Source: Elsinoe ampelina
Lineage: Eukaryota
Length of the DNA: 64,000 nucleotides
Direction of reading: 5' to 3'
NCBI GenBank assembly: GCA_010093995.1
Contig: ML992501.1
Span: forward strand, 2,747,194 to 2,811,193
Under the pieces are notes generated by a model. That model was not told the DNA's origin and made no database searches. It was given only the letters and a program-made list of their open reading frames with translations. A program made the position numbers and the translations under genes. Shown here piece after piece: positions 1 through 64,000 of the stretch. Positions within the stretch are counted from its first letter, which is position 1; each line of letters opens with the position of its first letter.

Positions 1-799
1 CCGCAATCGTTGAAGTCCTCTGGATTAAGACTCCTGATGGCATCCTGAGTGCATAAAGCAGCATCATAGGGAGTGACACGATCAATCCTAAGCATGAGAT
101 CGATTGCTTTGGTCGCATCGAGATTGAAATGGCACTGACAGCGCCTATGCCCCCTCAAAACACTTTCGAAGAAGTACTTCAAGGAGCTTTTCATATCCTG
201 GTACTCGGCGAAAATCTTGGCTACATATGTCAGATGTTGGTTCTGAGAAGAAAGCGTAAGTACGCACCTGTAATTTCGGCGTCAAATGTGGATGAGTCGG
301 CGATGAGGCGTCCCATTTGTGCAGCATCCGTCTTGACCACCAGACTGCTGATCAATTCCACCAGCCGTGATTCATTCTGGGAGACTCTGGCAATGTTGGC
401 GAGCTCGATCATCTCATCGTATTTTGACGTGAGGGGAATCTGAATCGATACCCAGTGCTCGAGAGTCGGGCGCATAGCCTCTAGGCAGTCGTACTTGTCA
501 CAGAGTGTGACGAAGTCGTGACCCTCGTCAAGCCGCATAAGATGCCGCGAGGGATCAGTCCTGAAATGCGACACACGTAATAGAATCTCCAGTGACCTTT
601 GCTTGTCTTCCTCAAGTGTGATTGTTTTTGGTTCAGTCTTGGATAGACCTTGGCCTTCTGTAAAACGGTTGGAAAACATGGCTCTAAAAACTGGGGAGAT
701 GTTGCTGAGGATCACAGATGAGACTAGGAATCTCTTCTCACTACCAGACTCGGCGGTCAAGTAGACATCGCCGTCCATGCAGAGTTGGATCATCTCCAT
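1..799 (-). CDS. BTB/POZ-domain protein 1 (3' end runs off window); exons 799-268, 220-<1
   Basis: DGDVYL...FLVSSVILSNISPVFRAMF...CDKYDC fungal BTB signature; intron 267-221 (GTGCGT..CTGAC..TAG, phase 1); exon 2 stays open to the window edge (AKIFAEYQ...RRCQCHF...DFNDC). Confidence 0.88.
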
Positions 800-1199
800 G
801 CTGAGACTGAGATCTACTGTATCAATCCCGTGGTGGCGTCGACGCTGGTAGTGGTTTCGCAGGTTAAATTGTAAGATGGTGGGACAGAATGAATGTGGTG
901 AATGAGAAAGGTTTCGCAAATGCAATAGGAGTGGGGTCGAGCATGTGAATCAGGCTTGTCACGTGATCTGCCTGCATGAATGGAATGTTTCATTTTTCCC
1001 GCGAGGTTACGTATCGAGGTCATGAAGCTGAGTCGGAAGAGTGGGATAATAGATTTTGACTGACCTAAGCATTCGTTGTAGTTCTCCTCGTCCAATCAGC
1101 TGCGCCTGTCCGATGCCTCCCTGTGAACATGTCCTGCGCTGATGTATGATCGAATCTGTCTATCCCGCCAACGCCGCTGATACAGTACGCCGCCAAGGA

Positions 1200-2164
1200 T
1201 CATGCCTTTAGGTCCTCCCACTTCAGCGGCCGGCTGACCTCGATGAGACTGAGGGTCATCAAGCTGATATTCATGATCTGATCCAGGCGACGATCATTTG
1301 GTGAATGCATTGACTTGCCACATTCTTTTATCATCTGGTTGTTGACTCCTCTCAGATACTGTAGCGCACTCGTGACACTCTCTTTGACCGAGATCGTGTC
1401 AATCTTATGGTAGAGCATAGCGATGTCCTCGGCTTTGATTTTGTAATGACACGTGCATCTCTTTGGGCCATCGACGACGTTTTTGAGAGCATCTTTGATG
1501 GCGTTCCTTTTCATCTCGCGAAGTTTGTGCACAGTCACTACCAGTATTAGTGTGTATATCTTCTGAACCCTTGGTAATCATCACCCAGCATCTTTGTTGT
1601 TAGAAGGCTGTCTTCACTCATAACATGATCCAACACAGGCTCAGCCGATTTGAATACCATCATGTGTATCAAGGTCTCGGAGTGGGCAGTCTCGTTGAAG
1701 AATAGCGCCATGTCCAGGAGATGCTCCATCTCGGCGAACACGAGATCAGGGGCGGTCAAATGTAAGGCGATCCACATTTCGGCGACGAATCCGACGGCGG
1801 CCGCGCAATCGTATTTGTCACAGACGACAGTGAAGCCACTACCAGCCGTGATTGGCATGAAGCGCTTGTTGGAACCAATCTTGAGGTGTAGAACGCGGAG
1901 TAAGATCTCCATGCTGGTAGGATCATCGTCCGGACATGTGAAGCTTTTGGGCGAGGCTGCTGAGATTCTTTCGTCTGCATTCCAGCGTTCCGAGAACGTC
2001 TTACTGAAGACGGGCGACGCGTTGCTCAGTATTGCCGATGAAACGAGGTACTGCGTGGTCGGTTCGCCTCCAAACGTCAAATGGACGTCGCCATTTTCAC
2101 ATAGGATGATCTGTGTGGGTGTTGCAGGTGGGGTGATGTCGTCGAGAGGCGCAATCGAGGTCAT
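1200..2164 (-). CDS. BTB/POZ-domain protein 2; exons 2164-1585, 1537-1200 (~305 aa)
   Basis: NGDVHL..YLVSSAILSNASPVF..CDKYDC; intron 1584-1538 (GTGATG..CTAAT..TAG) joins ORFs 1547..2197 and 1200..1538 in frame; KRCTCHY motif parallels BTB1. Confidence 0.87.
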
Positions 2165-2545
2165 GGCGTAGAGATAAGCGGCGTTGGTCTGTCTCACACG
2201 ACGAGCAGTAGTTTGTTGGAAAGTTTACAGGTATTTGGGACGTGGAGGTGAATAGGGAGAAGTGCAGCGATGAAGGCACTTTTATCAAAGACGGCAATGT
2301 GGTCTGTGCTGTGAGTCCGAAGTACTCGTTGCGACGAGCTGACTGACATGTGACGCTTGTACCTTGTTCCACAATTGATCTCAATCGGATGTCGGAGCAT
2401 TTCGTTGTTGATCCCATGCTCTCACAGTGTCGCCAAAACGTGTGCCGATCTCCTGACGAAGTTGTTGTCCTTCCTCCGTGGTCTGACCGGTGTCCCCAGA
2501 TCCAGCACTACCAACTCCAGGACCAACATATGGTCCAGGCCCGAT

Positions 2546-4614
2546 TCAACCCTGTTCCTCCAACTGCACACCCACCCCCTTCCCTCCCCTTTCGCTCCTA
2601 CCACTCCCCCCACCCTCACCCTCACACCCCCACCTCCCCCTCTCCTGCCTCACCGACCCCTCCCCATACCCCTCCCCTGGCCCTCCCTCACCAGGCTCAG
2701 TATAATCCGGCGCCACCACCTCAGGCACCGTCACCTCCCTCCCCTCCACCTTATGATCCCCACTCACCTTACCAATGACCCTCGCCCACCCCAGGCCCTT
2801 ATCAATACTCAAATCCCTATACGCCCTAATACACCGATCCCTCTCCGCCGCGATGCCCGGGTCACCCGCCGAGAACCCCACCAGCACAAACGTCGCGACA
2901 CGCATGGGCAGGATGAAGTTCTGGCTCGCCATGAGACCGCGGGCCGGGTTCATCATGAAGTCTGCGGAGCGGGTGATGAGGGTGCCGATGAAGATGACTT
3001 CGGCTTTGATGGAGGCTTGGGTTGAGGATTGGAGGGGGACATGGTAGGGGAGGTGGATGCGGGGTTCGAGATGGGAGGTGCGCAGGGAGAGGAGGGTGGA
3101 GGGGACGCGGGCGGAGAGGGTGAGGAGGCTGGCGAGGAGGATGGGGCGGATGGACCAGGAGCGGAGGAGGAGCGTGGCGGTGGAGAGGGAGGGGAAGGTG
3201 AGGTTGTAGGAGGGTGGCCAGGGGATGGCGAGCGTGGAAGGGTCGGCAGGGAGGGATGTGGTGGCGTCGATGATGGTGAAGATGGGAACGGGGAGGGTGC
3301 TGGAGAGGAAGACTTCCCAGTCGAGGATGCGTTGGTGGAGGTCGGTCATTTCTTGAGCGATCTGGTCGAGGGAGGCTTGCTTGTCGAATGAGTCTGCTCG
3401 TTTCTGTACCCTGTCGAGGCGTTCGAGGAGTGCACCGAGGCGAAGACCGATGCGAGCCAATTCGAGATCTGGTTTCAGAGACTCGTCATCTTCCAATGGC
3501 TCGTCCCATTCCGAAGCTTCAAGAAACGAGGATTGCCGCATCGTAAGCGCAAATATCATCTACCAGAGTCAGCGATACGCTACCACAACTCCTCCTTCCA
3601 CTTACCGCACCCCACTTCGTATCCATCAACAACGACTTCGCCAACGGCGACATATGCGACCTCGCCCCTCTCATCTGCACCAATTTCGCCTGACCAACAG
3701 TATGCTGATGAAACCCATTAACATCCGGCGTCGTCGACTCATAAAGCTCATAAATCCCCAACGCCCTGCAAGCAGCCAACACATCATCCCCCCTCCTCAC
3801 CACGGGATCCACCAGCGCCTCATGCACCAACGTCAACGCCCTCCCATAAATCACCCGACTCCTCGCCGTCAGCGTCAAATCCTTCATATACCACCCGGCC
3901 CTACTCCACGCCAACGCCGCCACCGCCAGATCCAGCGCGGACCCAGGCACCGCCACCGAAGCCGAAATCTCCAGCCAATGATTATTGATCATCCGCCGAT
4001 CCAGCGGTACAGAAGGTAAATACTGGTCGACAAACCTCCCCAGGAACCCGGCAGTGACCAAAGCCCGCGAACTCACCGGCGCAGGCATCTGCCACCCCTT
4101 CGACCCCTCCAGCCCTCCACTCCCACTCCCACCCGCAACCCCCTGCAAGAATTGCCCAGGCACGAAATACCCCGCCAAACCCTCCCCACTCTCCGATCCC
4201 CCGGATGGTGTCGACGCCCAACTCCCTCCCGCACTAATCGTCGTCGTCGCGAGCTTCGCGCTCCATGACCCTTCTCCCGGCTCAGCGGGGGAGGGGACGC
4301 TAGGCCGCGCTTCCTCGAGCCGCTTCCGGCGCAGGCGTCCGGTCTGGGTATTATTGATGAAGACGGCGAATTTGTCGTAGCCTTCGCAGTGGCGGCCTGT
4401 GGAGGTGCATTTTTGGCAGTAAGGTTTGGTGGCGTCGCACTGGGGGGGGTGTTAGAGCAGGAAACGAGGAGGAGAGGTAGTGGGCGTGGGAATGGGGGAT
4501 GAGGGGGAGGGACAGGGGGAGGTGGCAGGGAGGTAGTGGGAAGGGGAGACGTGCTTTGATTTTGCGGCGGCGGCAGGTGGTGCAACCTGTGGATTTGCCG
4601 GGGACGCCGACCAT
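2546..4614 (-). CDS. Zn(II)2Cys6 transcription factor with Fungal_trans_2-like middle region; exons 4614-4555, 4439-3606, 3559-2546 (~635 aa)
   Basis: Spliced MVGVPGKSTGCTTCRRRKIK|CDATKPYCQKCTSTGRHCEGY forms a complete binuclear cluster; intron 1 GC-AG 4554-4440, intron 2 GTAAGT..CTGAC..TAG 3605-3560; ALDLAVAALA..YGRAL..LGIYELY..H..G region. Confidence 0.85.
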
Positions 4615-5095
4615 GCTGCTGAGATGGAATGGTCGGCCGGTGACTATTGTTGAGGTTATGAAGATGCAGAGGGGGTCATGGAGGAAAACCCGAAAGAATG
4701 CGCGGATCCAGATGTTGATGTATTGACGGCATGGCGCGTCGTCTTATCTGTTGGACGTGCTGTGTGTTTCCGTCGCCATCATCAGATCGTCGCTCAGGTC
4801 GCAGGCAATCATATCAATTGCGGCGGTGCTCAGTAGACATGTCATTCGTTTGCCGTGGAGAAAGTGATCTTCACTTTCGGCCGAGATAGCAAGTGCAGTC
4901 GCAGCAAAACATGATTCCGGTACGGACGAAGCGCACAAGTGAAGCTGAGGTGAACGACATGTCATGACGTGGGCGTCATCATCCTTCAGCCACGACCAAC
5001 AACTCCAGGCACCTGCATGCAACAATACACGACAGGTCAGATCGAAAACAAGAATATGCATTCCTAGCATCACACTGGGTATCATAAATCATGAA

Positions 5096-6424
5096 TCATG
5101 AAGTTCTCCTCCGCTCCTCCTCCAACATCGCATCTACAACCTGAAAACACCCCGTCACCCTCTCCATCACTCCCTCATCCACCCCTCCCTCCCCGCCTCC
5201 AAACCGATGCAGCACCTTGTCAGGATGCCACCTGAACCTCTCCCCTTTCAGCATCGCCACCTTCACCTTCCCCTCCACCTCCTCCCCTTCAGCTCGAGGC
5301 AGCACATACCGCACCACCCCCTCGAAAAATCTCCTCACCTTCTCCGCATCCACGTCCTCAATCCGTCCCCCCTCCACAGGCCAAGGGATATCCCCCGCCC
5401 CACCCCTCCCCAGCCCCTCCTCCTTCCAAGCCCGAACATACCCCTCCCAAACCCCCTCCCACCTCCCACTCTCTCTCCCCTCCTTCGCCTTCCTCGCCCG
5501 CCTCTCCTCCCCCCTCGCCAACGCAGCATCCACATCCTCCCTCCCACCCGGTCCCCTGCCCCTTCCTGTCCCCCTCCCCCCATCCCTCCGTCCCCGCTCC
5601 CTCCCCTCCCTCTCCCTCTCCCTCTCCTCCCTCATCTCCATCTCCCTGACAAGATGCGGGTTCGCTTTCTCCCACATCTTCCTCTTCACGTACAGGACGT
5701 ATTCTTCATCCGTCATCTGCTGCAGTGGATCCGCGTCGGAGCCATGGGATGGATTCAGAGGGTCTTTGCCGCTACCGGGGCGCGGGTAGATGTGGAGGGG
5801 TTGGGAGTAGACTGCTTCCCAGTAGAAGGCGCCCTCGTCGTCCGCGAGGGCGTCGAAGAGGGACGTGGCGAAGGCTGTGTCTGGGTCGGGTGGGGGAGGG
5901 GAATGAGGAGGGGTGGAGGGGCGATCGTGCTTTTCGGCGCGGGGGTTGTTCGGGTGGGAGGTGGTGGGTTCGCCGGAGGGAGGGAGGGAGGGGTCGAGCC
6001 AGGTTTCTTCCGAGGGGCGGGGAAGGGGGTGGGCCGAGTAGCGGTCGACTTTCTCGTGGGCACCGTCTTGCTCGGCCTCGCTTCGCGCAGAGCTGGTACC
6101 TCGGCTGGTCCTGTGTGGTCGTCGGTGGCCTTCCCCTTTGCGACTTCTCTTGTGGTCGGACCCGGAGCTCTTGCTCTTGAAGCGGAACTTCAATCCTCGG
6201 TCCCTATCCTTGTCTGTGTGCCCCTCGTGACCAGATCTGTCCTCTCTGCGCCGTCTTTTCCTCCTATGTCGCTCCATACCCTCCTTCTGACCACGCAGCT
6301 GTGCTTCATGCTCCTTGAATGCCTCCTCGTATGCGTCCAAGATGTGCGCGTGCGTCTTGTCCTCGTGCGCATTGTCAGCTAGGTCGGAGCGGACGCGGGC
6401 TAGATTCTCTGTGACGGATGACAT
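5096..6424 (-). CDS. NFKBIL1-like protein (C-terminal J-like RWHPDK domain), 442 aa
   Basis: Single ORF with basic/low-complexity N-terminus, MTDEEY..YV..KMW motif, IPWP...LKGERFRWHPDK..F C-terminus. Confidence 0.75.
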   Translation of the reverse strand: MSSVTENLARVRSDLADNAHEDKTHAHILDAYEEAFKEHEAQLRGQKEGMERHRRKRRRREDRSGHEGHTDKDRDRGLKFRFKSKSSGSDHKRSRKGEGHRRPHRTSRGTSSARSEAEQDGAHEKVDRYSAHPLPRPSEETWLDPSLPPSGEPTTSHPNNPRAEKHDRPSTPPHSPPPPDPDTAFATSLFDALADDEGAFYWEAVYSQPLHIYPRPGSGKDPLNPSHGSDADPLQQMTDEEYVLYVKRKMWEKANPHLVREMEMREEREREREGRERGRRDGGRGTGRGRGPGGREDVDAALARGEERRARKAKEGRESGRWEGVWEGYVRAWKEEGLGRGGAGDIPWPVEGGRIEDVDAEKVRRFFEGVVRYVLPRAEGEEVEGKVKVAMLKGERFRWHPDKVLHRFGGGEGGVDEGVMERVTGCFQVVDAMLEEERRRTS

Positions 6425-7255
6425 GGTATCAGTCGCCCTTCAGCCGCCGAGACAGTGACCCAAAGCCTGTCGGGCGCGATATTGCGAGGATGCCGTCCGA
6501 CGAAGGGCCGCTGCAGATGTGGTAAGAAGGCCGACACGGTCGGTCTCGGGGATCAAGAGGCTGAAGGGCTGTCATATTATGTGTATTGTCGTCACACTAC
6601 GACCTGACATAGCTCACCGATTGTGAAAAGTCTGAGGTGTTTTCGGTGCAGCATGGCCGTGGAACAAAAGAATGGCCGCTTGGGGGGAAACATGTGACCA
6701 AGGCTTGGCGTGGATTTTGCTCCGATCGATGCTTCATTTCACCACAACTGTTCTCAAGCAACATCATTATTGGCGGGGCGTAGGTTCATTTGTGACTTCT
6801 TTTGTTCATTCTCACTATCGACAAGGGTCTGCTTCTTCCTCCCATTCTCCTCATATCCTCACTGACATGCCCATTTCCAAAGTTCTCCTCCCTTTTCATC
6901 CCATCAAATTACGCGCAACCCTCCCATCATCTGCGCTCTCCTCCCTGCAAAATGATATCCTGCAAACACGCAATCTCCCGCCCATCCAATGCCAGAAACA
7001 ACCTGCCCGACCCATCCCAATAACCACAAGGAGAAAGAATAAACGAAATAGGTAGTGTGGACAGTATACACAAACAGCCAACAGAGAGCATCCTGCTCTT
7101 CGTGTTCTGCGCTTTCAATGCTTTTAGTAATGCAGACTTGTGATTCGAAAGGAAAAGTGATGTGGTATCAATGAGTGTCGCAAAAGTTCTGATGCTCAGC
7201 CAAAGAATCGAGACGCACGGTTCCCTCTCCGCCTAATACTCATGCGACGGGAGTT

Positions 7256-9631
7256 CTACTCCTGCTGCAAGAAGGTGGGAAGGTTGTTTTGAGAGTCCAG
7301 GGGCAGACCGTAGTCGTTTACGCCGCCGGCATTGCTCGTCGCGATGCTACCGAGGCCAGCACCGAGGCCGGCAAAGGCTTGACCTTGAGTGCCTGCGGGC
7401 TGACCTGGGGCGGGACTGAAGACAGGCAAGCTGACAGTACGAGCGTGGCTCTTACCCACGCTGAGAGTCTGTCGGTGCCCAGATGTCGCGGGCTGGCTTG
7501 GTCCGCCGAAGCCGTTGATGTTGACGCTGTGGGTGGCTTGGTGGCCCATGTGTGGTGCTGGAGCATCAAGAGAGGAGCCAATCGAGTTGCGAGTGGTGTT
7601 GGCCCCGCTGTAGAATGCCTGCTCGGCGGAAAGCTGTTGCGATGGCTGCGAGCCATGAGCAGGGGCAATGGACACGGTTGGAGGTGACATGTCAACGCCG
7701 TAGCCCTGAGTCATCTGCTGCTGGACCTGCTGGTGTGTAGCTGCGAGATACATGGTCAAAGGATTAGCCTGACCAGTATTTACCACAGTCGAAGCGGTGG
7801 GGCCCTGCAGAGGATTGACGTTTCCGGAAACGCCCGAGGCAGGAGAGACCGAGCCCTGAGCACGAGTCTGCTGCATGCCGTTCAAAGGCGTACCGTTCAT
7901 CTCCTGCTGCACGGCTTGTTGTTGTTGGGCCTGCAGATTCTGACGAGGGGGGTTGCCGCACCGATCCTTGCCAAAGTTGACCTTGAAACGCTTGTACTCA
8001 TCTTTGCCGCGAACTGCCTCAATCGCCTTGATGGCGTTCGCGATGTTTGTGAAGTTGACGAACGCGCAGCTCTTCTCGCGCAGAGTGTTTACTAGCTCAA
8101 TCTCGCCGTACTCCTGGAAGTCCTGGCGAAGACGCTCCTCAGTCCACGTCTCGTCGAGGTTGCCAATGTAGACATTGCGCGAGGCACCTCCTGCAACGGC
8201 CATGCTAATGGCTGGTGGGAGAGGACCAGAGTGCTTTCCCCAACCAATCTTAAGTCTTCTGTTGTGGATCATGAGACCTTGGAGGTTCGAGAGAGCAAAG
8301 AAGGAAGCTGCTGCTGTCGGATCAATGAAGGTGACGAAACAGATGTGCTTGTCCGGAATGTAGCGAATATGATGAAGAAGACCTCCACGGACGACGTTGC
8401 AGATCTCCTCAATGGTGGTTTCGGGGTGGATATTGCCCAGGTAAATCGTTCGATTGCCGACATTGCTCGCGCCACCTGCAGTGCTCGCAACAGCAGCTGC
8501 AGCTACTGATTGCTGAGCAAGAGCGCTGGCCACGAGATCCCTGTCAACGCTGTTGAGCACATGTGCGTAGCCAGGAGCGATGCCAAGGTATTGAGCTGCG
8601 TTCTGCTGCTGTGTCTTGGAGACATAAGCGCATCGATCTTTGCCGTAGTAGACACGTCGTGGAGGCTGCCACTTTTGCTCTTGGGGGAGCTGAGTGACGG
8701 CCTTGATAGCGTTACCAATGGAAAGGAAGTGCACAAAGCCAATCGCCTTTTCGCGGACAATCTTGACGGTGTCGATTGGACCAAACTTGCTAAGCTCATC
8801 TCTCAACTCCTGCTCGGTGGTCTCTTCAGGCAAGTTGCCAAGGTAGACGTTGCGAGAAGCTCCCGACTGCTGAACTGCAAGAGCCACAGACGTCGGCACA
8901 GACGAAGGCTTTCCCCAACCAATCTTGATATCCTGATTCTTGATGCAGAGCTTTTTCAGAATGGCGTCCGAGTGAAAGTGAGTGGCCGAGCCGCTGTCGA
9001 GGAAGGAGATGAAAGCACAATTCTTGTCGGGGAGAAGTCGTACTGACTCAATCTGTCCGCTTCGCACATGACCGAGAATCTCCTCAGCAGACGTGTCAGG
9101 CGGGATATTGCCAAGGTACACAGTCCGGCTTTGCGAAGAGACCGGGTTTGGTGCCATTGCCATTGGAGCTCCGTACCCTGCCATCATGCCCATGTTGCCG
9201 GTATTCATTTGTTGTCCGAAGCCATACGCGGCTGTAGGCGAGCCGGGTCCTGACATGTATGAATTCGCCTGAGCACCCATCGGCTGAGCGTACATCTGTG
9301 GAGACATCATGCTCTGCTGTTGCTGATTCCGCTGGTTCTGGTTCGGGATCTGGTTCAAAAAGGTAGAGAATGACTGAAATTGTGGTGAAGCAAACCCTGG
9401 AGATTGGGCTTGAAGAGGGCTCCCGATGAGCAAATTTGACGGAAGGAGTGGAGTGAAGTTCATGTCCAAAGCTGTACCAGGAGTGGGCATATCTTGGATG
9501 CCAGAAGTGTTGATTCGGGAAGTATTGATATGCATGTTCTCTCGTTGGGGATGTCTGTCGGCGTAGCCAGGTACTCCAGGAGGATTGTTGCTGAAGGCGG
9601 CTTGGGAGAAGCCAAAGCTGTCGGTGTTCAT
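7256..9631 (-). CDS. MRN1: Four-RRM RNA-binding protein, Mrn1 / S. pombe Nrd1 family, 791 aa
   Basis: Four RRMs (RTVYLGNI..CAFISF; RNVYLGNL..IGFVHF; RTIYLGNI..CFVTF; RNVYIGNL..CAFVNF) with KIGWGK and GKDRC linkers typical of this family. Confidence 0.88.
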   Translation of the reverse strand: MNTDSFGFSQAAFSNNPPGVPGYADRHPQRENMHINTSRINTSGIQDMPTPGTALDMNFTPLLPSNLLIGSPLQAQSPGFASPQFQSFSTFLNQIPNQNQRNQQQQSMMSPQMYAQPMGAQANSYMSGPGSPTAAYGFGQQMNTGNMGMMAGYGAPMAMAPNPVSSQSRTVYLGNIPPDTSAEEILGHVRSGQIESVRLLPDKNCAFISFLDSGSATHFHSDAILKKLCIKNQDIKIGWGKPSSVPTSVALAVQQSGASRNVYLGNLPEETTEQELRDELSKFGPIDTVKIVREKAIGFVHFLSIGNAIKAVTQLPQEQKWQPPRRVYYGKDRCAYVSKTQQQNAAQYLGIAPGYAHVLNSVDRDLVASALAQQSVAAAAVASTAGGASNVGNRTIYLGNIHPETTIEEICNVVRGGLLHHIRYIPDKHICFVTFIDPTAAASFFALSNLQGLMIHNRRLKIGWGKHSGPLPPAISMAVAGGASRNVYIGNLDETWTEERLRQDFQEYGEIELVNTLREKSCAFVNFTNIANAIKAIEAVRGKDEYKRFKVNFGKDRCGNPPRQNLQAQQQQAVQQEMNGTPLNGMQQTRAQGSVSPASGVSGNVNPLQGPTASTVVNTGQANPLTMYLAATHQQVQQQMTQGYGVDMSPPTVSIAPAHGSQPSQQLSAEQAFYSGANTTRNSIGSSLDAPAPHMGHQATHSVNINGFGGPSQPATSGHRQTLSVGKSHARTVSLPVFSPAPGQPAGTQGQAFAGLGAGLGSIATSNAGGVNDYGLPLDSQNNLPTFLQQE

Positions 9632-11005
9632 ATTTTGATAGCCGTGCTGGCGAGCAGTTGCAAACGGAGAGAAAGAATCTGCCTCGGGCGAGGCTAATAG
9701 GTGAGGAGGAAGGACAAAGTCCTCTCTGGGACTCTGGGATAGGACCGCCGTTTTGTTGGTATTGAAGGTCCGGTCGAGATCAACCAGGACAAAATTGAGG
9801 TATGAATATGTTCTCGCTCTTTCTAGCAGCTAATGTAGAAGTTGGCTGCTCGTGTGACGTGGTCGATTGTAGCTACAGAGAGCTGTATATGTGACAGATG
9901 CTGTACAATGATCGTTGGCTTCGTGAGCAAATTTTGCAAGGGTCAATTAGATGCCGAAAAAGTCGGCTAGCAGTAGGTTTGGGAGTGAAGAATGATTAAA
10001 TGATGTAGAAGCGGTCTCGAGGACAAATGTATGCAGAGTCGAGTAGGCGAAAGCAATAATTGGGCCAGGAAGCGAGTGTCGGGAAGAATGACGAACAGAC
10101 GGTATGAATGAAAGGATGGAAGTATTCTCAGGAGAGGAACAAAGAAGGCTTGAAGAAGTAGTGGAGGTATGGCAGAACGTAGAGAGAAGGCCAAATGAGG
10201 GAATTTGGTGGGAATTGCGAGCCGCAAAGGCGCTGTAGTCCACAGACAAGGCTAAGGTACTCAAGAGTCAAGACCGCATGACTCTTGGAATGGATAGCAA
10301 ACCGCGAGACACGCATTCGCAGCCGGGCGAGGTGAGGTCTTGCGTAAAATGAGATGCTTCCCAAAGCGGCCGCAGACTCGACGTTAGCGCGATCCCGTCG
10401 CCAGACAAACGCGTCGTTGATTGGTCTTTCACACTTGGAACTTATTTTTGACATGCCGACCCTTGCCAGATGCATGCGAAATATTGGCTGTCCCTTCTGC
10501 ATGCGGTCCCGTCACCTCGTGGAAGCCCTGCGCCATCCAGGGGCAATCTGCAGACCATCGTGCTTCTGTCGTCTGTCTGTTCGTCCTGCGCCGGTCAAGT
10601 GCCGGTCGACGGATGGGTGGACGATGGCAACGTAGAGAGACATCCTGTCGTGTCCGAACAGACTTTGGATCCTCAATCCGGGGTTGAAAAGGCACGGCAA
10701 TCTCGTCTGAACACGACCTGTACGACCGCGACCATTCTATCGAAACCCAAGCTCTGTCAAACCCCAATTTCGACGCCGTAGATCAATGATCGACAGGCAC
10801 TGCCGCAGTGCTACTCGATCCCTGCACATGGTCGCGGCTTGCATGTGACCCAAGACATGCACGGTTCACGCGGCTACTTGTCGGGAACCATTCCCATAGG
10901 ACGCCCAATGTGCGTCGTGCTTGACGATCTATTATACACTAGCGGCTAGTAGCTGTATAGCATGGCACGACCTCGTATTCCTACAGTACATCATTGATGA
11001 ACTTT

Positions 11006-13097
11006 TTAGTAGACGTCTTCCACGGCAAGTGTCAAGATGTATCCATCATCTGCACTACCACCACACAAGAGTGCCACGGCGTCATCAAACGTCGGGTTGA
11101 AGAGGAACAGTAAGGGGTTGCCCGAGCCGGGCTTACAGGCCACCCAAACGCTTAGAGCACTCGTTGAGCCTCTGCAGGTGAAGATGCCCTCGGCTGATCG
11201 TTTGCAGGTAGCAAACTCGGTGTCCTCCCCAGTCTCGGCCCTACTTTGGAAGGCAGTGGCGCCGTACAAGTTGTCCAACCCCACAACAGCCTTTTTGCCA
11301 TTTGTGTTGCTTACTACTCCGTACTTGTCAGTGGCGTCGAAATGGTAGATGAACGCATCCGATTGTTGCCCGTTCAGGCTGTAGGCGTCCAACATATTGT
11401 TGGGGTCCGAACCGGCGTACTTGATGTACAAACCTGATGCGGCAGGCGGTGCTACAGCTTTGACTCTGAAGCCAGTGGGTGTGACATTGACAACGGTCGA
11501 CTGTGTAAGTGTGACAGTTGCGACGGTAGTCTCAGAGGAGACGGTGGTCGTCCACGGAGTAGCCTGGAGACTACAAGCGGAAGTTTGGACTGGTAGTGGA
11601 TATTTTGTGAGTACATCTGGCGTCTTTGCAGCTTGCCTTTTCTTTACAGCCGGCGTCGTTTGTGCTGAGATTGCAATTGGCCAGACTTTGTTGTTGATAG
11701 GCACAGCTGTGGGTGTAGCGTCCCTTCGCAGGACTGGAGCTCCTGGTACATTACTGCTGACCGTCTTCGTTTCGGTAATTGTCGCAGTAACACCATTGTA
11801 CACAATTTTGGTAGCTGCGGGCTTGTCGTAGCCAAGAAGAGTCGAGCAGTATGGCTGAAGTGTATGCCACGAGACATCTTTCGACATCTGTCGGACCGCA
11901 CAGTCCTTGCAAGCTGCGCCAGGATTCATCTTGTTGCTAACCGAGTACGAATTCAGAATGAGAAAGCGGTCGTAGCCACGAGTCTGACCCTTGTTGACAG
12001 CGTACTTGTCTGACCAGGTCTGACTGTACATTGCACAATATTGGCCTTGTGCGTTGGATGACTCGTTGATGTACAAGATGTAAGTGTTGAAGAATTGACA
12101 TGTGGTTACAGGAGTGCCATCTGTCGGTGGATGCTCGAGGTTGTACTTTGACTTCAGATTGCATGCGTCTGCGCATAGCTTGATATCAAATGGACCAGAG
12201 TTGAAGAGGGCAACACCCATGTATGAGTCGAAGCCGAAGCTGTCGTAGGGAGCGTTGATGGCTGCGTTGTTGAGGAAGACTGGAGTGTTGTAGCCAGGGG
12301 GTGTGACGATAGAATTGTTCTGGTATCCATTACTGCCAGCAATGACGACTTGGAACTTGTTCCTCCATTGGCCATAGTTATTGGCGTTTTCGGCTGTGAC
12401 TGGTCCTCCCCAATACACACATTTGATGGCAGTCACACTGGTCAGACGTCAGATAAGAGGCTGGACTGCGATGGTTGACTTGCTTACCTGGTAGGGTTCG
12501 GGCAGGAATCCGCCGGCTCAACGCTGGGCAAGCGCTCGAAGTAGATGTTGAAGGACATACAGCCGTTGACCTTGGTGCATCTCCCGGCACAAGTGGTTAC
12601 ATCGTATGAGTCCAGCGTCGAATAGCCCATATAGCCGTAAGCGCTGCAGTCGTTAGCGGAGTCAATGGTGGAAACGGAGAAGAATGTACTGACTTGTTGG
12701 ATGCATTCAGATTCTTGAACGTCTGTGTATATCCGGAGGGCGTTACAGCTCCATTGGCGACGTTCGAGAAGTCTACAGAGGCCTTGAAAGAACCAGCGTC
12801 GTCAGCCACAGCAGGAGCATTCTTCGCTCCAGCTGGCTGTTTCTGGCAGGCAAGTCGCTTCTTCAAGGTCGAACCGGGACCTTCTGCATGCACATCTTGA
12901 GTGATCTGCGGGATAGCGTTTTGGATTACGGACGTCGGATCATATTTGACGACTTGCACAGTCGCCGTCAAGTCGACAGAGGAGCTGGGATTGGGTAGAG
13001 CGTAGACGAGGTCGAATTCAATGTCTTGAGGAGCCGGCGCTGGAGCGGCTAGAGCTAGAGCGATGAGCGCCGTTAGTGCTAAGGCAGGGTGGTGCAT
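11006..13097 (-). CDS. Secreted Cys-rich carbohydrate-binding-like (PAN/apple-like) protein with Thr-rich stalk; exons 13097-12694, 12643-12488, 12437-11006
   Basis: Signal peptide MHHPALALTALIALALA; two 50-nt introns (12693-12644, 12487-12438) join NLNASN|NAYGYMG..CAGRC..CMSFNIYFER..CPNPTS|VTAIKCVYWG..GQWRNKFQVVIAGSNGY; second C-x3-C..CQFFNTY module; KR/RR sites. Start could be 13118. Confidence 0.82.
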
Positions 13098-14263
13098 CTT
13101 CACGGATTGCAAGGCCATGTACGAGTCAAAGTGAGCGACTTTAGTCGGACCTGTCGTTGTACTTATTCCTCATGATGAACCTACCACATGCCAAACACCA
13201 AGTCAAACCTCAGCCCCTGCCTATGCCGCACGATTCAATGGACTTGCTGACAAGAGAACTAGCGGCACCAGTGGTGAGCACAAACAAGCTGAGGCTGGTA
13301 TCAAAAAGTCGATGGGTCTTGTGAGATCTCCAGGGGGCTGCGGGACGCGCTCTTCTGAGACATGCCGGACAGGCAATTTGGAGCACCAGCAGCTTCGGTT
13401 GTGGCGAGACTGGCTGAATATTGGAATCTCAGCCGCCCTTGGTAAGACTTAGGGAAGGACCAAGGCAATCCAGCTTGCGAGGAGGCATCCCTGTCTGTCA
13501 TTTTTGGCAGGCTAGCCATAGGGTCTGTCACTGTCTTGATAACTGACGAGCAGTTCTGTGCTCTTGGAGGTTTCATCCTGTCGCCACCTCACAGCAGAAT
13601 CAAATGCGCTGGAGGTCATCGATAAGCGTTTAGGTCATTCCCTATACTTATTGCTGTGAGATGGTAATTCGATGAGACCGGCTGTCGATGTTTTGGGATG
13701 AGCACCACCGGAGACCCTGTTGCAGCTCATCTGAGACATCATCATAGTCGGTAAAGAGAGGCTCTCAAGGCGGAATCAGGTGCATGAATCTGCAGGCAGG
13801 AAGAGCCAGTCGGAACCCAAAATCGAAGTGGAATTGATGGTTGCGGATCTACGATGCTGGATGAAAGGGGGTGTTCATATTCGGGCAACGTGATTGCCGA
13901 GGTAAAGACTCTCTCTACTTTCAAACTCTCCTGTTCAACAATCTCATTCATCGGAACCTCAATGACAAAGCAATCCGGAGGTTCGCACAGACTGCGAACG
14001 AGAGATGCAGCCAACACCGCTTCATCAGAAGATGGGGTTTCTCGCCGTAGGTCATGTAGCGGAAGTCGGCATGATCGATGATTGAGCACGCCTGAGGTCC
14101 AGCAACCCCCGCACCGATCTGCAAGATAGATCCCACTCATATAGGACGTGGTGTCCATCATTCTTGTCTTTCAACTCTCTTTACGCTGTCATTGTCCACG
14201 ATCGAGGCGACTGGCTGGAGGACATTTTGGACCCCCGGACCCGCCGTCTATCAACGACTAACA

Positions 14264-15683
14264 ATGGATTACGATAAGAGCCCCGTCGGCGGATCTCCTG
14301 AAGCAGAAGCATATCCGCATGAGACTACCAGTGATGCTCCTGATCGAGGCCGTCTTCGTGTTGCTGGCCCAAAGATCGATACTGCAGCGCTCGGCCAGCC
14401 GTTGACATTTGCCTTCAGTGGCCGCAGCGCTCCAAACAGATTTCTGAAGGCGCCCATGACCGAGCGTCTCTGCACTTGGAACATCGATTCCGAAGATGTC
14501 ACGGTTCGAGGCGTTCCAACCCCTGAACTGATCAATCTCTACAAGCGCTGGGGTGAGGGAGGCATTGGTGTGATCGTGATGGGCAACACCATGATCTCCT
14601 AACACTGCAGTCGAGGCATTCGGTAATCCAATACTGGTTGATGACCATGATGGTCGACTTGAACAGTACAGAGATCTGGTAGCTGCTGCTAAGGCTCATG
14701 GTAGCTTGTTTGTTTGCCAGCTTTCCCATCCTGGTCGACAGGGAGGTGCAGCTTTGAATCCGGAACCAGTCTCCGCCTCCGATATGCATCTCAATATCGC
14801 TTGGGCCGGAAACAGCTTCAATAAGCCACGTGCGCTGACTGTAGCTGAGATCAAGGACTTGGTCAAAGCATGGGGCGAAACAGCACGCCTTTGCTACGAA
14901 GCAGGATTCGATGGTGTGCAAGTCCACTGTGCTCACGGATATCTTTTGGCTCAATTCTTATCGCTAACCACCAACAAGCGCCATGACGAGTACGGTGGAC
15001 CTCTGGATAATCGAGCACGGTTTCTCTTCGAAGTCATCCAGGAGATCAAGCAGGTCGTCCCTGATAGAAAATTCATCATCTGTGTCAAAATCAACAGTGT
15101 TGAGTTTCAAGCTGGTGGGACACAACCGGAGGATTGTTTGAAGCTATGCCAGAAGCTGGAAGAGCTTGAAGTGGACTTTGTTGATCTCTCTGGTGGCACA
15201 TTCGAGGGCAGAGCTTTCGAACACAAGAAGGAAAGCACCAAGAAGAGAGAAGCCTACTTCATCGAATTTGCCGAGATGATCAGACCAAACCTCAAGAAGA
15301 CCAAAGTTTACGTCACTGGCGGCTTCCGGACAGCCCATGGCATGGTGAAAGCGATTGAGGAAGAAGCATGTGACGGTGTGGGCATCGGGCGACCTCTGGC
15401 TGCGGAGCCATATTTCTGTAAGGAATTGCTCGACGGTCGGATCACTGGCGCAATCGATAGCTTGGTCCCTCTACCTCAGAACACGCAGTCTAGCGGTAGC
15501 CTACTTCATCAGATTGGTAGGGGTCATGAGGTGCTAAGCGACTTCAGCGTCCAAGAAGAAGTCGATAGATGGCTCGAGGAGTTCCACAAAGAAACAGATC
15601 GGAAGAAGAGCATACTTCCTAAGGTTGACAGTTCCGGTTATCCGCAAGTCAAGGCAAAATCAGGCTTTGCATACTTAGCATGA
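14264..15683 (+). pseudogene. NADH:flavin oxidoreductase (Old Yellow Enzyme family) with an apparent 1-bp insertion at ~14601 (pseudogene or assembly error)
   Basis: APNRFLKAPMTE, QLSHPGRQ, AGFDGVQVHCAHGYLLAQFLS, DEYGG..NRARF, GGFRT, GIGRP motifs; the halves are out of frame at ATC TCC TAAC ACT GCA, and removing one A gives MISYTAVEAFGNP. Confidence 0.8.
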
Positions 15684-15901
15684 GGGAATTGGCTTACTGA
15701 CAGAGCGCTCGAGATCCATGGCATGGTCTCATGTGACAGAGGTCAATTCACGCAGAACGCCACCCGTACAATCTCCACTTTTTCATCACGAATTCACTTC
15801 TTTGCTTCACCTCGACATCGATACCTCCGCATTCAATCGCCGCGTTTGTTCAAGGCAACCCTCACAGCCCACGCACGTTCTCGCCAATAAGTTGATCTAC
15901 C

Positions 15902-16824
15902 ATGGAGACGATCGTGCTGTATGAAGGCGGAGACGTCATCATCTTACCAGGCGAGTCGCCGACAAAGCAATACCAAGTCCAGTCGCACTGTTTGGCCAAT
16001 GCTTCAGTAGTCTTCAAAGCTATGTTGTTCGGCGAATTCTGCGAAGGCGGACCACGATCTTCTAGTTCTCCCATGAAGATTTGCCTCAAGCATGATGACG
16101 CCAAAGCCACTGGCATCTTACTTGCAGTCGTCCATTACAAGCAATCGGAGGATCCTCCTTTTCATGATGCGGAGGAGGCTTACCATCTGGCGCAGCTATG
16201 CGACAAATACAACTGCATTGTTCCACTCGGGCCATTAATGAGCCACTGGGTCGCTTCCTTCATAGGAAGCGTCCAGACAATGGAGTTCGAGCACATCTGT
16301 ATGCTCATTGCGGTAGCTGAATGGATGCGCAATCTCAAGGCATACACCAGTCTGACTCAACACCTCATCATGTCTCGGAATGTGTCGTTGACAGATCTTC
16401 TGACTCTCGGAGCCAGGATAATGAGCGAATTAACTCTGGGTGAGCATGGCATCGACTTCGTACGGCGATTTGCCAAGTACTGACTGCGACAGTCCACCTA
16501 TGTGCCCGCCGTGAGGAAGCGCGGAGCGAAATACGAAAGGCTATCGCCGTCCTCGCCTCCGACACTGGTGTCTGCTCTTGCAGATGTTCTTTGTCGGCTG
16601 AAGCCATCATGATCCACATCACATCTCTCGAACATTCCTCCGCGGACAGTGTGGCCAACTGCGTTAGGAGTCTGGTGCAAGCACTGAGCTTCCGAGACTT
16701 TACCGTTTGCGCCTCTCGGCACAATGCGTCACCATCAGTACTGATGGAGGAGAAGAAGCAAGTTGTTCTGCGTCGACTGCGACCAGAGGCAGAGTATTTC
16801 CAAGGTCTTGCATTAGGTCAATAA
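15902..16824 (+). CDS. BTB/POZ-domain protein 3; exons 15902-16439, 16493-16824 (~289 aa)
   Basis: GGDVII..LANASVVFKAML.GEFCE..CDKYNC; intron 16440-16492 GTGAGC..CTGAC..CAG, phase 1; CSCRC and DFTVCASRH in exon 2. Confidence 0.88.
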
Positions 16825-17485
16825 GAGGATGACGGGAGACCAAGGAAGTGTACAGTAATGGGTTGGGGCCGTTCAGAGCTCAGCGCCTACACTGAAGCGT
16901 CGCATCGGTCAGTGAATGCACCAACAGCAGGGGCGTTTGCTCAGACTATGAATGTGATCTGGGTTCAAGTATATCTCCTTTTTTCTCTCATTAGATTCCA
17001 CAGATCTTGCTGCGCCCTTTCACTCCCTTTCCACACAATTACCGCAATCAGTATTCTGCGATTCAATTGCTCCCCCTCTGTCAAGCACCGCGCATGTCAA
17101 TCGCCTCTAGCCCCTCACGGGTGCCAGCTGTGAGAAATCTTGGGATGTCTGACTATGCATGAAACAATCAGAGATCGACCTTCAATGTCGAAGTGATCAA
17201 GCCTTCGATTCGCCTGCCCAGCCATCCTATCAAAGATGCACTCAAGACTCACATGCCACGTTTTGGCACTTTCAGGCATGGAACCTGCGCTAAGACCCAC
17301 TATGGTTGGTGGCCTCCATCAGAGCATCGCAGCACTTCACGCTGGCCCGACTCTCACCTTCACTTTCACCTTCCTTCTCTTCACTTAGCGATCCGGCACA
17401 ACAAATCAAATCACCTTCGCAAGTGCACCCATTCACAGCGACCTGAGTAATTACATTGTCGCGAACCAAATCTGGTTGACACAAC

Positions 17486-18493
17486 ATGGCCGAAGAAGTT
17501 ATCTACGCAAACGGCGATGTCGTCCTCATCGCAACCAAAGACGATCGAACTATTCGATTCAGGGTCAATTCGGGCGTCCTCTCTTGCGCTTCAACTGTAT
17601 TCCGCGCAATGCTGGCAGGCCCATTTAGCGAAGTTCAGCAGCTAACCAGCAATGGTTCAGTCGAGGTGACCGTCCCCGACGACCCCACTATCCTCGGCCT
17701 TCTCCTCCGCTGCATGCACTTCAAGGCGGACATTCTACCGGAGGACATGGACTCAAAGGCGATACTGCAGCTTGCTATCGTAGGCGACAAGTACGATTGT
17801 CAACGACCTCTTGCTCTCCTCGCCAGTGATTGGGCTCAGTCCGTGCTCGAAAAATCGACCAGACTCAATGCGATCTGTCCCAATGGCCGGTCCGAGATGC
17901 TGACAAGCGCATATCTGATGCGGAACAAGGCGCTCTTCAAAGTCGCATCTGCAAAGCTCGTCGAGCTCGACGAAATTTCACAGACCACTGCTGGAGAGCA
18001 TTGTGCATTTTTGCCCGACTACGTCATTTGTGAGTTTCCAGGCTGCTCAGACAGTTACCTTAGCAATTTGGACGTAACAAATAACAGGATCTAACATTAC
18101 CCAGTCCATCTCGAAAGATCCAGAAATCGATTACTCAATACATATAGAAGATATTTCTTTGAGGCTGTGAATTTCAAATGTCGTCAAGGAGGCTCACACC
18201 GAGACATCGACTGGCTCCGGAGATACCTCAGGGAGCACTTCACATGGATGGAGGCTTGGACCGTTGCGCGAATGAAACAATGTCGCAATACGTTCCTTTG
18301 CGATGAACGGACAACAGCCAGCTGCTTCGTAAAGTGCAAGGAATGTGACCACTTCCAACTTCCGCAAGAGTTCGTTGACCACAAGGCATTAGAGGAGGTG
18401 GAGCAAGACCATGGCCTGTGTCTCGATTGCTGCGTCGCACAGACTGGTGATGCCTCAAGATGCAAAGGCGACTGTGTTAGATGGAAGACATGA
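17486..18493 (+). CDS. BTB/POZ-domain protein 4 with Cys-rich C-terminus; exons 17486-18029, 18105-18493 (~310 aa)
   Basis: NGDVVL..LSCASTVFRAML.GPFSE..GDKYDC; intron 18030-18104 GTGAGT..CTAAC..CAG. Confidence 0.9.
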
Positions 18494-18831
18494 TATAGCG
18501 CAAGACATCGAGAAAGAAGGTACGGGATGAGGACGGCGATGAAGTAGAAAAGATGGTTGTTTCAGGTGTCACAATCGGTTCGCTCTGAATGTGATCGCGG
18601 CGCGAGTAGCCCTGAGCCGACCAGGGCGTAGATAAACACAATTTGGCTCTGTGAGTACAGATGATCTTGTCGTAAAGAGTTTTGCATTTCGGGCATGTGA
18701 AAGTCGCGTCGCGCACTGATAGGCGCGATTGCTGCCTGAGGCAATCGACAAGCGCGACCAAAACAGCAGACCATCAACCACTTTCCTTTCACCCCACCTT
18801 TCCCTCCCACCTCCACTTCATACCAGCGAAA

Positions 18832-19880
18832 ATGCCTAACGAGACGATCTATCCGGACGGCGACGTCATCATTTCCGCCGGCGCAGATGACAATCTGTAC
18901 AATTTCCAGGTCAGCTCTGTCATCCTTACAACCGCCTCGCCTGTCTTCCGGGCAATGTACCTCAAATCAAATTTCACGGAGGGGCAAGATCTACTCATTC
19001 ACGGGACGTCATCACTACGATTCGAGGAAGATGTGGACGCTGTTCGGACTGTGCTACAATGTCTACATCACAACTTCGACCAGAGCCCGATCACGACTAC
19101 CGACGCTATGTTGAAGGTGGCCGTTCTGGCGGATAAGTACGACTGTATTCCACTAATCGCACATTTTGTACGAGAAAATTGCGAAAGGTTCATGCGCAGT
19201 CTCGGTACAAGTACAGAGGACGATTCGGACGCCGATGGGTGGATGGACGTACTCACGACGGCTTACCTCACAAGGATGATGGACATCTTCGAGCGATCCT
19301 CTCTGATTCTGGTCCAGCATTTTGTCGACAACTACCAGTCCATGCTAAAGGAGCGCCGGCAATGGGTTTCGGATTTCGTCATTCGTGAGTTCTTCCAGCT
19401 TGGCAACGCTACCGGCCCCTTCATCGAGCTCTGCTGACCAACACAGTATGGTTGGAGGTCAGTCGCAGCAATCAGAGGTCGATCTATCAAGCCTGGATCA
19501 TTTCCGCTCTCACTCTCAGATGCTTTTCCTTGGACGAAGGTCACCCTGCCTCCGAGGCCCTAAGGAGCAAAATCGAGCATCGATCGGATTGGCCCAAGCT
19601 ATGGACCATCGGAAAATACATCATGGTTCACCAAGAGTTCTCCCAAAAAGCAATGGAATTTGCGAAGGACTATTGCGAAGGGTGCGACGGACCAGCCGCT
19701 GACGTTCCTCTCATGGGTAGCGACACGATCGCACCTGCTCAGCGATGGACTGGGCTCTGTCTGAAGTGCTGCCTCAGGCGTGATGGGGATCCGTACGACT
19801 GTGAAGGCGGTTGCGAGGATCCCAAAGTGGAGAGCGAAGTTGAAGAGGAAGCTGACACGGAGATGGAAGAGAAATCGTAG
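18832..19880 (+). CDS. BTB/POZ-domain protein 5 with Cys-rich C-terminus; exons 18832-19384, 19447-19880 (~328 aa)
   Basis: PDGDVII..LTTASPVFRAM..NFTEG..ADKYDC; intron 19385-19446 GTGAGT..CTGAC..CAG. Confidence 0.9.
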
Positions 19881-20137
19881 ATGAGCAATACCGCGTGGTC
19901 ATCTAGGTTGGTCAGGACTAGTAAAAGTGCAATCCCGCCGCGGGTGGTTGATTTGGGAGAAGAAGTATAATAATATAGAATGGCTCCAATAATTGATTTC
20001 ACAGAGTATGACTCGACTTGGAATTCCAGAAGTGTTCCATAATCATCAACATGTGAAGGTCACATGCTCTGAGAAGTCACAACGCGTCGCATCTCCGACA
20101 CTTTCCTTTCCCGCACCTCGAAGTTACATAAAACCCG

Positions 20138-21127
20138 ATGGAAGAATACATCATCGTCGAAGACGGCGATACCGTCCTTGTTGCTCAGGGGGTCGACACA
20201 GAAGTCGCCTTCTGCGTAAGCTCGACCACACTGAAGGCCAGATGTTCCAGTCTCTACTCACATTCGCTGACCCGTTCGAAACACTCTCAATCACCACATC
20301 GGCTTCCTGATGATCCAGAGCTACTCCGTACGTTACTCCACTGCATCCACGACACAAGATACTCGTTCACGCTCCAGGTCGATACCAAAGAATTGCTGCA
20401 GCTCATACTGCTGGCCGACAAGTATGATTGTATACCGACACTGCATACCTTCATCCTTGATCAGCATGACAACTACATGCGTCGGAACAAGAACAGCAAA
20501 CACGACAAAATCGAATCCCTGCTCGATCTCCTGAACGTTGGCTACCTGTCCGGACACGCAGAAGTTTTCAGCAGCTGCACCAGAACGCTAGTCGCGACGC
20601 AGGTGAAAGGATACCATGAGCTATGCAGATCCTCCGGACCACGCATCCCAGATTTCGTCCTCTGTAAGATCACCTCCACTCATCTTTGTGACTACATTGC
20701 TGACCCTGACGCAGTATGGCTCGAAATCGCCCGAACCCGTCTACGTGAAGCCTACCAGATCATCATCCTACAAGCACTTCATCTCGGCTGCCGCAACGTT
20801 CTCGATGAATGCGAGCCGATTGGTGGATTGAACGAAACACTGGAAGATCACTTTGACTGGATGTCATCTTGGTCTTTCGAGCACATGGCGGCAAAGCACG
20901 CAGCATTCGTCACTGAGGCAGAGCAAGACGCCTCAAGATGCGATGATTGTAGTTTATTGTTCATGCCGGCACATGTCATGTCCAACGACGAGCTTGAGGC
21001 TGCGAAGGCGTGGAAGGGACTCTGTGTGCTGTGCTGTCATGCAAGAGCAAGGGACCCTTTCGAGTGTGACGGGAAGTGCGAGGACAAACCATCAGGGGTC
21101 GAGGAGGGGGTGGATCAGGGAGAGTGA
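20138..21127 (+). CDS. BTB/POZ-domain protein 6 (divergent BTB core) with Cys-rich C-terminus; exons 20138-20663, 20715-21127 (~312 aa)
   Basis: EDGDTVL..DDPELL..ADKYDC; 51-nt in-frame intron 20664-20714 GTAAGA..CTGAC..CAG at the family-conserved position. Confidence 0.87.
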   Translation: MEEYIIVEDGDTVLVAQGVDTEVAFCVSSTTLKARCSSLYSHSLTRSKHSQSPHRLPDDPELLRTLLHCIHDTRYSFTLQVDTKELLQLILLADKYDCIPTLHTFILDQHDNYMRRNKNSKHDKIESLLDLLNVGYLSGHAEVFSSCTRTLVATQVKGYHELCRSSGPRIPDFVLCKITSTHLCDYIADPDAVWLEIARTRLREAYQIIILQALHLGCRNVLDECEPIGGLNETLEDHFDWMSSWSFEHMAAKHAAFVTEAEQDASRCDDCSLLFMPAHVMSNDELEAAKAWKGLCVLCCHARARDPFECDGKCEDKPSGVEEGVDQGE

Positions 21128-21459
21128 TCTTTGATGAGCAACGGGGGCGGAGAAATGCCTGATGGGACAGCACACGTCGGTATGTTGCTTACAGTATTTC
21201 ATAAACGCTTCAATTGTTTGCCACCAATACTGCAAATCTAATGCATGCATGTCTCTGATCTCGCTCACCGCCTGGTAGTTTCTCTCATGCTTCTGTGTGC
21301 TGGCGTTTGTCCCACTAAGCTCTCGTTTGTCTACCCCTCTTGACGACAGACCATTCAAAATCAGATCTTTTCCCACAAACATCCTCTCTCTACTCATCTC
21401 TTGAACTTGCGAAGTCTCTTCATCACTCTATACTCTTCTTCACCGGCCCAAATTACACG

Positions 21460-22481
21460 ATGGACGAAGAGATCATCTGTCCCGATGGGGACCTCATCCT
21501 CACTGTCGGTACATCCGCGAAGAAAACCCATCGCTTCCTTGTGAGTGCGACCGCACTGAAACTTGCTTCACCTTACTTCAAATCACTGCTGTCCGGCAAA
21601 TGGAAGGAAGGTCATGGCACGCAGGGCATCCACCTCAAGGAAAAAGTCGACAGTATCCGTATGATGCTCTTCTGTATTCATCACCAGTATGACAAGATCG
21701 GCTTCGCACAAGACGATGCCCATCAGATCCACATACTGGTCATGTTTGCGGACAAGTACCAGTGTCAAGGCTGCGTCGCGAACGTGGTCTCCGAAGCTTG
21801 CTGGAGGCTTATGAAGAGGAATGCCAACGACGGAAAGGAAAGCAACAAACCGACACAAGCATTGGACTGGATCAGGATTCTAGGCGCGGCACATCTTCTC
21901 AATCTGGCTCCCGTGTTCGCAGAGGCATCGAGATTGCTGGTTGAGTACTTCCCTTATGACTTCCAGATGCTGTCGCAGCTGCAGCGTACACTACCAGACT
22001 TCATCACATGTAAGTCGGCAAAGGATGAACATGAAAGCAAGCAACTGCTGACCAGAAAGTGTCCCTCGAGAAATCCCGCACTCGTATCAGAAGCGCCTAT
22101 CACGAATACTTGGTTCGCGCCATCGATGTCTCCTGCGACGACCAGAGCCATGAATACCAACGAGATCTACGTCAGCACCTCGGTGAGAATACGGGATGGG
22201 TCACGACGTGGACTGTGAACGAATTGAAGGAAGAGAGGGCAACAATCATCAGTGATATCCAAGACGGGACCATCGTTTTCGGAAAGTGTGATACTTGTGG
22301 CGGAGACCACTTCCCAAGCAACCTGGTCTTCGACGACGGTGTGGCAGAAGTGGAAGGATGGAAGGGCTTGTGCTTGAGGTGTTGCGTGGCCAGGAGGTCC
22401 GATCCTTTCGACTGCAAAGGCGATTGTGATCACGACCGATGGCCTTTGCTGGTCTGTGATGGCGATTCGGCGCTTGGATGA
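21460..22481 (+). CDS. BTB/POZ-domain protein 7 with Cys-rich C-terminus; exons 21460-22009, 22060-22481 (~323 aa)
   Basis: PDGDLIL..FLVSATALKLASPYFKSLLSGKWKEG..ADKYQC; intron 22010-22059 GTAAGT..CTGAC..AAG. Confidence 0.9.
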
Positions 22482-22866
22482 TTGACGTGCATTGTCCCAT
22501 GAGAAGTTATTGAGATCATGAGCTCCCAGCAGTCGAAGAGCTTTTCGAGGTCAGCCTTTCCTTATGAGAGTTCAGTATCACCTTGACCCAAACAAACAAA
22601 CTCGTTCATCGAAAAAGCGCTTTCAACTCCTCTTGTGCTCCCGTTCCCTTGCATGGTGGATAGCTCAATCTGAGTCTTCCATTCATTGGCTCAAATCAGC
22701 GTTTGTACCACCACCCCGCCACGTCCGGAGTCAGAGTAACAGAGCTGCACAAGCAACAGGACAGCTCGCTACACTCGACAAGTATGACCGTCAATCATCA
22801 AAGTCGGATCTCGTCTTTTTTGCAAAGCCAGATCATATTCGAAGACAAGGCGAAGAGCAGCCCGCA

Positions 22867-23877
22867 ATGCAAGCTCCCCTCCCACTGACGGACCCCCTTG
22901 AGCTTCCCCCGGACAAGCCAATCAGAGACCTCTGGATCGAGTGCTGGGAAAACAATCGGCCTGCTGGGAAATTCCTCGCCTCTGCGGCAATCATCGCCTC
23001 CAGCTCCGAAGTCCTGGCCCAGCTGATCCAAGACTGTAGACGCTCCGAAGACGGTCACCAACTGATCAGACTGACAGCACCGTACAGTGCACTCGACCTG
23101 CTCTTGATAGCTCTGCAGGATGACCCATCGACGATCCATCGTGACTTCACCTCGCAGCAGCTCATCCAGACCGCCCTCCTTGGCCGAGAGCTGAAGTGCG
23201 ACGAGTACTTGGACCGAGCTCTGCAGAACTGGTCATACCATGCACTTGTCCGAGAACCAACCCCGAGGGTATTCAGTCTCGCGGCCATGGTAGTCATGGC
23301 GTACATCCTCGGTGACGAGACGTGGTTTACCAAGGCGACCAAGTTTGTTCTATTGAACTACACTGGCAACTTCCGAGTGCTATTCGAGGAGCAGTGGAGG
23401 AGTGTCTTGCCACCATGGGTATCCGGTATGTCCAGTCGACGCGGCCAAGGTGACCGCAGCTGACGAGTCGCAGAAGAGCTAGAAGTCCGACGAGCAGACA
23501 TCCGCACCACCCTCCGAACCGGCCTCATGGAAGCTCGAAGAGACACGTGGCTTGTCGAGGGCACACCCAGTCTCGTCCGTGGCCTGAACATGATGCTCAC
23601 CGACGACGGCTACTATGGCGGCACCCAAGCTCTCTCGCAGAGCATCAGCACCATCATCCGCTTCCGGACGTTGTCCAGGATGGAACTGATGTTGCAAGGC
23701 TATGACACGCCAAGAGAATCAGCTCTGCCGGTGTACCTCCGCAAGATCAACAAAGTGGTCGACCAAGTGGAGGCGATGCCTCAGGGGCTGGATTTGGAGC
23801 GGGATGCTGGATGGCGGAGGTCGAGGGCTGCGACGGGAGATGGGTCGGATTTGATAGACGTGGGCGGGGATGTGTGA
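22867..23877 (+). CDS. Highly diverged BTB-like protein 8; exons 22867-23425, 23474-23877 (~320 aa)
   Basis: RDLWI..KFLASAAIIASSSEVL..ALDLLL..ELKC..MAYILG..F.KATKF; intron 23426-23473 GTATGT..CTGAC..CAG at the same position and phase as the paralogs; ends GLDL. Confidence 0.7.
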
Positions 23878-24109
23878 TTGAGTCATGCAAAAGCAGTGTC
23901 AGATCCAGTTATTGGTTGAGTGTTTTCATTTGTGGTGGATTTTGGCTTCTGTCATGGATATACAGCTGTTTCGGATTCAAGCCGGCCACCCCAGCCTTGG
24001 CGACCGGATTTGCGACTGCACCACCAAAAATTAGCTGCTGAATAGGCGGTGAAGGTCATAGATTGATAGAGCTTAAATAACTCGTCGCTGCCGTGAATTT
24101 GTACATGAA

Positions 24110-25588
24110 GCTAAAGAACTACGTACTATAATTAGTTAATTATCTCTATATCTACTAATTTAAGCTTTACGTAAAGGTATACTCTATAGCGCGCCTTACT
24201 AATAACTACTTTAAGACCCCTTAGCCTCGAGGCTACTCTAGTATAACTCTTCGACTTAGTATAAGGAGGCTAGTAATACTATTACCTTCTTCTTTAAGAA
24301 GCTATTTATACCTCTTTATTAACCCTAACTACTTATAAGCCTTATCTATAGCTAGTACTATTAACTATCCTTATATATCTTATAATATAAATAGCCTCTC
24401 TAATCTTGCTAGTTAAGCTATATAATTGCTTAACTATAACGCTATATACTCTAGCTAGTGTATAACTACTTTACTAATACTAAGCAAGTTAAGAGTATAC
24501 TAGTTAGTAGAGGTAGAGAAGGTTACTTCTACTTTAGTATAGGTAGAGGTAGTACCTTTAGTAGTAGATATTAAGTAGCGTAAGATAGAAGTATAATTAG
24601 GCATTACTATTAGTAAGAGTAAGTACTATAATAGGAAGGTATATAAAGAGCTAGCTAAATTATTATATAGTTAATTACTTATATAGGCTAAGCTTAAGGC
24701 TAAAGAGATAGTAGAGTACTCTCTAAAGCTAGAGGATATAAACTTAGTAGCCTTATATACAAAATTAAGAAAGAACTAGAGCTATAAGCTTATAGTAGAT
24801 AAGTAATTAAATATTAATAAGCTAGTACTTAATCTAGAGCGCTAGTTAGAAGAAGGCTATAATAAGCTTAATATAGATTTATAGTATACCTTCTTAAAGC
24901 TAGAGTAGCTAATAACTCTATTAGTAACTTTATAAGTACCTCCTTAGCCTCTACTAGCTTTATAAAGTATAAGGCTAAGGCTTACTATACTAGTAAGCCT
25001 TCCTCTATAGCTAGAGACAATATCTACTATATCTACCTTTGTACTAAGAGGTAAGGTTAAAGAGCTTAATATTAGCTAGAGTAGTTAGTAGAGTATAACT
25101 ATAAGCTAGTAGTTAAATTTGTTATCTATAATAAGTAATTAAGAGTCTTCTTTTAAGTACTAGTAGTACGTTAGTAACTAGTGCTCTAACTATAAGTGTC
25201 TTTACTAGGTTAATAGGCATAAAGAGTACTATCTAATTAATAGTCTAATCTAGCTTATATAGATAGCTATAGCTTAAGCTAGTAAGTGTACTATATTAGA
25301 CCCTTCGACTTATAGCTCTCTAGTGCTTAAATTAAGCAAATTAAAGACTAATAGGACTATTACTAAGAAGAAGTAGCCTTACCTCTCTCTACTTAGTAGT
25401 AGTAGTAGAGTACTATTAACCTTACTAGTAACTATATAGGTATATAATATAAATATATAGAGTGTACTATCTCCTCTTTAGCCTTACACTAGTGTAGTAA
25501 CTACTCCTTTATCTTTACTAATGTACTTATAATTTAACGCTACTAAAGTGTTATTTAACTTTTTTAAGTATCTAAAGTAGAAGCTAGC
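24110..25588. mobile_element. Unclassified RIP-degenerate repeat hosting the Gypsy A insertions (probably continues at 44424-44988 and 51257-51620)
   Basis: RIP composition and no match to other elements in the window; linked to the other segments by TSDs. Confidence 0.45.
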
Positions 25589-25791
25589 TAATTACGACTA
25601 GTAAGATAAGAAGTTAATTACGTTTATTTATTAAGATATTAAGACTTAGAAGAAGAAGAAGAAAGCTAGTATATAAAGTATATATAATATTAAGAGCAAA
25701 GTAGCTAGAAGCCTAAGCTACGATACTAAGATTACGTAACTAATCTAAACTAGATCCTAACTAAATCTAGTTTGTAATCTATCTTATATTA
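25589..25791 (-). repeat. 3' LTR of Gypsy A1
   Basis: 203 bp, TAATA..TAATTA (RIP-altered TG..CA), preceded on - strand by PPT AAGAGGGGAAGTAG. Confidence 0.92.
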
Positions 25792-26370
25792 CTACTTCCC
25801 CTCTTAAACGCGTTTACTCTTAAACGCTATTATATATTATCTATTAATCTATCTCGGCCTTAACTTATTTATATAAGAGTCTAGATAGTTACGTAGCATG
25901 TTAGCTACTTCTTTAAGATTGTTAATTAGCTACTAGGTAAGATTCTTTAGATAGCCTTTCTAGCTTATATAAGTAACTAGCTTCCCTTATAGTATACGTA
26001 TATTAATTATATTATCTACCTCGTATTTCTCTTTACTATTAACTTCTACCGAAGGTAGTTTATTAAAGGCTTAGCCTAGTAGAGAGTTATTTAGGTACTT
26101 AGTAAGAAGGTTAGTATAGAATACTAAGTAGATCCTTTATAGCGTAGCTAGTAGATTAAGCTTATATACTAGCGGTAATTATTTCTTAAGGATCTTATAG
26201 AGACTAATATGCTTTAGTAGTAGCTTTAGATTACTCTATAGCTAGAGGTTCTTTGTCGATAGCTAAACTAAATCGCCTACCTTAAACTCTATTAGCTAGT
26301 AGTACTTATTAGCTTATTCTACTATCTATAACTAGGTAATAGCGAGGTTAGCCTTAGTAATAGCTAGTGC

Positions 26371-26685
26371 NNNNNNNNNNNNNNNNNNNNNNNNNNNNNN
26401 NNNNNNNNNNNNNNNNNNNNNNNNNNNNNNNNNNNNNNNNNNNNNNNNNNNNNNNNNNNNNNNNNNNNNNNNNNNNNNNNNNNNNNNNNNNNNNNNNNNN
26501 NNNNNNNNNNNNNNNNNNNNNNNNNNNNNNNNNNNNNNNNNNNNNNNNNNNNNNNNNNNNNNNNNNNNNNNNNNNNNNNNNNNNNNNNNNNNNNNNNNNN
26601 NNNNNNNNNNNNNNNNNNNNNNNNNNNNNNNNNNNNNNNNNNNNNNNNNNNNNNNNNNNNNNNNNNNNNNNNNNNNNNNNNNNNN
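26371..26685. other. Assembly gap (315 N) within the A1 integrase region
   Basis: Run of N. Confidence 1.
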
Positions 26686-28809
26686 ACGTAGAAGAATAAT
26701 AGCTTAGTAGTCTTAAACGCTAAAGTACTACCTTCTCTAGAGAAGTATAGGATTAAGTACTGTTCCTTAGATAGGTAGTCGACGACATAGAGTACTACGT
26801 TATAGCTATCTACTAGAGGTAGACTAGTAATAAAGTCTATAGTAATATATTACTATAGTCTTACCGGAATAGGCAATAGTAATAGAAGGCTAGCTAGTAA
26901 GCTATAGCGAGCCTTTAAGCGCTTATAGTTATAATAGTTAGCGACGAACCTCTTAATATTACTTTTATCTAGGGATATAGAAAGTAGACTTAATTATAGT
27001 AGCTATTTTAGTAGCTCCTTTATATATATAATTCTTTAATATATAGACTTCTTAAATAACCTTTACGGCTATAGAGAAAGGCACTATTAACTAGCTAGTA
27101 GTATATAGTATTTCTTTCTTAATTATAACATTAGTTAACGGCAACTATTTCCTCTTTAGAAAGGCTTCTATTATATAGTAGATGCCTTAAGCTAACTCGA
27201 ACTTAGTGTCTTATAAGTTAGCCTTAGCTACCTTATTAAAAAGGGGTAAAGGCTCTTCTATAGTCGAAATAGGTGCTATATAGATGCCTAGTTCGATAGC
27301 TAAAATAGGCACTAATATAGAGGGCGAAATAGGAGGTAAACTAGGAGGTAAAATAGGTAATAAACTAGATAGCGAACTAGTTCGCGAACTAGATACTAAA
27401 CTAGATCTTAGTTCGGCTTAGATTAGTAATTTAGTTCGGATACGACCTAGATTTAGTTCGTCGATAATGTACTAATCTAGTACCTTATATAGTAGTAGTG
27501 TCTAGTATAGATTAGAGTTTTCTTTTAAACGTAGTATATCTCTATTCCTTCTTATAAGTGCGTCGGCCTTACTATTAGTAGCGCTAGGCCTATATATAAT
27601 CTTAAAGTTAAACTACACAAGGTAGAGAGCCTAGCACACTTAGTAGCGTAATAGCTTCTAAGTCTTTATAAAGTGTATTAAGGATTAGTAGTTAGTAAGA
27701 ACGTAGATAGCCTTATTAGATTAAGTACTTATAAGCTTAGAGGCCTACTCCTTAAAGGCTTAGACGATAGCTAGTAGTTCCTTATTATAGATAGTATAGT
27801 TATATTTAGCTTTATTTATAGATTTACTAAAAAAGGTAATAGGCTAAAGAATATTAAACTTATTATATTACGATAGAATTCTAGCGGTAGTAGTATCGGA
27901 GGTGTCTATCTTAAGGACTATCTATTTTGAGTAATTAAAGTATATAAGAGTAGGCGCGCTTATAATAGTATACTTTATATAATTAAATATAGTAGTATAC
28001 TTATTGTTCTATAGTATAGCGTCCTTCTTAAGTAGATTATTTAGTAGCTTAGCGATAGTACTAAATCCCTTAATAAAGTAGTAATAGTAGCTATAGAAAC
28101 TAATAAAGCTTCTTACCTAAGTAGTATTACTAGAGGCTAGCTATTTCTACGCCTATATAGCTTCTACCTTCTTAGGATCTATCTTAACTCTATCTCGGCT
28201 AATAATAATACTAAGATACTTTACTTCTATTAGGTAGAACTTACTCTTTTTAATATTAGTATTTAGGTCTAATTTATAGAGCTACTAGAGTACTAGCTTA
28301 ATATACTTAGTATACTCTCTATAAGTGCTATTAGTATAAATAAGAATATTATTAAGATAGATTAATATAAAGTACTCTAGTATATTAATAAAGTTATAAT
28401 TTATAAATCTCTACTATACTATAGAGGCATTAGTAAAACTAAATAGCATTACTAACTACTTAAAGTTACTTATATATATAAAGAACATAGTAAGATCTTT
28501 ACTAGAGTAGTCGTAGAGTTAGGAATAACCTACCTAGGGTAGAGTTAGGTAGACTCTACTTAGCACGCTAGGTAGGGTAGAGTTAGGGTATATTAGCGTA
28601 GGGTAGAGTTAGGGGTAGGTAGTAACTTATTAGGAAGCCTCTTAACTCTACCTACTACTAACCTACCTCTATAATTGTTAGGTCTTATATAAGCAGCTAT
28701 TACTTAGCCTAAATTTTGCTATTATATATATAATTTGTAATTTATTTAGAATAGAAATAGCACTAATTATAGTCTCTAATTATAGTATTCTATACATTTA
28801 ATTGTTGTA

Positions 28810-31468
28810 TTTTAATGTTATTCTATATCCTCCTAGATAATCTTATACGCTTTACTAGAGGCTTATAGTTGTTATTGTTACTATCTTCCTTATAGTTGCT
28901 TATATTAAATATACTTTCTTAAGTAGGTAAGTTAAATAAGTTATCTACCTCGTCTAGTGCCTTATCTATATAGCTACTATCGATAGGATTACTACTTAAT
29001 AGAGATAGTCTAGTTATAAGCTTTATAATTACAAGCCGCTAGATTATTTATATAGAGAGTTAGTGTCTTCGATTACTAATAATATTCTTTGCTATATTAA
29101 ACATGCGTTCGATACTAACGCTAGCGATTAGTATAGTAAGAACATCTCGAGCAACTTTAGTAAGCTATAGGAAGTCTTTCTCGTTGTTCTTCTACTAATT
29201 AAGCACTTTAAATCCTAGTATACTCCGGACTAGAGGGATATTAAGGTAGTCCTTACCCTCTTAATAAGTAGTTTAAGAACTCTCCTATTAATCCTAGATT
29301 GCTAAGCTAACGTTAGACTAGAAGCTAAAGCTTATCTAGGGAGAGGTAAGCTATATAGATAACCGAGGTTGACGGAACTAATTATCTTTGTCTTTAAGTA
29401 GAGTTATAATACTTAGGGTCTTAGGTAGACTATCTAGGGAAGGTAGTTTACTATTATAGCAACTAAGGTAGTTAAGAAATTACTTACAATACTTAGCCTT
29501 ATTAGATTTCTCCTAGGTGTTGTTCTATGATATAATTAGCTTACTATAAGAATATATTTATAAGCTACAAACCTTATAGGGGGTTAGCTTTTATATAGAG
29601 TCTAAGACTATACTACAATTAAAGAGGTACTCTCTCTCGTTATTAGTACAATTATAGTACTTTAATAATTTATCTCGACTATACTCCGCTACAAGTCTAA
29701 CTACTTTAGGCTAAGGCTTATTATTATTCCTCTCCTTGTCTATAGCGCTATCCTCTATCTTATCGAGGAAGTTAAATAGACAATTATACATTAACTAGAT
29801 ATATGTAATTAGTAGGCGGCTAATAGTACTTAACTAAGTAGTTACTACCTTAAAGTTCTTAAGCATCTTTGTTACTAGCTTAAGGTGTAACTACTCTATA
29901 CTATTAAGCTAAAGACGTTTAAGATCCCTATAATCCGGATTACTAGTATTAGTACTAACTAAGTCAGGTCCTATACTAGTAGAACTCTTTATTATAATCT
30001 CCTATTTAAGCTATTTGTCGATAAATAGTCTAAGCTTAAGACTACGCTTGTATATATTAAAGGTTAAGTTCTACTACGTCTTAATGTCTTAAATAATAGC
30101 CTTACGCTCTCGAGGTATTATAGCTTATTAAAGGGTTATAAACCTCTTAAAGCGTTAAGGTAATTAATTAATAGTAATATAGGTTATATAGAGCTAGAAA
30201 TTAATTAGACTATAATTAAAAACTATAATTAAAATACTAACCTTACGAAGTAAGTTTAGCACTAAAAGTTTAGTAGAGATCTTTCTTAAGTACTGCCTTT
30301 TAAGCCTAGTAGCTTGTTTATTCTCCTTAGTAGTCTTAAGGTTAAGGTGCTTAATAATGTTCTATATAACAAGATTAATAATATGTGTAAGGCACGGAAT
30401 AGTGTTTTCTTATGCACTCTATGTAATACCTACCTGCCTAAGAAGCCTTTATACTATCTTACGTAATGTACGGTTGTTACTTGCATTGTTAGCGGTAATA
30501 GCGAGGAGTCTATCCTAGAGATTATAGTGCCGGAGTGTCCGTACAAGTTTAGTAGCTATATTATAGCCTATGTATTAACCTCGAAGTAGTACTATATCTA
30601 ACAATTGTTCCTAGAGCTACTATTAGTTATTAATATAATAAGCTTTAATTATAATAAAGCCTAAATGATTGTTTATAGACTAGCTATTAAGGGCAATTAA
30701 GACCTTTATTGTCTTATTAAGATCTTATAATAACGTTTAATAGAGGTTTTTAAATTCGTTATTAAAGAGAGTAGCGAAGTAAGTGTAGCTTAGTATAAAT
30801 ACTCCTAGGTGTAGGAACTATATAAACCGTTAGAAGGATAGTTACTCGATAGTACGAAATGACTAATTATAGTCTACTACTATTCGAACAAGCTCTAAGT
30901 AGAATTAAGTAATTAAATACAAGAGAACATTTTTCTAATTAATTACTAGACAACTTCGAAGCTATATAAGTGCTTAGTCTACTAGATTATAGGCCAATTT
31001 CGTAACCTTAGTATAGGTCTTTATATCCCTATAATTGCTTATTATATTTATACCTTACTTTAATAGTAATAGGTAAGTAAGTGTATTACTACACTATAAG
31101 TAGTAAACAAATAGACGTCTATTAGATACCTATATAGCTTCTCTAAAGTATGCCTATACTAATCTAGTTCTTAGTGTTAAGTTCTAGTTTAGTAGGCTAT
31201 ACTCCTTAGAGAAGCTATAGCAAGATACCTATAGTATTAAGTTCTACTACTATAGAAAGCTTTAAAGATCTACTTATTCCTTAGCAAATATCAAAGAATT
31301 AAGCATTAGACACTTAATAAGGTACTATAGTATAGGCTAACTACCTCTATTACGTTGTTATATAGTAAAGTAATAACTAGCTAGATCTTAGGGGACGGGG
31401 ACTACTATAATTAGTAGAGTTAATAGAAGACGTAATTATAGATTAATTAGATTATCGAAATCCGCTAT
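28810..31468 (-). pseudogene. hAT transposase of element C (boundaries approximate)
   Basis: RIP-altered IAL(D)S(W)S ~30690, LAITA(D)NASNN ~30490, IPCLTHIINL ~30390, and dimerisation domain FP.L.KVARDVL.I.IASVSIERMFN ~29100-29200. Confidence 0.88.
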
Positions 31469-31799
31469 AGTAGAGTATAGAGGTTATATAACTTGTATTA
31501 TTAAACAGAAGTAGTATAGGTATTTATAATAATGCTACAATTTTTTAGCTAAACAAATTTAAAATGTTTAGATAAGTAATATATTTAAGTTTAGACTATT
31601 AGAAAGTCTTCTCTATAATTACTTTACGTAAGGTATTTAAAAACGCGCTAGTAGCCCCTAAGTAATTATAAACATTAATCACTAATATCGAGGAAGGATT
31701 AAGGTATTATTATATTATATTATTATAGTAAAGAAATTCGTTACTCTACCTATACTATTTCTCTAGTATAAGCTACTACCTAAAACTCTAATCCTTAAC

Positions 31800-32325
31800 T
31801 AACTACTAACTATAAACTTCTAATAGTAGCGCTTAGCAAGGCTAGAGTCCTTATAATTAATAGTAATATACTTAGCATAGATAGCGTTAAGGTTTATATC
31901 TATAAATAAGTATTAATCGAGGTTTTAACATATATTAAATAGACATATACCTTCTATGTATCTAACAATAAATACCTCTACTAATTCTTAGAGAGCTCTA
32001 AGTACATTAGCTATCTAGCGATTAACCTTAAGAGTAAGCTATATATCTTAGGATATCTTATAGATAAGGCAAGAAAAGGGAAGTTTATAGAATAACAATT
32101 AGACATTCTTCTAGTAGTAACAAATCTCGTAGAGAGTAATAGCTACCTTCTATTAGTTCTACTCTATAATTAGAAACTGTAATAAATACTACCGGGCTTA
32201 AATCTCTACTTCTTTCTAGGCTTAGCCTAGGATTATAGTGTCTTCTTTATAGTAGGTTACTTCCCTTTATAACTTCTTTCTCTAGAACTAGTAGTAGCTT
32301 AAGGATAACCTTTTTTACGTACTAT
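31800..32325 (-). pseudogene. Histone H3-like gene, copy C (RIP-mutated); introns 32189-32143 and 31950-31900
   Basis: Literal RFKPG|T, EI..Y*K, KLPFS.LI, AL*E..E.FIV.Y.E|D.NLNAI.AK..TI..KD..LAKR; reversing C>T/G>A gives [54 protein letters not shown]. Confidence 0.88.
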
Positions 32326-32666
32326 AGTAAAGTAAGAGGTTGTTTATATATAGCTAAGAAGTTAAAGTTTATATATAAAATTTTAGTATATATAAAATAG
32401 TAAAAAGAAGAGGCTAGAGTAAGGAATATAAAACCTATTATTAGATACGCTATTTACTATTAATAATAGAGAATAATAGGATAATAGTAAATAACTTATA
32501 TAACAATAGCTTTCTTATTCCTTACCCTAGCTTCCTCTTTTATTATTTTATACATTTATAAATTATAAATTTCTAACTTTAACTTTCCCTTTATACCTTT
32601 ACCCCTTTTACTTACCTTATGTATAATTCATATACTACAAATACTCTTTTTATTACCTTTAATTAA

Positions 32667-33935
32667 ATATCTATACCTATAAAAGACATTAAGATAGAGT
32701 AGAAAGAGTAGGTAGTAATTAAGTAGGAAGAAGATAGTAGAGAGAATATTCTAAGGGAATTATTAGGGGTATTAATTATAGTTTCTTATTATATATAGTT
32801 ACTAACAATACTAGGGATTTAATTCTAAGTAGTAGAAAATTAAACACTAAATCTCTTAGCATAGCGCTAGTTAATCTAGAAAGGGCTATAAGACTAGATT
32901 TGTCGCTAGACACTCTAGACCTCTAAGTTAAAGCGCTTATACTATTAAGTAAAGAGATTATACTTCTTAGCGCACATATAAGAAGTAAGCCCTCTATACT
33001 ACTTAAGTAGTAGATCGTAAAGCTATTAGTACTTTATGTAACAAGATTAAGAGAGAGAATAGGTAGGATTAGCTCTCTACTAAAGAGTAGAATATTAGAA
33101 TTCATAATACTATCGAAGATATAGAGGAGAAACGCTTTAATAAATAGAGGAGCGGTAAGTCTATTATTATAGTATACTATTATAGTAGTACTAATCGTTA
33201 TAGGCGAGTAGCTTAAATTTATATTTATATAGACCTATAAGAAATAGACTAGCATTAGAAAGACTCTATAAAAGCAAGAGTATAATAAGATTATTAAGCA
33301 TATCTAAGATAATATAGCAGTAAATTAGTAAGGCAAACAACAGCTAATATAAGCCTATATATATATCTATAGTACTAGTAGTATTATTAAGAAGCTATAG
33401 TGCAAAATTTACTAGGATAGCTATATAAGCCTTGTTACTAACGACACTAATAATAAGTAGGCATATAAGATTTTTTTTAAGTAGCTTAAAGAGCTCCCTT
33501 CTATAGAATTAGTAGTGTTATAGGATCCTAACTAGTAGTAAGTTTATTATAGTCTTTAATTATAGTATATTCTAACAATTGTATAGGCTAGTTGTTCCTC
33601 TACCTCCTAAGTATAAATACATCTCCGAGCTTAAACTCTATAGTACTAGGCTATACTATAAAGGAGATAATAATAATAAGTGTAAGGAGAAAATTAAGAA
33701 GAATAAGAATAAGATCGAAAGGATGTTAGATAAGGAAGCTAGTAATAACGAGGATTATTATCTAGGTATTAAAGTTAAAGATAAGTCGGATAGTAAGGAT
33801 AAGAATAATAAGGTTATAGAGCACTCCGAGCTTAAGACTAATAGTAATAACAATAATAAGGATAAGAATAAGAATAACAATATAAAGGATAAGAATGCTA
33901 CTAAGGTTAAGGATAAGGAGATATCTAATGCCTAG
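32667..33935 (+). pseudogene. Unknown cargo gene X, copy C, with acidic (RIP-reversed D/E-rich) C-terminal tail; start approximate
   Basis: Intron-containing; homologous to 37399-38719; ORF 33579..33935 is its N/K/D-rich last exon. Confidence 0.72.
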
Positions 33936-36249
33936 ATATAATAGGGATTAAAAGTATAATTCTATAAGTAGTAGTATTAGAGAATATAGTTTATAATTAG
34001 AATCTATTATTAGTAATTATACTCTGTTATTTTATGTATTACTAATAACCTATAGAGTGTAAAATTCATAACTCTACCCTAACCTACCCCTTAGCTTAGC
34101 TAACCCTAACTCTACCTACTCTAGCGGGGGTTAGCTAAGCCTAGAGGTAGGTTAGGGTAGAGGTAAGTTACTTAGAGAAAATTCTAACTCTACTCTACTC
34201 TACGACCACTCTAATCTTTACTATTAATAGAGTTATAGAAGTAGTAGAAGGCTTAATAGATGTTAATCTTACTAAACTATTTAGCTTTACTTACGCGTAT
34301 AAGTATTTCTTCAATAAAGAGTAAAGAATAGATATCTTACTTAGTTACCTTATTAAGGCTATAGTAGTTAATATAGAGATAGAGTTCTCTACCTAGCTTA
34401 TAAATAAAGAGAATAGGTAAGAAATAGCTAGTAGAACTTAATATAATAAAGCCTTTATTAAGATATTCTTAGATAAATTATTCTACTATATTAAGTTCTT
34501 CTAGTAATAGGTAGTATAAAAGCTCTATATATAGTAGCTTAGTACTATCTTTAAGTATAATATAGTTATTAAAATCCAGCCGATACTAAGGAAGTATATT
34601 AGATTATTCTTTAGAGAAGATATTAGTAAACTTCTATAGCTCCTCTAGGAGAACTACTATAGGATCTAGTTCTAGCTTAGAAACTATCTAGTAGTAGTCT
34701 TTAATATTCTTTACTAAGATTATAAATACCTTATTCTTTTAGTATTTAGCTACTAATATAAAGGTAGCTACGCTAATAAAGGTAATAGTTAGCTTTTCCT
34801 ATTTAGCATTACTTATATAGGTAAGTAAGTAGAAGAACTTATATATTAATTAAGTACTATAGGAGATTAGCTTAAACTCTCCCTAATTTAGCTTAAAGTT
34901 TAACCTAAGAGCTAGTAGCTAATATAGTCTAGTTCGTCCTAACTTAGTAGCTAAGCTAGAACTTAGTTTACAAGTTAGACTAGAACTAAACTAGTTCTAA
35001 ACTAGAGTAGTAGCTTTACTAAGCTAGATTTCTAGATCTAAGCTAGGCTTAGATCTAGATTCTAGTCTTTTAATTAGCTATAGTAGCTCCTACTTAACGA
35101 CAACTAGTAAAAACTCTTCTTTATACGTAACTTAGCTATACTTATAGTTAATAGTAGCTCTATTAGCTTTAAGCTAGCCAAGGCTAAGAATAATATTAAA
35201 ACGGCTAATATCTATAATATAGAAGATAGTAAAAGTATTTAGCTTACTAGAGATAGTAGTAGTAAGGGAAATGCTATAAGTAACTTACTCTATTAGAATA
35301 CTATTATAAGTCTAAAGCTAAATAGAGCTAGCTAACGCTATAGGGCAGCTAAAGCTCTTTAGCTTATTAAGGACGTTATAATTAACTATAGCGCTAATAA
35401 GTGCACTAGTATTAATAAAGGCTTAGAGCGTAATAGTATAAGAGTAGTTATAAGAGTTATAAATAGTAATAGGAGTTATAATAGTAGGGATATAGTAGCT
35501 AATAACGCTATTTAGTAACTATATATCTCTAGATCTATCTCGAATTACTCTTATTTCGCTAGAGAATAGAACTTATTCTCTAGCTACTTATTTCTCTAGC
35601 TAGAGTAGCTAGTAGACTTATAGTCTATTTTAGAGTTAAACTAAGGCTAAACTAGATCTAGTTTATAGGCCGAACTAGTGTCGACCTAGTTACTTAATTC
35701 GGCTAAGCAATTCTAAAGCTACTATATCTCCTCTATAGCGCTAATATATATAGGGTATATAGTAGTATAAGTAGCCTTCTCTAAGGCGCTAGCTATATAC
35801 TTAGTAGAGATATGTCTAGGCTTACTACATATATAATAGGTAAGTGCTAGAGCCGGACGGAAAGGCTTAGGGTAGTTTTTAGGTTAGGTTAGGTACTAGA
35901 ATTGCTACCTATAACCTAACCTATAGCGATACTAGTACCTAAAGCTTAGCAACTATAACCCTCTAAGCCTTAGGTAGTGTTACTTAGCCTTAGGTATATA
36001 GTTAGTTATAGTGTTGCTTATAACACTACCTAATAGTACCTATAGGTGCCTAAGAGTCGAGGAGTAGATATATATCTTAAGAACTTAAGATTTAGAAATT
36101 AAAATTTAAAAGTTAAAGGTTATAATTATGTTTATTAATTACGCTAATCTTACTAGCACCTCCTATCTACTCTTATAGCCTACGCCTTACTTGCTTATCT
36201 ACCTTTATAGAATAATTGTCCTTACTATAAACTGTCTAATTGTCCTAGT

Positions 36250-36779
36250 TATATGTATTAAACTTTATATAATAGCAACAAGTAAGCTATAAATCTTTCT
36301 AGTTAATAGTAACTTACTTAGCATAAATACAATTAAGGTTTATATCTAAGAATATTAGTATCTATAATAGTATTAAATTTAAATAATAGATACCTTCTAT
36401 ATACCTAATAATAAATGCCTCTATTACTTCCTAAAGTGCTTTAAGAGCTTTAGATTAGATATAAAAGCTTTTGTCTTAACAAATATAGCCTCTAATAATC
36501 TTATAGATAAGGTAGCTAAAGGAGAGCTTATAGTAGAGAAGTTTAGTTAACTTCTAGTAGCGACAAATCTCTTAGAGGGCAATAGCTATATAGTATTAGT
36601 AATATAATATAATAATCAATTGTAATAATTATACTACTAGCCTTAAACTTGTTCTTCTTTCTAGAAGTAATAGTTGTCTTATAAGGTTACTTAGTAGTAG
36701 AAGCCTTAGGTCTACTAGACGACTTGCCCTTATAACTACAACTATAGGTTAGTACTATAGTACCTCTCTTAGGAGGCAT
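36250..36779 (-). pseudogene. Histone H3-like gene, copy D (RIP-mutated); introns 36634-36586 and 36393-36346
   Basis: ATG CCT CCT AAG start; literal KFKAS|TIAL*EICRY*KLTKLL..KLSFS.LI.KI..*SKALKAL*E..EAFII.Y.E|D.NLNCI.AK*VTIN*KDL*L, an H3 histone fold after RIP reversal. Confidence 0.9.
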
Positions 36780-37398
36780 AGTTACTATTACTACTAAGGA
36801 TAGAGTCTTAGGAGGTGCTTATAATATAAAGTAATTTTACAGTAGTAAGAGTAAGGTAGTAGAGGGCGTAGAAAGTAACAAGGTAGATATAGTAGTAGTA
36901 TAAAGAAAGAGAAGTAGAAAGAGAAGAGGTAAAAGAAGTAGAAGAAGAGAAATACGTAATAATTTAGTAGCTAGTAATAGCACGGCTAACAATAGGAATG
37001 TAATATTATAATAGAAATATAAAATTAGTAAATTAGAAATGTATAGTGTATAGAATACTTGCTTATTATAATATTATTTATAATAGTAAGGCATATAATA
37101 TTAGATTTGTTCGAACGCTTAGAAGAAGAGGAATCTAGATATTATAGAGTACTAACAATAAGTACGTAATAATCTAGCGTAATAATACAATACTAATTTA
37201 GTATACTATAATTCTTAAAAACCTTATATTTTATATTTTATATTCTACTCTAGCTACCTTATTGTTACTTTATATATAGTAGGAAGCTATATTACTCTCC
37301 TCTATTCTCCTTCTTCTTCTATTAACTTTCTTTCTTCTTGTCTCTACTACCCTTTTATTTCTACGCTCTTAAGTTTAACTTTTATATCTTATTTTACT

Positions 37399-38719
37399 AT
37401 AGTAACCTCTCTAGATACTCCTATAGCTAATATACCTTCTAATACCTCTCCTAGTAGCTCTCCTAAGATTAAGAATAAGTTTAATAAGTTCGAAACTATA
37501 ATAGAGATAATTATTATAGCGTTTTATTACGAGTATTAAGCTAATAGGTATAGGGCTTTAGGTCTAAGTAGGCTAAAATCGAATACTAGATCCTTTAGCG
37601 TAGTTAAGGCAGCAAGGCACATCACAGTTGTCTAACTAGTTTTAAAGCAGGTTTAAGTAAGCCTTTAAAGTAGAATATTTAGAACATTATACACTAAGAT
37701 AAAGATACTTAATAGTCGGCTAAGGTTAAGGCACTTAAAGCAGCTAGAGATGCCAATTATAGCATAAAGAGAAATTTGCTTAAGAAGTTTAATATAAATA
37801 CTTAAGTCTAGAACCTTAGTAAAGAAGCAAAGGTAGAACTCCTTATAGAAAAGATTAAGGAAATAAAGTAGCGCCGTTTTAACGCCTAGTAAAGCTATAT
37901 AATTATACTACTATATTATTACGTTTAACACTAATAGATTATAGATAAATAGCTATCTAGTAAGTTTAGAAAAGTCTATGTTAAATAGTAGCGTATTAGA
38001 AAATTTGCTATACGTTAAGAGTATATAGAAGTTCTTATAAAGGCAAAGGTAGCTTATACTACTAAGTCTAGCGAGGAGAATAATATGTTAAGAGTAGCTA
38101 AGTAGATATATAGTTCTAGCGGAATTCTCGAGAAGCTTAAGTATAAGATCTATATAGCTAGCGCTACTAAGCTTACTATTAATAAAGGTACTAACGAGAA
38201 TGCTAAGAAAAAGTACTTAAAGTTTGTCTAGAAACTTAGTAAGGAGAGTAGGCTTACTACTATCTCCGATCCTAACTAGTAGTAAGTTCTCTATTATTAT
38301 TACGTATTATTATTACGTTAGTATACTAATAAATAGCAGGGCTTATAATTCTATGCCTCTAGCTAAGTATTAACTACTCGAGCTAATCTATCTTATAGAT
38401 AAAGGTAAATATATAAAGCCTAACAACAATAACAAGTGTAAAGAAGTATATAAGCTAGACTATAACTCTAAGATCGAGAAACTAGCTAATAAGTACAAGA
38501 TAGATAAGTAGTATACGAAGTTTAAGGGGTTTTCCTCTAATAAGAATAAGATTATTAATAAGAGAGAGAGAGTTAAAGTAGAGAGTTCTTTAGAAGGTAG
38601 AGATAAGGAGGAGAATAATAATAAGAATAATAATAAGAATAATAATAAGAATAATAATAAGGAAGGGGATAAGGAAATAGTCGATACTAAGGAAGATAAA
38701 TTTACTAGATTTAACTAGT
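37399..38719 (+). pseudogene. Unknown cargo gene X, copy D, with acidic tail; boundaries approximate
   Basis: Shares F.SKQ.KIEHQI.Q.S..T.F.A..S.PL.Q..I..RD, RF(D).W and DPNW|gtaagt with copy C; AATAATAAG run at ~38610-38660 reverses to D/E. Confidence 0.72.
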
Positions 38720-39793
38720 GGATTTTCTATACTATAATCAACTACTAAGTAGTTTAATCTATAGTATAGTCCGGCCCTTTTATAGATTTAAGTTTTATAA
38801 CAAGATCTCTTCCTATATAGCTACTATTGTTATTTATGCTTCTAATTGTTACCTCTAATAATAGTAAATTATCTATATTATTACTTCTAACGATAGATTT
38901 CTATTACTATTGTTGCTATAAATAATAGGAAGTACTAGATATATACGCTATCTCGTTCCTATTTATTCTTCTTTCTAAAACCTCTCTTCCTTATTATTAT
39001 AGCTTCTCGCGTATAACTCTATTCTAACCTAGAAGATCTAATCCCCTACTAGCCTTATGCTATAACTCGTAGTAACTGCGCTAGGCTACTATACTTACGT
39101 TAGTATAAAGCTTATATCTACCGTATAACTAAGTAATTTATCGATAGCGAGGAAAGGTAGACTACTTATATCTATAATAATAATAGAGGCTCTAAACTTC
39201 GCTATAAAGCCTATCGCTCGTATAATACCCCTTGTAACTTTATTAGTATTCCTAATCTAATACTACTATATTCTCTAATAAGTATTAGTATAACAGCTCC
39301 TAGACTAATAATATTTTTAACCTTATCGACATATAGTATACACTTAATTGTTACTATCTTAATCTTATCCGAGATTAGATTATAATCTTTAATATACGCC
39401 GTAGTATTAAACGCTAGTAGAACGAGCTAGATAATTCTAAATCCTAAGGATCTTAATAGTTCTAATTCTTCTAGTAACTAGTTTAGTAGTATAATGTAAA
39501 TAAAGCGTTAGCGGGCTAATAGCTTTAGTAGGTTTTTCATGACATAGATATGCTTTTAATTTTAAAAATTTTCTACCCTACCCTAACATAGATATGCCTT
39601 TAATTTTAATTATGTTACCTATTCCTTAGCCCCTATATAATATAAGTCTAGCTTATAGAAATTGATATACCTCTTGCTTTAAAGTTTCTATAGTATAGTA
39701 TAGGATTTATTATTACGTATTATAAATACGTTAATAAACATTCTATAACAAGTTATCTACCTTTATTAAATAACATAATCTACACTAATCGAC

Positions 39794-42460
39794 ATGTCTA
39801 AAGCTTCTAACTTTAAGTCGGTACTCGACCTATAACTTAGAGATACTATATATTTCTCTCTAGCTATTCTAGTAGAATTATATAGCTTTATAATCTCCGC
39901 TTAGAATATTAGACGTAATAGTAGAATATGACAATTATAACTCCTTAAATGCTTGCCTTTTTAACCTAGTAAGAGATCTAAGGATTAACCTCTATAATAA
40001 GCCTAGAAAGACTAGTAGAGTCGAACAATTATAGTATCTATATATAGAGAGAGCATAAAAAATATACTAAATTAGAATTCTAAAGCACGTTCTAGAGGTC
40101 TATAGGCAAATATTATAGAAGCTACTAAGATTTACAATAGAGAACTACGAGTTATTTATAATAGGTATAGTAATATACTTACTTATCCTACTTACTATTA
40201 CACTAGTAATAAAGCAATAGAGAGACATCTTAAGTTCTAGAAATACACTATAGTTATTAAGTACCGCTACGAGTAAAGCCCTGCCTAAAAAGCCCTTAAG
40301 TAATTATAATAGTATATAAAGAGCATTTACTAAATTGTCTCTCTATTCTCTACTAACATCTTCTACTATAAGCTTGTTCGCGTAGTTACTAACTATAACT
40401 AGTCTTTCTACATAGTTAAGTATCTTACCTTTAGCTAATTCCTCCGCTTCCTCTAACCTAATATTACTATACCTAGCCGGACTCTTTTTTAAGCGACACT
40501 AGTAGCATAATTTAAGAAGTTACAAAAATCGCTACTCTCTAACCTCGGTAAGAACACTAAGCTTTTAATAGCGTTAGATAGATAGTCTACTAATAACTAC
40601 TTAGAGTTTATTATAATTAAAAGCTATTTTATTAATAACTAATAGCAATTATAAGAGTAGCTCCTAGAAATAACACTCCTTCGAGGTTACTATACTAGTA
40701 AAGCTATAGTAAATAAGGTAATATAGGTACTAAAAGATATATTAGTTAAGCAATAACTACTCGTAGTTATAGCAGATAATATATTAAACAATAGAATACT
40801 CCGAGAGTCTCTCGAAAGAAGCCTAGGTATACTAGATATTAAGTAAAATACAAAGGAGAATACAATTCTACGCCTAGTATATATTATTAATCTTGTTATA
40901 TAGGACATTATTAAGCATCTAAAACTTAAGACAAGCAAAGAGATTAACATAGTAGAGAGGTTATAAAACTACTATATCTAGGATATTATAATATTAGTCT
41001 CTATCCCGAATTTACTATAGAAGGTATATAACATTTATTATATTGTTTTATTACGTCCTAATGTTAGTAAGCTCTACATAATATATATTATAATTAATAG
41101 TTCTCTATAATAGTTTAAACGATTTATAGACCTCTAGAAGCATCTACTACCTAAGAAGAGATACTAAGTTATACGTGATATTAAGACACGCTAGAATTTA
41201 ACATATAATATATATAAGCGAGTATTAAAGCTTAAACCTTTTATTAAGGATTAGCTTAAGAATAAGACTACGCTCTAAGTACCGAGGACTTCTTCTAAGG
41301 TATTAATATCTAAACTACTCTCTAATGTTAATAACTACGACCTTACTAAGTTATTACTTAATCTAAATAAGTAGTAGCATCTTAAATCTGTTATAGTAAT
41401 ACTAGAGAACTTTAAGAAAGCAACAATATAGCTAAGTACTAGTAGCCGACCTCTTCTCTAGTATATATAGACAATGTATAATACACTCTTTAACTTCTTA
41501 GATAAAATTAAAGAGGGCCTAATTAGCACTAAGGATTATAACAATCTACCTACATAGCTAGCTACTATATAAAAGGTAGTAGTAAAGGGACAAGAGAAGC
41601 TTAAGAAATACTATACGTAAACTAAGGATAGGAAGGATATACTCTATAACTATATAACAATTCTTAACCCCTCTAAGAAGCTTATAGCATATAATGTAAA
41701 TACCTATAGTCTTTCTAGTAAGTAGTAGCTAATAATACTTAGGACATAGAGACTTAGGAACCTTACTATAAAGACTACTATTATAAGGAGTTCTTATAGT
41801 ACCTTCGTTAGTATAATAAGATAGACCCCTTAATTGCTTTACTAGCCTCTACCCCTAAGCTATTATATTACTAGCAATAAGACTAGTTTAACCGACTAAA
41901 ACAAAAGGAGCAAAGTTACGCTCTATTACTATAAAGCGATAGTCTATACTTCTTATTTGTTCCCTCGAAGCGTACTATAGTTAAAGAAGGTAAGGACTAC
42001 CTTACAACACTACCGGTCTATATTTAGAAACTTAATGTCTTATAGTAGTAGAAAGAGAAGAAGGAAGAATATCTATTACTATTATATATAGCAAAAGATA
42101 TTCTAGTAATCCTAATTATAGAGGTTAGAGTTAAGTAAGTGTTTAACATTACAAAGGATATTATTAGTGCGTAGAGGTATAAATTAGTAGCCTAAACTAT
42201 TTAGTAGCTTATAATGTTAAAGTATAAGCTTAAAGTAGCCTCGCTATTAGGACGGATTAATATAGAACTAGAGATAGAGGATAAGGCTACTAATGCTAAT
42301 AATTTACTTAAATTGTTATTAAGGACTAATATAAATTAACTAGACGATATTACTATAGTACTAAGCTATAGTAATAATAACTACTCTAAATTAGAGAGAG
42401 AGAGAGCGTAGAGAGGTTAATAGTATTCTAGTAGAAAGCGTCGGCGGATTTACTAGCTAG
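39794..42460 (+). pseudogene. hAT transposase of element D (boundaries approximate)
   Basis: V(T)ADN..NN ~40770, I(PC)L(AH)IINLV ~40870, RDIKTR(W)N(S)TY ~41180, (WW)KEK..Y..L..IAKDIL.I.I.EV.V(ER)VFN ~42050-42150. Confidence 0.88.
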
Positions 42461-44220
42461 ATTGTATTTGTACTTCTAGTATAATTTATATATTTAACTT
42501 ACTACCTCCCCTTACATAATAAAGTAGCGTAATAAAGTTAGGCCTAAAAATTTGTAAGGTATAGTAACGCGCTAAGCTATAGAGTAAGCGCTTTAACTAC
42601 TAACCTATTAGGTACTATTAGGTAGGTACTAGGTTAGGTACCCCCCCCCCTAAGAGCGACACTATAACTATATACTAACTCTACCTACCTTAGTATAGTA
42701 CCTAACCTAGAGTAACCTCTCTCTACTAAGCTTTTGTACCTAACCCCTACCTAATATAGTACTATATCTACCTAAAAACTACCCTAGAAAGGCTATAGAG
42801 TACCTCTAGTAATAGAGTAAAAGGTAGATAGAGCTATAGGTATAGAGGTAAAATAACATATATAAGTAAGTATAGTAGTAGTATAGCTTATAGCTAGTAT
42901 AGAACGTAAAGCCTAAGTACGCTTAGTAATAAGGTTATTCTATTAGATGTTATAGTTAGTAGCGTAGGCCTTAGTAATAAAGATAGTAAGGTTGTTAGTA
43001 TTATAGTTAACTAGAGTATTACGTAGCTTATTAGATATCTTCTAATAGATCTAGTATAGCTACTTCTCTTTAGCGATCTTAGTATAAAGGGTATACTTAT
43101 TAAACTTACTAATAAAGAAGTTAAATATACTATTATACTAGAAGAGGTTAGCGAACTAAGTATATATAGTAGCTCTATAGTTAGGATTCTCGAAGCGCTA
43201 GGCTAGGAGAGTAAGGACCTCTTTAACGCTAATAACGTTGTTACTAGCTAAGTCTATAATAAGGGTATAAGCTTCTCTAGAGAGGCGTAAGTATAGATAG
43301 GTAAACTAGGTATCTCTTATAGAGAAATAATCTATATTAGTGCATATCTTATTCCTTATCTAGTGCTTAAAGACCTTAAACTACTCTAGTATACCTATGC
43401 TAAAGATAGTAGGGTCTAGTATCTTTTCTAATAAGGTAAAGCTACGTATAGAAAGGGCTAGTATACTATACTCTATCTCGTTTCTTAGTTAGTTTACCTT
43501 AGCCTTAAGCTCTTAGATTTTGTCTAGGTAGTATATAGCTTAGGTAGTAACGCTATTAGTATAGGACTAAGATATATCTAGTTCGGATTAGAGGTTACCG
43601 AGCTAGGCCTAAGTAGTATCTAACTTATAGTAATAGTAGAAAGTATTAGTATAAGTGTCTTTTACCTATATAGTTTACTTATTATAGAAGGACTTAATAT
43701 ATTTAAATACGTCTCTTAGTGCCTATATACTATACTTTTCCTATAGCTTCTTAAGAAGTATAGTGTTAGAAAGAGCAAAAAGATTATAGTAAAGAGAGTA
43801 GATAAAGGTATTATTATTATTAGAAATAGGTTAAGGTAGCTTACTTTAGTAGTGCTCTTTATTGCTATAGTTAGATCGAGCTATACTTAGTATAGTTAGT
43901 TATAAATATAATAGTAGAAAAAGTTAATATATAATAAAAAGAGTATTTAAAAATTTAACTAGTAGCTTACTTTCTTCTTAAGTTATTTATAACTTAACTT
44001 ATTACCTTCTTCTTATATTTATAGTTTATAGTATTAAATTATATAGTAGTAGCAAGGATCTATTATAGTATACGTAGGAACTATAATTATAATAGCTTCT
44101 TCTTTAATTCTTTAATTCTTTATAAGTAGTAGTTATTAGTAGTTATATAAGTAGTAGGATAACTAGATAGTTTAATAGCTCTATTACTTAGTTATAGTCT
44201 TTTTTAAAGTCTTAATATAG

Positions 44221-44423
44221 TAATTACAACTAGTAAGATAAGAGGTTAATTATATCTATTCGTTAAGATATTAAGACTTAGAAGAAGAAGAAGAAAGCTA
44301 GTATATAAAGCATATATAATATCGAGAGTAAAGTAGCTAGAAGCCTAGGCTATAATACTAAGATTACATAACTAATCTAAACTAGATCCTAACTGAATCT
44401 AGTTTGTAATTTATCTCGTATTA
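44221..44423 (-). repeat. 5' LTR of Gypsy A1
   Basis: 203-bp match to the other A LTRs. Confidence 0.92.
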
Positions 44424-44988
44424 CTTATAATTAGTTTAGGTACTATAGATATAATATAGAGTAAATAGAGTAAATAGTATAAAGATAGAAGTAAGGTTAA
44501 GCTTACGAAAAAAGCGCTAAGTCCTTATTAAAAACTCTATACTACTAGTACTATAAGCCTATACTACTCCGCTAGCTTATCTAAGCTAGATTATACTATC
44601 TAGTTCGGTAGCTAAGTTAGATTATACTAACTTATACGCCGAGATAGAGCGCTATCTAGCTTAGCTACTAAGATAGAGTATTTTAATATTAGTATAAGAG
44701 TAGTAAATTAGGCCTATCTCGGCTACTAAGCTAGATAGCCTATAGCTATGTTAAGTTAAACTCTTTAGCTTTATCCTCTTCGCTTAAAGGCTTAAACTCT
44801 AAAGGCTTCTACTACTTCTTAAACCTTAATATCTCTCTCTTAATCCTTATAAGTAACTTCTCTTTTAAACTCTATAACTTAGTCTATCTCTTCTTTAACA
44901 CCTTATAAATACTATTAATGTTAAATTTAGTATCTCTTAGGTAGTAGAAGGCTTAATTAAGCGCTATACGCTTACTCTTAAAGGCTAG

Positions 44989-45191
44989 TAATACGAGATA
45001 GATTACAAACTAGATTTAGTTAAGATCTAGTTTAGATTAGTTATGTAATCTTAGTATTATAGCCTAGACTTCTAGCTACTTTACCTTCGATATTACGTGT
45101 GCTTTATATACTAGCTTTCTTCTTCTTCTTCTAAGTCTTAATATCTTAATAAATAGACATAATTAACTTCTTATCTTACTAGTTGTAATTA
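44989..45191 (+). repeat. 5' LTR of Gypsy A2
   Basis: 203 bp TAATACGAGA..GTAATTA. Confidence 0.92.
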
Positions 45192-48100
45192 CTATATTAA
45201 GACTTCGAAACGACTATAACTAAGCAATAGAGCTATTAAACTATCTAGTTATTCTACTACTTACGTAACTACTAATAACTACTACTTATAAAGAATTAAA
45301 GAATTAAAGAAGAAGCTATTATAATTATAGTTCCTACGTATACTATAATAGATCCTTGCTACTACTATATAATTTAATACTATAAACTATAAATATAAGA
45401 AGAAGGTAATAAGTTAAGTTATAAATAACTTAAGAAGAAAGTAAGCTACTAGTTAAATTTTTAAATACTCTTTTTATTATATATTAACTTTTTCTACTAT
45501 TATATTTATAACTAACTATACTAAGTATAGCTCGATCTAACTATAGCAATAAAGAGCACTACTAAAGTAAGCTACCTTAACCTATTTCTAATAATAATAA
45601 TACCTTTATCTACTCTCTTTACTATAATCTTTTTGCTCTTTCTAACACTATACTTCTTAAGAAGCTATAGGAAAAGTATAGTATATAGGCACTAAGAGAC
45701 GTATTTAAATATATTAAGTCCTTCTATAATAAGTAAACTATATAGGTAAAAGACACTTATACTAATACTTTCTACTATTACTATAAGTTAGATACTACTT
45801 AGGCCTAGCTCGGTAACCTCTAATCCGAACTAGATATATCTTAGTCCTATACTAATAGCGTTACTACCTAAGCTATATACTACCTAGACAAAATCTAAGA
45901 GCTTAAGGCTAAGGTAAACTAACTAAGAAACGAGATAGAGTATAGTATACTAGCCCTTTCTATACGTAGCTTTACCTTATTAGAAAAGATACTAGACTCT
46001 ACTATCTTTAGTATAGGTATACTAGAGTAGTTTAAGGTCTTTAAGTACTAGATAAGAAATAAGATATATACTAATATAGATTGTTTCTCTACAAGAGATA
46101 CTTAGTTTATCTATCTATACTTATACCTCTCTAGAGAAGCTTATATCCTTATTATAGATTTAGCTAGTAATAACGTTATTAGCGTTAAAGAGGTTCTTAC
46201 TCTCTTAGTCTAGCGCTTTAAGGATCCTAACTATAGGGCTACTATATATACTTAGTTTACTAACCTCTTCTAGTATAATAGTATATTTAACTTCTTTATT
46301 AGTAAGTTTAATAAGTATGTCTTTTACGCTAAGATTACTAAAGAGAAGTAGCTATACTAGATCTATTAGAAGATATCTAATAAGCTATATAATACTCTAG
46401 TTAACTATAATACTAACAACCTTACTATCTTTATTACTAAGGCCTACGCTACTAACTATAACATCTAATAGAATAACCTTATTACTAAGCGCACTTAGGC
46501 TTTACGTTCTATACTAGCTATAAGCTATACTACTACTATACCTACTTACGTACTTTATTCTACCTCTACGCCTATAGCTCTACCTACCTTCTACTCTATT
46601 ACTAGAGGTACTTTATAGCCTTTCTATCTAGCTCTAGTACTTACCTATTACGTATATAGTAAGCCTAGATATATCTCTACTAAGTATATAGCTAGCGCCT
46701 TAGAGAAGGCTACTTACGCTACTATATACTCTATACGTATTAGCGCTATAGAGGAGATATAGTAGCTTTAGAATTGCTTAGCTAAATTAAGTAACTAGGT
46801 CGACACTAGTTTAGCCTATGAACTAGATCTAGTTTAGCCTTAGTTTAACCCCGAAATAGACTATAAGTCTACTAGCTACTCTAGCTAGAGAAATAAGTAG
46901 CTAAAGAACAAGTCTTATTCTCTAGCAAAATAAGAGTAATTCGAGATAGATCCGGAGGTATATAGTTACTAAATAGCGTTATTAGCTACTATATCTCTAC
47001 TATTATAACTCCTATTACTATTTATAACTCTTATAACTACTCTTATACTATTACGCTCTAAGCTTTTATTAATACTAGTGCGCTTATTAGTGCTATAGTT
47101 AATTATAACGTCCTTAATAAGCTAAAGAGTTTTAGCTACCCTATAGCGTTAGCTAGCTCTATTTAGCTTTAGGCTTATAATAGTGTTCTAATAGAGTAAG
47201 TTACTTATAGCGTTTCCCTTACTACTACTATCTCTAGTAAGCTAAATACTTTTACTACCTTCTATATTATAGATATTAGCCGTTTTAATATTATTCTTAG
47301 CCTTAGCTAGCTTAAAGCTAATAGGGCTACTATTAACTATAAGTATAGCTAAGTTACGTATAAAGAAGAGTTTTTACTAGTTGTCGTTAAGTAGGAGCTA
47401 CTATAGCTAATTAAAAGACTAGAATCTAGATCTAAGCCTAGCTCGGATCTAGAAATCTAGCTTAGTAAAGCTACTACTCTAGTTTAGAACTAGTTTAGTT
47501 CTAGTCTAACTCGTAAACTAAGTTCTAGCTCGGCTACTAAGTTAGGACAAACTAGACTATATTAGCTACTAGCTCTTAGATTAAACTTTAAGCTAAATTA
47601 AGAAGAGTTTAAGCTAATCTCCTATAGTACTTAATTAATATATAAGTTCTTCTACTTACCTACCTATATAAGTAACACTAAATAGGAAAAGCTAACTATT
47701 ACCTTTATCAGCATAGCTACCTTTATATTAGTAGCTAAATACTAAAAGAATAAGGTATTTATAATCTTAGTAAAGAATATTAAAGACTACTACTAGATAG
47801 TCTCTAAGCTAGAACTAGATTCTATAGTAGTTCTCCTAGAGGAGCTATAGGAGTTTACTAATATCTTCTCTAAAGAATAATCTAATATACTTCCTTAGTA
47901 TCGGCTGGATTTTAATAACTATATTATACTTAAAGATAGTACTAAGCTACTATATATAGAGCTTTTATACTACCTATTACTAGAAGAACTTAATATAGTA
48001 GAATAATTTATCTAAGAATATCTTAATAAAGGCTTTATTATATTAAGTTCTACTAGCTATTTCTTACCTATTCTCTTTATTTGTAAGCTAGGTAGAGAAC

Positions 48101-51053
48101 TCTATCTCTATATTAACTACTATAGCCTTAATAAGGTAACTAAGTAAGATATCTATTCTCTATCTCTTATTAAAGAAATACTTACGCGCGTAAGTAAGGC
48201 TAAATAGTTTAGTAAGATTAATATCTATTAAGTCTTTTACTATCTCTATAACTCTATTAATAGTAAAGATCTTACTATATTCTTTATATATATAGTTATA
48301 TAGGCAACTTTAAGTAGTTAGTAATACTATTTAGTCTTACTAACGCCTCTATAGTATAGTAGAGGTTTATAAATTATAACTTTGTTAATATACTAGAGCG
48401 CTTTATATTAATCTATCTTAATAATATTCTTATTTATACTAATAGTACTTATAGAAAGTACACTAAGTATATTAAGCTAGTACTCTAGTAGCTCTATAAA
48501 TTAGGCCTAAATACTAATATTAAAAAGAGTAAGTTCTACCTAACGGAAGTAAAGTATCTTAGTATTATTATTAGCTAAGATAGAGTTAAGATATATCCTA
48601 AGAAGGTAGAAGCTATATAGGTATAGAAATAGCTAGCCCCTAGTAATACTACTTAGGTAAGAAGCTTTATTAGCTTCTATAGCTACTATTACTACTTTAT
48701 TAAGGGATTTAGCACTATTGCTAAGCTATTAAATAATCTACTTAAGAAAGATACTACGCTATAGAACGACAAGTGTACTACTATATTTAATTATATAAAG
48801 TATACTATTATAAGTATACCTATCCTTATATACTTTAATTACTCGAAGTAGATAGTCCTTAAGACTAATACTTCTAATACTACTACTGCTAGAATTCTAT
48901 TATAATATGACAAATCTAACGTTTTCTAGCCTATTACCTTTTTTAGTAAGTCTATAAACAAAGCTAAATATAACTACGCTATCTATAATAAAGAACTACT
49001 AGCTATCGTTTAAGCCTTTAAGGAGTAGGCCCTTAAGCTTATAAGCACTTAATCTAATAAGGCTATCTATGTCCTTACTAACTACTAATCCTTAATACAC
49101 TTTATAAAGACTTAGAAGCTATTACGCTACTAAGTATACTAGGCCCTCTACCTTACGTAGTTTAACTTTAAGATTATATATAGGCCTAGCACCGCTAACG
49201 GCAAAGCCGACATACTTATAAGAAGGAATAGAGATATACTATACTTAAAGGAAGACCCTAACCTCTACTAGACGTTATTACTATATAAGGTGCTCGATCT
49301 ATGTATTATTAACAAACTAAATCTAGGTCGTATCCGAACTAGATTACTAGCTCGAGTCGAACTAGTATCTAGTTTGTTATCTAGTTCGTAAACTAGTTCG
49401 TTGTCTAGGTTATTACCTATCTTACCTTCTATTTCGTAACCTATATCGGCGCCTATTTCGGCTACTAAACTAGGCATCTACGTAGTACCTATAATAGCTA
49501 TAGAAGAGCCTTTATCTCTTTTTAAAGAAGTAGCTAAAGCTAACTTATAGAACGCTAAGTATAAAACACTTCGAGGCATCTACTATATAATAAGAGTCTT
49601 CCTAAAGAGGAAATAGCTACTATTAACTAATGTCACTATTAATAAAGGGATATTATAGGTCGCCGGCTAACTATTTGTACTGTAGTTAATAGCTATAAAG
49701 GTTATCTAAGAGGTCTATATATTAAAGAACTATATATATACTAGAGCTACTAAAACAGCTACTATAATTAAGACTACCTTTTTTATCCTAGGCTATAATA
49801 ACTTTGTTAAGAGGTTCGTTACTAATTACTATAACTATAAATGCTTAAAGGCCTACTATAGCTTACTAGCTAGCCTTCTATTGCCTTTACCTATTCCGGA
49901 GAGGCCCTAGTAATATATTATAATAGACTTTGTTACTAGTCTACCCTTAGCTAATAGCTATAACGTAGTACTCTATATTGTTAATTATTTATCTAAGGAA
50001 CGACACTTAATTTCTTACTTCTCTAGAGATAGAGAGACTTTAGCGTTTAAGACTACTAAGCTATTATTCTTCTACGTGTAGAAACTATATAGTCTACTAG
50101 ATAGTATTACCTTTAACTATAGCTCTTAGTTCGTTAGTAACGTATAGAAAAGGCTATACTAGATCCTAAAGATTACTACTAAACTATCTACTATAGGACA
50201 CCTATAAATAGATAGCTAATTAGAGGTTATAAATTATAAATTTAAGCGAGTTATTCGTTCGTATATAACACATTTTAGTAATTAGACCCTTGTTCTACTA
50301 GTCGCTAAATTCTCTACTAACGCTAGTTCTTTAGAGAGTACTAAATTGTCGCTATTTAAGGTTAATAGAGGATATAAGCTAAGGCTAAGCTTCTAGCCCC
50401 CTTCTAACGTACTATTAACAAGAGCTAAGCTTAATAAGGCCGACATCTACGCGCTTACTAAATAGCTAAAGGAGGCGCTATCTATCGCTAAGGTAAACCT
50501 TACTATTACTTAATTACGTATAGTAGAATAGGCTAATAAACACTACTAGCTAATAGAATTCGAGGTAGGTAATTTAGTTTAGTTATTAACGAAAGATCTC
50601 CGGCTTTAAGGCAATCTAAAGCTGCTACTAAAATACGTTAGTCTATATAAAATCTTAGAGAAGTATTTAAAGCTATTATATAAGCTAGAGCTTCTACTAG
50701 TGCTATAATAAATTTACCTAGTATTCTATACTAACCTTCTAACTAAGTACTCTAATAACTCTCTTCTAGGCTAAGCCTTTAAAGAGCTACCTCTAATAGA
50801 GATTAATAGTAAAGAAGAGTATAAGGTAGATAACGTTATTAATATATATATACTATATAGTAGGCTAGTTACCTACGTAAGCTAGAAAGAATATCTAGAG
50901 GATCTTACCTAGTAGCTAATTAACAATCTTAAAGAAGTAGCTAATATACTACGCAACTATCTAGACTCTTATAGAGATAAGCTAAGGCTAAGATAGATTA
51001 ATAAATAATGTATAATAGTATTTAAGGGTAAATACGTTTAAGAGGGAAAGTAG

Positions 51054-51256
51054 TAATATAAGATAGATTACAAACTAGATTTAGTTAGGATCTAGTTTAG
51101 ATTAGTTATATAATCTTAGCATTATAGCCTAGGCTTCTAGCTACTTCGCTCTCGATATTATATGTGCTTTATATACTAGCTTTCTTCTTCTTTTTCTAAG
51201 TCTCAATATCTTAATAAATAGATATAATTAACCTCTTATCTTACTAGTCGTAATTA
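51054..51256 (+). repeat. 3' LTR of Gypsy A2
   Basis: 203 bp, directly after PPT AAGAGGGAAAGTAG. Confidence 0.92.
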
Positions 51257-51773
51257 ATAAGCGCCTTTACTACTGTGCTAACTAACTCTATAAGCTAAGA
51301 ATTTGCTAAAAGATTAATAGCTAGAGGCTAAGTTATAATACTTCTTTACCTATGCCTTTAGTACCGAGAAGCTCTCCTTAATAGAATTAAAATCTAGTAA
51401 ATAAGGAGGTAAGTACTCGAGGTATAATCTATACTCTTTAACTATCCTTTATACTTCTTCTATATAGTAGATTAATATATTATCTATTACTATAATTGTA
51501 CTAGGCTCGAGTTATAGTAGTATAGTATACTCTAGCTAATCTTAGAAGATAAGGCCTATAATCGAGCTATAATAGATAAGCGTGCCTTTAAGGTATCCTC
51601 TAGTTATAATAGCTAGAAGTTAATATAAGATAGATACGAACTAGATTCAGTTAGGATCTAGTTTAGATTAGTTATATAATCTTAGCATTACGGCCTAGGC
51701 TTCTAGCTACTTTACTCTCGATATTACATGTGCTTTATATACTAGTTTTCTTCTTCTTCTTCTAAGTCTTAAT

Positions 51774-52195
51774 TGTTACGAACCGTCTAAACATAGTCTA
51801 CACTAGTAGTCTAAGCTAAGCTAAGAACGAGGTAGTTCTACTTCTATAGTAGTATAGCACTAAGGTAAGAGTTAGAGAAGATATGTCTTATAGATAATAA
51901 AGTACAATTAGATAGTATTATAAAGGCTAGCCTTAGCAATACTAGTGTTCGCTATCTAGACGAGGTTAACTATAGTACTTATATAGGGTAAGGACTACTT
52001 ACTATATACCCGAGATCCTCTAGGGGATCTATAATAATCTAGGAGTGCTCTATATAAGAGCGTTATAGAGCATAGTAGAGCGTTTAGGTCCTCGGCCTAT
52101 ATACCTCTAGTTACGTAACTTCTTTCCCTACGCTAGGACTCTATTAGAGCGTCGTAAGCGAATAAAGTTACCTTTCTTTCTACTAGTTTATAACA
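51774..52195 (-). repeat. 3' LTR of Gypsy B
   Basis: 422 bp, adjacent to PPT. Confidence 0.92.
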
Positions 52196-52294
52196 TTACC
52201 TCCCCTCCTATAGCATAGTTGTCCTTAACGTATTTAAAACAAGGTAGGTGCCTACCTAATTCCCCTTATTCTCTTTTTCTTATAATAGCTAATA

Positions 52295-52830
52295 ATGCCT
52301 CGAGGCGTTAGAAAACTATTAATACTTTTCTTTACTATTCGCCGGAAGAACCTAGCTAAAAAGATTGCTATAATAGGAATTAAAGTTAAGGAGATAGCTC
52401 GATGCTCTAAATGCTTAAAGGAGAGCTATTCTTATATTATATAATAGAGTTACACAAGGTGTAGTTAGTATACTAGAATAAACTTGCTCTATAGAGGGAC
52501 CTTCTCGGAAGCTAAATTCTATTATCTAGAGGACAAGAAGTAAGACCTATAGTAGCAATCCTAAAGTGCCTAGTTATACCTAGCGTCCCTTGCTCGCGAG
52601 ATTCTAGAGGCCTAGAAGATAGTAGATTAGCTAGAGAAGAAGCTAGAAAAGATAATAGAGTAGTAGAGTAATATAGTAGATTAGGAAGTAAGGCTTCTTA
52701 GTAAGCTAGAGAATAACACGGAGGTTTCTAGCTTCGTAGCGGTATATCTAGAGAATCTCTTTATCGACGCTAGTAACTAGTCTACCTTCTCCGAGATAGA
52801 CTTTGTTAGTAGTCTTAGATCAATATCTAG
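52295..52830 (+). pseudogene. Antisense Zn(II)2Cys6 + coiled-coil ORF inside Gypsy B (RIP-mutated; 3' end uncertain)
   Basis: ATG 52295; TGC/TGT/TAT codons at exact C-x2-C-x6-C-x8-C-x2-C-x6-C spacing 52403-52492; all stops are TAA/TAG; L/E/K heptad-like region follows. Confidence 0.75.
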
Positions 52831-55800
52831 GTAAGATATTCTTAGAGTTCCTATATGTCTTTACTATACTAATACTCCTTCTAGTAGATTAAGTAATAGT
52901 AGTAGCCTCGGATAAGTTTATCTTTTAGTATTTTATCAATTTTGTAATAGGGTTATTAGGTTTTATTATCTAGTTTAGTTAGTCCTAGTTAGGCATTATA
53001 TAGTATAGGTTCTAATAACGAGATATAAAATACTAGATAAATCCTTATACTTCTAGGCAGTTCTAGTTTATATATATTCTTATTTCTTTTTTTAAGTATA
53101 GTAAAGGGTCCTAACTTAGTATAGTTTAGTTTTTTACTTAGTCTTTTTGTTTTAATGTTTTTACTAAGGAGATAAACCTTTTCCCCCTCTTATAGAATTA
53201 GTCCTGTAATTCTCTTACTATTAGTAAATCTTACTATTCTTTCTAAAATAAATATTATATCTTAGTATAGTTAATTATGTAGTTTCTTAATATCTAATAC
53301 TAATATACTTATATCTTTTAATATTAGCTTAATTCTAAGTATGTTATAGTATAGATCTAGATATGTTCTATAGTTTACATAGAATAGTAATACTCTATTT
53401 GCTAACTTTCTATTATTAATAGCGAATTCTACGAGCGGTAATAGCGTTACCTATAAGTCTTGCTTATAGTTTAGGTAGTAGCGTAGGTACTACTCTAGTA
53501 CTTAATTTACTTATTTAGTTTATCTGTCCGTTTATAGATAAAAGAAGATTAATAGCTTATATTTAACTTCTAATAGATCTACGAATAACTATTAGAACTA
53601 TAATATAAATAGTTTATCTCTGTTAGTAATTAAGTCTCGTAGTATTCTATGTTATAAAACAATTATTTAGAGGAAGGCGAAGGCTATATCCTCGGTAGTT
53701 ACTATTATCTTATATAGCATAAAGTAATAGTACTTCGTAAACCTGTCTATAAGGACTAGAATACTATTATATGTTATACTTGTAAGGGGCTCTTCTAATA
53801 GTAGTAGCGGTTCTATAAAGTCTATTATAACTAATTACTATAGTCTGTCTAGTAGTAGTAATAGTTATAGTAGGCTATATAGCTTATGTTATAAGTGCTT
53901 AGACTTATAGTATGTATTGTATACTATAATATATATTTTAATATTGTTTTAGAGTCCTTTCTATAGGTAGTTTTGTGTAATAAGTTTAATAGTCTTATTA
54001 ATCCTACTATGTCTCGCTATTAGGTCGTTATAGTATATTTAGATAACTTTCTATTTCTCTTCCTATATAAGCTCCTAGGTAAGGCTATATAACTACTCTA
54101 CCTTCGGGTGCTTATAGACTAGAGCGCTATCCTACTACTTTAGTATAGAGGCCTCTATTATTGTTATATTCTTTAAGTAATCTAGTTAGTAGCTAAGAGT
54201 ATCTACTCTGCCGTTTTCTAATCCCTTAACGTAGTAAATCTAGAAGTTATAACTTATAAGTGTTTCTAACTATTAAACCTATTACCTGTTAAGGACCTTA
54301 GTTGTTGTCTAATATAGAAGGTTCTTATAATCGGTGTAGACTTATACTAGTAAGGTTATTCCTTCTAGGTATACTCTCTACTTACGGAATGCTTCTATAA
54401 TCGTAAGTAACTCCTTATTATATATATTATAGTTAAGTTTAGGTCTAGTTATTTTTCGTAAGTAGTATACAATTAGATAACGTTATTCTTCTACGTCCTT
54501 CTATACTAGATATACTTCTATTACAAAGTCTAAGGTATTTGTCTCTAGTAGTGCTTATTAGTCTAGGTTAAAGAGTACTAGGATAGGTACTGTTATAAGC
54601 CTAAGCTTTAGCTCCTTAAAGGCCTACCTATATTTTTCGTTAAAGACAAAGCTAGTTTCCTTTTTTATAAGGTTAGATATTAGCGTAGCTACCTTAGAGA
54701 ACCCCTTAACAAACTTATAGTAGTAGTTAAAGAATCCTAGTAGTGCTTAAACCTTCTTAACTATAGTAAGTTCCGGCTAGTTATTTACTAACTTAATCTT
54801 CTTTAGATTAGGTCTAATACTATTAGTAGATATAATATAGCCTAGAAATTGTATCTTATGTTTATAAAACTTACACTTAGAGAGCTTTATTAGTAGGTCT
54901 TTTTCTTTTAGTTTCTATAGTACCTTATAAATATGTCCTATATATTTGTTATATATCTTTAAGAAGATAATAATATTATCTAAATATGCTAAGATAAAGT
55001 TGTTAAGGTATTCTCGTAGAGTGTTATTAATTAACTCTTAGAAGGTTATAGGAGCGTTAGTTAACCTAAAGAGTATAATAAGGTACTTATATAGACTCTA
55101 TTATATTCTAAAAGCCGTTTTCTACTCCTTGTCCTCCTTTATTTATACTTAATAATAGGCATCTCTAATATTAATTATAGTAAACTATTTAGCTCTAAGT
55201 AGTTAGTCTTAAAGTTTGTTAATCCTTAGTAGAGGATAGCGATTCTTTCTAGTAAGTGTATTAAGTTTCTAGTAATTAATATATATTTATAACGTTCTAT
55301 TCTTTTTAGGTGTAAAAAGCACTCTATATGTAATAGGTGATTTTAATAGTTATATAAATCCTTTAAGTAAGTACTTGTCGATATAGTTCTTAAGGACGTT
55401 CTTCTCTTATTTCGATAGTAGTATAAGACCTTAATAGTGTGTTAGGGATTTACCCTCTTTAAAGAGTATTTTATAATTCTATAGTTTATGTTAAAGTAAA
55501 GCTATAATACCTTCTCTTTCTTTAAATAAGTCCTTAAAGTCTTTATATTCTAGTAGAAGTACTTAATTACTTACGCTAGCGATAGCCCTAACTATTAGTT
55601 ATACCTATACTATCCTTATAGTTAGTATTCGTAGAGCTAATTATACTCCCTATGTCCTATAATTACACTTAGGAAATTCGAGTGTTTCTTTAATCTAGTC
55701 TACGTCTAGATTATATTATTAAAGCTAGTCTATACTAAGTACTATATTATACTATATGTCTACTATATCGATTAATCGTTTTTCTATATATGTTCTAATT

Positions 55801-58185
55801 TTAATTATAACATTTTATAGTTCCTAAGTAACTTTCCTATTCTTTCCTATAGGGGTTCTATTCGCTATAGTAAGTAGGTAAGGTAACTCCTTCTAGTGTT
55901 AATAAGGTTTAAGCTAATTAGTAACTGTTATAGAGACGTAGCTATAGTTAGCTCCTAAATCTATTATTACTCTTACCTTATTTCCTTATATATAGACTTC
56001 TAGTATAAAGTAATTTAATATATAGATCTTTATTATATTAAGGCTTTAGCTAGTGTTATTATCTTGCCTTATTAGGTAATAACTAGCTAGTTTTTTGTCA
56101 TTATAGCTCCTTAGATAAGTAGCTAATCCCTTCCTACACGTATCTACTATTAGTACTATATCTATTAGACAAGTTATATTTTGTCGTTATTTAATATAGC
56201 GAGGTAAACTTCTAGCGCCTAAGTCCCTTAGTAACTATAAAGTCTAATAATTCTTTACTAGTTACACTAAGTAGTATTATACACCTATATTAGTATAACT
56301 ATTCCCTCTAGGTATAGCTAGGTATTAGTATTAAAGACGAAAGTAAGTTATGTAGATTCGTCTTATTATGTCCTATTCTAGTAGTAGATGTATATTATTA
56401 TATAATTCCTCTATATCTCTATAAGGTATACTTTAAGTTATCTACCTAGTAGTAGTATATCGTTGTTGTCGGATAAGTTCTTATCTATATTGTTATATTA
56501 TAGTTATTTGGTATATTTCTTGTTATATTCCTCTTCGTCGCTACTGCCCCTAGTATAGTTATAGTTAGTAAAGCTATACTAAGTATACTCTTATACTTAG
56601 CTATAGGGAATAGTACTATCTATTTCGATTACTAAGAAGTCTATAGTATATTTAAGACTAATAGCGTCTTTTCTAAGTACATTGTATAAGTAGATAGTAT
56701 AGTACTATTTATAATCTAGACTTGTGTATTTCTAGAGCGATATATAATACGCCTTTCCTTGTAGTTTACTATAAAGGCTAAAGATAAGGTTACTATATTA
56801 TTGTATAGCACTTACGTCCTAATACTTCGTTTTAATAATTATATATTAGTAGTTATTACTAACTACCTTCTAAGGTTAGTTAATATTACTACTAATTATA
56901 GAGAGCTCTTCTAGGTTAAACTCCTAGTCTAGCTATTTCGTTAGTTACCTACGCTTAGATAGCTTATATAAAAACTAACTAGATCTTTGCTTGTCTAATA
57001 AGTAAATATAACAAGAGTTATTATAATATACTATCTATAATAGTGTTATATATTAGCTTTGTTATTTACTATTAGTTATAGAGATATTAAGTATAATATC
57101 TAGAGAGAGTTCTATTATCTCTCTAGTTGTTATAGACTTCTTCTATGTTTCCTTACCTACGCTAAAGGTTATTAGGTCTTCTATAGTAGTGTTAGCCTTT
57201 ATCTCTACTAGCCTAGCAACTATTATATATAATCTATTAGCTAGCGCCCTTTATTAGTAGTCCCTAGCCCGATACCTAGGTCTTTTACACTTAAAACATA
57301 GATTGTCTTATCTATACTTCTCTCTCTCTTTTCTACTAAGGAACTTTCCTTTGTAGCTTCGGCCTTATACCTATAAGGGGCAACCTTTGCGTATAGCGTT
57401 AAGTTCTATAGAGTCTCTATAGTTTCGGGAGAAACGCGTATATCTAGTGTTTATCTTATATTCTCTATAACGTTCTATGTATCGTTTATAGAGTTAGTTA
57501 TTAATAGCAATTATAGTGTCTACTAGTTCCTATAGACTATTAGGTAGCTCGGGTATTATCTAGTCTTTAACTAAGTTACTTAGTCCTTAGTAGAATACTA
57601 AGTATTTAGCGCTATTATTCTAGTCTAGATATATTACAAGTTATTAGAACTAGAAATAGGACTAGGCTATAGACCTATATTATTATAGTTATTAGATCTT
57701 TGTTATAGCGACGCGTTCCTTATTAGATACGTTAAAGACTTACTTAATCTTTGCCTAGAAGATACTAAAGCTCTTAAAGATAGCCTTTATATCTAGGCTT
57801 AGTTATCTATCTAGGTAGCTACTTATATAAGGCTTAAACTACCCGAAGGTAGCGCCTTTAAAGTGTATCCCGGCATAGAGGACCTTTGCTACGTCGTTAG
57901 CGTACTTATCTCTCTCTAGGGCGAAGAAGGCTTTAAGTTAAACAAGGAAGCGCCTTAAGTAGGCGTAGTCCCTATAGAAGGGTTTTACTTCTAACTTAGG
58001 CTTACTCTATTCTTCTCTTATACTAAGAGACCTTCTATGTTCGCTCGAGGTTAAACTAGTAGTAGATATATTATTAATAGTAAGCTTTCCTAGCTTACTA
58101 GTAATTAAAGATACTAATAGTAACTTAGAGTAAGAGTTACTTATTAACCTCGTAGCGTGCTATACTATAGTAAAGATAGTTAAAG

Positions 58186-58607
58186 TGTCACAAACTGTCT
58201 AAATATAGTCTATAATAGTAGTCTAAGCTAAGCTAAGAACAAGGTAGTTCTACTTCTATAGTAGTATAGCACTAAGGTAAGAGTTAGAGAAGGTATATCT
58301 TATAGATAATAAAGTACAATTAGATAGTATTATAAAGGCTAGCCTTAGTAATACTAGTGTTTACTATCTAGACGAGGTTAACTATAGTACTTATATAGAG
58401 TAAGGACTACTTACTATATACTTAAGATTCCCTAGGGGATCTATAATAATCTAGAAGTGCTCTATATAAGAGCGTTATAGAGTATAGTAGAGCGTTCGGG
58501 TCCTCGGCTCGTACGTCTCTAGTTACGTAACTTCTTTCCCTACGCTAGAACTCTATTAGAGCGTCGTAAGCGAATAAAGTTACCTTTCTTTCTACTGGTT
58601 CGTAACA
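58186..58607 (-). repeat. 5' LTR of Gypsy B
   Basis: 422-bp direct repeat of 51774-52195. Confidence 0.92.
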
Positions 58608-61600
58608 TTAATAACTCAATAAATAGACGTAATTAACCTCTTATCTTGCTAGTTGTAATTACTATATCGAGACTTTAAAACGACCGCGACTAAGTAATAG
58701 AGCTATTAAATTATCTAGTTATTCTACTACTTATATAACTACTAATAACTACTACTTATAAAGAATTAAAGAATTAAAGAAGAAGCTATTATAACTATAA
58801 TTCCTACGTATACTATAATAGATCCTCGCTACCGCTATATAGGTTAATACTATAAACCTTAAAGATATAAGAAGAAGGTAATAAGTTAAGTTATAGATAA
58901 CTCTTAAAGAAAGTAAGCTACTAGCTAAAAATTTTAATATCTCCTTTATTACGTATTAACGTTTTATACTGTTTTATTTATAACTAACTACGCTAAGCAT
59001 AGCTCGATCTAACTATAGCGACGAAGAGCGCTACTAAAGTAAGCTACCTTAACCTATCTCTAATAATAATAACACTCCTATCTACTCTCTCTACTATAAT
59101 CTTTTTACCCTCTCTAACGCTATACTTCTTAAGAAGCTATAGGAAGAGCATAGTATATAGGCACTAAGAGACATATTTAACTATATTAAGTCCTTCTATA
59201 ATAAGTAAACTACGTAGGTAAAAGGCACTTATACTAATACTCTCTACTATTACTATAAGTTAGATACTACTTAGGCCTAGCTTAGCAACTTCTAATCTAA
59301 ACTAGATATATCTTAGTCCTATACTAACAGCGTTACTACCTAAGCTACTTACTACCTAGACAAAATCTAAGAGCTTAAGGCTAAGGTAAACTAACTAAGA
59401 AACGAGATAGGGCGTAGTATACTAGCCCTTTCTATACGTAGCTCTACCTTATTAGAAAAGATACTAGACTCTACTATCTTTAGCATAGGTACACTAGAGT
59501 AGTTTAAGGTCTTTAAGCACTAGATAAGGAATAAGATATGCACTAATATAGATTATTTCTCTATAAGAGATACCTAGTTTGCCTATCTATACTTACGCCT
59601 CTCTAGAGAAGCTTATACCCTTATTATAGACTTAGCTAGTAACGACGTTATTAGCGTTAAAGAGGTCCTTACTCTCCTAGCCTAGCGCTTCGAGAATCCT
59701 AACTATAGGGCTACTATATATAATTAGTTTACTAACCTCTTCTAGCGTAATATTATATTTAACTTCTTTATTAGTAAGTTTAATAAGTATGCCCTTTACG
59801 CTAAGATCGCTAAAGAGGAGTAGCTATACTAGATCTATTAGAAGATATCTAATAAGCTATATAATACTCTAGTTAACTATAATACTAATAACCTTACTAC
59901 CTTTATTACTAAGGCCTACGCTACTAACTATAACATCTAATAGAATAACCTTATTACTAAGCATACTTAGGTTTTGCGTTCTATACTAGCTATAAGCTAC
60001 ACTACTACTATACTTACTTATGTACCTTATTCTACCTTCGCGCCTATAGCTCTACCTACCTTCTACCCTATTACTAGAGGTACTTCGTAGCCTTTCTATC
60101 TAGCTCTAGTACTTACCTATTACACATGTAGTAAGCCTAGATATATCTCTACTAAGTATATAGCTAGCGCCTTAGAGAAGGCTACTTACGCTACTATACG
60201 CCCTACACGTATTAGCGCTATAGAGGAGATATAGTAGCTTTAGAATTACTTAGCTAAATTAAGTAACTAGGTCGACACTAGTTTAGCCTATAAACTAGAT
60301 CTAGTTTAGCCTTAGTTTAACCCCGAAATAGACTATAAGTCTACTAGCTACTCTAGCTAAAGAAATAAGTAGCTAGAGGACAAGTTCTATTCTCTAGCGG
60401 AATAAGAGTAATTTAAGATAGATCTAGAGGAGGTGTATATTTAATAAACAGCGTTATTAGCTACTATATCCTTGCTATTATAACTCCTATCACTATTTAC
60501 GACTCTTACGACCGCTCTTGCACTATTACGCTCTAAGCCTTTATTAATACTAGTACGCTTATTAGCGCCGTAGTTAATTATAACGTCCTTAATAAGCTAA
60601 AGAGCTTCGGCTACCCCGTAGCGTTAGCTAGCCCTATTTAGCTTTAGGCTTACAATAGTATTCTAATAGAGTAAGTTACTTATAGCGTTCCCCTTACTAC
60701 TACTGTCTCTAGTAAGCTAAACGCTTTTACTACCTTTCGTATTATAGATATATTATATCGGCCGTTTCGATATTATTCTCGGCCTCGGCTAGCTTAAGGC
60801 TAATAGGGCTACTATTAACTATAAGTACGGCTAAGTCACGTATAAAGAAGAGTTTTTACTAGTCGTCGTTAAGTAGAAGCTACCGTAGCTAATTAAAGAG
60901 CTAGGATCTAGATCTAAGCCTAGCTCGGATCTAGGAATCTAACTCGGTAAAGCTACTATTCTAGTTTAGAACTAGTTCGGTTCTAGTTTAACTTGTAAAC
61001 TAGGTTCTAGTTTAGCTACTAAGTTAGAACGAACTAGACTATATCGACTACTAGCTCTTAGGTCGAACTTTAAGCTAAATTAGGGAGAGTTTAAGCTAAT
61101 CTCCTATAGTACTTAGTTAATATATAAGTTCTTCTACTTACCTACCTACATAAGTAACGCTAAATAGAAAGAGCCGACTATTGCCTTTATCGGCGTAGCT
61201 GCCTTTCTATTAGTAGCTAAATACTAAAAGAATAAGGTGTTTATAATCTTAGTAAAGAACATTAAGGACTACTACTAGATAGCCTCTAAGCTAGAACTAG
61301 ATCCTATAGTAGTTCTTCTAGAGGAGCTTTAAGAGTTTACTAATGTCTTCTCTAAAGAATAATTTAATATGCTTCCTTAGCATCGGCTAGGATTTAACAA
61401 CTAGATTACGCTTAAGGATAGTACTAAACTACCGCGCACGAAACCCCTATAGTACCTATCCCCTGAGGAACTTAATATAGTAGAGCAATTTATTCGTAAA
61501 TACCTTAATAAAGGCTTTATTATACTAAGCTCCGCTAGCTACTTATTACCTATTCTCTTTGTTTATAAGCTAGGCAGAGGTCTCCGCCTCTATATCGATT

Positions 61601-64000
61601 ATTGTAGCCTTAATAAGGTAACTAAGTAAGATATCTATCCGCTGCCTCTTATTAAAGAAACACTTACGTGCGTAAGTAAGGCTAAATAGTTTAGTAAGAT
61701 CGACATCTATTAAGCCTTCTACTACCTCCGTAACTCTATCGACAGTAAAGATCTTACTATATTCTTTATATATATAAGTAACTTTAAGTAGCTAGTAATA
61801 CTATTCGGCTTTACTAATGCCTCTATAGTCTAGTAGAGGTTTATAAATTATAACTTTGTCGATATACTAGAGCGCTTTATGTCGATCTACCTAGATAATA
61901 TTCTTATCTATATAAACGGCTCCTACTAAGAGCATGCTAAGTATATTAAGCTAGTGCTTTAGAGGCTCTATAAATTAGGCCTAAACGCTAACATTAAGAA
62001 GAGTAAGTTCTACCTAATAGAGGTAAAGTATCTTAGTATTATTATTAGCTAAGATAGAGTTAAAATAGATCTAAAGAAGATAGAAGCTATATAAGCCTAG
62101 AAATAGCTAGCTCCTAGTAACACTACTTAGTTAAGAAGCTTTATTAGTTTCTATAGCTACTATTGCTACTTTATTAAGGGATTTAGTACTATCGCTAAGC
62201 TACTAAATAATCTCCTTAAGAAGGACGCTATACTATAGAATAATAAGTATACTACCGTATTTAACTATATTAAGTACACTATTATAAGTGCGCCTATCCT
62301 TATATACTTTAATTGCTTAAAGTAGATAGTCCTTAAGACTAACGCCTCCGACACTACTACTACTAGAATCCTATTATAATATAACAAGTCTAATGTTCTC
62401 TAGCCTATTATCTTTTTTAGTAAATCTATAAATAAAGCCGAACGTAACTATACTATCTACGATAAGAAACTACTAGCTATTATCTAAGCCTTTAAGGAGT
62501 AGGCCTCTAAGCTTATAAGTACTTAATCTAATAAGGCTATCTACGTTCTTACTAACTACTAATCCTTAATGCACTTTATAAAGACTTAGAAGCTATTACG
62601 CTACTAAGCGCGCTAGGCTCTCTACCTTATATAGTTTAACTTTAAGATTATATATAGGCCTAGCGCCGCTAATAGTAAGGCTAATACACTTATAAGGAGA
62701 AATAGAGATATACTATATTCGAAAGAAGACTCTAATCTACGCTAGACGCTACTACTATATAAGGTGCTAGATTAGCGTATTATTAACGAACTAAATCTAG
62801 GTTATATCCGAACTAGATTACTAATCTAAGCCGAACTAAGATCTAGTTTAGTATCTAGTTTATAAACTAGTTTATCGTCTAGTTTGTTACCTATTTCACC
62901 TCCTATTTCGCTACCTGTATTAGCGCCTATTTCGGCTACTAAACTAGCTATCTACGTGGCACCTATCTTAGCTATAGAAGAGCCTTTACCCCTTTTCGAC
63001 GAAGTAGCTAAAGCTAACCTATAAGACCTTAATTTCGAGACAGTTTATAGTATCTACTATATAATAGAAGCCTTCCTAAAGAGGAAATAGCTACTATTAA
63101 CTAATGTTACGATTAAAAAGGGGATACTATAGGCCGATAGCTAACTAATTATGCCTTTCTCTATAGCTACGAAGGTTATCTAAGGAGTTTATACATCGAA
63201 GAATTATATACACGTAGGAGCTACTAAGATAGCTACTATAATAAAGTCTACTTTCTATATCCCTAGATATAATAGTAACGTTAAGAGGTTCGTTACTAAC
63301 TGTTATAACTATAAGTATTTAAAGGCTCGTTATAGTTTACTAGCTAGCCTCTTATTACTATTGCCTATTCCGGAAAAGCCTTAGTAATATATTACTATAG
63401 ACTTTGTTACTAGCCTACCCTTAGTAGATAGCTATAACGTAGTACTATATGTTATTAATTACTTATCTAAGGAATAACACTTAATCTCTTACTTCTCTAG
63501 AGAAGAAGGCACCTTAGTATTTAAAACTACTAAGTTGTTATTCTTCTACGTTTAGAGACTATATAGCCTACTAGATAGTATTACCTCTAACTATAGCCCT
63601 TAGTTCGTTAGCGACGTATAGAAAAGACTCTACTAAATCCTAAAGATTACTACTAAGCTATCTACTATAGGGCACCTATAAATAGACAGCTAATTAGAGG
63701 TTATAAATTGTAAGTTTAAGTAGGTTATTCGTTTATATACTACATATTTTAGTAATTAGACCCTTGTTCTACTAGTAGTAGAGTTCTCTACTAATACTAG
63801 CCTATTAGAAAGTATAAAGCTATTACTATTCGAGGTTACTAGAGAATACAAGCCTAGGCTAAGCTTCTAGCCCCCTTTTAACGCACTATTAATAAGAGCT
63901 AAGCTAAATAAGGCCGACATTCGCGCCCTTACTAAGCAACTAGAAGAAGCGCTAGCTATTGCTAAGGCTAACCTCGCCGTTGCCTAATTACGAATAGTAG

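What the first reader, a model, noticed from the sequence alone, without database searches (positions are those of the whole stretch)
31800..38719. Two different hAT transposons carry the same head-to-head cassette: histone H3 variant plus unknown acidic-tailed partner
Seen: elements C and D have different TIRs, and the transposase sits on opposite sides of the cargo (C: transposase(-), H3L(-), X(+); D: H3L(-), X(+), transposase(+)). Both keep an H3-like gene and gene X diverging from a short shared spacer, with introns at equivalent positions, and the copies differ by much more than RIP transitions. Known: fungal H3/H4 genes are often divergent pairs and histone chaperones often have acidic tails; from memory, hAT-associated H3-like genes were reported in Pyrenophora tritici-repentis, so the capture alone may not be new. 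Inference: this is a maintained two-gene chromatin module (variant histone plus dedicated chaperone or effector) that lets the transposon alter chromatin, for example to evade silencing or choose target sites.
Basis: partly seen in the sequence, partly recalled or inferred. Interest (0 to 1): 0.92.

Follow-up and report, generated by a model that had tools for sequence, protein, structure and literature searches.

The report
Dead hAT transposons carrying histone-H3 gene pair
Two mutation-killed fungal hAT transposons each carry, besides their transposase, a histone H3-like gene and an unknown partner gene, which extends a known case of transposons carrying histone genes.

Summary
Window 28503-34213 (C) and 35868-42786 (D) are two separate hAT insertions. 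Each has its own 16-17 bp terminal inverted repeats and a perfect 8-bp target duplication, and both sit in one Ty3/Gypsy element. Each holds a transposase, an H3-like gene with two introns, and an orphan gene X read away from H3L across a palindromic spacer. The H3L/X block is inverted relative to the transposase between C and D. All genes are destroyed by RIP (GC 29%, dozens of stops).

X was a real gene. Its exons align between C and D (z=42) while the spacer does not. Transversions are in excess at third codon positions (p=0.003-0.016). One intact outside homologue exists (P0001), and its Q/W/R residues sit where C and D have stops.

hAT elements carrying H3-like genes are already published (Manning 2013; Dhillon 2019). 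What may be new is a conserved partner gene, the block inversion and the retained introns. No evidence bears on a chaperone or chromatin role. X has no Pfam or PDB match, its acidic tail is only inferred by reversing RIP, and the genomic context of P0001 could not be fetched.

Verdict: a new variant of a known kind, of moderate interest.

The parts
28503..34213 (.). hAT element C (5,711 bp). TIRs at 28503-28519 and 34197-34213; 8-bp TSD ATCTTTAC at 28495-28502 and 34214-34221.
28850..31350 (-). C transposase pseudogene (approximate ends). The hAT dimerisation domain lies at ~29027-29254.
   Evidence: PF05699, E 2e-10; phmmer against the D transposase, iE 7e-92; 42% identity to D
31820..32325 (-). 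C histone H3-like pseudogene. Exon 2 is 31949-32146. Two intron-like segments. The start codon now reads ATA.
32373..32570 (.). Palindromic H3L-X spacer of C. The main arms, 32403-32462 and 32482-32541, are 60 nt long and 83% complementary.
32650..33935 (+). C gene X pseudogene (start approximate). An in-frame stretch runs 32813-33538. The last exon, 33588-33932, has an N/K-rich tail.
34214..35867 (-). Middle piece of the interrupted Ty3/Gypsy-like element R, lying between C and D.
   Evidence: (I1, 96% complementary to 46617-48270)
35868..42786 (.). hAT element D (6,919 bp). Perfect 16-bp TIRs at 35868-35883 and 42771-42786; TSD GAAAGGCT at 35860-35867 and 42787-42794.
36260..36779 (-). D histone H3-like pseudogene. 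ATG at 36779; exon 2 is 36392-36589. Two intron-like segments.
   Evidence: (PF00125, E 6e-5)
36780..37424 (.). D spacer with nested inverted repeats: 36824-36961 against 37246-37364, and 37049-37078 against 37181-37210.
37425..38718 (+). D gene X pseudogene (start approximate). An in-frame stretch runs 37554-38282. The last exon is 38341-38715.
   Evidence: P0001 hits 37728-38246, iE 3e-9
39900..42390 (+). D transposase pseudogene (approximate ends). The dimerisation domain lies at ~41992-42225. The 1.2 kb at 38719-39900 is unassigned.

Best explanation
C and D are two RIP-killed members of two diverged sister lineages of an autonomous fungal hAT transposon. They inserted independently into one Ty3/Gypsy element.

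The common ancestor of the two lineages already carried three genes between its TIRs:
- the transposase;
- an intron-containing histone H3 variant (H3L);
- an orphan, all-helical gene X of roughly 380 aa, with four exons.
H3L and X were read away from each other across a mirror-symmetric spacer.

Shown here:
- Each element is a single TIR/TSD unit that holds all three genes.
- The three genes diverged together.
- X's exons stayed conserved, with a coding signature, while non-coding parts diverged beyond alignment.
- The H3L/X block is inverted relative to the transposase in one lineage.
- Both layouts transposed.

Inferred, not shown: while the element was alive, the pair served the element as an accessory chromatin module. 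In this reading H3L enters nucleosomes and X acts with it as an escort or regulator through a D/E-rich tail. In this genome the module is dead.
For: Borders and target duplications. In one search, the strict scan for an internal TIR plus TSD returns the two outer pairs as the only candidates with a hAT-like TAG terminus, a TIR matching at nucleotide level and an 8/8 TSD. One other 8/8-TSD pair (31588-33219) has non-matching TIR letters.

Homology between C and D: X z=42, H3L z=52, spacer z=2.8, each against 60 random windows. Local phmmer gives transposase iE 7e-92, H3L 1e-23 and X 6e-8.

Co-divergence, as transversions per site at codon positions 1/2/3:
- transposase .205/.208/.330 (p=1e-10);
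- X exons 2+3 .24/.23/.34 (p=.003);
- X all exons .241/.234/.314 (p=.006);
- X position 3 against transposase position 3, p=.63.

Shared derived H3L features: a +3-residue insertion relative to H3 and the same two intron sites.

X was once an open gene. A profile of the C and D copies found one protein at E<=0.001 among 1.84 billion representatives: P0001, E 4.8e-4. Stops in C and D fall on P0001's Q/W/R residues, in 7 of 17 stop columns against 18 of 170 other columns (p=.0026) for D, and 9 of 19 against 16 of 167 (p=1.3e-4) for C. HMMER gives X positions no weight, so this check is independent of the hit.

RIP indices: TpA/ApT 1.8 and (CpA+TpG)/(ApC+GpT) 0.27.
Against: - H3L shows no third-position excess (.189/.144/.189 per codon position.167 pooled positions 1+2 vs .189 position 3, p=.38). 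Its third-position divergence is lower than the transposase's (p=.006). It may therefore have drifted, been exchanged between lineages, or be limited by codon bias.
- The test on X rests on one pair of decayed copies, and the last exon alone gives no signal (p=.38).
- The lengths of X intron 2 (49 nt in C, 56 nt in D) break the reading frame by 1-2 nt, so either the splice sites or the copies are imperfect.
- There is only one outside homologue, and its genomic context is unknown.
- X and P0001 have no Pfam, PDB or Atlas relative.
- Nothing here bears on function, and the acidic tail is a RIP-reversal inference.
Confidence: 0.55

Rival explanations
1. Passive cargo. A hAT ancestor once picked up a stretch of host genomic DNA that held an H3 gene, its neighbour gene and their shared promoter (a transduplication). 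The pair merely hitch-hiked and gave the element nothing.
For: - Both published accounts treat H3L as a transduplicated host gene (PMC3538342 passages; PMC6710886 Results and Discussion).
- The retained introns fit capture of genomic DNA.
- H3L shows no coding signature between C and D.
- The block can sit in either orientation.
- All copies here are dead.
Against: - X's exons remain alignable (z=42) while the spacer does not (z=2.8).
- X has a third-position transversion excess (p=.003-.016).
- X is as diverged as the transposase at third positions, so it was carried through the whole split of the two lineages and not lost.
Confidence: 0.3
2. Composite elements. H3L and X belong to a short non-autonomous hAT. 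The transposase belongs to a second hAT that nested into it independently in C and in D, which would explain why it lies on opposite sides. A 2025 preprint reports this for the 5.6-kb P. tritici-repentis element.
For: Preprint 10.1101/2025.11.13.688278 (passages) states that the 5.6-kb element of Manning 2013 is the 2.6-kb hAT-1_Ptr with a 3.3-kb hAT nested in it. D also has 1.2 kb of unassigned DNA between X and the transposase.
Against: - The strict scan (12-nt RY-perfect TIR plus RY-perfect 8-bp TSD) recovers both outer pairs and no credible inner pair.
- The TIR-motif search finds the best matches (1-2 mismatches) at the four outer ends, plus one 2-mismatch subterminal copy at 28599. The other sites inside C or D carry 3 mismatches.
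- The relaxed scan gave only noise.
- The two transposases are each other's relatives and as diverged as X.
Confidence: 0.08
3. X is not a gene. It is conserved non-coding transposon DNA, and the reading frames are illusory.
For: There are 20-25 stops in each ~243-codon stretch. No family matches. The frame breaks at intron 2.
Against: - P0001 is an open 187-aa homologue.
- Stops in C and D map onto its Q/W/R residues.
- Transversions are in excess at third codon positions.
- Canonical intron signals lie at the same sites in both copies.
Confidence: 0.03

Closest known systems
hAT elements carrying H3-like copies in Mycosphaerellaceae (Dhillon et al. 2019, PMC6710886; I read Results, Discussion part 1 and supplement 2 part 1 of 5)
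   Same: A hAT element with an 8-bp TSD and TIRs that start TAGA/TAGG. The H3-like copy lies between the TIRs. All copies are RIP-killed and sit in AT-rich blocks. One H3L form has a '16-aa insertion' at the place where I see intron 2.
   Different: - The published P. fijiensis element is ~9.5 kb with a 20-bp TIR and one or two H3L copies; ours are 5.7 and 6.9 kb with one copy each.
- The paper reports no other domain or feature and calls H3L an intronless retrocopy.
- Here a second gene X and two H3L introns are seen.
- 0 of 10 short words from C and D occur in the published consensus file (6, 4).
- I could not load that file into an aligner.
H3L 'transduplication' hAT of Pyrenophora tritici-repentis (Manning et al. 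2013, PMC3538342, passages; re-read by preprint 10.1101/2025.11.13.688278, passages)
   Same: A hAT element carries an H3-like gene that is neither canonical H3 nor CenH3. It has insertions in the tail and the fold, plus a further ORF of unknown function.
   Different: - The Ptr copies are intact and nearly identical, and ESTs exist.
- According to the preprint the element is 2.6 kb with a 6-bp TSD, and its 5.6-kb form is a nested composite.
- Dhillon 2019 found no DNA similarity between the Ptr and the Mycosphaerellaceae elements.
- Whether the Ptr 'central ORF' is related to X could not be tested. No Ptr protein reached E<=0.001.
Divergently transcribed fungal histone gene pairs such as H3-H4 (recalled, not from a call)
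   Same: Two genes lie head to head and share a short promoter region, here a palindromic one.
   Different: X is not a histone. It has no PF00125 hit, is about 380 aa long and is predicted all-helical.
Histone-variant-specific escorts with acidic stretches, such as DAXX and HJURP/Scm3 (recalled)
   Same: Only the idea is shared: a helical protein with a D/E-rich tail encoded next to an H3 variant.
   Different: There is no sequence or fold match. The tail is acidic only after reversing RIP. Binding was not testable.
Fungal DNA transposons that encode an epigenetic enzyme (TET/JBP; PMC12730594, search listing only)
   Same: Cut-and-paste elements that carry a chromatin- or DNA-mark-related gene beside the transposase.
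   Different: The cargo differs. I did not read that paper.

Membership tests
hAT superfamily DNA transposon | 8-bp target site duplication | tested here: met
   C: ATCTTTAC 8/8. D: GAAAGGCT 8/8. Each occurs once in intact R copies.
hAT superfamily DNA transposon | Short terminal inverted repeats | tested here: met
   C: 16-17 bp with 1 transition. D: 16 bp, perfect. Both start TAG. That hAT ends typically start YAG is recalled.
hAT superfamily DNA transposon | Transposase with the C-terminal hAT dimerisation domain (PF05699) | tested here: met
   C: E 2e-10, 40.8 bits against a cut-off of 21.4. D: E 5e-4, 20.2 bits, just under the cut-off. D is 42% identical to C over 580 aa.
hAT superfamily DNA transposon | Intact catalytic core or BED finger | tested here: inconclusive
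   No other Pfam domain passed. RIP has put many stops in the frame.
Published hAT-H3L family (Dhillon 2019) | H3-like sequence between hAT TIRs, RIPped, in an AT-rich block | tested here: met
Published hAT-H3L family (Dhillon 2019) | Sequence likeness to the published consensus elements | tested here: inconclusive
   0 of 10 short words were found. The words can be broken by line ends, and no alignment was possible. The first bases of the consensus TIRs (TAGAG.., TAGAC..) resemble ours.
Histone H3 | Histone fold that matches H3 best | tested here: met
   All 60 listed PDB hits in each are named H3, an H3 variant or chimera, or (one row each) only 'Histone domain-containing protein' (best E 2e-8). 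PF00125 scores lie under the cut-off (23.7 and 15.4 against 26.4 bits).
Histone H3 | Open reading frame | tested here: not met
   Exon 2 alone (66 codons) has 5 stops in D and 6 in C.
Histone chaperone (for X) | A known chaperone domain or fold | tested here: not met
   Pfam: 0 of 4 X pieces; P0001 gave only a chance-level hit (E 0.17). PDB: 0 hits at E<=10. The model has pLDDT 56, so it was not fold-searched.
Histone chaperone (for X) | Binds H3L-H4 | not testable with these tools
   The window copies carry stops, and no eukaryotic H3 or H4 could be supplied to the complex tool.

The most novel reading that the evidence does not exclude
A lineage of Dothideomycete hAT transposons encodes its own two-part chromatin system: a variant histone H3 plus a dedicated orphan partner X. 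The two are expressed from a mirror-symmetric promoter and kept by selection for the transposon's benefit through deep divergence of the element lineages. If so, the published 'H3 transduplications' would be an accessory module of the element and not passive pseudogene cargo.
Probability: 0.2. Interest if true: 0.8.

Novelty: new variant of a known kind. Interest (0 to 1): 0.45.

Why it matters
Transposons that carry a histone gene are rare. The fungal cases have been read as accidental capture of a housekeeping gene. A second gene that travels with H3L through the split of two element lineages, and that bears a coding signature, would shift the question from what was captured to what the pair does for the element. 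It also gives a concrete handle: X/P0001 can be used to look for living copies in which transposition, silencing and nucleosome content can be assayed. The retained introns also bear on the published claim that H3L came from a retrocopy. In this window itself everything is dead, so the value lies in the lead and not in a working system.

Tried and rejected
- Whole genome: none is held.
- A 12-frame Pfam call was too large to print. I repeated it in smaller pieces.
- Word-index protein searches:
  - the X profile, 0 of 4,351 candidates;
  - P0001 against longer proteins, 0 of 1,082;
  - P0001 against proteins of similar length, only itself among 76.
- Metagenome scans: P0001, 0 of 201 stretches; the transposase alignment, 0 of 592.
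- Atlas search for P0001: no usable hit by features, and structure TM scores of 0.41 or less.
- AlphaFold of P0001 with the C and D copies: pLDDT 56, pTM 0.22. I judged this too poor for a fold search and ran none.
- Sequencing runs: names are coded and no RNA holder is listed. No reads were laid.
- Earlier findings of this scan: nothing by place, by words or by sequence.
- Low-stringency purine/pyrimidine BLAST (timed out): chance hits at 73-76% identity everywhere. Its E-values are meaningless, so I replaced it with the random-window null and the phmmer search.
- Relaxed internal TIR scan: only noise.
- Short-word look-ups in the published consensus file: 0 of 10.
- Rejected ideas:
  - One 9.5-kb element with a duplicated cassette. 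Each unit has its own TSD.
  - X as H4 or another histone. There is no PF00125 hit.
- Complex prediction was not attempted because the window proteins carry stops.
Full report
SETTING

The window changes at about base 24000 from gene-rich DNA (GC 50-60%) to an AT-rich block (GC about 29%). In the block, TpA/ApT is about 1.8 and (CpA+TpG)/(ApC+GpT) is about 0.27, against 0.5 and 1.32 in the gene-rich part. These are the marks of repeat-induced point mutation (RIP). No ORF of 50 aa or more survives in H3L or the transposases. The one ATG ORF inside the finding, 33723-33935, is the tail of X in element C. No whole genome is held for this window.

BORDERS

RIP makes only transitions, so I compared the block with itself after collapsing bases to purine/pyrimidine.

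- A repeat R has two forward copies, at 44987-51266 and 58509-64000.
- R encodes RT-RNase H domains (PF17919 E 2e-17, PF17917 E 6e-11, in 1 of 3 frames). It is therefore a Ty3/Gypsy-type retroelement.
- Searches found nothing in 6 frames of its first 3.6 kb.
- A third, inverted copy of R is cut into three pieces. Elements C and D lie between the pieces.
- Flank alignments and the raw ends give C = 28503-34213 and D = 35868-42786.
- Each element is bounded by 16-17 bp inverted repeats and a perfect 8-bp duplication of an R site that is single in the intact copies.
- A strict scan for any other TIR+TSD pair inside the elements returned the two outer pairs as the only credible ones.
- A motif search placed the best TIR matches (1-2 mismatches) at the four ends, plus one 2-mismatch subterminal copy at 28599.
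- A relaxed scan gave only noise.

So these are two independent hAT insertions, and each moved as one unit with all its genes. Most of the differences are transitions: by eye, 10 of 17 positions are identical, 5 are transitions and 2 are transversions.

GENES

Transposases:
- C, on the minus strand, carries the hAT dimerisation domain (E 2e-10).
- D, on the plus strand, carries it at E 5e-4, just under Pfam's cut-off.
- They are 42% identical over 580 codons despite RIP.

H3L:
- It matches PF00125 (E 6e-5 in D, 0.024 in C).
- All 60 PDB hits listed in each are named H3, an H3 variant or chimera, or (one row each) only 'Histone domain-containing protein' (best E 2e-8).
- Both copies carry three extra residues relative to H3 between helix 1 and helix 2.
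- Both have GT...ACTAAT...TAG segments at the same two places, after KPG and after LFED.

X:
- It is read the other way from H3L, across a spacer of about 0.3 kb in C and 0.65 kb in D.
- In both elements the spacer is an imperfect palindrome.
- X has four exons. Intron signals lie at matching sites in C and D, including an identical 21-nt stretch across the third donor site.
- Its last exon ends in an N/K-rich run. This would have been D/E-rich if the many TpA sites came from TpG by RIP. That is an inference.

A phmmer search of the six-frame window finds no further copy of any of the three genes.

IS X REAL, AND WAS IT MAINTAINED?

1. Exon conservation. X of C and X of D align with a score 42 SD above 60 random AT-rich windows, and H3L 52 SD above. 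The spacer scores only 2.8 SD above.

2. Codon-position test. Transversions are untouched by RIP. Counted by codon position between C and D, they give:
   - transposase .205/.208/.330;
   - X exons 2+3 .24/.23/.34;
   - X all exons .241/.234/.314;
   - H3L .189/.144/.189.
   The third-position excess has p=1e-10 for the transposase.003 for X exons 2+3.006 for all of X and .38 for H3L. X's third-position divergence equals the transposase's (p=.63). X therefore split together with the element. H3L's third-position divergence is lower (p=.006), which remains unexplained.

3. Outside homologue. A profile of the two X copies, searched against 1.84 billion representative proteins, found one hit at E<=0.001. 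This is P0001, 187 aa, open, called 'hypothetical protein' by its source, and seen on two contigs of at most 6.2 kb.

4. Stop positions. Where C or D has a stop, P0001 has Q, W or R. These are the residues whose codons RIP turns into stops. The counts are 7 of 17 stop columns against 18 of 170 others for D, and 9 of 19 against 16 of 167 for C (p=.0026 and 1.3e-4).

Together these results show that X was a protein-coding gene under some constraint.

Weak points:
- The evidence rests on one pair of decayed copies.
- The last exon gives no signal.
- The intron 2 lengths break the frame by 1-2 nt.
- P0001's hydrophobic middle looks like an intron read through by a gene caller.

FUNCTION

X and P0001 match no Pfam family, no PDB chain and no Atlas cluster. 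The AlphaFold model is all-helical but has pLDDT 56, so I did not search folds with it. Nothing tests the chaperone idea. Binding could not be predicted, because the window proteins carry stops.

WHAT IS KNOWN

- Manning et al. [quoted passage not shown]
- A 2025 preprint (passages) says that this 5.6-kb form is a 2.6-kb element with a second hAT nested in it.
- Dhillon et al. 2019 (Results and Discussion) described RIP-killed hAT-H3L elements in six Mycosphaerellaceae. Those elements are about 9.5 kb in P. fijiensis. [quoted passage not shown]
- That insertion sits where I see intron 2.
- In the part of their C. zeae-maydis consensus that I read, GTAAGT...TAG segments stand, by eye, at both H3L sites.
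- Three literature searches turned up no paper that describes a conserved partner gene of H3L. Supplements other than file 2 part 1 were not read.
- I could not align X to the published consensus elements. That file is not a source I may type from, and 0 of 10 short words matched.

VERDICT

I rate it a new variant of a known kind, with interest 0.45.

Noticed in passing
window 25579-28502, 34214-35867, 42787-44425; 44987-51266; 58509-64000: There are three copies of a Ty3/Gypsy-type element (RT-RNase H domains). One is inverted and split by the two hAT insertions. The copy at 42787-44425 and the copy starting at 44987 lie back to back and form a large inverted repeat around ~44700.
   Followed up: partly
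window 32373-32570 and 36824-37364: In both elements the H3L-X spacer is an imperfect palindrome, so each gene is preceded by a mirror copy of the same sequence. The spacers of C and D do not align with each other.
   Followed up: partly
window 31901-31948, 36347-36391 and the sites after KPG: H3L keeps two intron-like segments. The second equals the '16-aa insertion' of Dhillon 2019, whose paper argues for an intronless retrocopy. By eye, their C. zeae-maydis consensus shows GTAAGT...TAG at both sites.
   Followed up: partly
supplement 2 of PMC6710886, Czm_cons, about 330 nt upstream of its H3L start: By eye, a D/E-rich ORF end lies on the same strand as H3L. If this is X, the C. zeae-maydis layout would be a third arrangement, in tandem. 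This was not verified, and no alignment was possible.
   Followed up: no
window 38719-39900: About 1.2 kb in D between the stop of X and the transposase has no counterpart in C and no Pfam hit. It accounts for the size difference between the two elements.
   Followed up: no
window 230-949, 1547-2224, 17480-18094, 18676-19437, 20132-21127, 21319-22218: The gene-rich flank holds six or more paralogous ORFs with a shared N-terminal motif (..DGDV.L.....F.VSS..L...S.VF.AM..). By eye this looks like a BTB/POZ domain. No Pfam check was run.
   Followed up: no
window 26371-26685: A run of 315 N (an assembly gap) lies inside the inverted Gypsy copy.
   Followed up: no
P0001 residues ~57-78: The hydrophobic I/L/Y-rich middle of the outside homologue aligns with X intron 2 of C and D. 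It is probably an in-frame intron read through by a prokaryote-style gene caller. The ORF also ends where intron 3 begins.
   Followed up: partly

Follow-up and report, generated by a model that had tools for sequence, protein, structure and literature searches.

Element C, a hAT DNA transposon of Elsinoe ampelina, carries a three-exon gene resembling histone H3 (H3L) on the minus strand (32325 to ~31800 of the window, the whole stretch of 64,000 nucleotides analysed here), and the question raised by this locus is whether such a gene is a captured host histone that drifted or one that the transposon has kept. H3L genes in hAT elements are already known from two papers. In Pyrenophora tritici-repentis (Ptr) the carrier is an element of ~5.6 kb with a hAT transposase and a central ORF, and the available text states that the captured H3L ‘may have undergone drift’ (Manning 2013, PMC3538342); for Pseudocercospora, Cercospora and Sphaerulina, the accessible parts of the second paper describe intronless retrocopies of host H3, captured independently of Ptr (Dhillon 2019, PMC6710886). 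No literature on hAT-borne H3L was found beyond these two papers, subscription journals being mostly out of reach. Set against the accessible parts of both, what appears to be new here is a single intron-bearing lineage, an interface signature and a modular loop. Element C and the comparison element D were delimited as follows:

28495..28502, no strand: duplicated target site (TSD) of 8 bp, left, identical to 34214-34221
28503-34213, no strand: element C, hAT DNA transposon of 5,711 bp with terminal inverted repeats (TIRs), 8-bp TSD and hAT dimerisation domain
28503..28520, no strand: left TIR of element C, 16 of the first 17 bases matching the other end
28850..31560 (ends approximate), minus strand: RIP-inactivated hAT transposase (PF05699 Dimer_Tnp_hAT)
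34196..34213, no strand: right TIR of element C, pairing with the left end
34214..34221, no strand: 8-bp TSD, right, identical to the left copy
35868..42786, no strand: element D, comparison copy, 6,919-bp hAT element with TIRs and 8-bp TSD

The element C transposase contains many in-frame stops and is inactive; its PF05699 match (~29254-29027, stops read as X) is above the cut-off (E 2e-10, 40.8 bits), while that of element D is just under it (E 4e-4). Among 22 stretches examined, both ends were detected in 16, eight of which agree at all 8 TSD places in purine/pyrimidine terms. Element C interrupts another repeat that is contiguous at other loci. Positions 25589-64000 of the window hold nested LTR-type repeats, and both C and D are inserted into one such repeat. 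GC content falls from ~50-60% to ~30% near 24,000, and the AT-rich part shows the pattern of repeat-induced point mutation (RIP), a TpA excess and CpA/TpG loss, with TA/AT of ~1.7 and (CA+TG)/(AC+GT) of 0.04-0.3 in 30 loci. Elsewhere, L048, L050 and L054 are full-length D elements with both TIRs and non-matching flanks, which suggests recombination between copies.

A DNA search of the genome found at least 41 H3L matches (40 of 50 candidates scored), falling into families at 92-100% (C, six matches), 82-84% (C2, 10), 70-73% (D, 11) and 66-69% (E, 11), plus three fragments, and a Pfam search of the genome added five more. The copies analysed comprised 10 of C2, 12 of D, 13 of E and five of C, or six including L005, a mosaic left out of the family-C calls; a broken copy (L058) and two duplicates (L056 and L057) were also left out. 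The single window copy lies below the cut-off for Pfam Histone (E 0.011), whereas less damaged sister copies exceed it (E 4.8e-6). Given these sister copies and the number of genome matches, the likeness of copy C to H3 is not due to chance, and a dead H3-like gene inside the hAT transposon is confirmed as real. Stops interrupt every translated H3L copy among the 40 of 41 listed, no stop-free H3L match was found in the genome, and the only stop-free H3-type matches are a canonical H3 and a CenH3 of the host, each intact and present once. Within-family variation is mostly transitions. Both the gene of element C and all other H3L copies detected in this genome have been killed by RIP.

The gene of element C has the following parts:

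32190..32325, minus strand: H3L exon 1, 136 nt; N-terminal tail, divergent and without lysine at position 9
32143..32189, minus strand: H3L intron 1, 47 nt, interrupting the T45 codon in phase 1
31951..32142, minus strand: H3L exon 2, 192 nt; alpha-N, helix 1, loop 1 (+3), helix 2
32015..32017, minus strand: TAG in the codon aligned with F84, which before RIP read W, Q or R; register taken from C2 and E
31900..31950, minus strand: H3L intron 2, 51 nt, interrupting the D106 codon in phase 1
31800..31899, minus strand: H3L exon 3; loop 2, helix 3, C-terminal extension; true stop not placeable

The extent proposed by an initial annotation made from the letters of the window is confirmed; the gene starts at 32325 on the minus strand and has three exons and introns of 47 and 51 nt, and exon 3 starts at the same place as in the intact relatives L096 and L101. 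The same introns had been proposed for C and D, and both phase-1 sites are indeed common to the two (49 and 48 nt in D); KLPFS at the Q68 position, also claimed, is kept in surviving C/G bases of the copies, and both loops 1 are three residues longer and differ in sequence, as described (26 residues from R72 to E94, against 23 in host H3). The MARKK start stands as a reading for C (and E), with a reconstructed ATG that survives in no family-C copy. Likewise, in the proposed GY(M) motif both G102 and M104 are reconstructed, being present in none of the family-C copies; two family-E copies and intact relatives still have G102, and position 104 is F or I in intact relatives, so M104 of C is a reconstruction only. 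N-termini read M-A-R-K-K in C and E and M-A-R-T-K in C2. In element D, where H3L starts at 36779 (minus strand), the N-terminus is M-P-P-K with a surviving ATG, resembling the M-A-P-K of host CenH3.

H3L proteins were identified in Paraphoma chrysanthemicola, Ptr (the published H3L), P. seminiperda, Pyrenochaeta and three JGI records. Canonical H3 dominated the output of a profile search (1.84 billion representatives) and of an alignment search, which together gave two members, P0028 and P0037. Scanning with an exon-2 pattern yielded 10 metagenome stretches, eight of them intact H3L genes of two lineages and two (L099 and L104) with no H3 match; an exon-3 pattern yielded no metagenome stretch, and 11 H3-like genes on viral contigs are all intronless and lack the H3L signature. 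Introns in the eight intact metagenome genes lie exactly at the sites used in C, and both sites are common to families C, C2, D and E and to intact L096, L097 and L101, while host H3 and host CenH3 have no intron at either; P0001, P0003 and P0277 show read-through at the intron 2 site. By eye, both introns are also present in the Ptr consensus (PMC6710886 supplement, as accessible). The P. eumusae H3-like consensus of the same source, by eye, has two introns at the sites of C, the second of 48 nt, though the accessible text calls these genes intronless, and a ‘16-aa insertion’ is reported there for the P. fijiensis H3-like gene (48 nt equals 16 aa); the P. eumusae consensus, again by eye, is without Y103, N110 and the YY residues, and its helices 2 and 3 are nearer to canonical H3.

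In a tree of 25 sequences and 80 columns, all 14 H3L sequences fall into a single clade, separate from the 11 other H3s (UFBoot 98), with H3L of C grouping with Ptr H3L, apart from H3 and CenH3; four of the rows are RIP-damaged and possibly attract each other, and the outgroups close to H3L are one fungal H3 and one fungal CenH3. Shared introns and a single clade together argue against the published independent captures of intronless retrocopies. At the level of sequence comparison, C, Ptr H3L and the intact fungal and metagenome genes are shown to belong to one lineage derived from canonical H3, although the shared introns could instead come from an unsampled fungal H3 gene.

As RIP makes only transitions, transversions between family column calls were used to measure selection. 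Over 138 aligned codons, 91 transversions separate C from D, so their divergence extends beyond RIP, and the predicted depletion of substitutions in the fold was found at first and second positions (14/164 sites in the fold minus loop 1 versus 40/112 in the tail, loop 1 and C-end, p=5e-8). The fold also has fewer transversions than the introns (20/95, p=0.007), depletion recurs in the C-E, C2-D, C2-E and D-E comparisons but not in C-C2 (p=0.07), and the four-family tree requires 12 steps at second positions versus 26 at third (p=0.017). A synonymous control inside the fold is borderline for C-D (7/36 fourfold sites versus 14/164, p=0.07), and its four-family parsimony version is not significant (p=0.8). 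Independently of substitution counts, exon lengths across the four families differ by multiples of three only (136, 136, 145, 169; 192, 183, 192, 198), a rule not followed by intron lengths (47, 47, 49, 50; 51, 50, 48, 55). These sequence patterns show purifying selection to have acted on the H3L fold while the four families diverged. The initial reading, an old transposon-borne lineage with a conserved fold and a variable tail and loop 1, is thereby upheld, though in weaker form: besides the borderline synonymous control, the tails of C and D barely align, so the tail excess may reflect replacement rather than fast point change.

That reading placed the changing surfaces in the tail and loop 1, and a signature at the H3-H3′ interface went unnoticed. 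N110 is found in 13/13 H3L rows with data, Y130 in 12/12 and Y/F131 in 12/12, and none of these in the 11 other H3s; Y103 is present in 13/14 H3L sequences and Q68 is absent in 14/14. Y130 and Y131 of C fit the DNA but are not RIP-proof and rest on the intact relatives. Positions 130 and 131 presumably belong to the same H3-H3′ surface as 110. In canonical H3, as the accessible text has it, C110 lies within the H3-H3 four-helix bundle, which is held by H113-D123 (PMC11001638). H113, D123, L126 and A127 of this bundle are kept in H3L, H113 reading as Y in RIP-hit rows. With signature residues at this contact, the novelty of H3L is not confined to tail and loop, and the most fixed part of it appears, from the aligned residues, to lie at or beside the H3-H3′ interface. 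At tail position 9, where C has no lysine, L096 has R and P0001 has P, Ptr gives no match and L101 has K in a changed context (all by eye); the N-terminus of L096 is almost that of canonical H3.

Loop 1 varies in length relative to host H3 (C2 +0, C +3, D +3, E +5, L101 +7, host CenH3 +4) and is canonical in 8/10 intact H3L members; the +3 loop is therefore not the family-wide trait it was first taken for, sister family C2 being canonical. The C loop resembles the family E loop at the protein level with synonymous differences, which makes it old. Between C and C2, 8/30 loop sites differ, in addition to a 9-nt indel, versus 6/97 sites in introns (p=0.004). The CGC TAG reported in this loop is present at 32020-32015. 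Unmutated copies had been proposed as a means of deciding between W and Q; the codon aligns with F84, but TAG was found in 6/6 family-C copies (5/5 pattern matches), contigs of four public runs show no other letter among the 40 of 90 matches listed, and no RNA runs were listed. At the F84 position the 13 other H3L sequences have F (10), I (2) or Y (1) and never W or Q, and because the site is hydrophobic in these, W is favoured over Q with reasonable confidence as the residue before RIP; a one-codon shift would allow Q85.

Family comparisons also show exchange. Transversions between C and C2 amount to ~1% upstream of 32240 (partner gene, exon 1) and ~7% downstream, which places a recombination breakpoint close to where exon 1 ends, at window position 32240; the TIRs of C and C2 differ. 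L005 and L007 are mosaics carrying tracts of the other family, and since pieces are exchanged in this way, tail and loop 1 change partly by recombination. Loop 1 of C2 (L007-L016) is compatible with host H3 over 16 codons (70-85), a match with a chance probability of 0.003 under transposon codon use and 0.23 under H3's own codon use, in a codon window chosen after the fact and among RIP-hit rows that match more easily; gene conversion from host H3 is suggested as a plausible source of this loop.

Element C carries a second gene, head-to-head with H3L, and a paired motif:

32818..33935 (end approximate, start not placed), plus strand: RIP-inactivated partner gene, head-to-head with H3L
32164..32185, minus strand: 9-bp motif, paired with a 13-bp spacing, within intron 1 of C

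Column calls of the partner, mapped to the window, match the intact L096 partner (E 3e-10, 32818-33180) and the intact L101 partner (E 4e-9, 33200-33520; E 0.01, 33657-33710), while raw copies gave no match at E 0.01. The partner gene is homologous in C, C2, D, L096 and L101, with intact partners beside intact H3L in two metagenome lineages. Its protein is basic and helical at the front and acidic in the tail, and matches no Pfam family, no atlas entry at 0.9 (top score 0.78) and no fold (structure model pLDDT 55.6, pTM 0.29). Between the H3L start and the partner lies a 60-bp inverted repeat (83%, 19-nt spacer; 32403-32541), and this segment is likely within a bidirectional H3L/partner promoter. 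The motif, a 9-bp unit repeated at 13-bp spacing, was counted against Markov sequences (20 runs): element C has five pairs (mean 0.9, maximum 3), element D four (mean 0.9, maximum 4), intact L101 four (mean 0.2, maximum 1) and a control retroelement one (mean 0.7). Intron 1 holds a pair in C, D and L101; L096 has exact units, with a degenerate intron-1 pair.

The closest published counterpart is the Ptr element, which like C has an H3-like gene between hAT TIRs with a central ORF and, in the consensus accessible through PMC6710886 and judged by eye, both introns, a head-to-head partner and a motif pair in intron 1; its H3L protein shares G102-Y103, N110, S124 and Y130 with the C lineage. According to the available descriptions, the copies in Ptr are intact, almost identical to one another and transcribed, with ESTs (PMC3538342), and have a canonical-length loop 1, whereas here four diverged families are RIP-dead and C has +3; C has its transposase downstream of H3L, both on one strand, whereas the Ptr layout is like that of element D. 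The copies of Dhillon 2019, as described in its accessible text, are likewise RIP-inactivated H3-like genes, carried by hAT elements that have TIRs and 8-bp TSDs and lie within AT-rich blocks, but a retrocopy, as understood there, does not describe C, which has two introns at sites that host H3 lacks.

The H3L gene of element C is, judging by these comparisons, very probably a dead representative of an H3 lineage that is old, under selection and specific to transposons. Were H3L instead a host H3 captured by hAT elements, once or repeatedly, and then drifting as a neutral passenger, the death of all copies here, the weakness of the fourfold-site test and alpha-N codons still near those of host H3 would be as expected, but two introns that neither host H3 nor CenH3 has and that are common to Ptr, P. 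eumusae and metagenome genes, indels that only preserve frame, depletion of the fold relative to introns and open frames in distant relatives would not; drift is already largely refuted and we regard it as highly improbable. Loss of Q68 is a feature of CenH3. An extended loop 1 and F84W are named as CenH3 features in the accessible part of PMC3156773. The hint of a CenH3 affinity in the initial annotation could accordingly be extended to an origin from, or mimicry of, CenH3, in which a long loop 1 and W84 would give entry to centromeric chromatin and steer insertion or drive. C does have a divergent N-terminal tail, a +3 loop, S68 in place of Q68 and possibly W84, and host CenH3 (G000:C15) has a divergent tail, S68, W84 and a +4 loop; the copies also lie within AT-rich repeat blocks. 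W84 occurs, however, in 0/13 other H3L, most intact loops are canonical, L096 starts like canonical H3, and host CenH3, a single intact gene that keeps C110, I130 and R131, falls outside the H3L clade and has introns at other sites, so that descent fails and the reading as a whole is quite improbable. W84 in C, if real, would be convergence on CenH3, and mimicry by family C alone is possible.

For the old selected lineage, an anti-silencing function is plausible but falls somewhat short of probable. A live H3L protein would pair with host H4, its altered H3-H3′ surface would favour self-pairing or looser nucleosomes, and its tail would lack K9, a site at which methylation by the host silences repeats; in the least certain step, the partner and the paired 9-bp motif would guide the histone to the DNA of the element itself and hold that DNA open. 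Such a module would work like the VANC anti-silencing system of Arabidopsis VANDAL transposons, whose activity is shown in the accessible account (PMC5735166), without being a member of it: the likeness lies in an accessory transposon gene and in short motifs repeated within non-coding stretches of the element, and VANC is not a histone; the comparison is one of analogy and implies no homology. A selected decoy would act otherwise, with H3L or its partner soaking up H4, chaperones or methyltransferases, or loosening target DNA for the transposase, and with no nucleosomes formed on the element. This fits the selection data equally well, and a conserved H4-facing fold with a changed H3-H3′ surface, in which N110 replaces the bundle cysteine (PMC11001638, as accessible), is consistent with it; against it, H113, D123, L126 and A127 are retained, as they should be in a protein that still forms tetramers, and the paired motif points to targeting in cis. 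We hold a decoy to be doubtful, though well worth keeping in view. The preferred reading, joining a dead copy, an old selected lineage and the proposed mechanism, is as a whole likely. Its widest form can be offered only tentatively: that hAT transposons across Dothideomycete orders maintain their own H3, with a private H3-H3′ interface, a K9-less tail and a dedicated partner, expressed with it, that reads the paired motif and places variant nucleosomes on the element so that heterochromatin is escaped, and with a loop 1 swapped in an arms race that includes re-import from host H3 and CenH3-like convergence in C.

The common introns, the single clade, indels that preserve the frame and the depletion in the fold indicate that the transposon has kept its own histone variant for a long time, as against the published view of a captured, drifting H3. 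Manning's open question, whether selection acts on the captured gene and why, thereby becomes directly testable on the intact relatives; copy C itself is dead, and the residues singled out are those of the H3-H3′ surface, tail position 9 and loop 1. Among these relatives, L096:5088-7192 contains intact H3L and partner genes in metagenome DNA of 56% GC, with a methyltransferase-like ORF nearby; no hAT transposase or domain was found within 14 kb, so either the gene pair is not hAT-bound everywhere or the element is larger. L097, L100 and L102 each carry a second, degenerate H3L ~3 kb away on the opposite strand.

Follow-up and report, generated by a model that had tools for sequence, protein, structure and literature searches.

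A histone H3-like gene inactivated by RIP in a hAT transposon of Elsinoe ampelina

The 64,000-nucleotide stretch of Elsinoe ampelina DNA analysed here (the window; contig ML992501.1) contains, on its minus strand at positions 36248-36779, a three-exon histone H3-like gene with an MPPK start. This gene, H3L-B, lies within a hAT transposon (element B, presumably the element D of a preliminary description of this DNA), and there are good grounds for regarding it as a RIP-inactivated member of H3L, a standing component of a hAT transposon lineage of the Dothideomycetes. Sequence comparison indicates that the most likely origin of H3L is a genomic copy of the canonical H3 of Pezizomycotina, and not CenH3. 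It would then have diverged while travelling with the transposase, and the likeness of H3L-B to CenH3 looks like later divergence, not ancestry. RIP-degraded hAT elements with an H3-like gene have been in print since 2010-2019, and the specific find is ordinary in this respect. What is added to the published picture is the conservation of the H3L introns, and the erosion of the K9 site in intact family members whose K14-K27 tail segment is conserved.

Table 1. Features of the two hAT elements, their H3-like genes and the surrounding repeat (positions in the window).
Feature	Position	Strand	Remarks
Element A, second hAT-H3L transposon	28503-34213		5711 bp
Element A TSD ATCTTTAC	28495-28502, 34214-34221		word present once in uninterrupted repeat copies
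Element A TIRs	28503-28519, 34197-34213		16/17 complementary
Element A hAT transposase, RIP-degraded	29026-31171	-	
H3L-A, RIP-killed H3-like gene	31799-32325	-	exons 32325-32193, 32142-31951, 31899-31799
Element B, hAT transposon	35868-42786		6919 bp; carries H3L-B; interrupts one of the three copies of a repeat
Element B TSD GAAAGGCT, 8 bp	left 35860-35867, right 42787-42794		each word present once in uninterrupted repeat copies
Element B TIR TAGGGTAGTTTTTAGGT, 17 bp	left 35868-35884 (+), right 42770-42786		17/17 complementary
Element B hAT transposase, RIP-degraded	40340-42225	+	
H3L-B exon 1	36779-36635	-	N-tail; start ATG 36779-36777 (M-P-P-K); ends in phase 1
H3L-B intron 1	36634-36586	-	49 nt, GT..AG, phase 1, in the codon matching H3 G44
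H3L-B exon 2	36585-36394	-	end of alpha-N to alpha-2; Ser68, loop 1 +3, Ile84
H3L-B intron 2	36393-36346	-	48 nt, GT..AG, phase 1, splits GAA GAT (E105, D106) after GAA G; precedes I-N-L
H3L-B exon 3	36345-36248	-	end of alpha-2, alpha-3, C-terminal YY.KF motif, TAG stop
Host repeat E, piece between the hAT insertions	34214-35867		
Host repeat E, further pieces of the interrupted copy	28000-28502, 42787-44203		
Host repeat E, uninterrupted copies	near 45208-48773 and 58860-62247		

Exon 2 of H3L-B matches Pfam PF00125 with E=4.3e-5 and 24.2 bits, slightly below the gathering score of 26.4, and a phmmer search against the PDB matched 173 H3-type chains (best E=4e-8). Intron 1, which includes a TACTAAT branch-like site, makes the connection required between frame 1 and frame 2. 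The sequence features listed in the preliminary description are all present, on the minus strand: the MPPK start, an N-tail without ARTKQTARKS, serine at the position of H3 Gln68 (AGC, 36517-36515), a residue other than phenylalanine at position 84 (Ile, ATC), and an intron between E and D. The length of loop 1 was also correctly given, since 11 residues lead from K/E73-I74 to the residue aligned with R83, compared with 8 in canonical H3. A caveat applies to the arginine placed at its end. The codon is TAT (Tyr) in copy B and CGC (Arg) only in copy A, so that an arginine in copy B would require a two-step reversal of RIP.

The second copy in the window, H3L-A, has introns of 50 and 51 nt and an exon/intron layout that matches that of H3L-B; its intron 1 (50 nt) is placed exactly as in H3L-B. 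Its start codon is now ATA. The two copies are 72% identical in nucleotides, or 83% when transitions are collapsed, and both have Ser68, an 11-residue loop 1, Asn110 and the intron at D106. Their C-termini read RYY*KF (where * is a stop) in copy A and CCYYIKF in copy B. Neither has the canonical H3 traits ARTKQTARKS, Gln68, an 8-residue loop 1 and Phe84. H3L-B is a divergent derivative of H3 rather than a canonical H3.

RIP, which had been proposed from the sequence, is borne out by dinucleotide ratios and by stop codons. The H3-like stretch has a TpA/ApT ratio of 1.79 and a (CpA+TpG)/(ApC+GpT) ratio of 0.35, while the GC-normal part of the window gives 0.49 and 1.32, respectively. H3L-B has nine in-frame stops, each of them TAA or TAG, and is a dead pseudogene inactivated by RIP; the H3L copies of the window carry 9-12 stops each. 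Because C-to-T and G-to-A mutations of the RIP type run throughout elements A and B, neither H3L gene can yield a protein today.

Both elements have the features of hAT transposons, namely 8-bp TSDs, short TIRs and the hAT dimerisation domain PF05699. The junctions of element B are precise against the two uninterrupted copies of the repeat. The PF05699 matches were obtained with translations read through RIP stops with X, and both exceed the gathering score of 21.4 (element A, E=1.6e-10, 41.1 bits; element B, approximately 41992-42225, E=5.3e-5, 23.4 bits). In tblastn searches, the ORFs of an intact relative locus (L002) matched element A with E=1.7e-41 and 7.5e-29, and element B with E=1.1e-34 (40340-41026) and 4.3e-18 (41210-41722). 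The two elements can be aligned with each other only over the transposase, over H3L and over two short pieces of the central region, and in element A the module of H3L and central region is inverted relative to the transposase. Elements A and B are diverged members of one hAT lineage, each inserted into one copy of an older repeat. Pfam scans of the 3.5-kb central region of element B and of 3.5 kb from one copy of host repeat E gave no match to any family.

Relatives of the window genes were gathered by a full HMMER scan, for which the profile was made from two rows; when the RIP-damaged sequence was used as query in a word-indexed search of proteins, there was one candidate and none that scored. 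Intact H3L genes occur in at least eight named genera of Pleosporales (Alternaria, Boeremia, Didymella, Parastagonospora, Pyrenophora, Pyrenochaeta, Massariosphaeria and Paraphoma), and the nearest intact protein to the window copies is from Pyrenochaeta (P0045). The family is described here, by a set of motifs that is ours and not a published definition, as having Asn110, a C-terminal YY.K motif and a phase-1 intron at D106. Asn110 is present in 14/14 H3L rows, and in none of the 15 CenH3 or 14 canonical rows; the C-terminal motif, (R/H)YY.K(F/Y/L), is found in neither CenH3 nor canonical H3. At the intact locus L002, an H3L gene with the D106 intron only (45 nt) accompanies transposase ORFs that match both window elements. 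A transcript-like contig, L001, corresponds to this locus minus seven GT-AG introns, and the D106 intron is among those removed; set against L002, it points to an H3L transcript with a long leader containing several introns. None of the 80 loci returned by a metagenome scan was a canonical H3 gene of Pezizomycotina (the best identity being 78%), and blastn against phage records gave no match.

The preliminary description had read the gene as derived from, or converging on, CenH3, for which three characters are diagnostic: Gln68 is absent, loop 1 is longer than that of H3, and Phe84 is replaced, typically by Trp. A histone-fold phylogeny was built from H3L, CenH3 and canonical H3 rows together with the two window copies. 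The window copies fall in one branch with the 14 H3L rows and one further row (support 100/99 with RIP-masked rows, 99/99 with raw rows), outside the CenH3 clade, which comprises 15 rows (99/98). At the deep level the tree gives little resolution: the grouping of H3L with canonical H3 has support of only 90/66. In four versions of AU tests, p<0.05 was reached in none. Forcing H3L together with CenH3 was 0.86 lnL worse (p-AU 0.469), while forcing only the window copies next to CenH3 cost 7.8 lnL with masked rows (p=0.163) and 25.1 lnL with raw rows (p=0.066, borderline). A position of the window copies next to CenH3 is therefore disfavoured, although not formally rejected.

Descent of the cargo from the host CenH3, with intact relatives that target or mimic centromeric nucleosomes, is very unlikely. 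It would account for Ser68, for the absence of Phe84 and for the 11-residue loop 1 of copy B, since the loops of Pezizomycotina and yeast CenH3 have 10-13 residues. Loop 1 is complete in 11 H3L rows, however, and of these ten have the canonical 8 residues and eight keep Phe84, so that neither the long loop nor the loss of Phe84 is a trait of the family; the long loop and Ile84 belong to one sublineage, formed by the window copies and the Pyrenochaeta protein. Position 68 alone does not discriminate, as Ser or Ala occurs there in 14/15 CenH3 rows and also in 9/11 H3L rows. Loss of Gln68 is probably a trait of the whole family. The lengthening of loop 1 and the change at Phe84 appear to have come later, in the sublineage of the window copies. 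The codon for position 84 in copy A is TAG, which RIP may have produced from TGG (Trp, the state in 14/15 CenH3 rows) or from CAG. Phe99 is another trait that H3L has in common with CenH3, being found in 10/15 CenH3 and 9/13 H3L rows, and in 0/14 canonical rows. So is the MPPK start, which is present in copy B, in the H3L of Boeremia and in four of nine Pezizomycotina CenH3 tails, with MPPY in one more.

Other characters point to canonical H3. Of eight H3L tails, seven resemble that of canonical H3 (z 5.1-12.3), and one of them starts MARTKQKASKSTGGKAP, with KAARKS further on; the Boeremia tail, on the other hand, does equally well with one CenH3 tail (z 9.5) and with the canonical tail (z 7.9). 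Loop 1 of the Boeremia protein, AQDFK(S/P)DL, agrees with that of Pezizomycotina H3. Gln120, the Pezizomycotina H3 state, is present in 10/13 H3L rows and in 1/15 CenH3 rows, CenH3 having Met120, and the C-terminus is of the RYY.KF type and not the RRLRGAWGGLG of Pezizomycotina CenH3. Judging from ORF-style read-through proteins of other fungi, canonical Pezizomycotina H3 appears to have an intron at the site of intron 1 (G44), whereas CenH3 ORFs run uninterrupted through G44 and D106 and would hence be without both H3L introns; no D106 intron was seen in the canonical read-through ORFs. In Manning et al. (PMC3538342), the H3L of Pyrenophora tritici-repentis (Ptr) was aligned with CenH3 and belonged to neither group; this is the only paper that we found to link hAT-borne H3L to CenH3. 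Given the position of the H3L clade, the canonical-like relatives and the canonical-type tails, neither CenH3 descent nor centromere targeting is supported, and there is no ground to carry the CenH3 reading forward. The CenH3 diagnostics are better seen as positions prone to change in any H3 freed from canonical constraint, and are no proof of centromere function.

A related idea, that the long-loop sublineage without Phe84 evolved CenH3-like loading through the Scm3/HJURP-type chaperone of CenH3, without CenH3 ancestry, is hardly credible. Three changes of the CenH3 type, namely Ser68, Ile84 and a lengthening of loop 1 to 10-11 residues, do coincide in this sublineage of the window copies and the Pyrenochaeta protein. 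Against this, the residue at position 84 is Ile where 14/15 CenH3 rows have Trp, the loop-1 sequences are unlike CenH3 loops, and the C-terminal tail differs from that of CenH3. Long loops and non-Phe84 residues are also seen in the other divergent H3-like ORFs of the comparison (the 'odd' rows), which indicates that such changes are common among divergent H3-like ORFs.

The published view treats H3L as a pure passenger, an H3 gene transduplicated by a hAT element, with the odd residues due to drift and RIP following afterwards. Both PMC3538342 and PMC6710886 describe a captured housekeeping gene and mention drift. This view may be right, although we are inclined to doubt it. In its favour, the transversions between copies A and B are spread over the codon positions as 18/13/17 in 90 codons, without bias, so that purifying selection is not apparent in this pair; the exons are about as divergent as the introns (48/270 sites, compared with 11/49 and 6/46), and both copies are dead. 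Against it, H3L genes persist intact in the eight or more genera named above, with invariant Asn110, the YY.K motif, DNA-contact motifs such as AIHAKRVTI and the D106 intron all kept, and with tail residues 11-27 strongly conserved beside eroded residues 1-10. The spliced, transcript-like contig and the Ptr ESTs reported in PMC3538342 also speak against it, and the restriction of A/B similarity to the transposase, H3L and two central pieces fits constraint while the lineages lived. The introns of the window and L002 genes do not suit a 'retrocopy without introns', a reading that was made for other species. Conserved introns, together with a homologous transposase alongside in distant lineages, do not fit a one-off retrocopy capture.

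The N-tail of the intact proteins suggests what H3L might do. Across nine H3L tails, G12, G13, K14, K18, L20, A24 and R26 are present in all, and K23 and K27 in eight, so that the family keeps the pattern TGGK..K.LA.KAARK. R8, K9 and S10 are each present in one tail of the nine, although the first ten residues carry indels and their alignment is uncertain, and the K9-loss pattern is a post hoc observation on lineages that are not independent. The tails mostly lack K4 and K36 as well. The preliminary description had proposed a histone without the normal K9/K27 context. The K9 half of this idea survives, since the tail of H3L-B has no K9 context and the site is also lost in the intact relatives as a group; the K27 half fails for the family, as the context AARK is kept in 8/9 intact tails.

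One mechanism, which as a whole we put forward tentatively, is that the transposon expresses intact H3L as an H3 variant that enters nucleosomes. Such a variant would keep K14, K18, K23 and K27 and would have lost the R8-K9-S10 site; without that site it would be unable to carry H3K9 methylation, and it may blunt heterochromatin-based silencing of its element. By analogy with the dominant K9L/K9R alleles of Neurospora hH3, K9-less H3L could reduce silencing of the element by heterochromatin and DNA methylation. RIP has a heterochromatin-linked branch, and this branch might also be weakened. The CenH3-like changes of the fold would be part of a divergence from canonical deposition and from tetramer partners, and the window would then hold two RIP-killed relics of a contest between transposon and host. 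The fuller claim, that H3L is a long-maintained transposon gene for a K9-less H3 variant and no captured passenger, and could lower silencing, is a shade more speculative still. If it were true, transposons would have a counter-defence of a new kind, a histone of their own on which the heterochromatin mark cannot be placed. The terms 'H3K9', 'lysine 9' and 'heterochromatin' do not occur in the main text of either PMC3538342 or PMC6710886.

Several known systems can be set beside the window elements. One is the 5.6-kb hAT element of Pyrenophora tritici-repentis, with a transposase, a central ORF and H3L, described by Manning in 2013 (PMC3538342); elements A (5.7 kb) and B (6.9 kb) have the same gene set. 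The Ptr H3L protein P0303 shares the KLPFSR, DCNINAIHAKRVTIQ.KDS and RY(Y/F) motifs with the window genes, and an unspliced form, P0154, makes the D106 intron visible, as in the window. The differences are that the Ptr copies are nearly identical, intact and expressed, whereas those of the window are RIP-saturated; that the Ptr H3L, as read from its unspliced form P0154, has an 8-residue loop 1 and Phe84, where loop 1 of the window copies has 11 residues and position 84 is Ile or a stop; and that the module of H3L and central region in element A is inverted relative to the transposase.

In their decay, the window elements resemble the RIPped hAT-H3 copies of Mycosphaerellaceae, including Pseudocercospora fijiensis (Dhillon 2019, PMC6710886), and the H3-like RIPped repeat R25 of S. 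nodorum (Hane and Oliver 2010, PMC3017866). Shared features are a hAT element with an 8-bp TSD and short TIRs, the restriction of H3-like sequence to AT-rich blocks affected by RIP, and premature stops in all copies. The Mycosphaerellaceae elements are larger (approximately 9.5 kb) and contain one H3-like copy or two, which PMC6710886 describes as intron-less retrocopies of canonical H3. The window H3L genes differ from that description in having two introns each. The '16-aa insertion' that the paper gives for the second copy would correspond in size to the 48-nt intron 2 of the window gene.

Fungal CenH3 (for example P0039, CSE4 of Lineolata rhizophorae by its UniRef name) resembles the window gene in Ser/Ala68, a longer loop 1, the absence of Phe84, a divergent N-tail and, in some cases, an MPPK start. 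It differs in Trp84, His102, Met120-Gln121, a GAWGGLG-type C-terminal tail and a clade of its own. The window gene, for its part, is carried by a transposon in more than one copy, and is marked by Asn110 and a C-terminus of the YY.KF type. Canonical Pezizomycotina H3 has in common with H3L the histone fold, the best PDB matches, Gln120 and, probably, the G44 intron. It is set apart by Gln68, the 8-residue loop 1, Phe84, Thr107, Cys110 and RRLRGERS in 14/14 rows, and by a tail with K4, K9 and K36.

H3L-B, the H3-like gene of element B, is a dead gene and a new member of a published kind, the histone H3-like genes (H3L) borne by hAT elements of Dothideomycetes. The AT-rich block of 40 kb that holds it has a GC content of 0.30, compared with 0.53 in the GC-normal, presumably gene-bearing part of the window (1-24000). 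Indices of RIP, the C-to-T and G-to-A mutation that inactivated both H3-like genes of the window, are strong in this block (TpA/ApT 1.99, (CpA+TpG)/(ApC+GpT) 0.20; the GC-normal part has 0.49 and 1.32). The window was compared with itself after transitions had been collapsed, as a means of seeing past RIP, and an older repeat, 'E', was found in three copies, one of them interrupted twice. The interruptions are the hAT transposons A and B, with target-site duplications ATCTTTAC and GAAAGGCT and terminal inverted repeats that start TAG(A/G)GT. The hAT dimerisation domain exceeds the Pfam cut-off in both. Copies within the nest formed by repeat 'E' and its neighbours are 83-96% identical or complementary, or 98-99.9% after transition collapse, and no Pfam family was found in a repeat 'E' copy (45200-48700, stops read through as X).

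Coordinates of the transposons, their H3-like genes and neighbouring repeats in the window
Feature	Position	Strand	Details
Element A	28503-34213		precise insertion; 8-bp target-site duplication; 17-bp terminal inverted repeats
Element B	35868-42786		precise insertion; 8-bp target-site duplication; 17-bp terminal inverted repeats
H3L-A	31799-32325		second H3-like gene, in element A; 12 stops
H3L-B exons	36779-36635, 36585-36394, 36345-36248	minus	three-exon gene model
H3L-B introns		minus	49 nt and 48 nt; GT..AG, both phase 1
Conserved block, element A	31813-32220, 32764-32865, 33776-33892		H3L and two central pieces
Conserved block, element B	36259-36665, 37502-37604, 38541-38657		H3L and two central pieces
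Palindrome	32388-32555		arms 32403-32462 / 32482-32541
Repeat 'E' nest	25589-28502, 34214-35867, 42787-51259, 58590-63551		direct and inverted copies

The frame of H3L-B opens with MPPK at an ATG at 36779. Intron 1 is required for the passage from frame 1 to frame 2, while intron 2 splits the D106 codon (H3 numbering). Position 68 is Ser (AGC), position 84 is Ile (ATC), and loop 1 has 11 residues versus 8 in H3. The gene as read thus bears out what the preliminary description had reported of its start, residues 68 and 84, long loop and D106 intron. Because it has nine in-frame stops, every one TAA or TAG, H3L-B is a pseudogene; H3L-A is dead as well, and there is no function at this locus. Exon 2 matches Pfam Histone with E=4.3e-5 (24.2 bits, under the gathering score of 26.4). 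The read-through translation, with stops as X, matches 173 PDB chains, the best 60 of which are all H3 or engineered versions of it; one of these 60 is an H3/CENP-A chimera, and none is a plain CENP-A or Cse4 chain.

The H3-like genes of the two elements have an identical exon/intron layout. Their nucleotide identity is 72%, or 83% once transitions are collapsed, and that of the transposase parts is 80% on the collapsed basis, which makes A and B diverged relatives rather than recent copies. Transversions are not produced by RIP, and those between H3L-A and H3L-B are even over codon positions (18/13/17), so the pair yields no evidence of selection. The two elements have equivalent termini. Relative to the transposase, the block of H3L and two short central pieces has opposite orientations in A and B, the result of either an inversion within the element or a separate rearrangement of its two modules. 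Element A also has a near-perfect palindrome some 80 bp upstream of its H3L start, with arms 83% complementary (87% with transitions collapsed); the self-comparison detected no counterpart in element B.

A profile of both window translations, run against 1.84 billion representative proteins, matched 2021 of them at E<=0.001. The best matches include H3-like proteins, intact or unspliced, of which the named ones are from Pyrenochaeta, Alternaria, Boeremia, Parastagonospora, Pyrenophora and Didymella; subsequent searches extended the list to P. tritici-repentis, Massariosphaeria and Paraphoma. These relatives have in common Asn110, DCN(I/L)NAIHAKRVTIQ.KDS and a C-terminal (R/H)YY.K(F/Y/L), and the unspliced predictions carry an in-frame insert precisely at FE|D. 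A metagenome scan with one relative, P0232, found a locus, L002, where an intact H3L gene has a single 45-nt intron within the D106 codon; ORFs on the opposite strand match transposase remnants of both window elements (E=1.7e-41 to 4.3e-18). A further contig, L001, equals this locus minus seven GT-AG introns, the D106 intron among them. The D106 intron is thus real and conserved, and it is apparently spliced.

Comparison of L001 (1-1920) with L002 (3653-5978) shows that six upstream exons, with introns all GT-AG on the H3L strand, build a 1.4-kb leader ahead of the H3L ORF. This leader has no long sense ORF and is antisense to acidic ORFs of the element's central region; it could represent an extended 5' UTR or an antisense transcript with a regulatory role. 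Unspliced D106-codon inserts are also seen in at least nine unnamed, diverse H3-like ORFs, mostly from metagenome contigs (including P0012, P0019, P0026, P0028, P0029, P0061, P0077, P0086 and P0094). Their tree position is between H3 and CenH3, the centromeric H3 of CENP-A/Cse4 type, and some are more CenH3-like than H3L-B (e.g., P0012, with Ser68, an 11-residue loop 1, Trp84 and RRLRGDKA).

The preliminary description had taken H3L-B as derived from, or converging on, CenH3. This reading is for the most part unsupported. In a histone-fold alignment of 60 rows and 100 columns, the window copies fall with H3L in one branch, supported at 100/99 with RIP-ambiguous codons masked and 99/99 with raw rows, apart from a CenH3 branch of Pezizomycotina and yeast (99/98); canonical H3 and H3L are joined at 90/66 only. 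Canonical H3 has Gln68, an eight-residue loop 1 and Phe84 in 14/14 rows, and CenH3 has Ser or Ala68 and Trp84 in 14/15 rows each, with loops of 10-13. Among the 11 H3L rows with a full loop, position 68 is not Gln in 10, loop 1 has eight residues in 10, and Phe84 is kept in eight. Of these, the Pyrenochaeta protein alone (10-residue loop, Ile84) resembles the window copies, to which it is also the closest intact protein in the tree built from raw rows. Loss of Gln68 is therefore a family trait, while the long loop and loss of Phe84 belong to a sublineage.

Descent from CenH3 is very unlikely. In its favour, the AU test rejects neither H3L with CenH3 (p=0.469) nor the window copies with CenH3 (p=0.163 masked, p=0.066 raw). 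Ser or Ala68 and Phe99 are also common to H3L and CenH3, and MPPK opens four of nine CenH3 tails (MPPY one more) as well as H3L-B and Boeremia H3L. Several characters suggest canonical ancestry instead. The canonical tail is matched by 7/8 H3L tails (z 5.1-12.3), with 23 of the first 29 residues identical in P0232; loop 1 of Boeremia H3L, AQDFK(S/P)DL, is the Pezizomycotina H3 form, and Gln120 is common to both groups. H3L-A opens I-V-R-K-K, for which CpA-type RIP reversal permits M-A-R. In ORF-style predictions of canonical Pezizomycotina H3, the frame shifts immediately before GTVALREI, which implies an intron in the G44 codon, the place of window intron 1; CenH3 predictions run uninterrupted across G44 and D106.

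Nine intact H3L tails were compared (P0232, P0308, P0309, P0296, P0303, P0269, P0213, P0024 and P0097). All retain G12, G13, K14, K18, L20, A24 and R26, and eight retain K23 and K27, while R8, K9 and S10 are kept in one each, K36 in two and K4 in three; the pattern was noticed post hoc, indels make the alignment of residues 1-10 uncertain, and the lineages are not independent. Since the K14-K27 segment is kept and R8-K9-S10 lost, intact H3L might be a K9-less nucleosomal H3 that would help the element to evade heterochromatin, a tentative and rather improbable role. The main texts of PMC3538342 and PMC6710886 contain no occurrence of 'H3K9', 'lysine 9' or 'heterochromatin'.

What deserves further work is a set of family-level by-products: the conserved introns, the travelling of H3L with a transposase, and the K9-less tail. 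The kind of element is already published. A hAT element of 5.6 kb in Pyrenophora tritici-repentis, for which ESTs were found, comprises a transposase, a central ORF and 'H3L', which the authors concluded is neither H3 nor CenH3 (Manning et al. 2013, PMC3538342), and S. nodorum has a RIPped repeat with H3-like sequence (Hane and Oliver 2010, PMC3017866). Pseudocercospora fijiensis and five relatives carry hundreds of RIP-killed, hAT-borne H3-like copies, interpreted as intron-less retrocopies of canonical H3 (Dhillon et al. 2019, PMC6710886). A second H3-like copy of the P. fijiensis elements is described there with a '16-amino-acid insertion' missing from host H3; this equals in size the 48-nt in-frame intron 2 of H3L-B and, as described, may be an unrecognised D106 intron.
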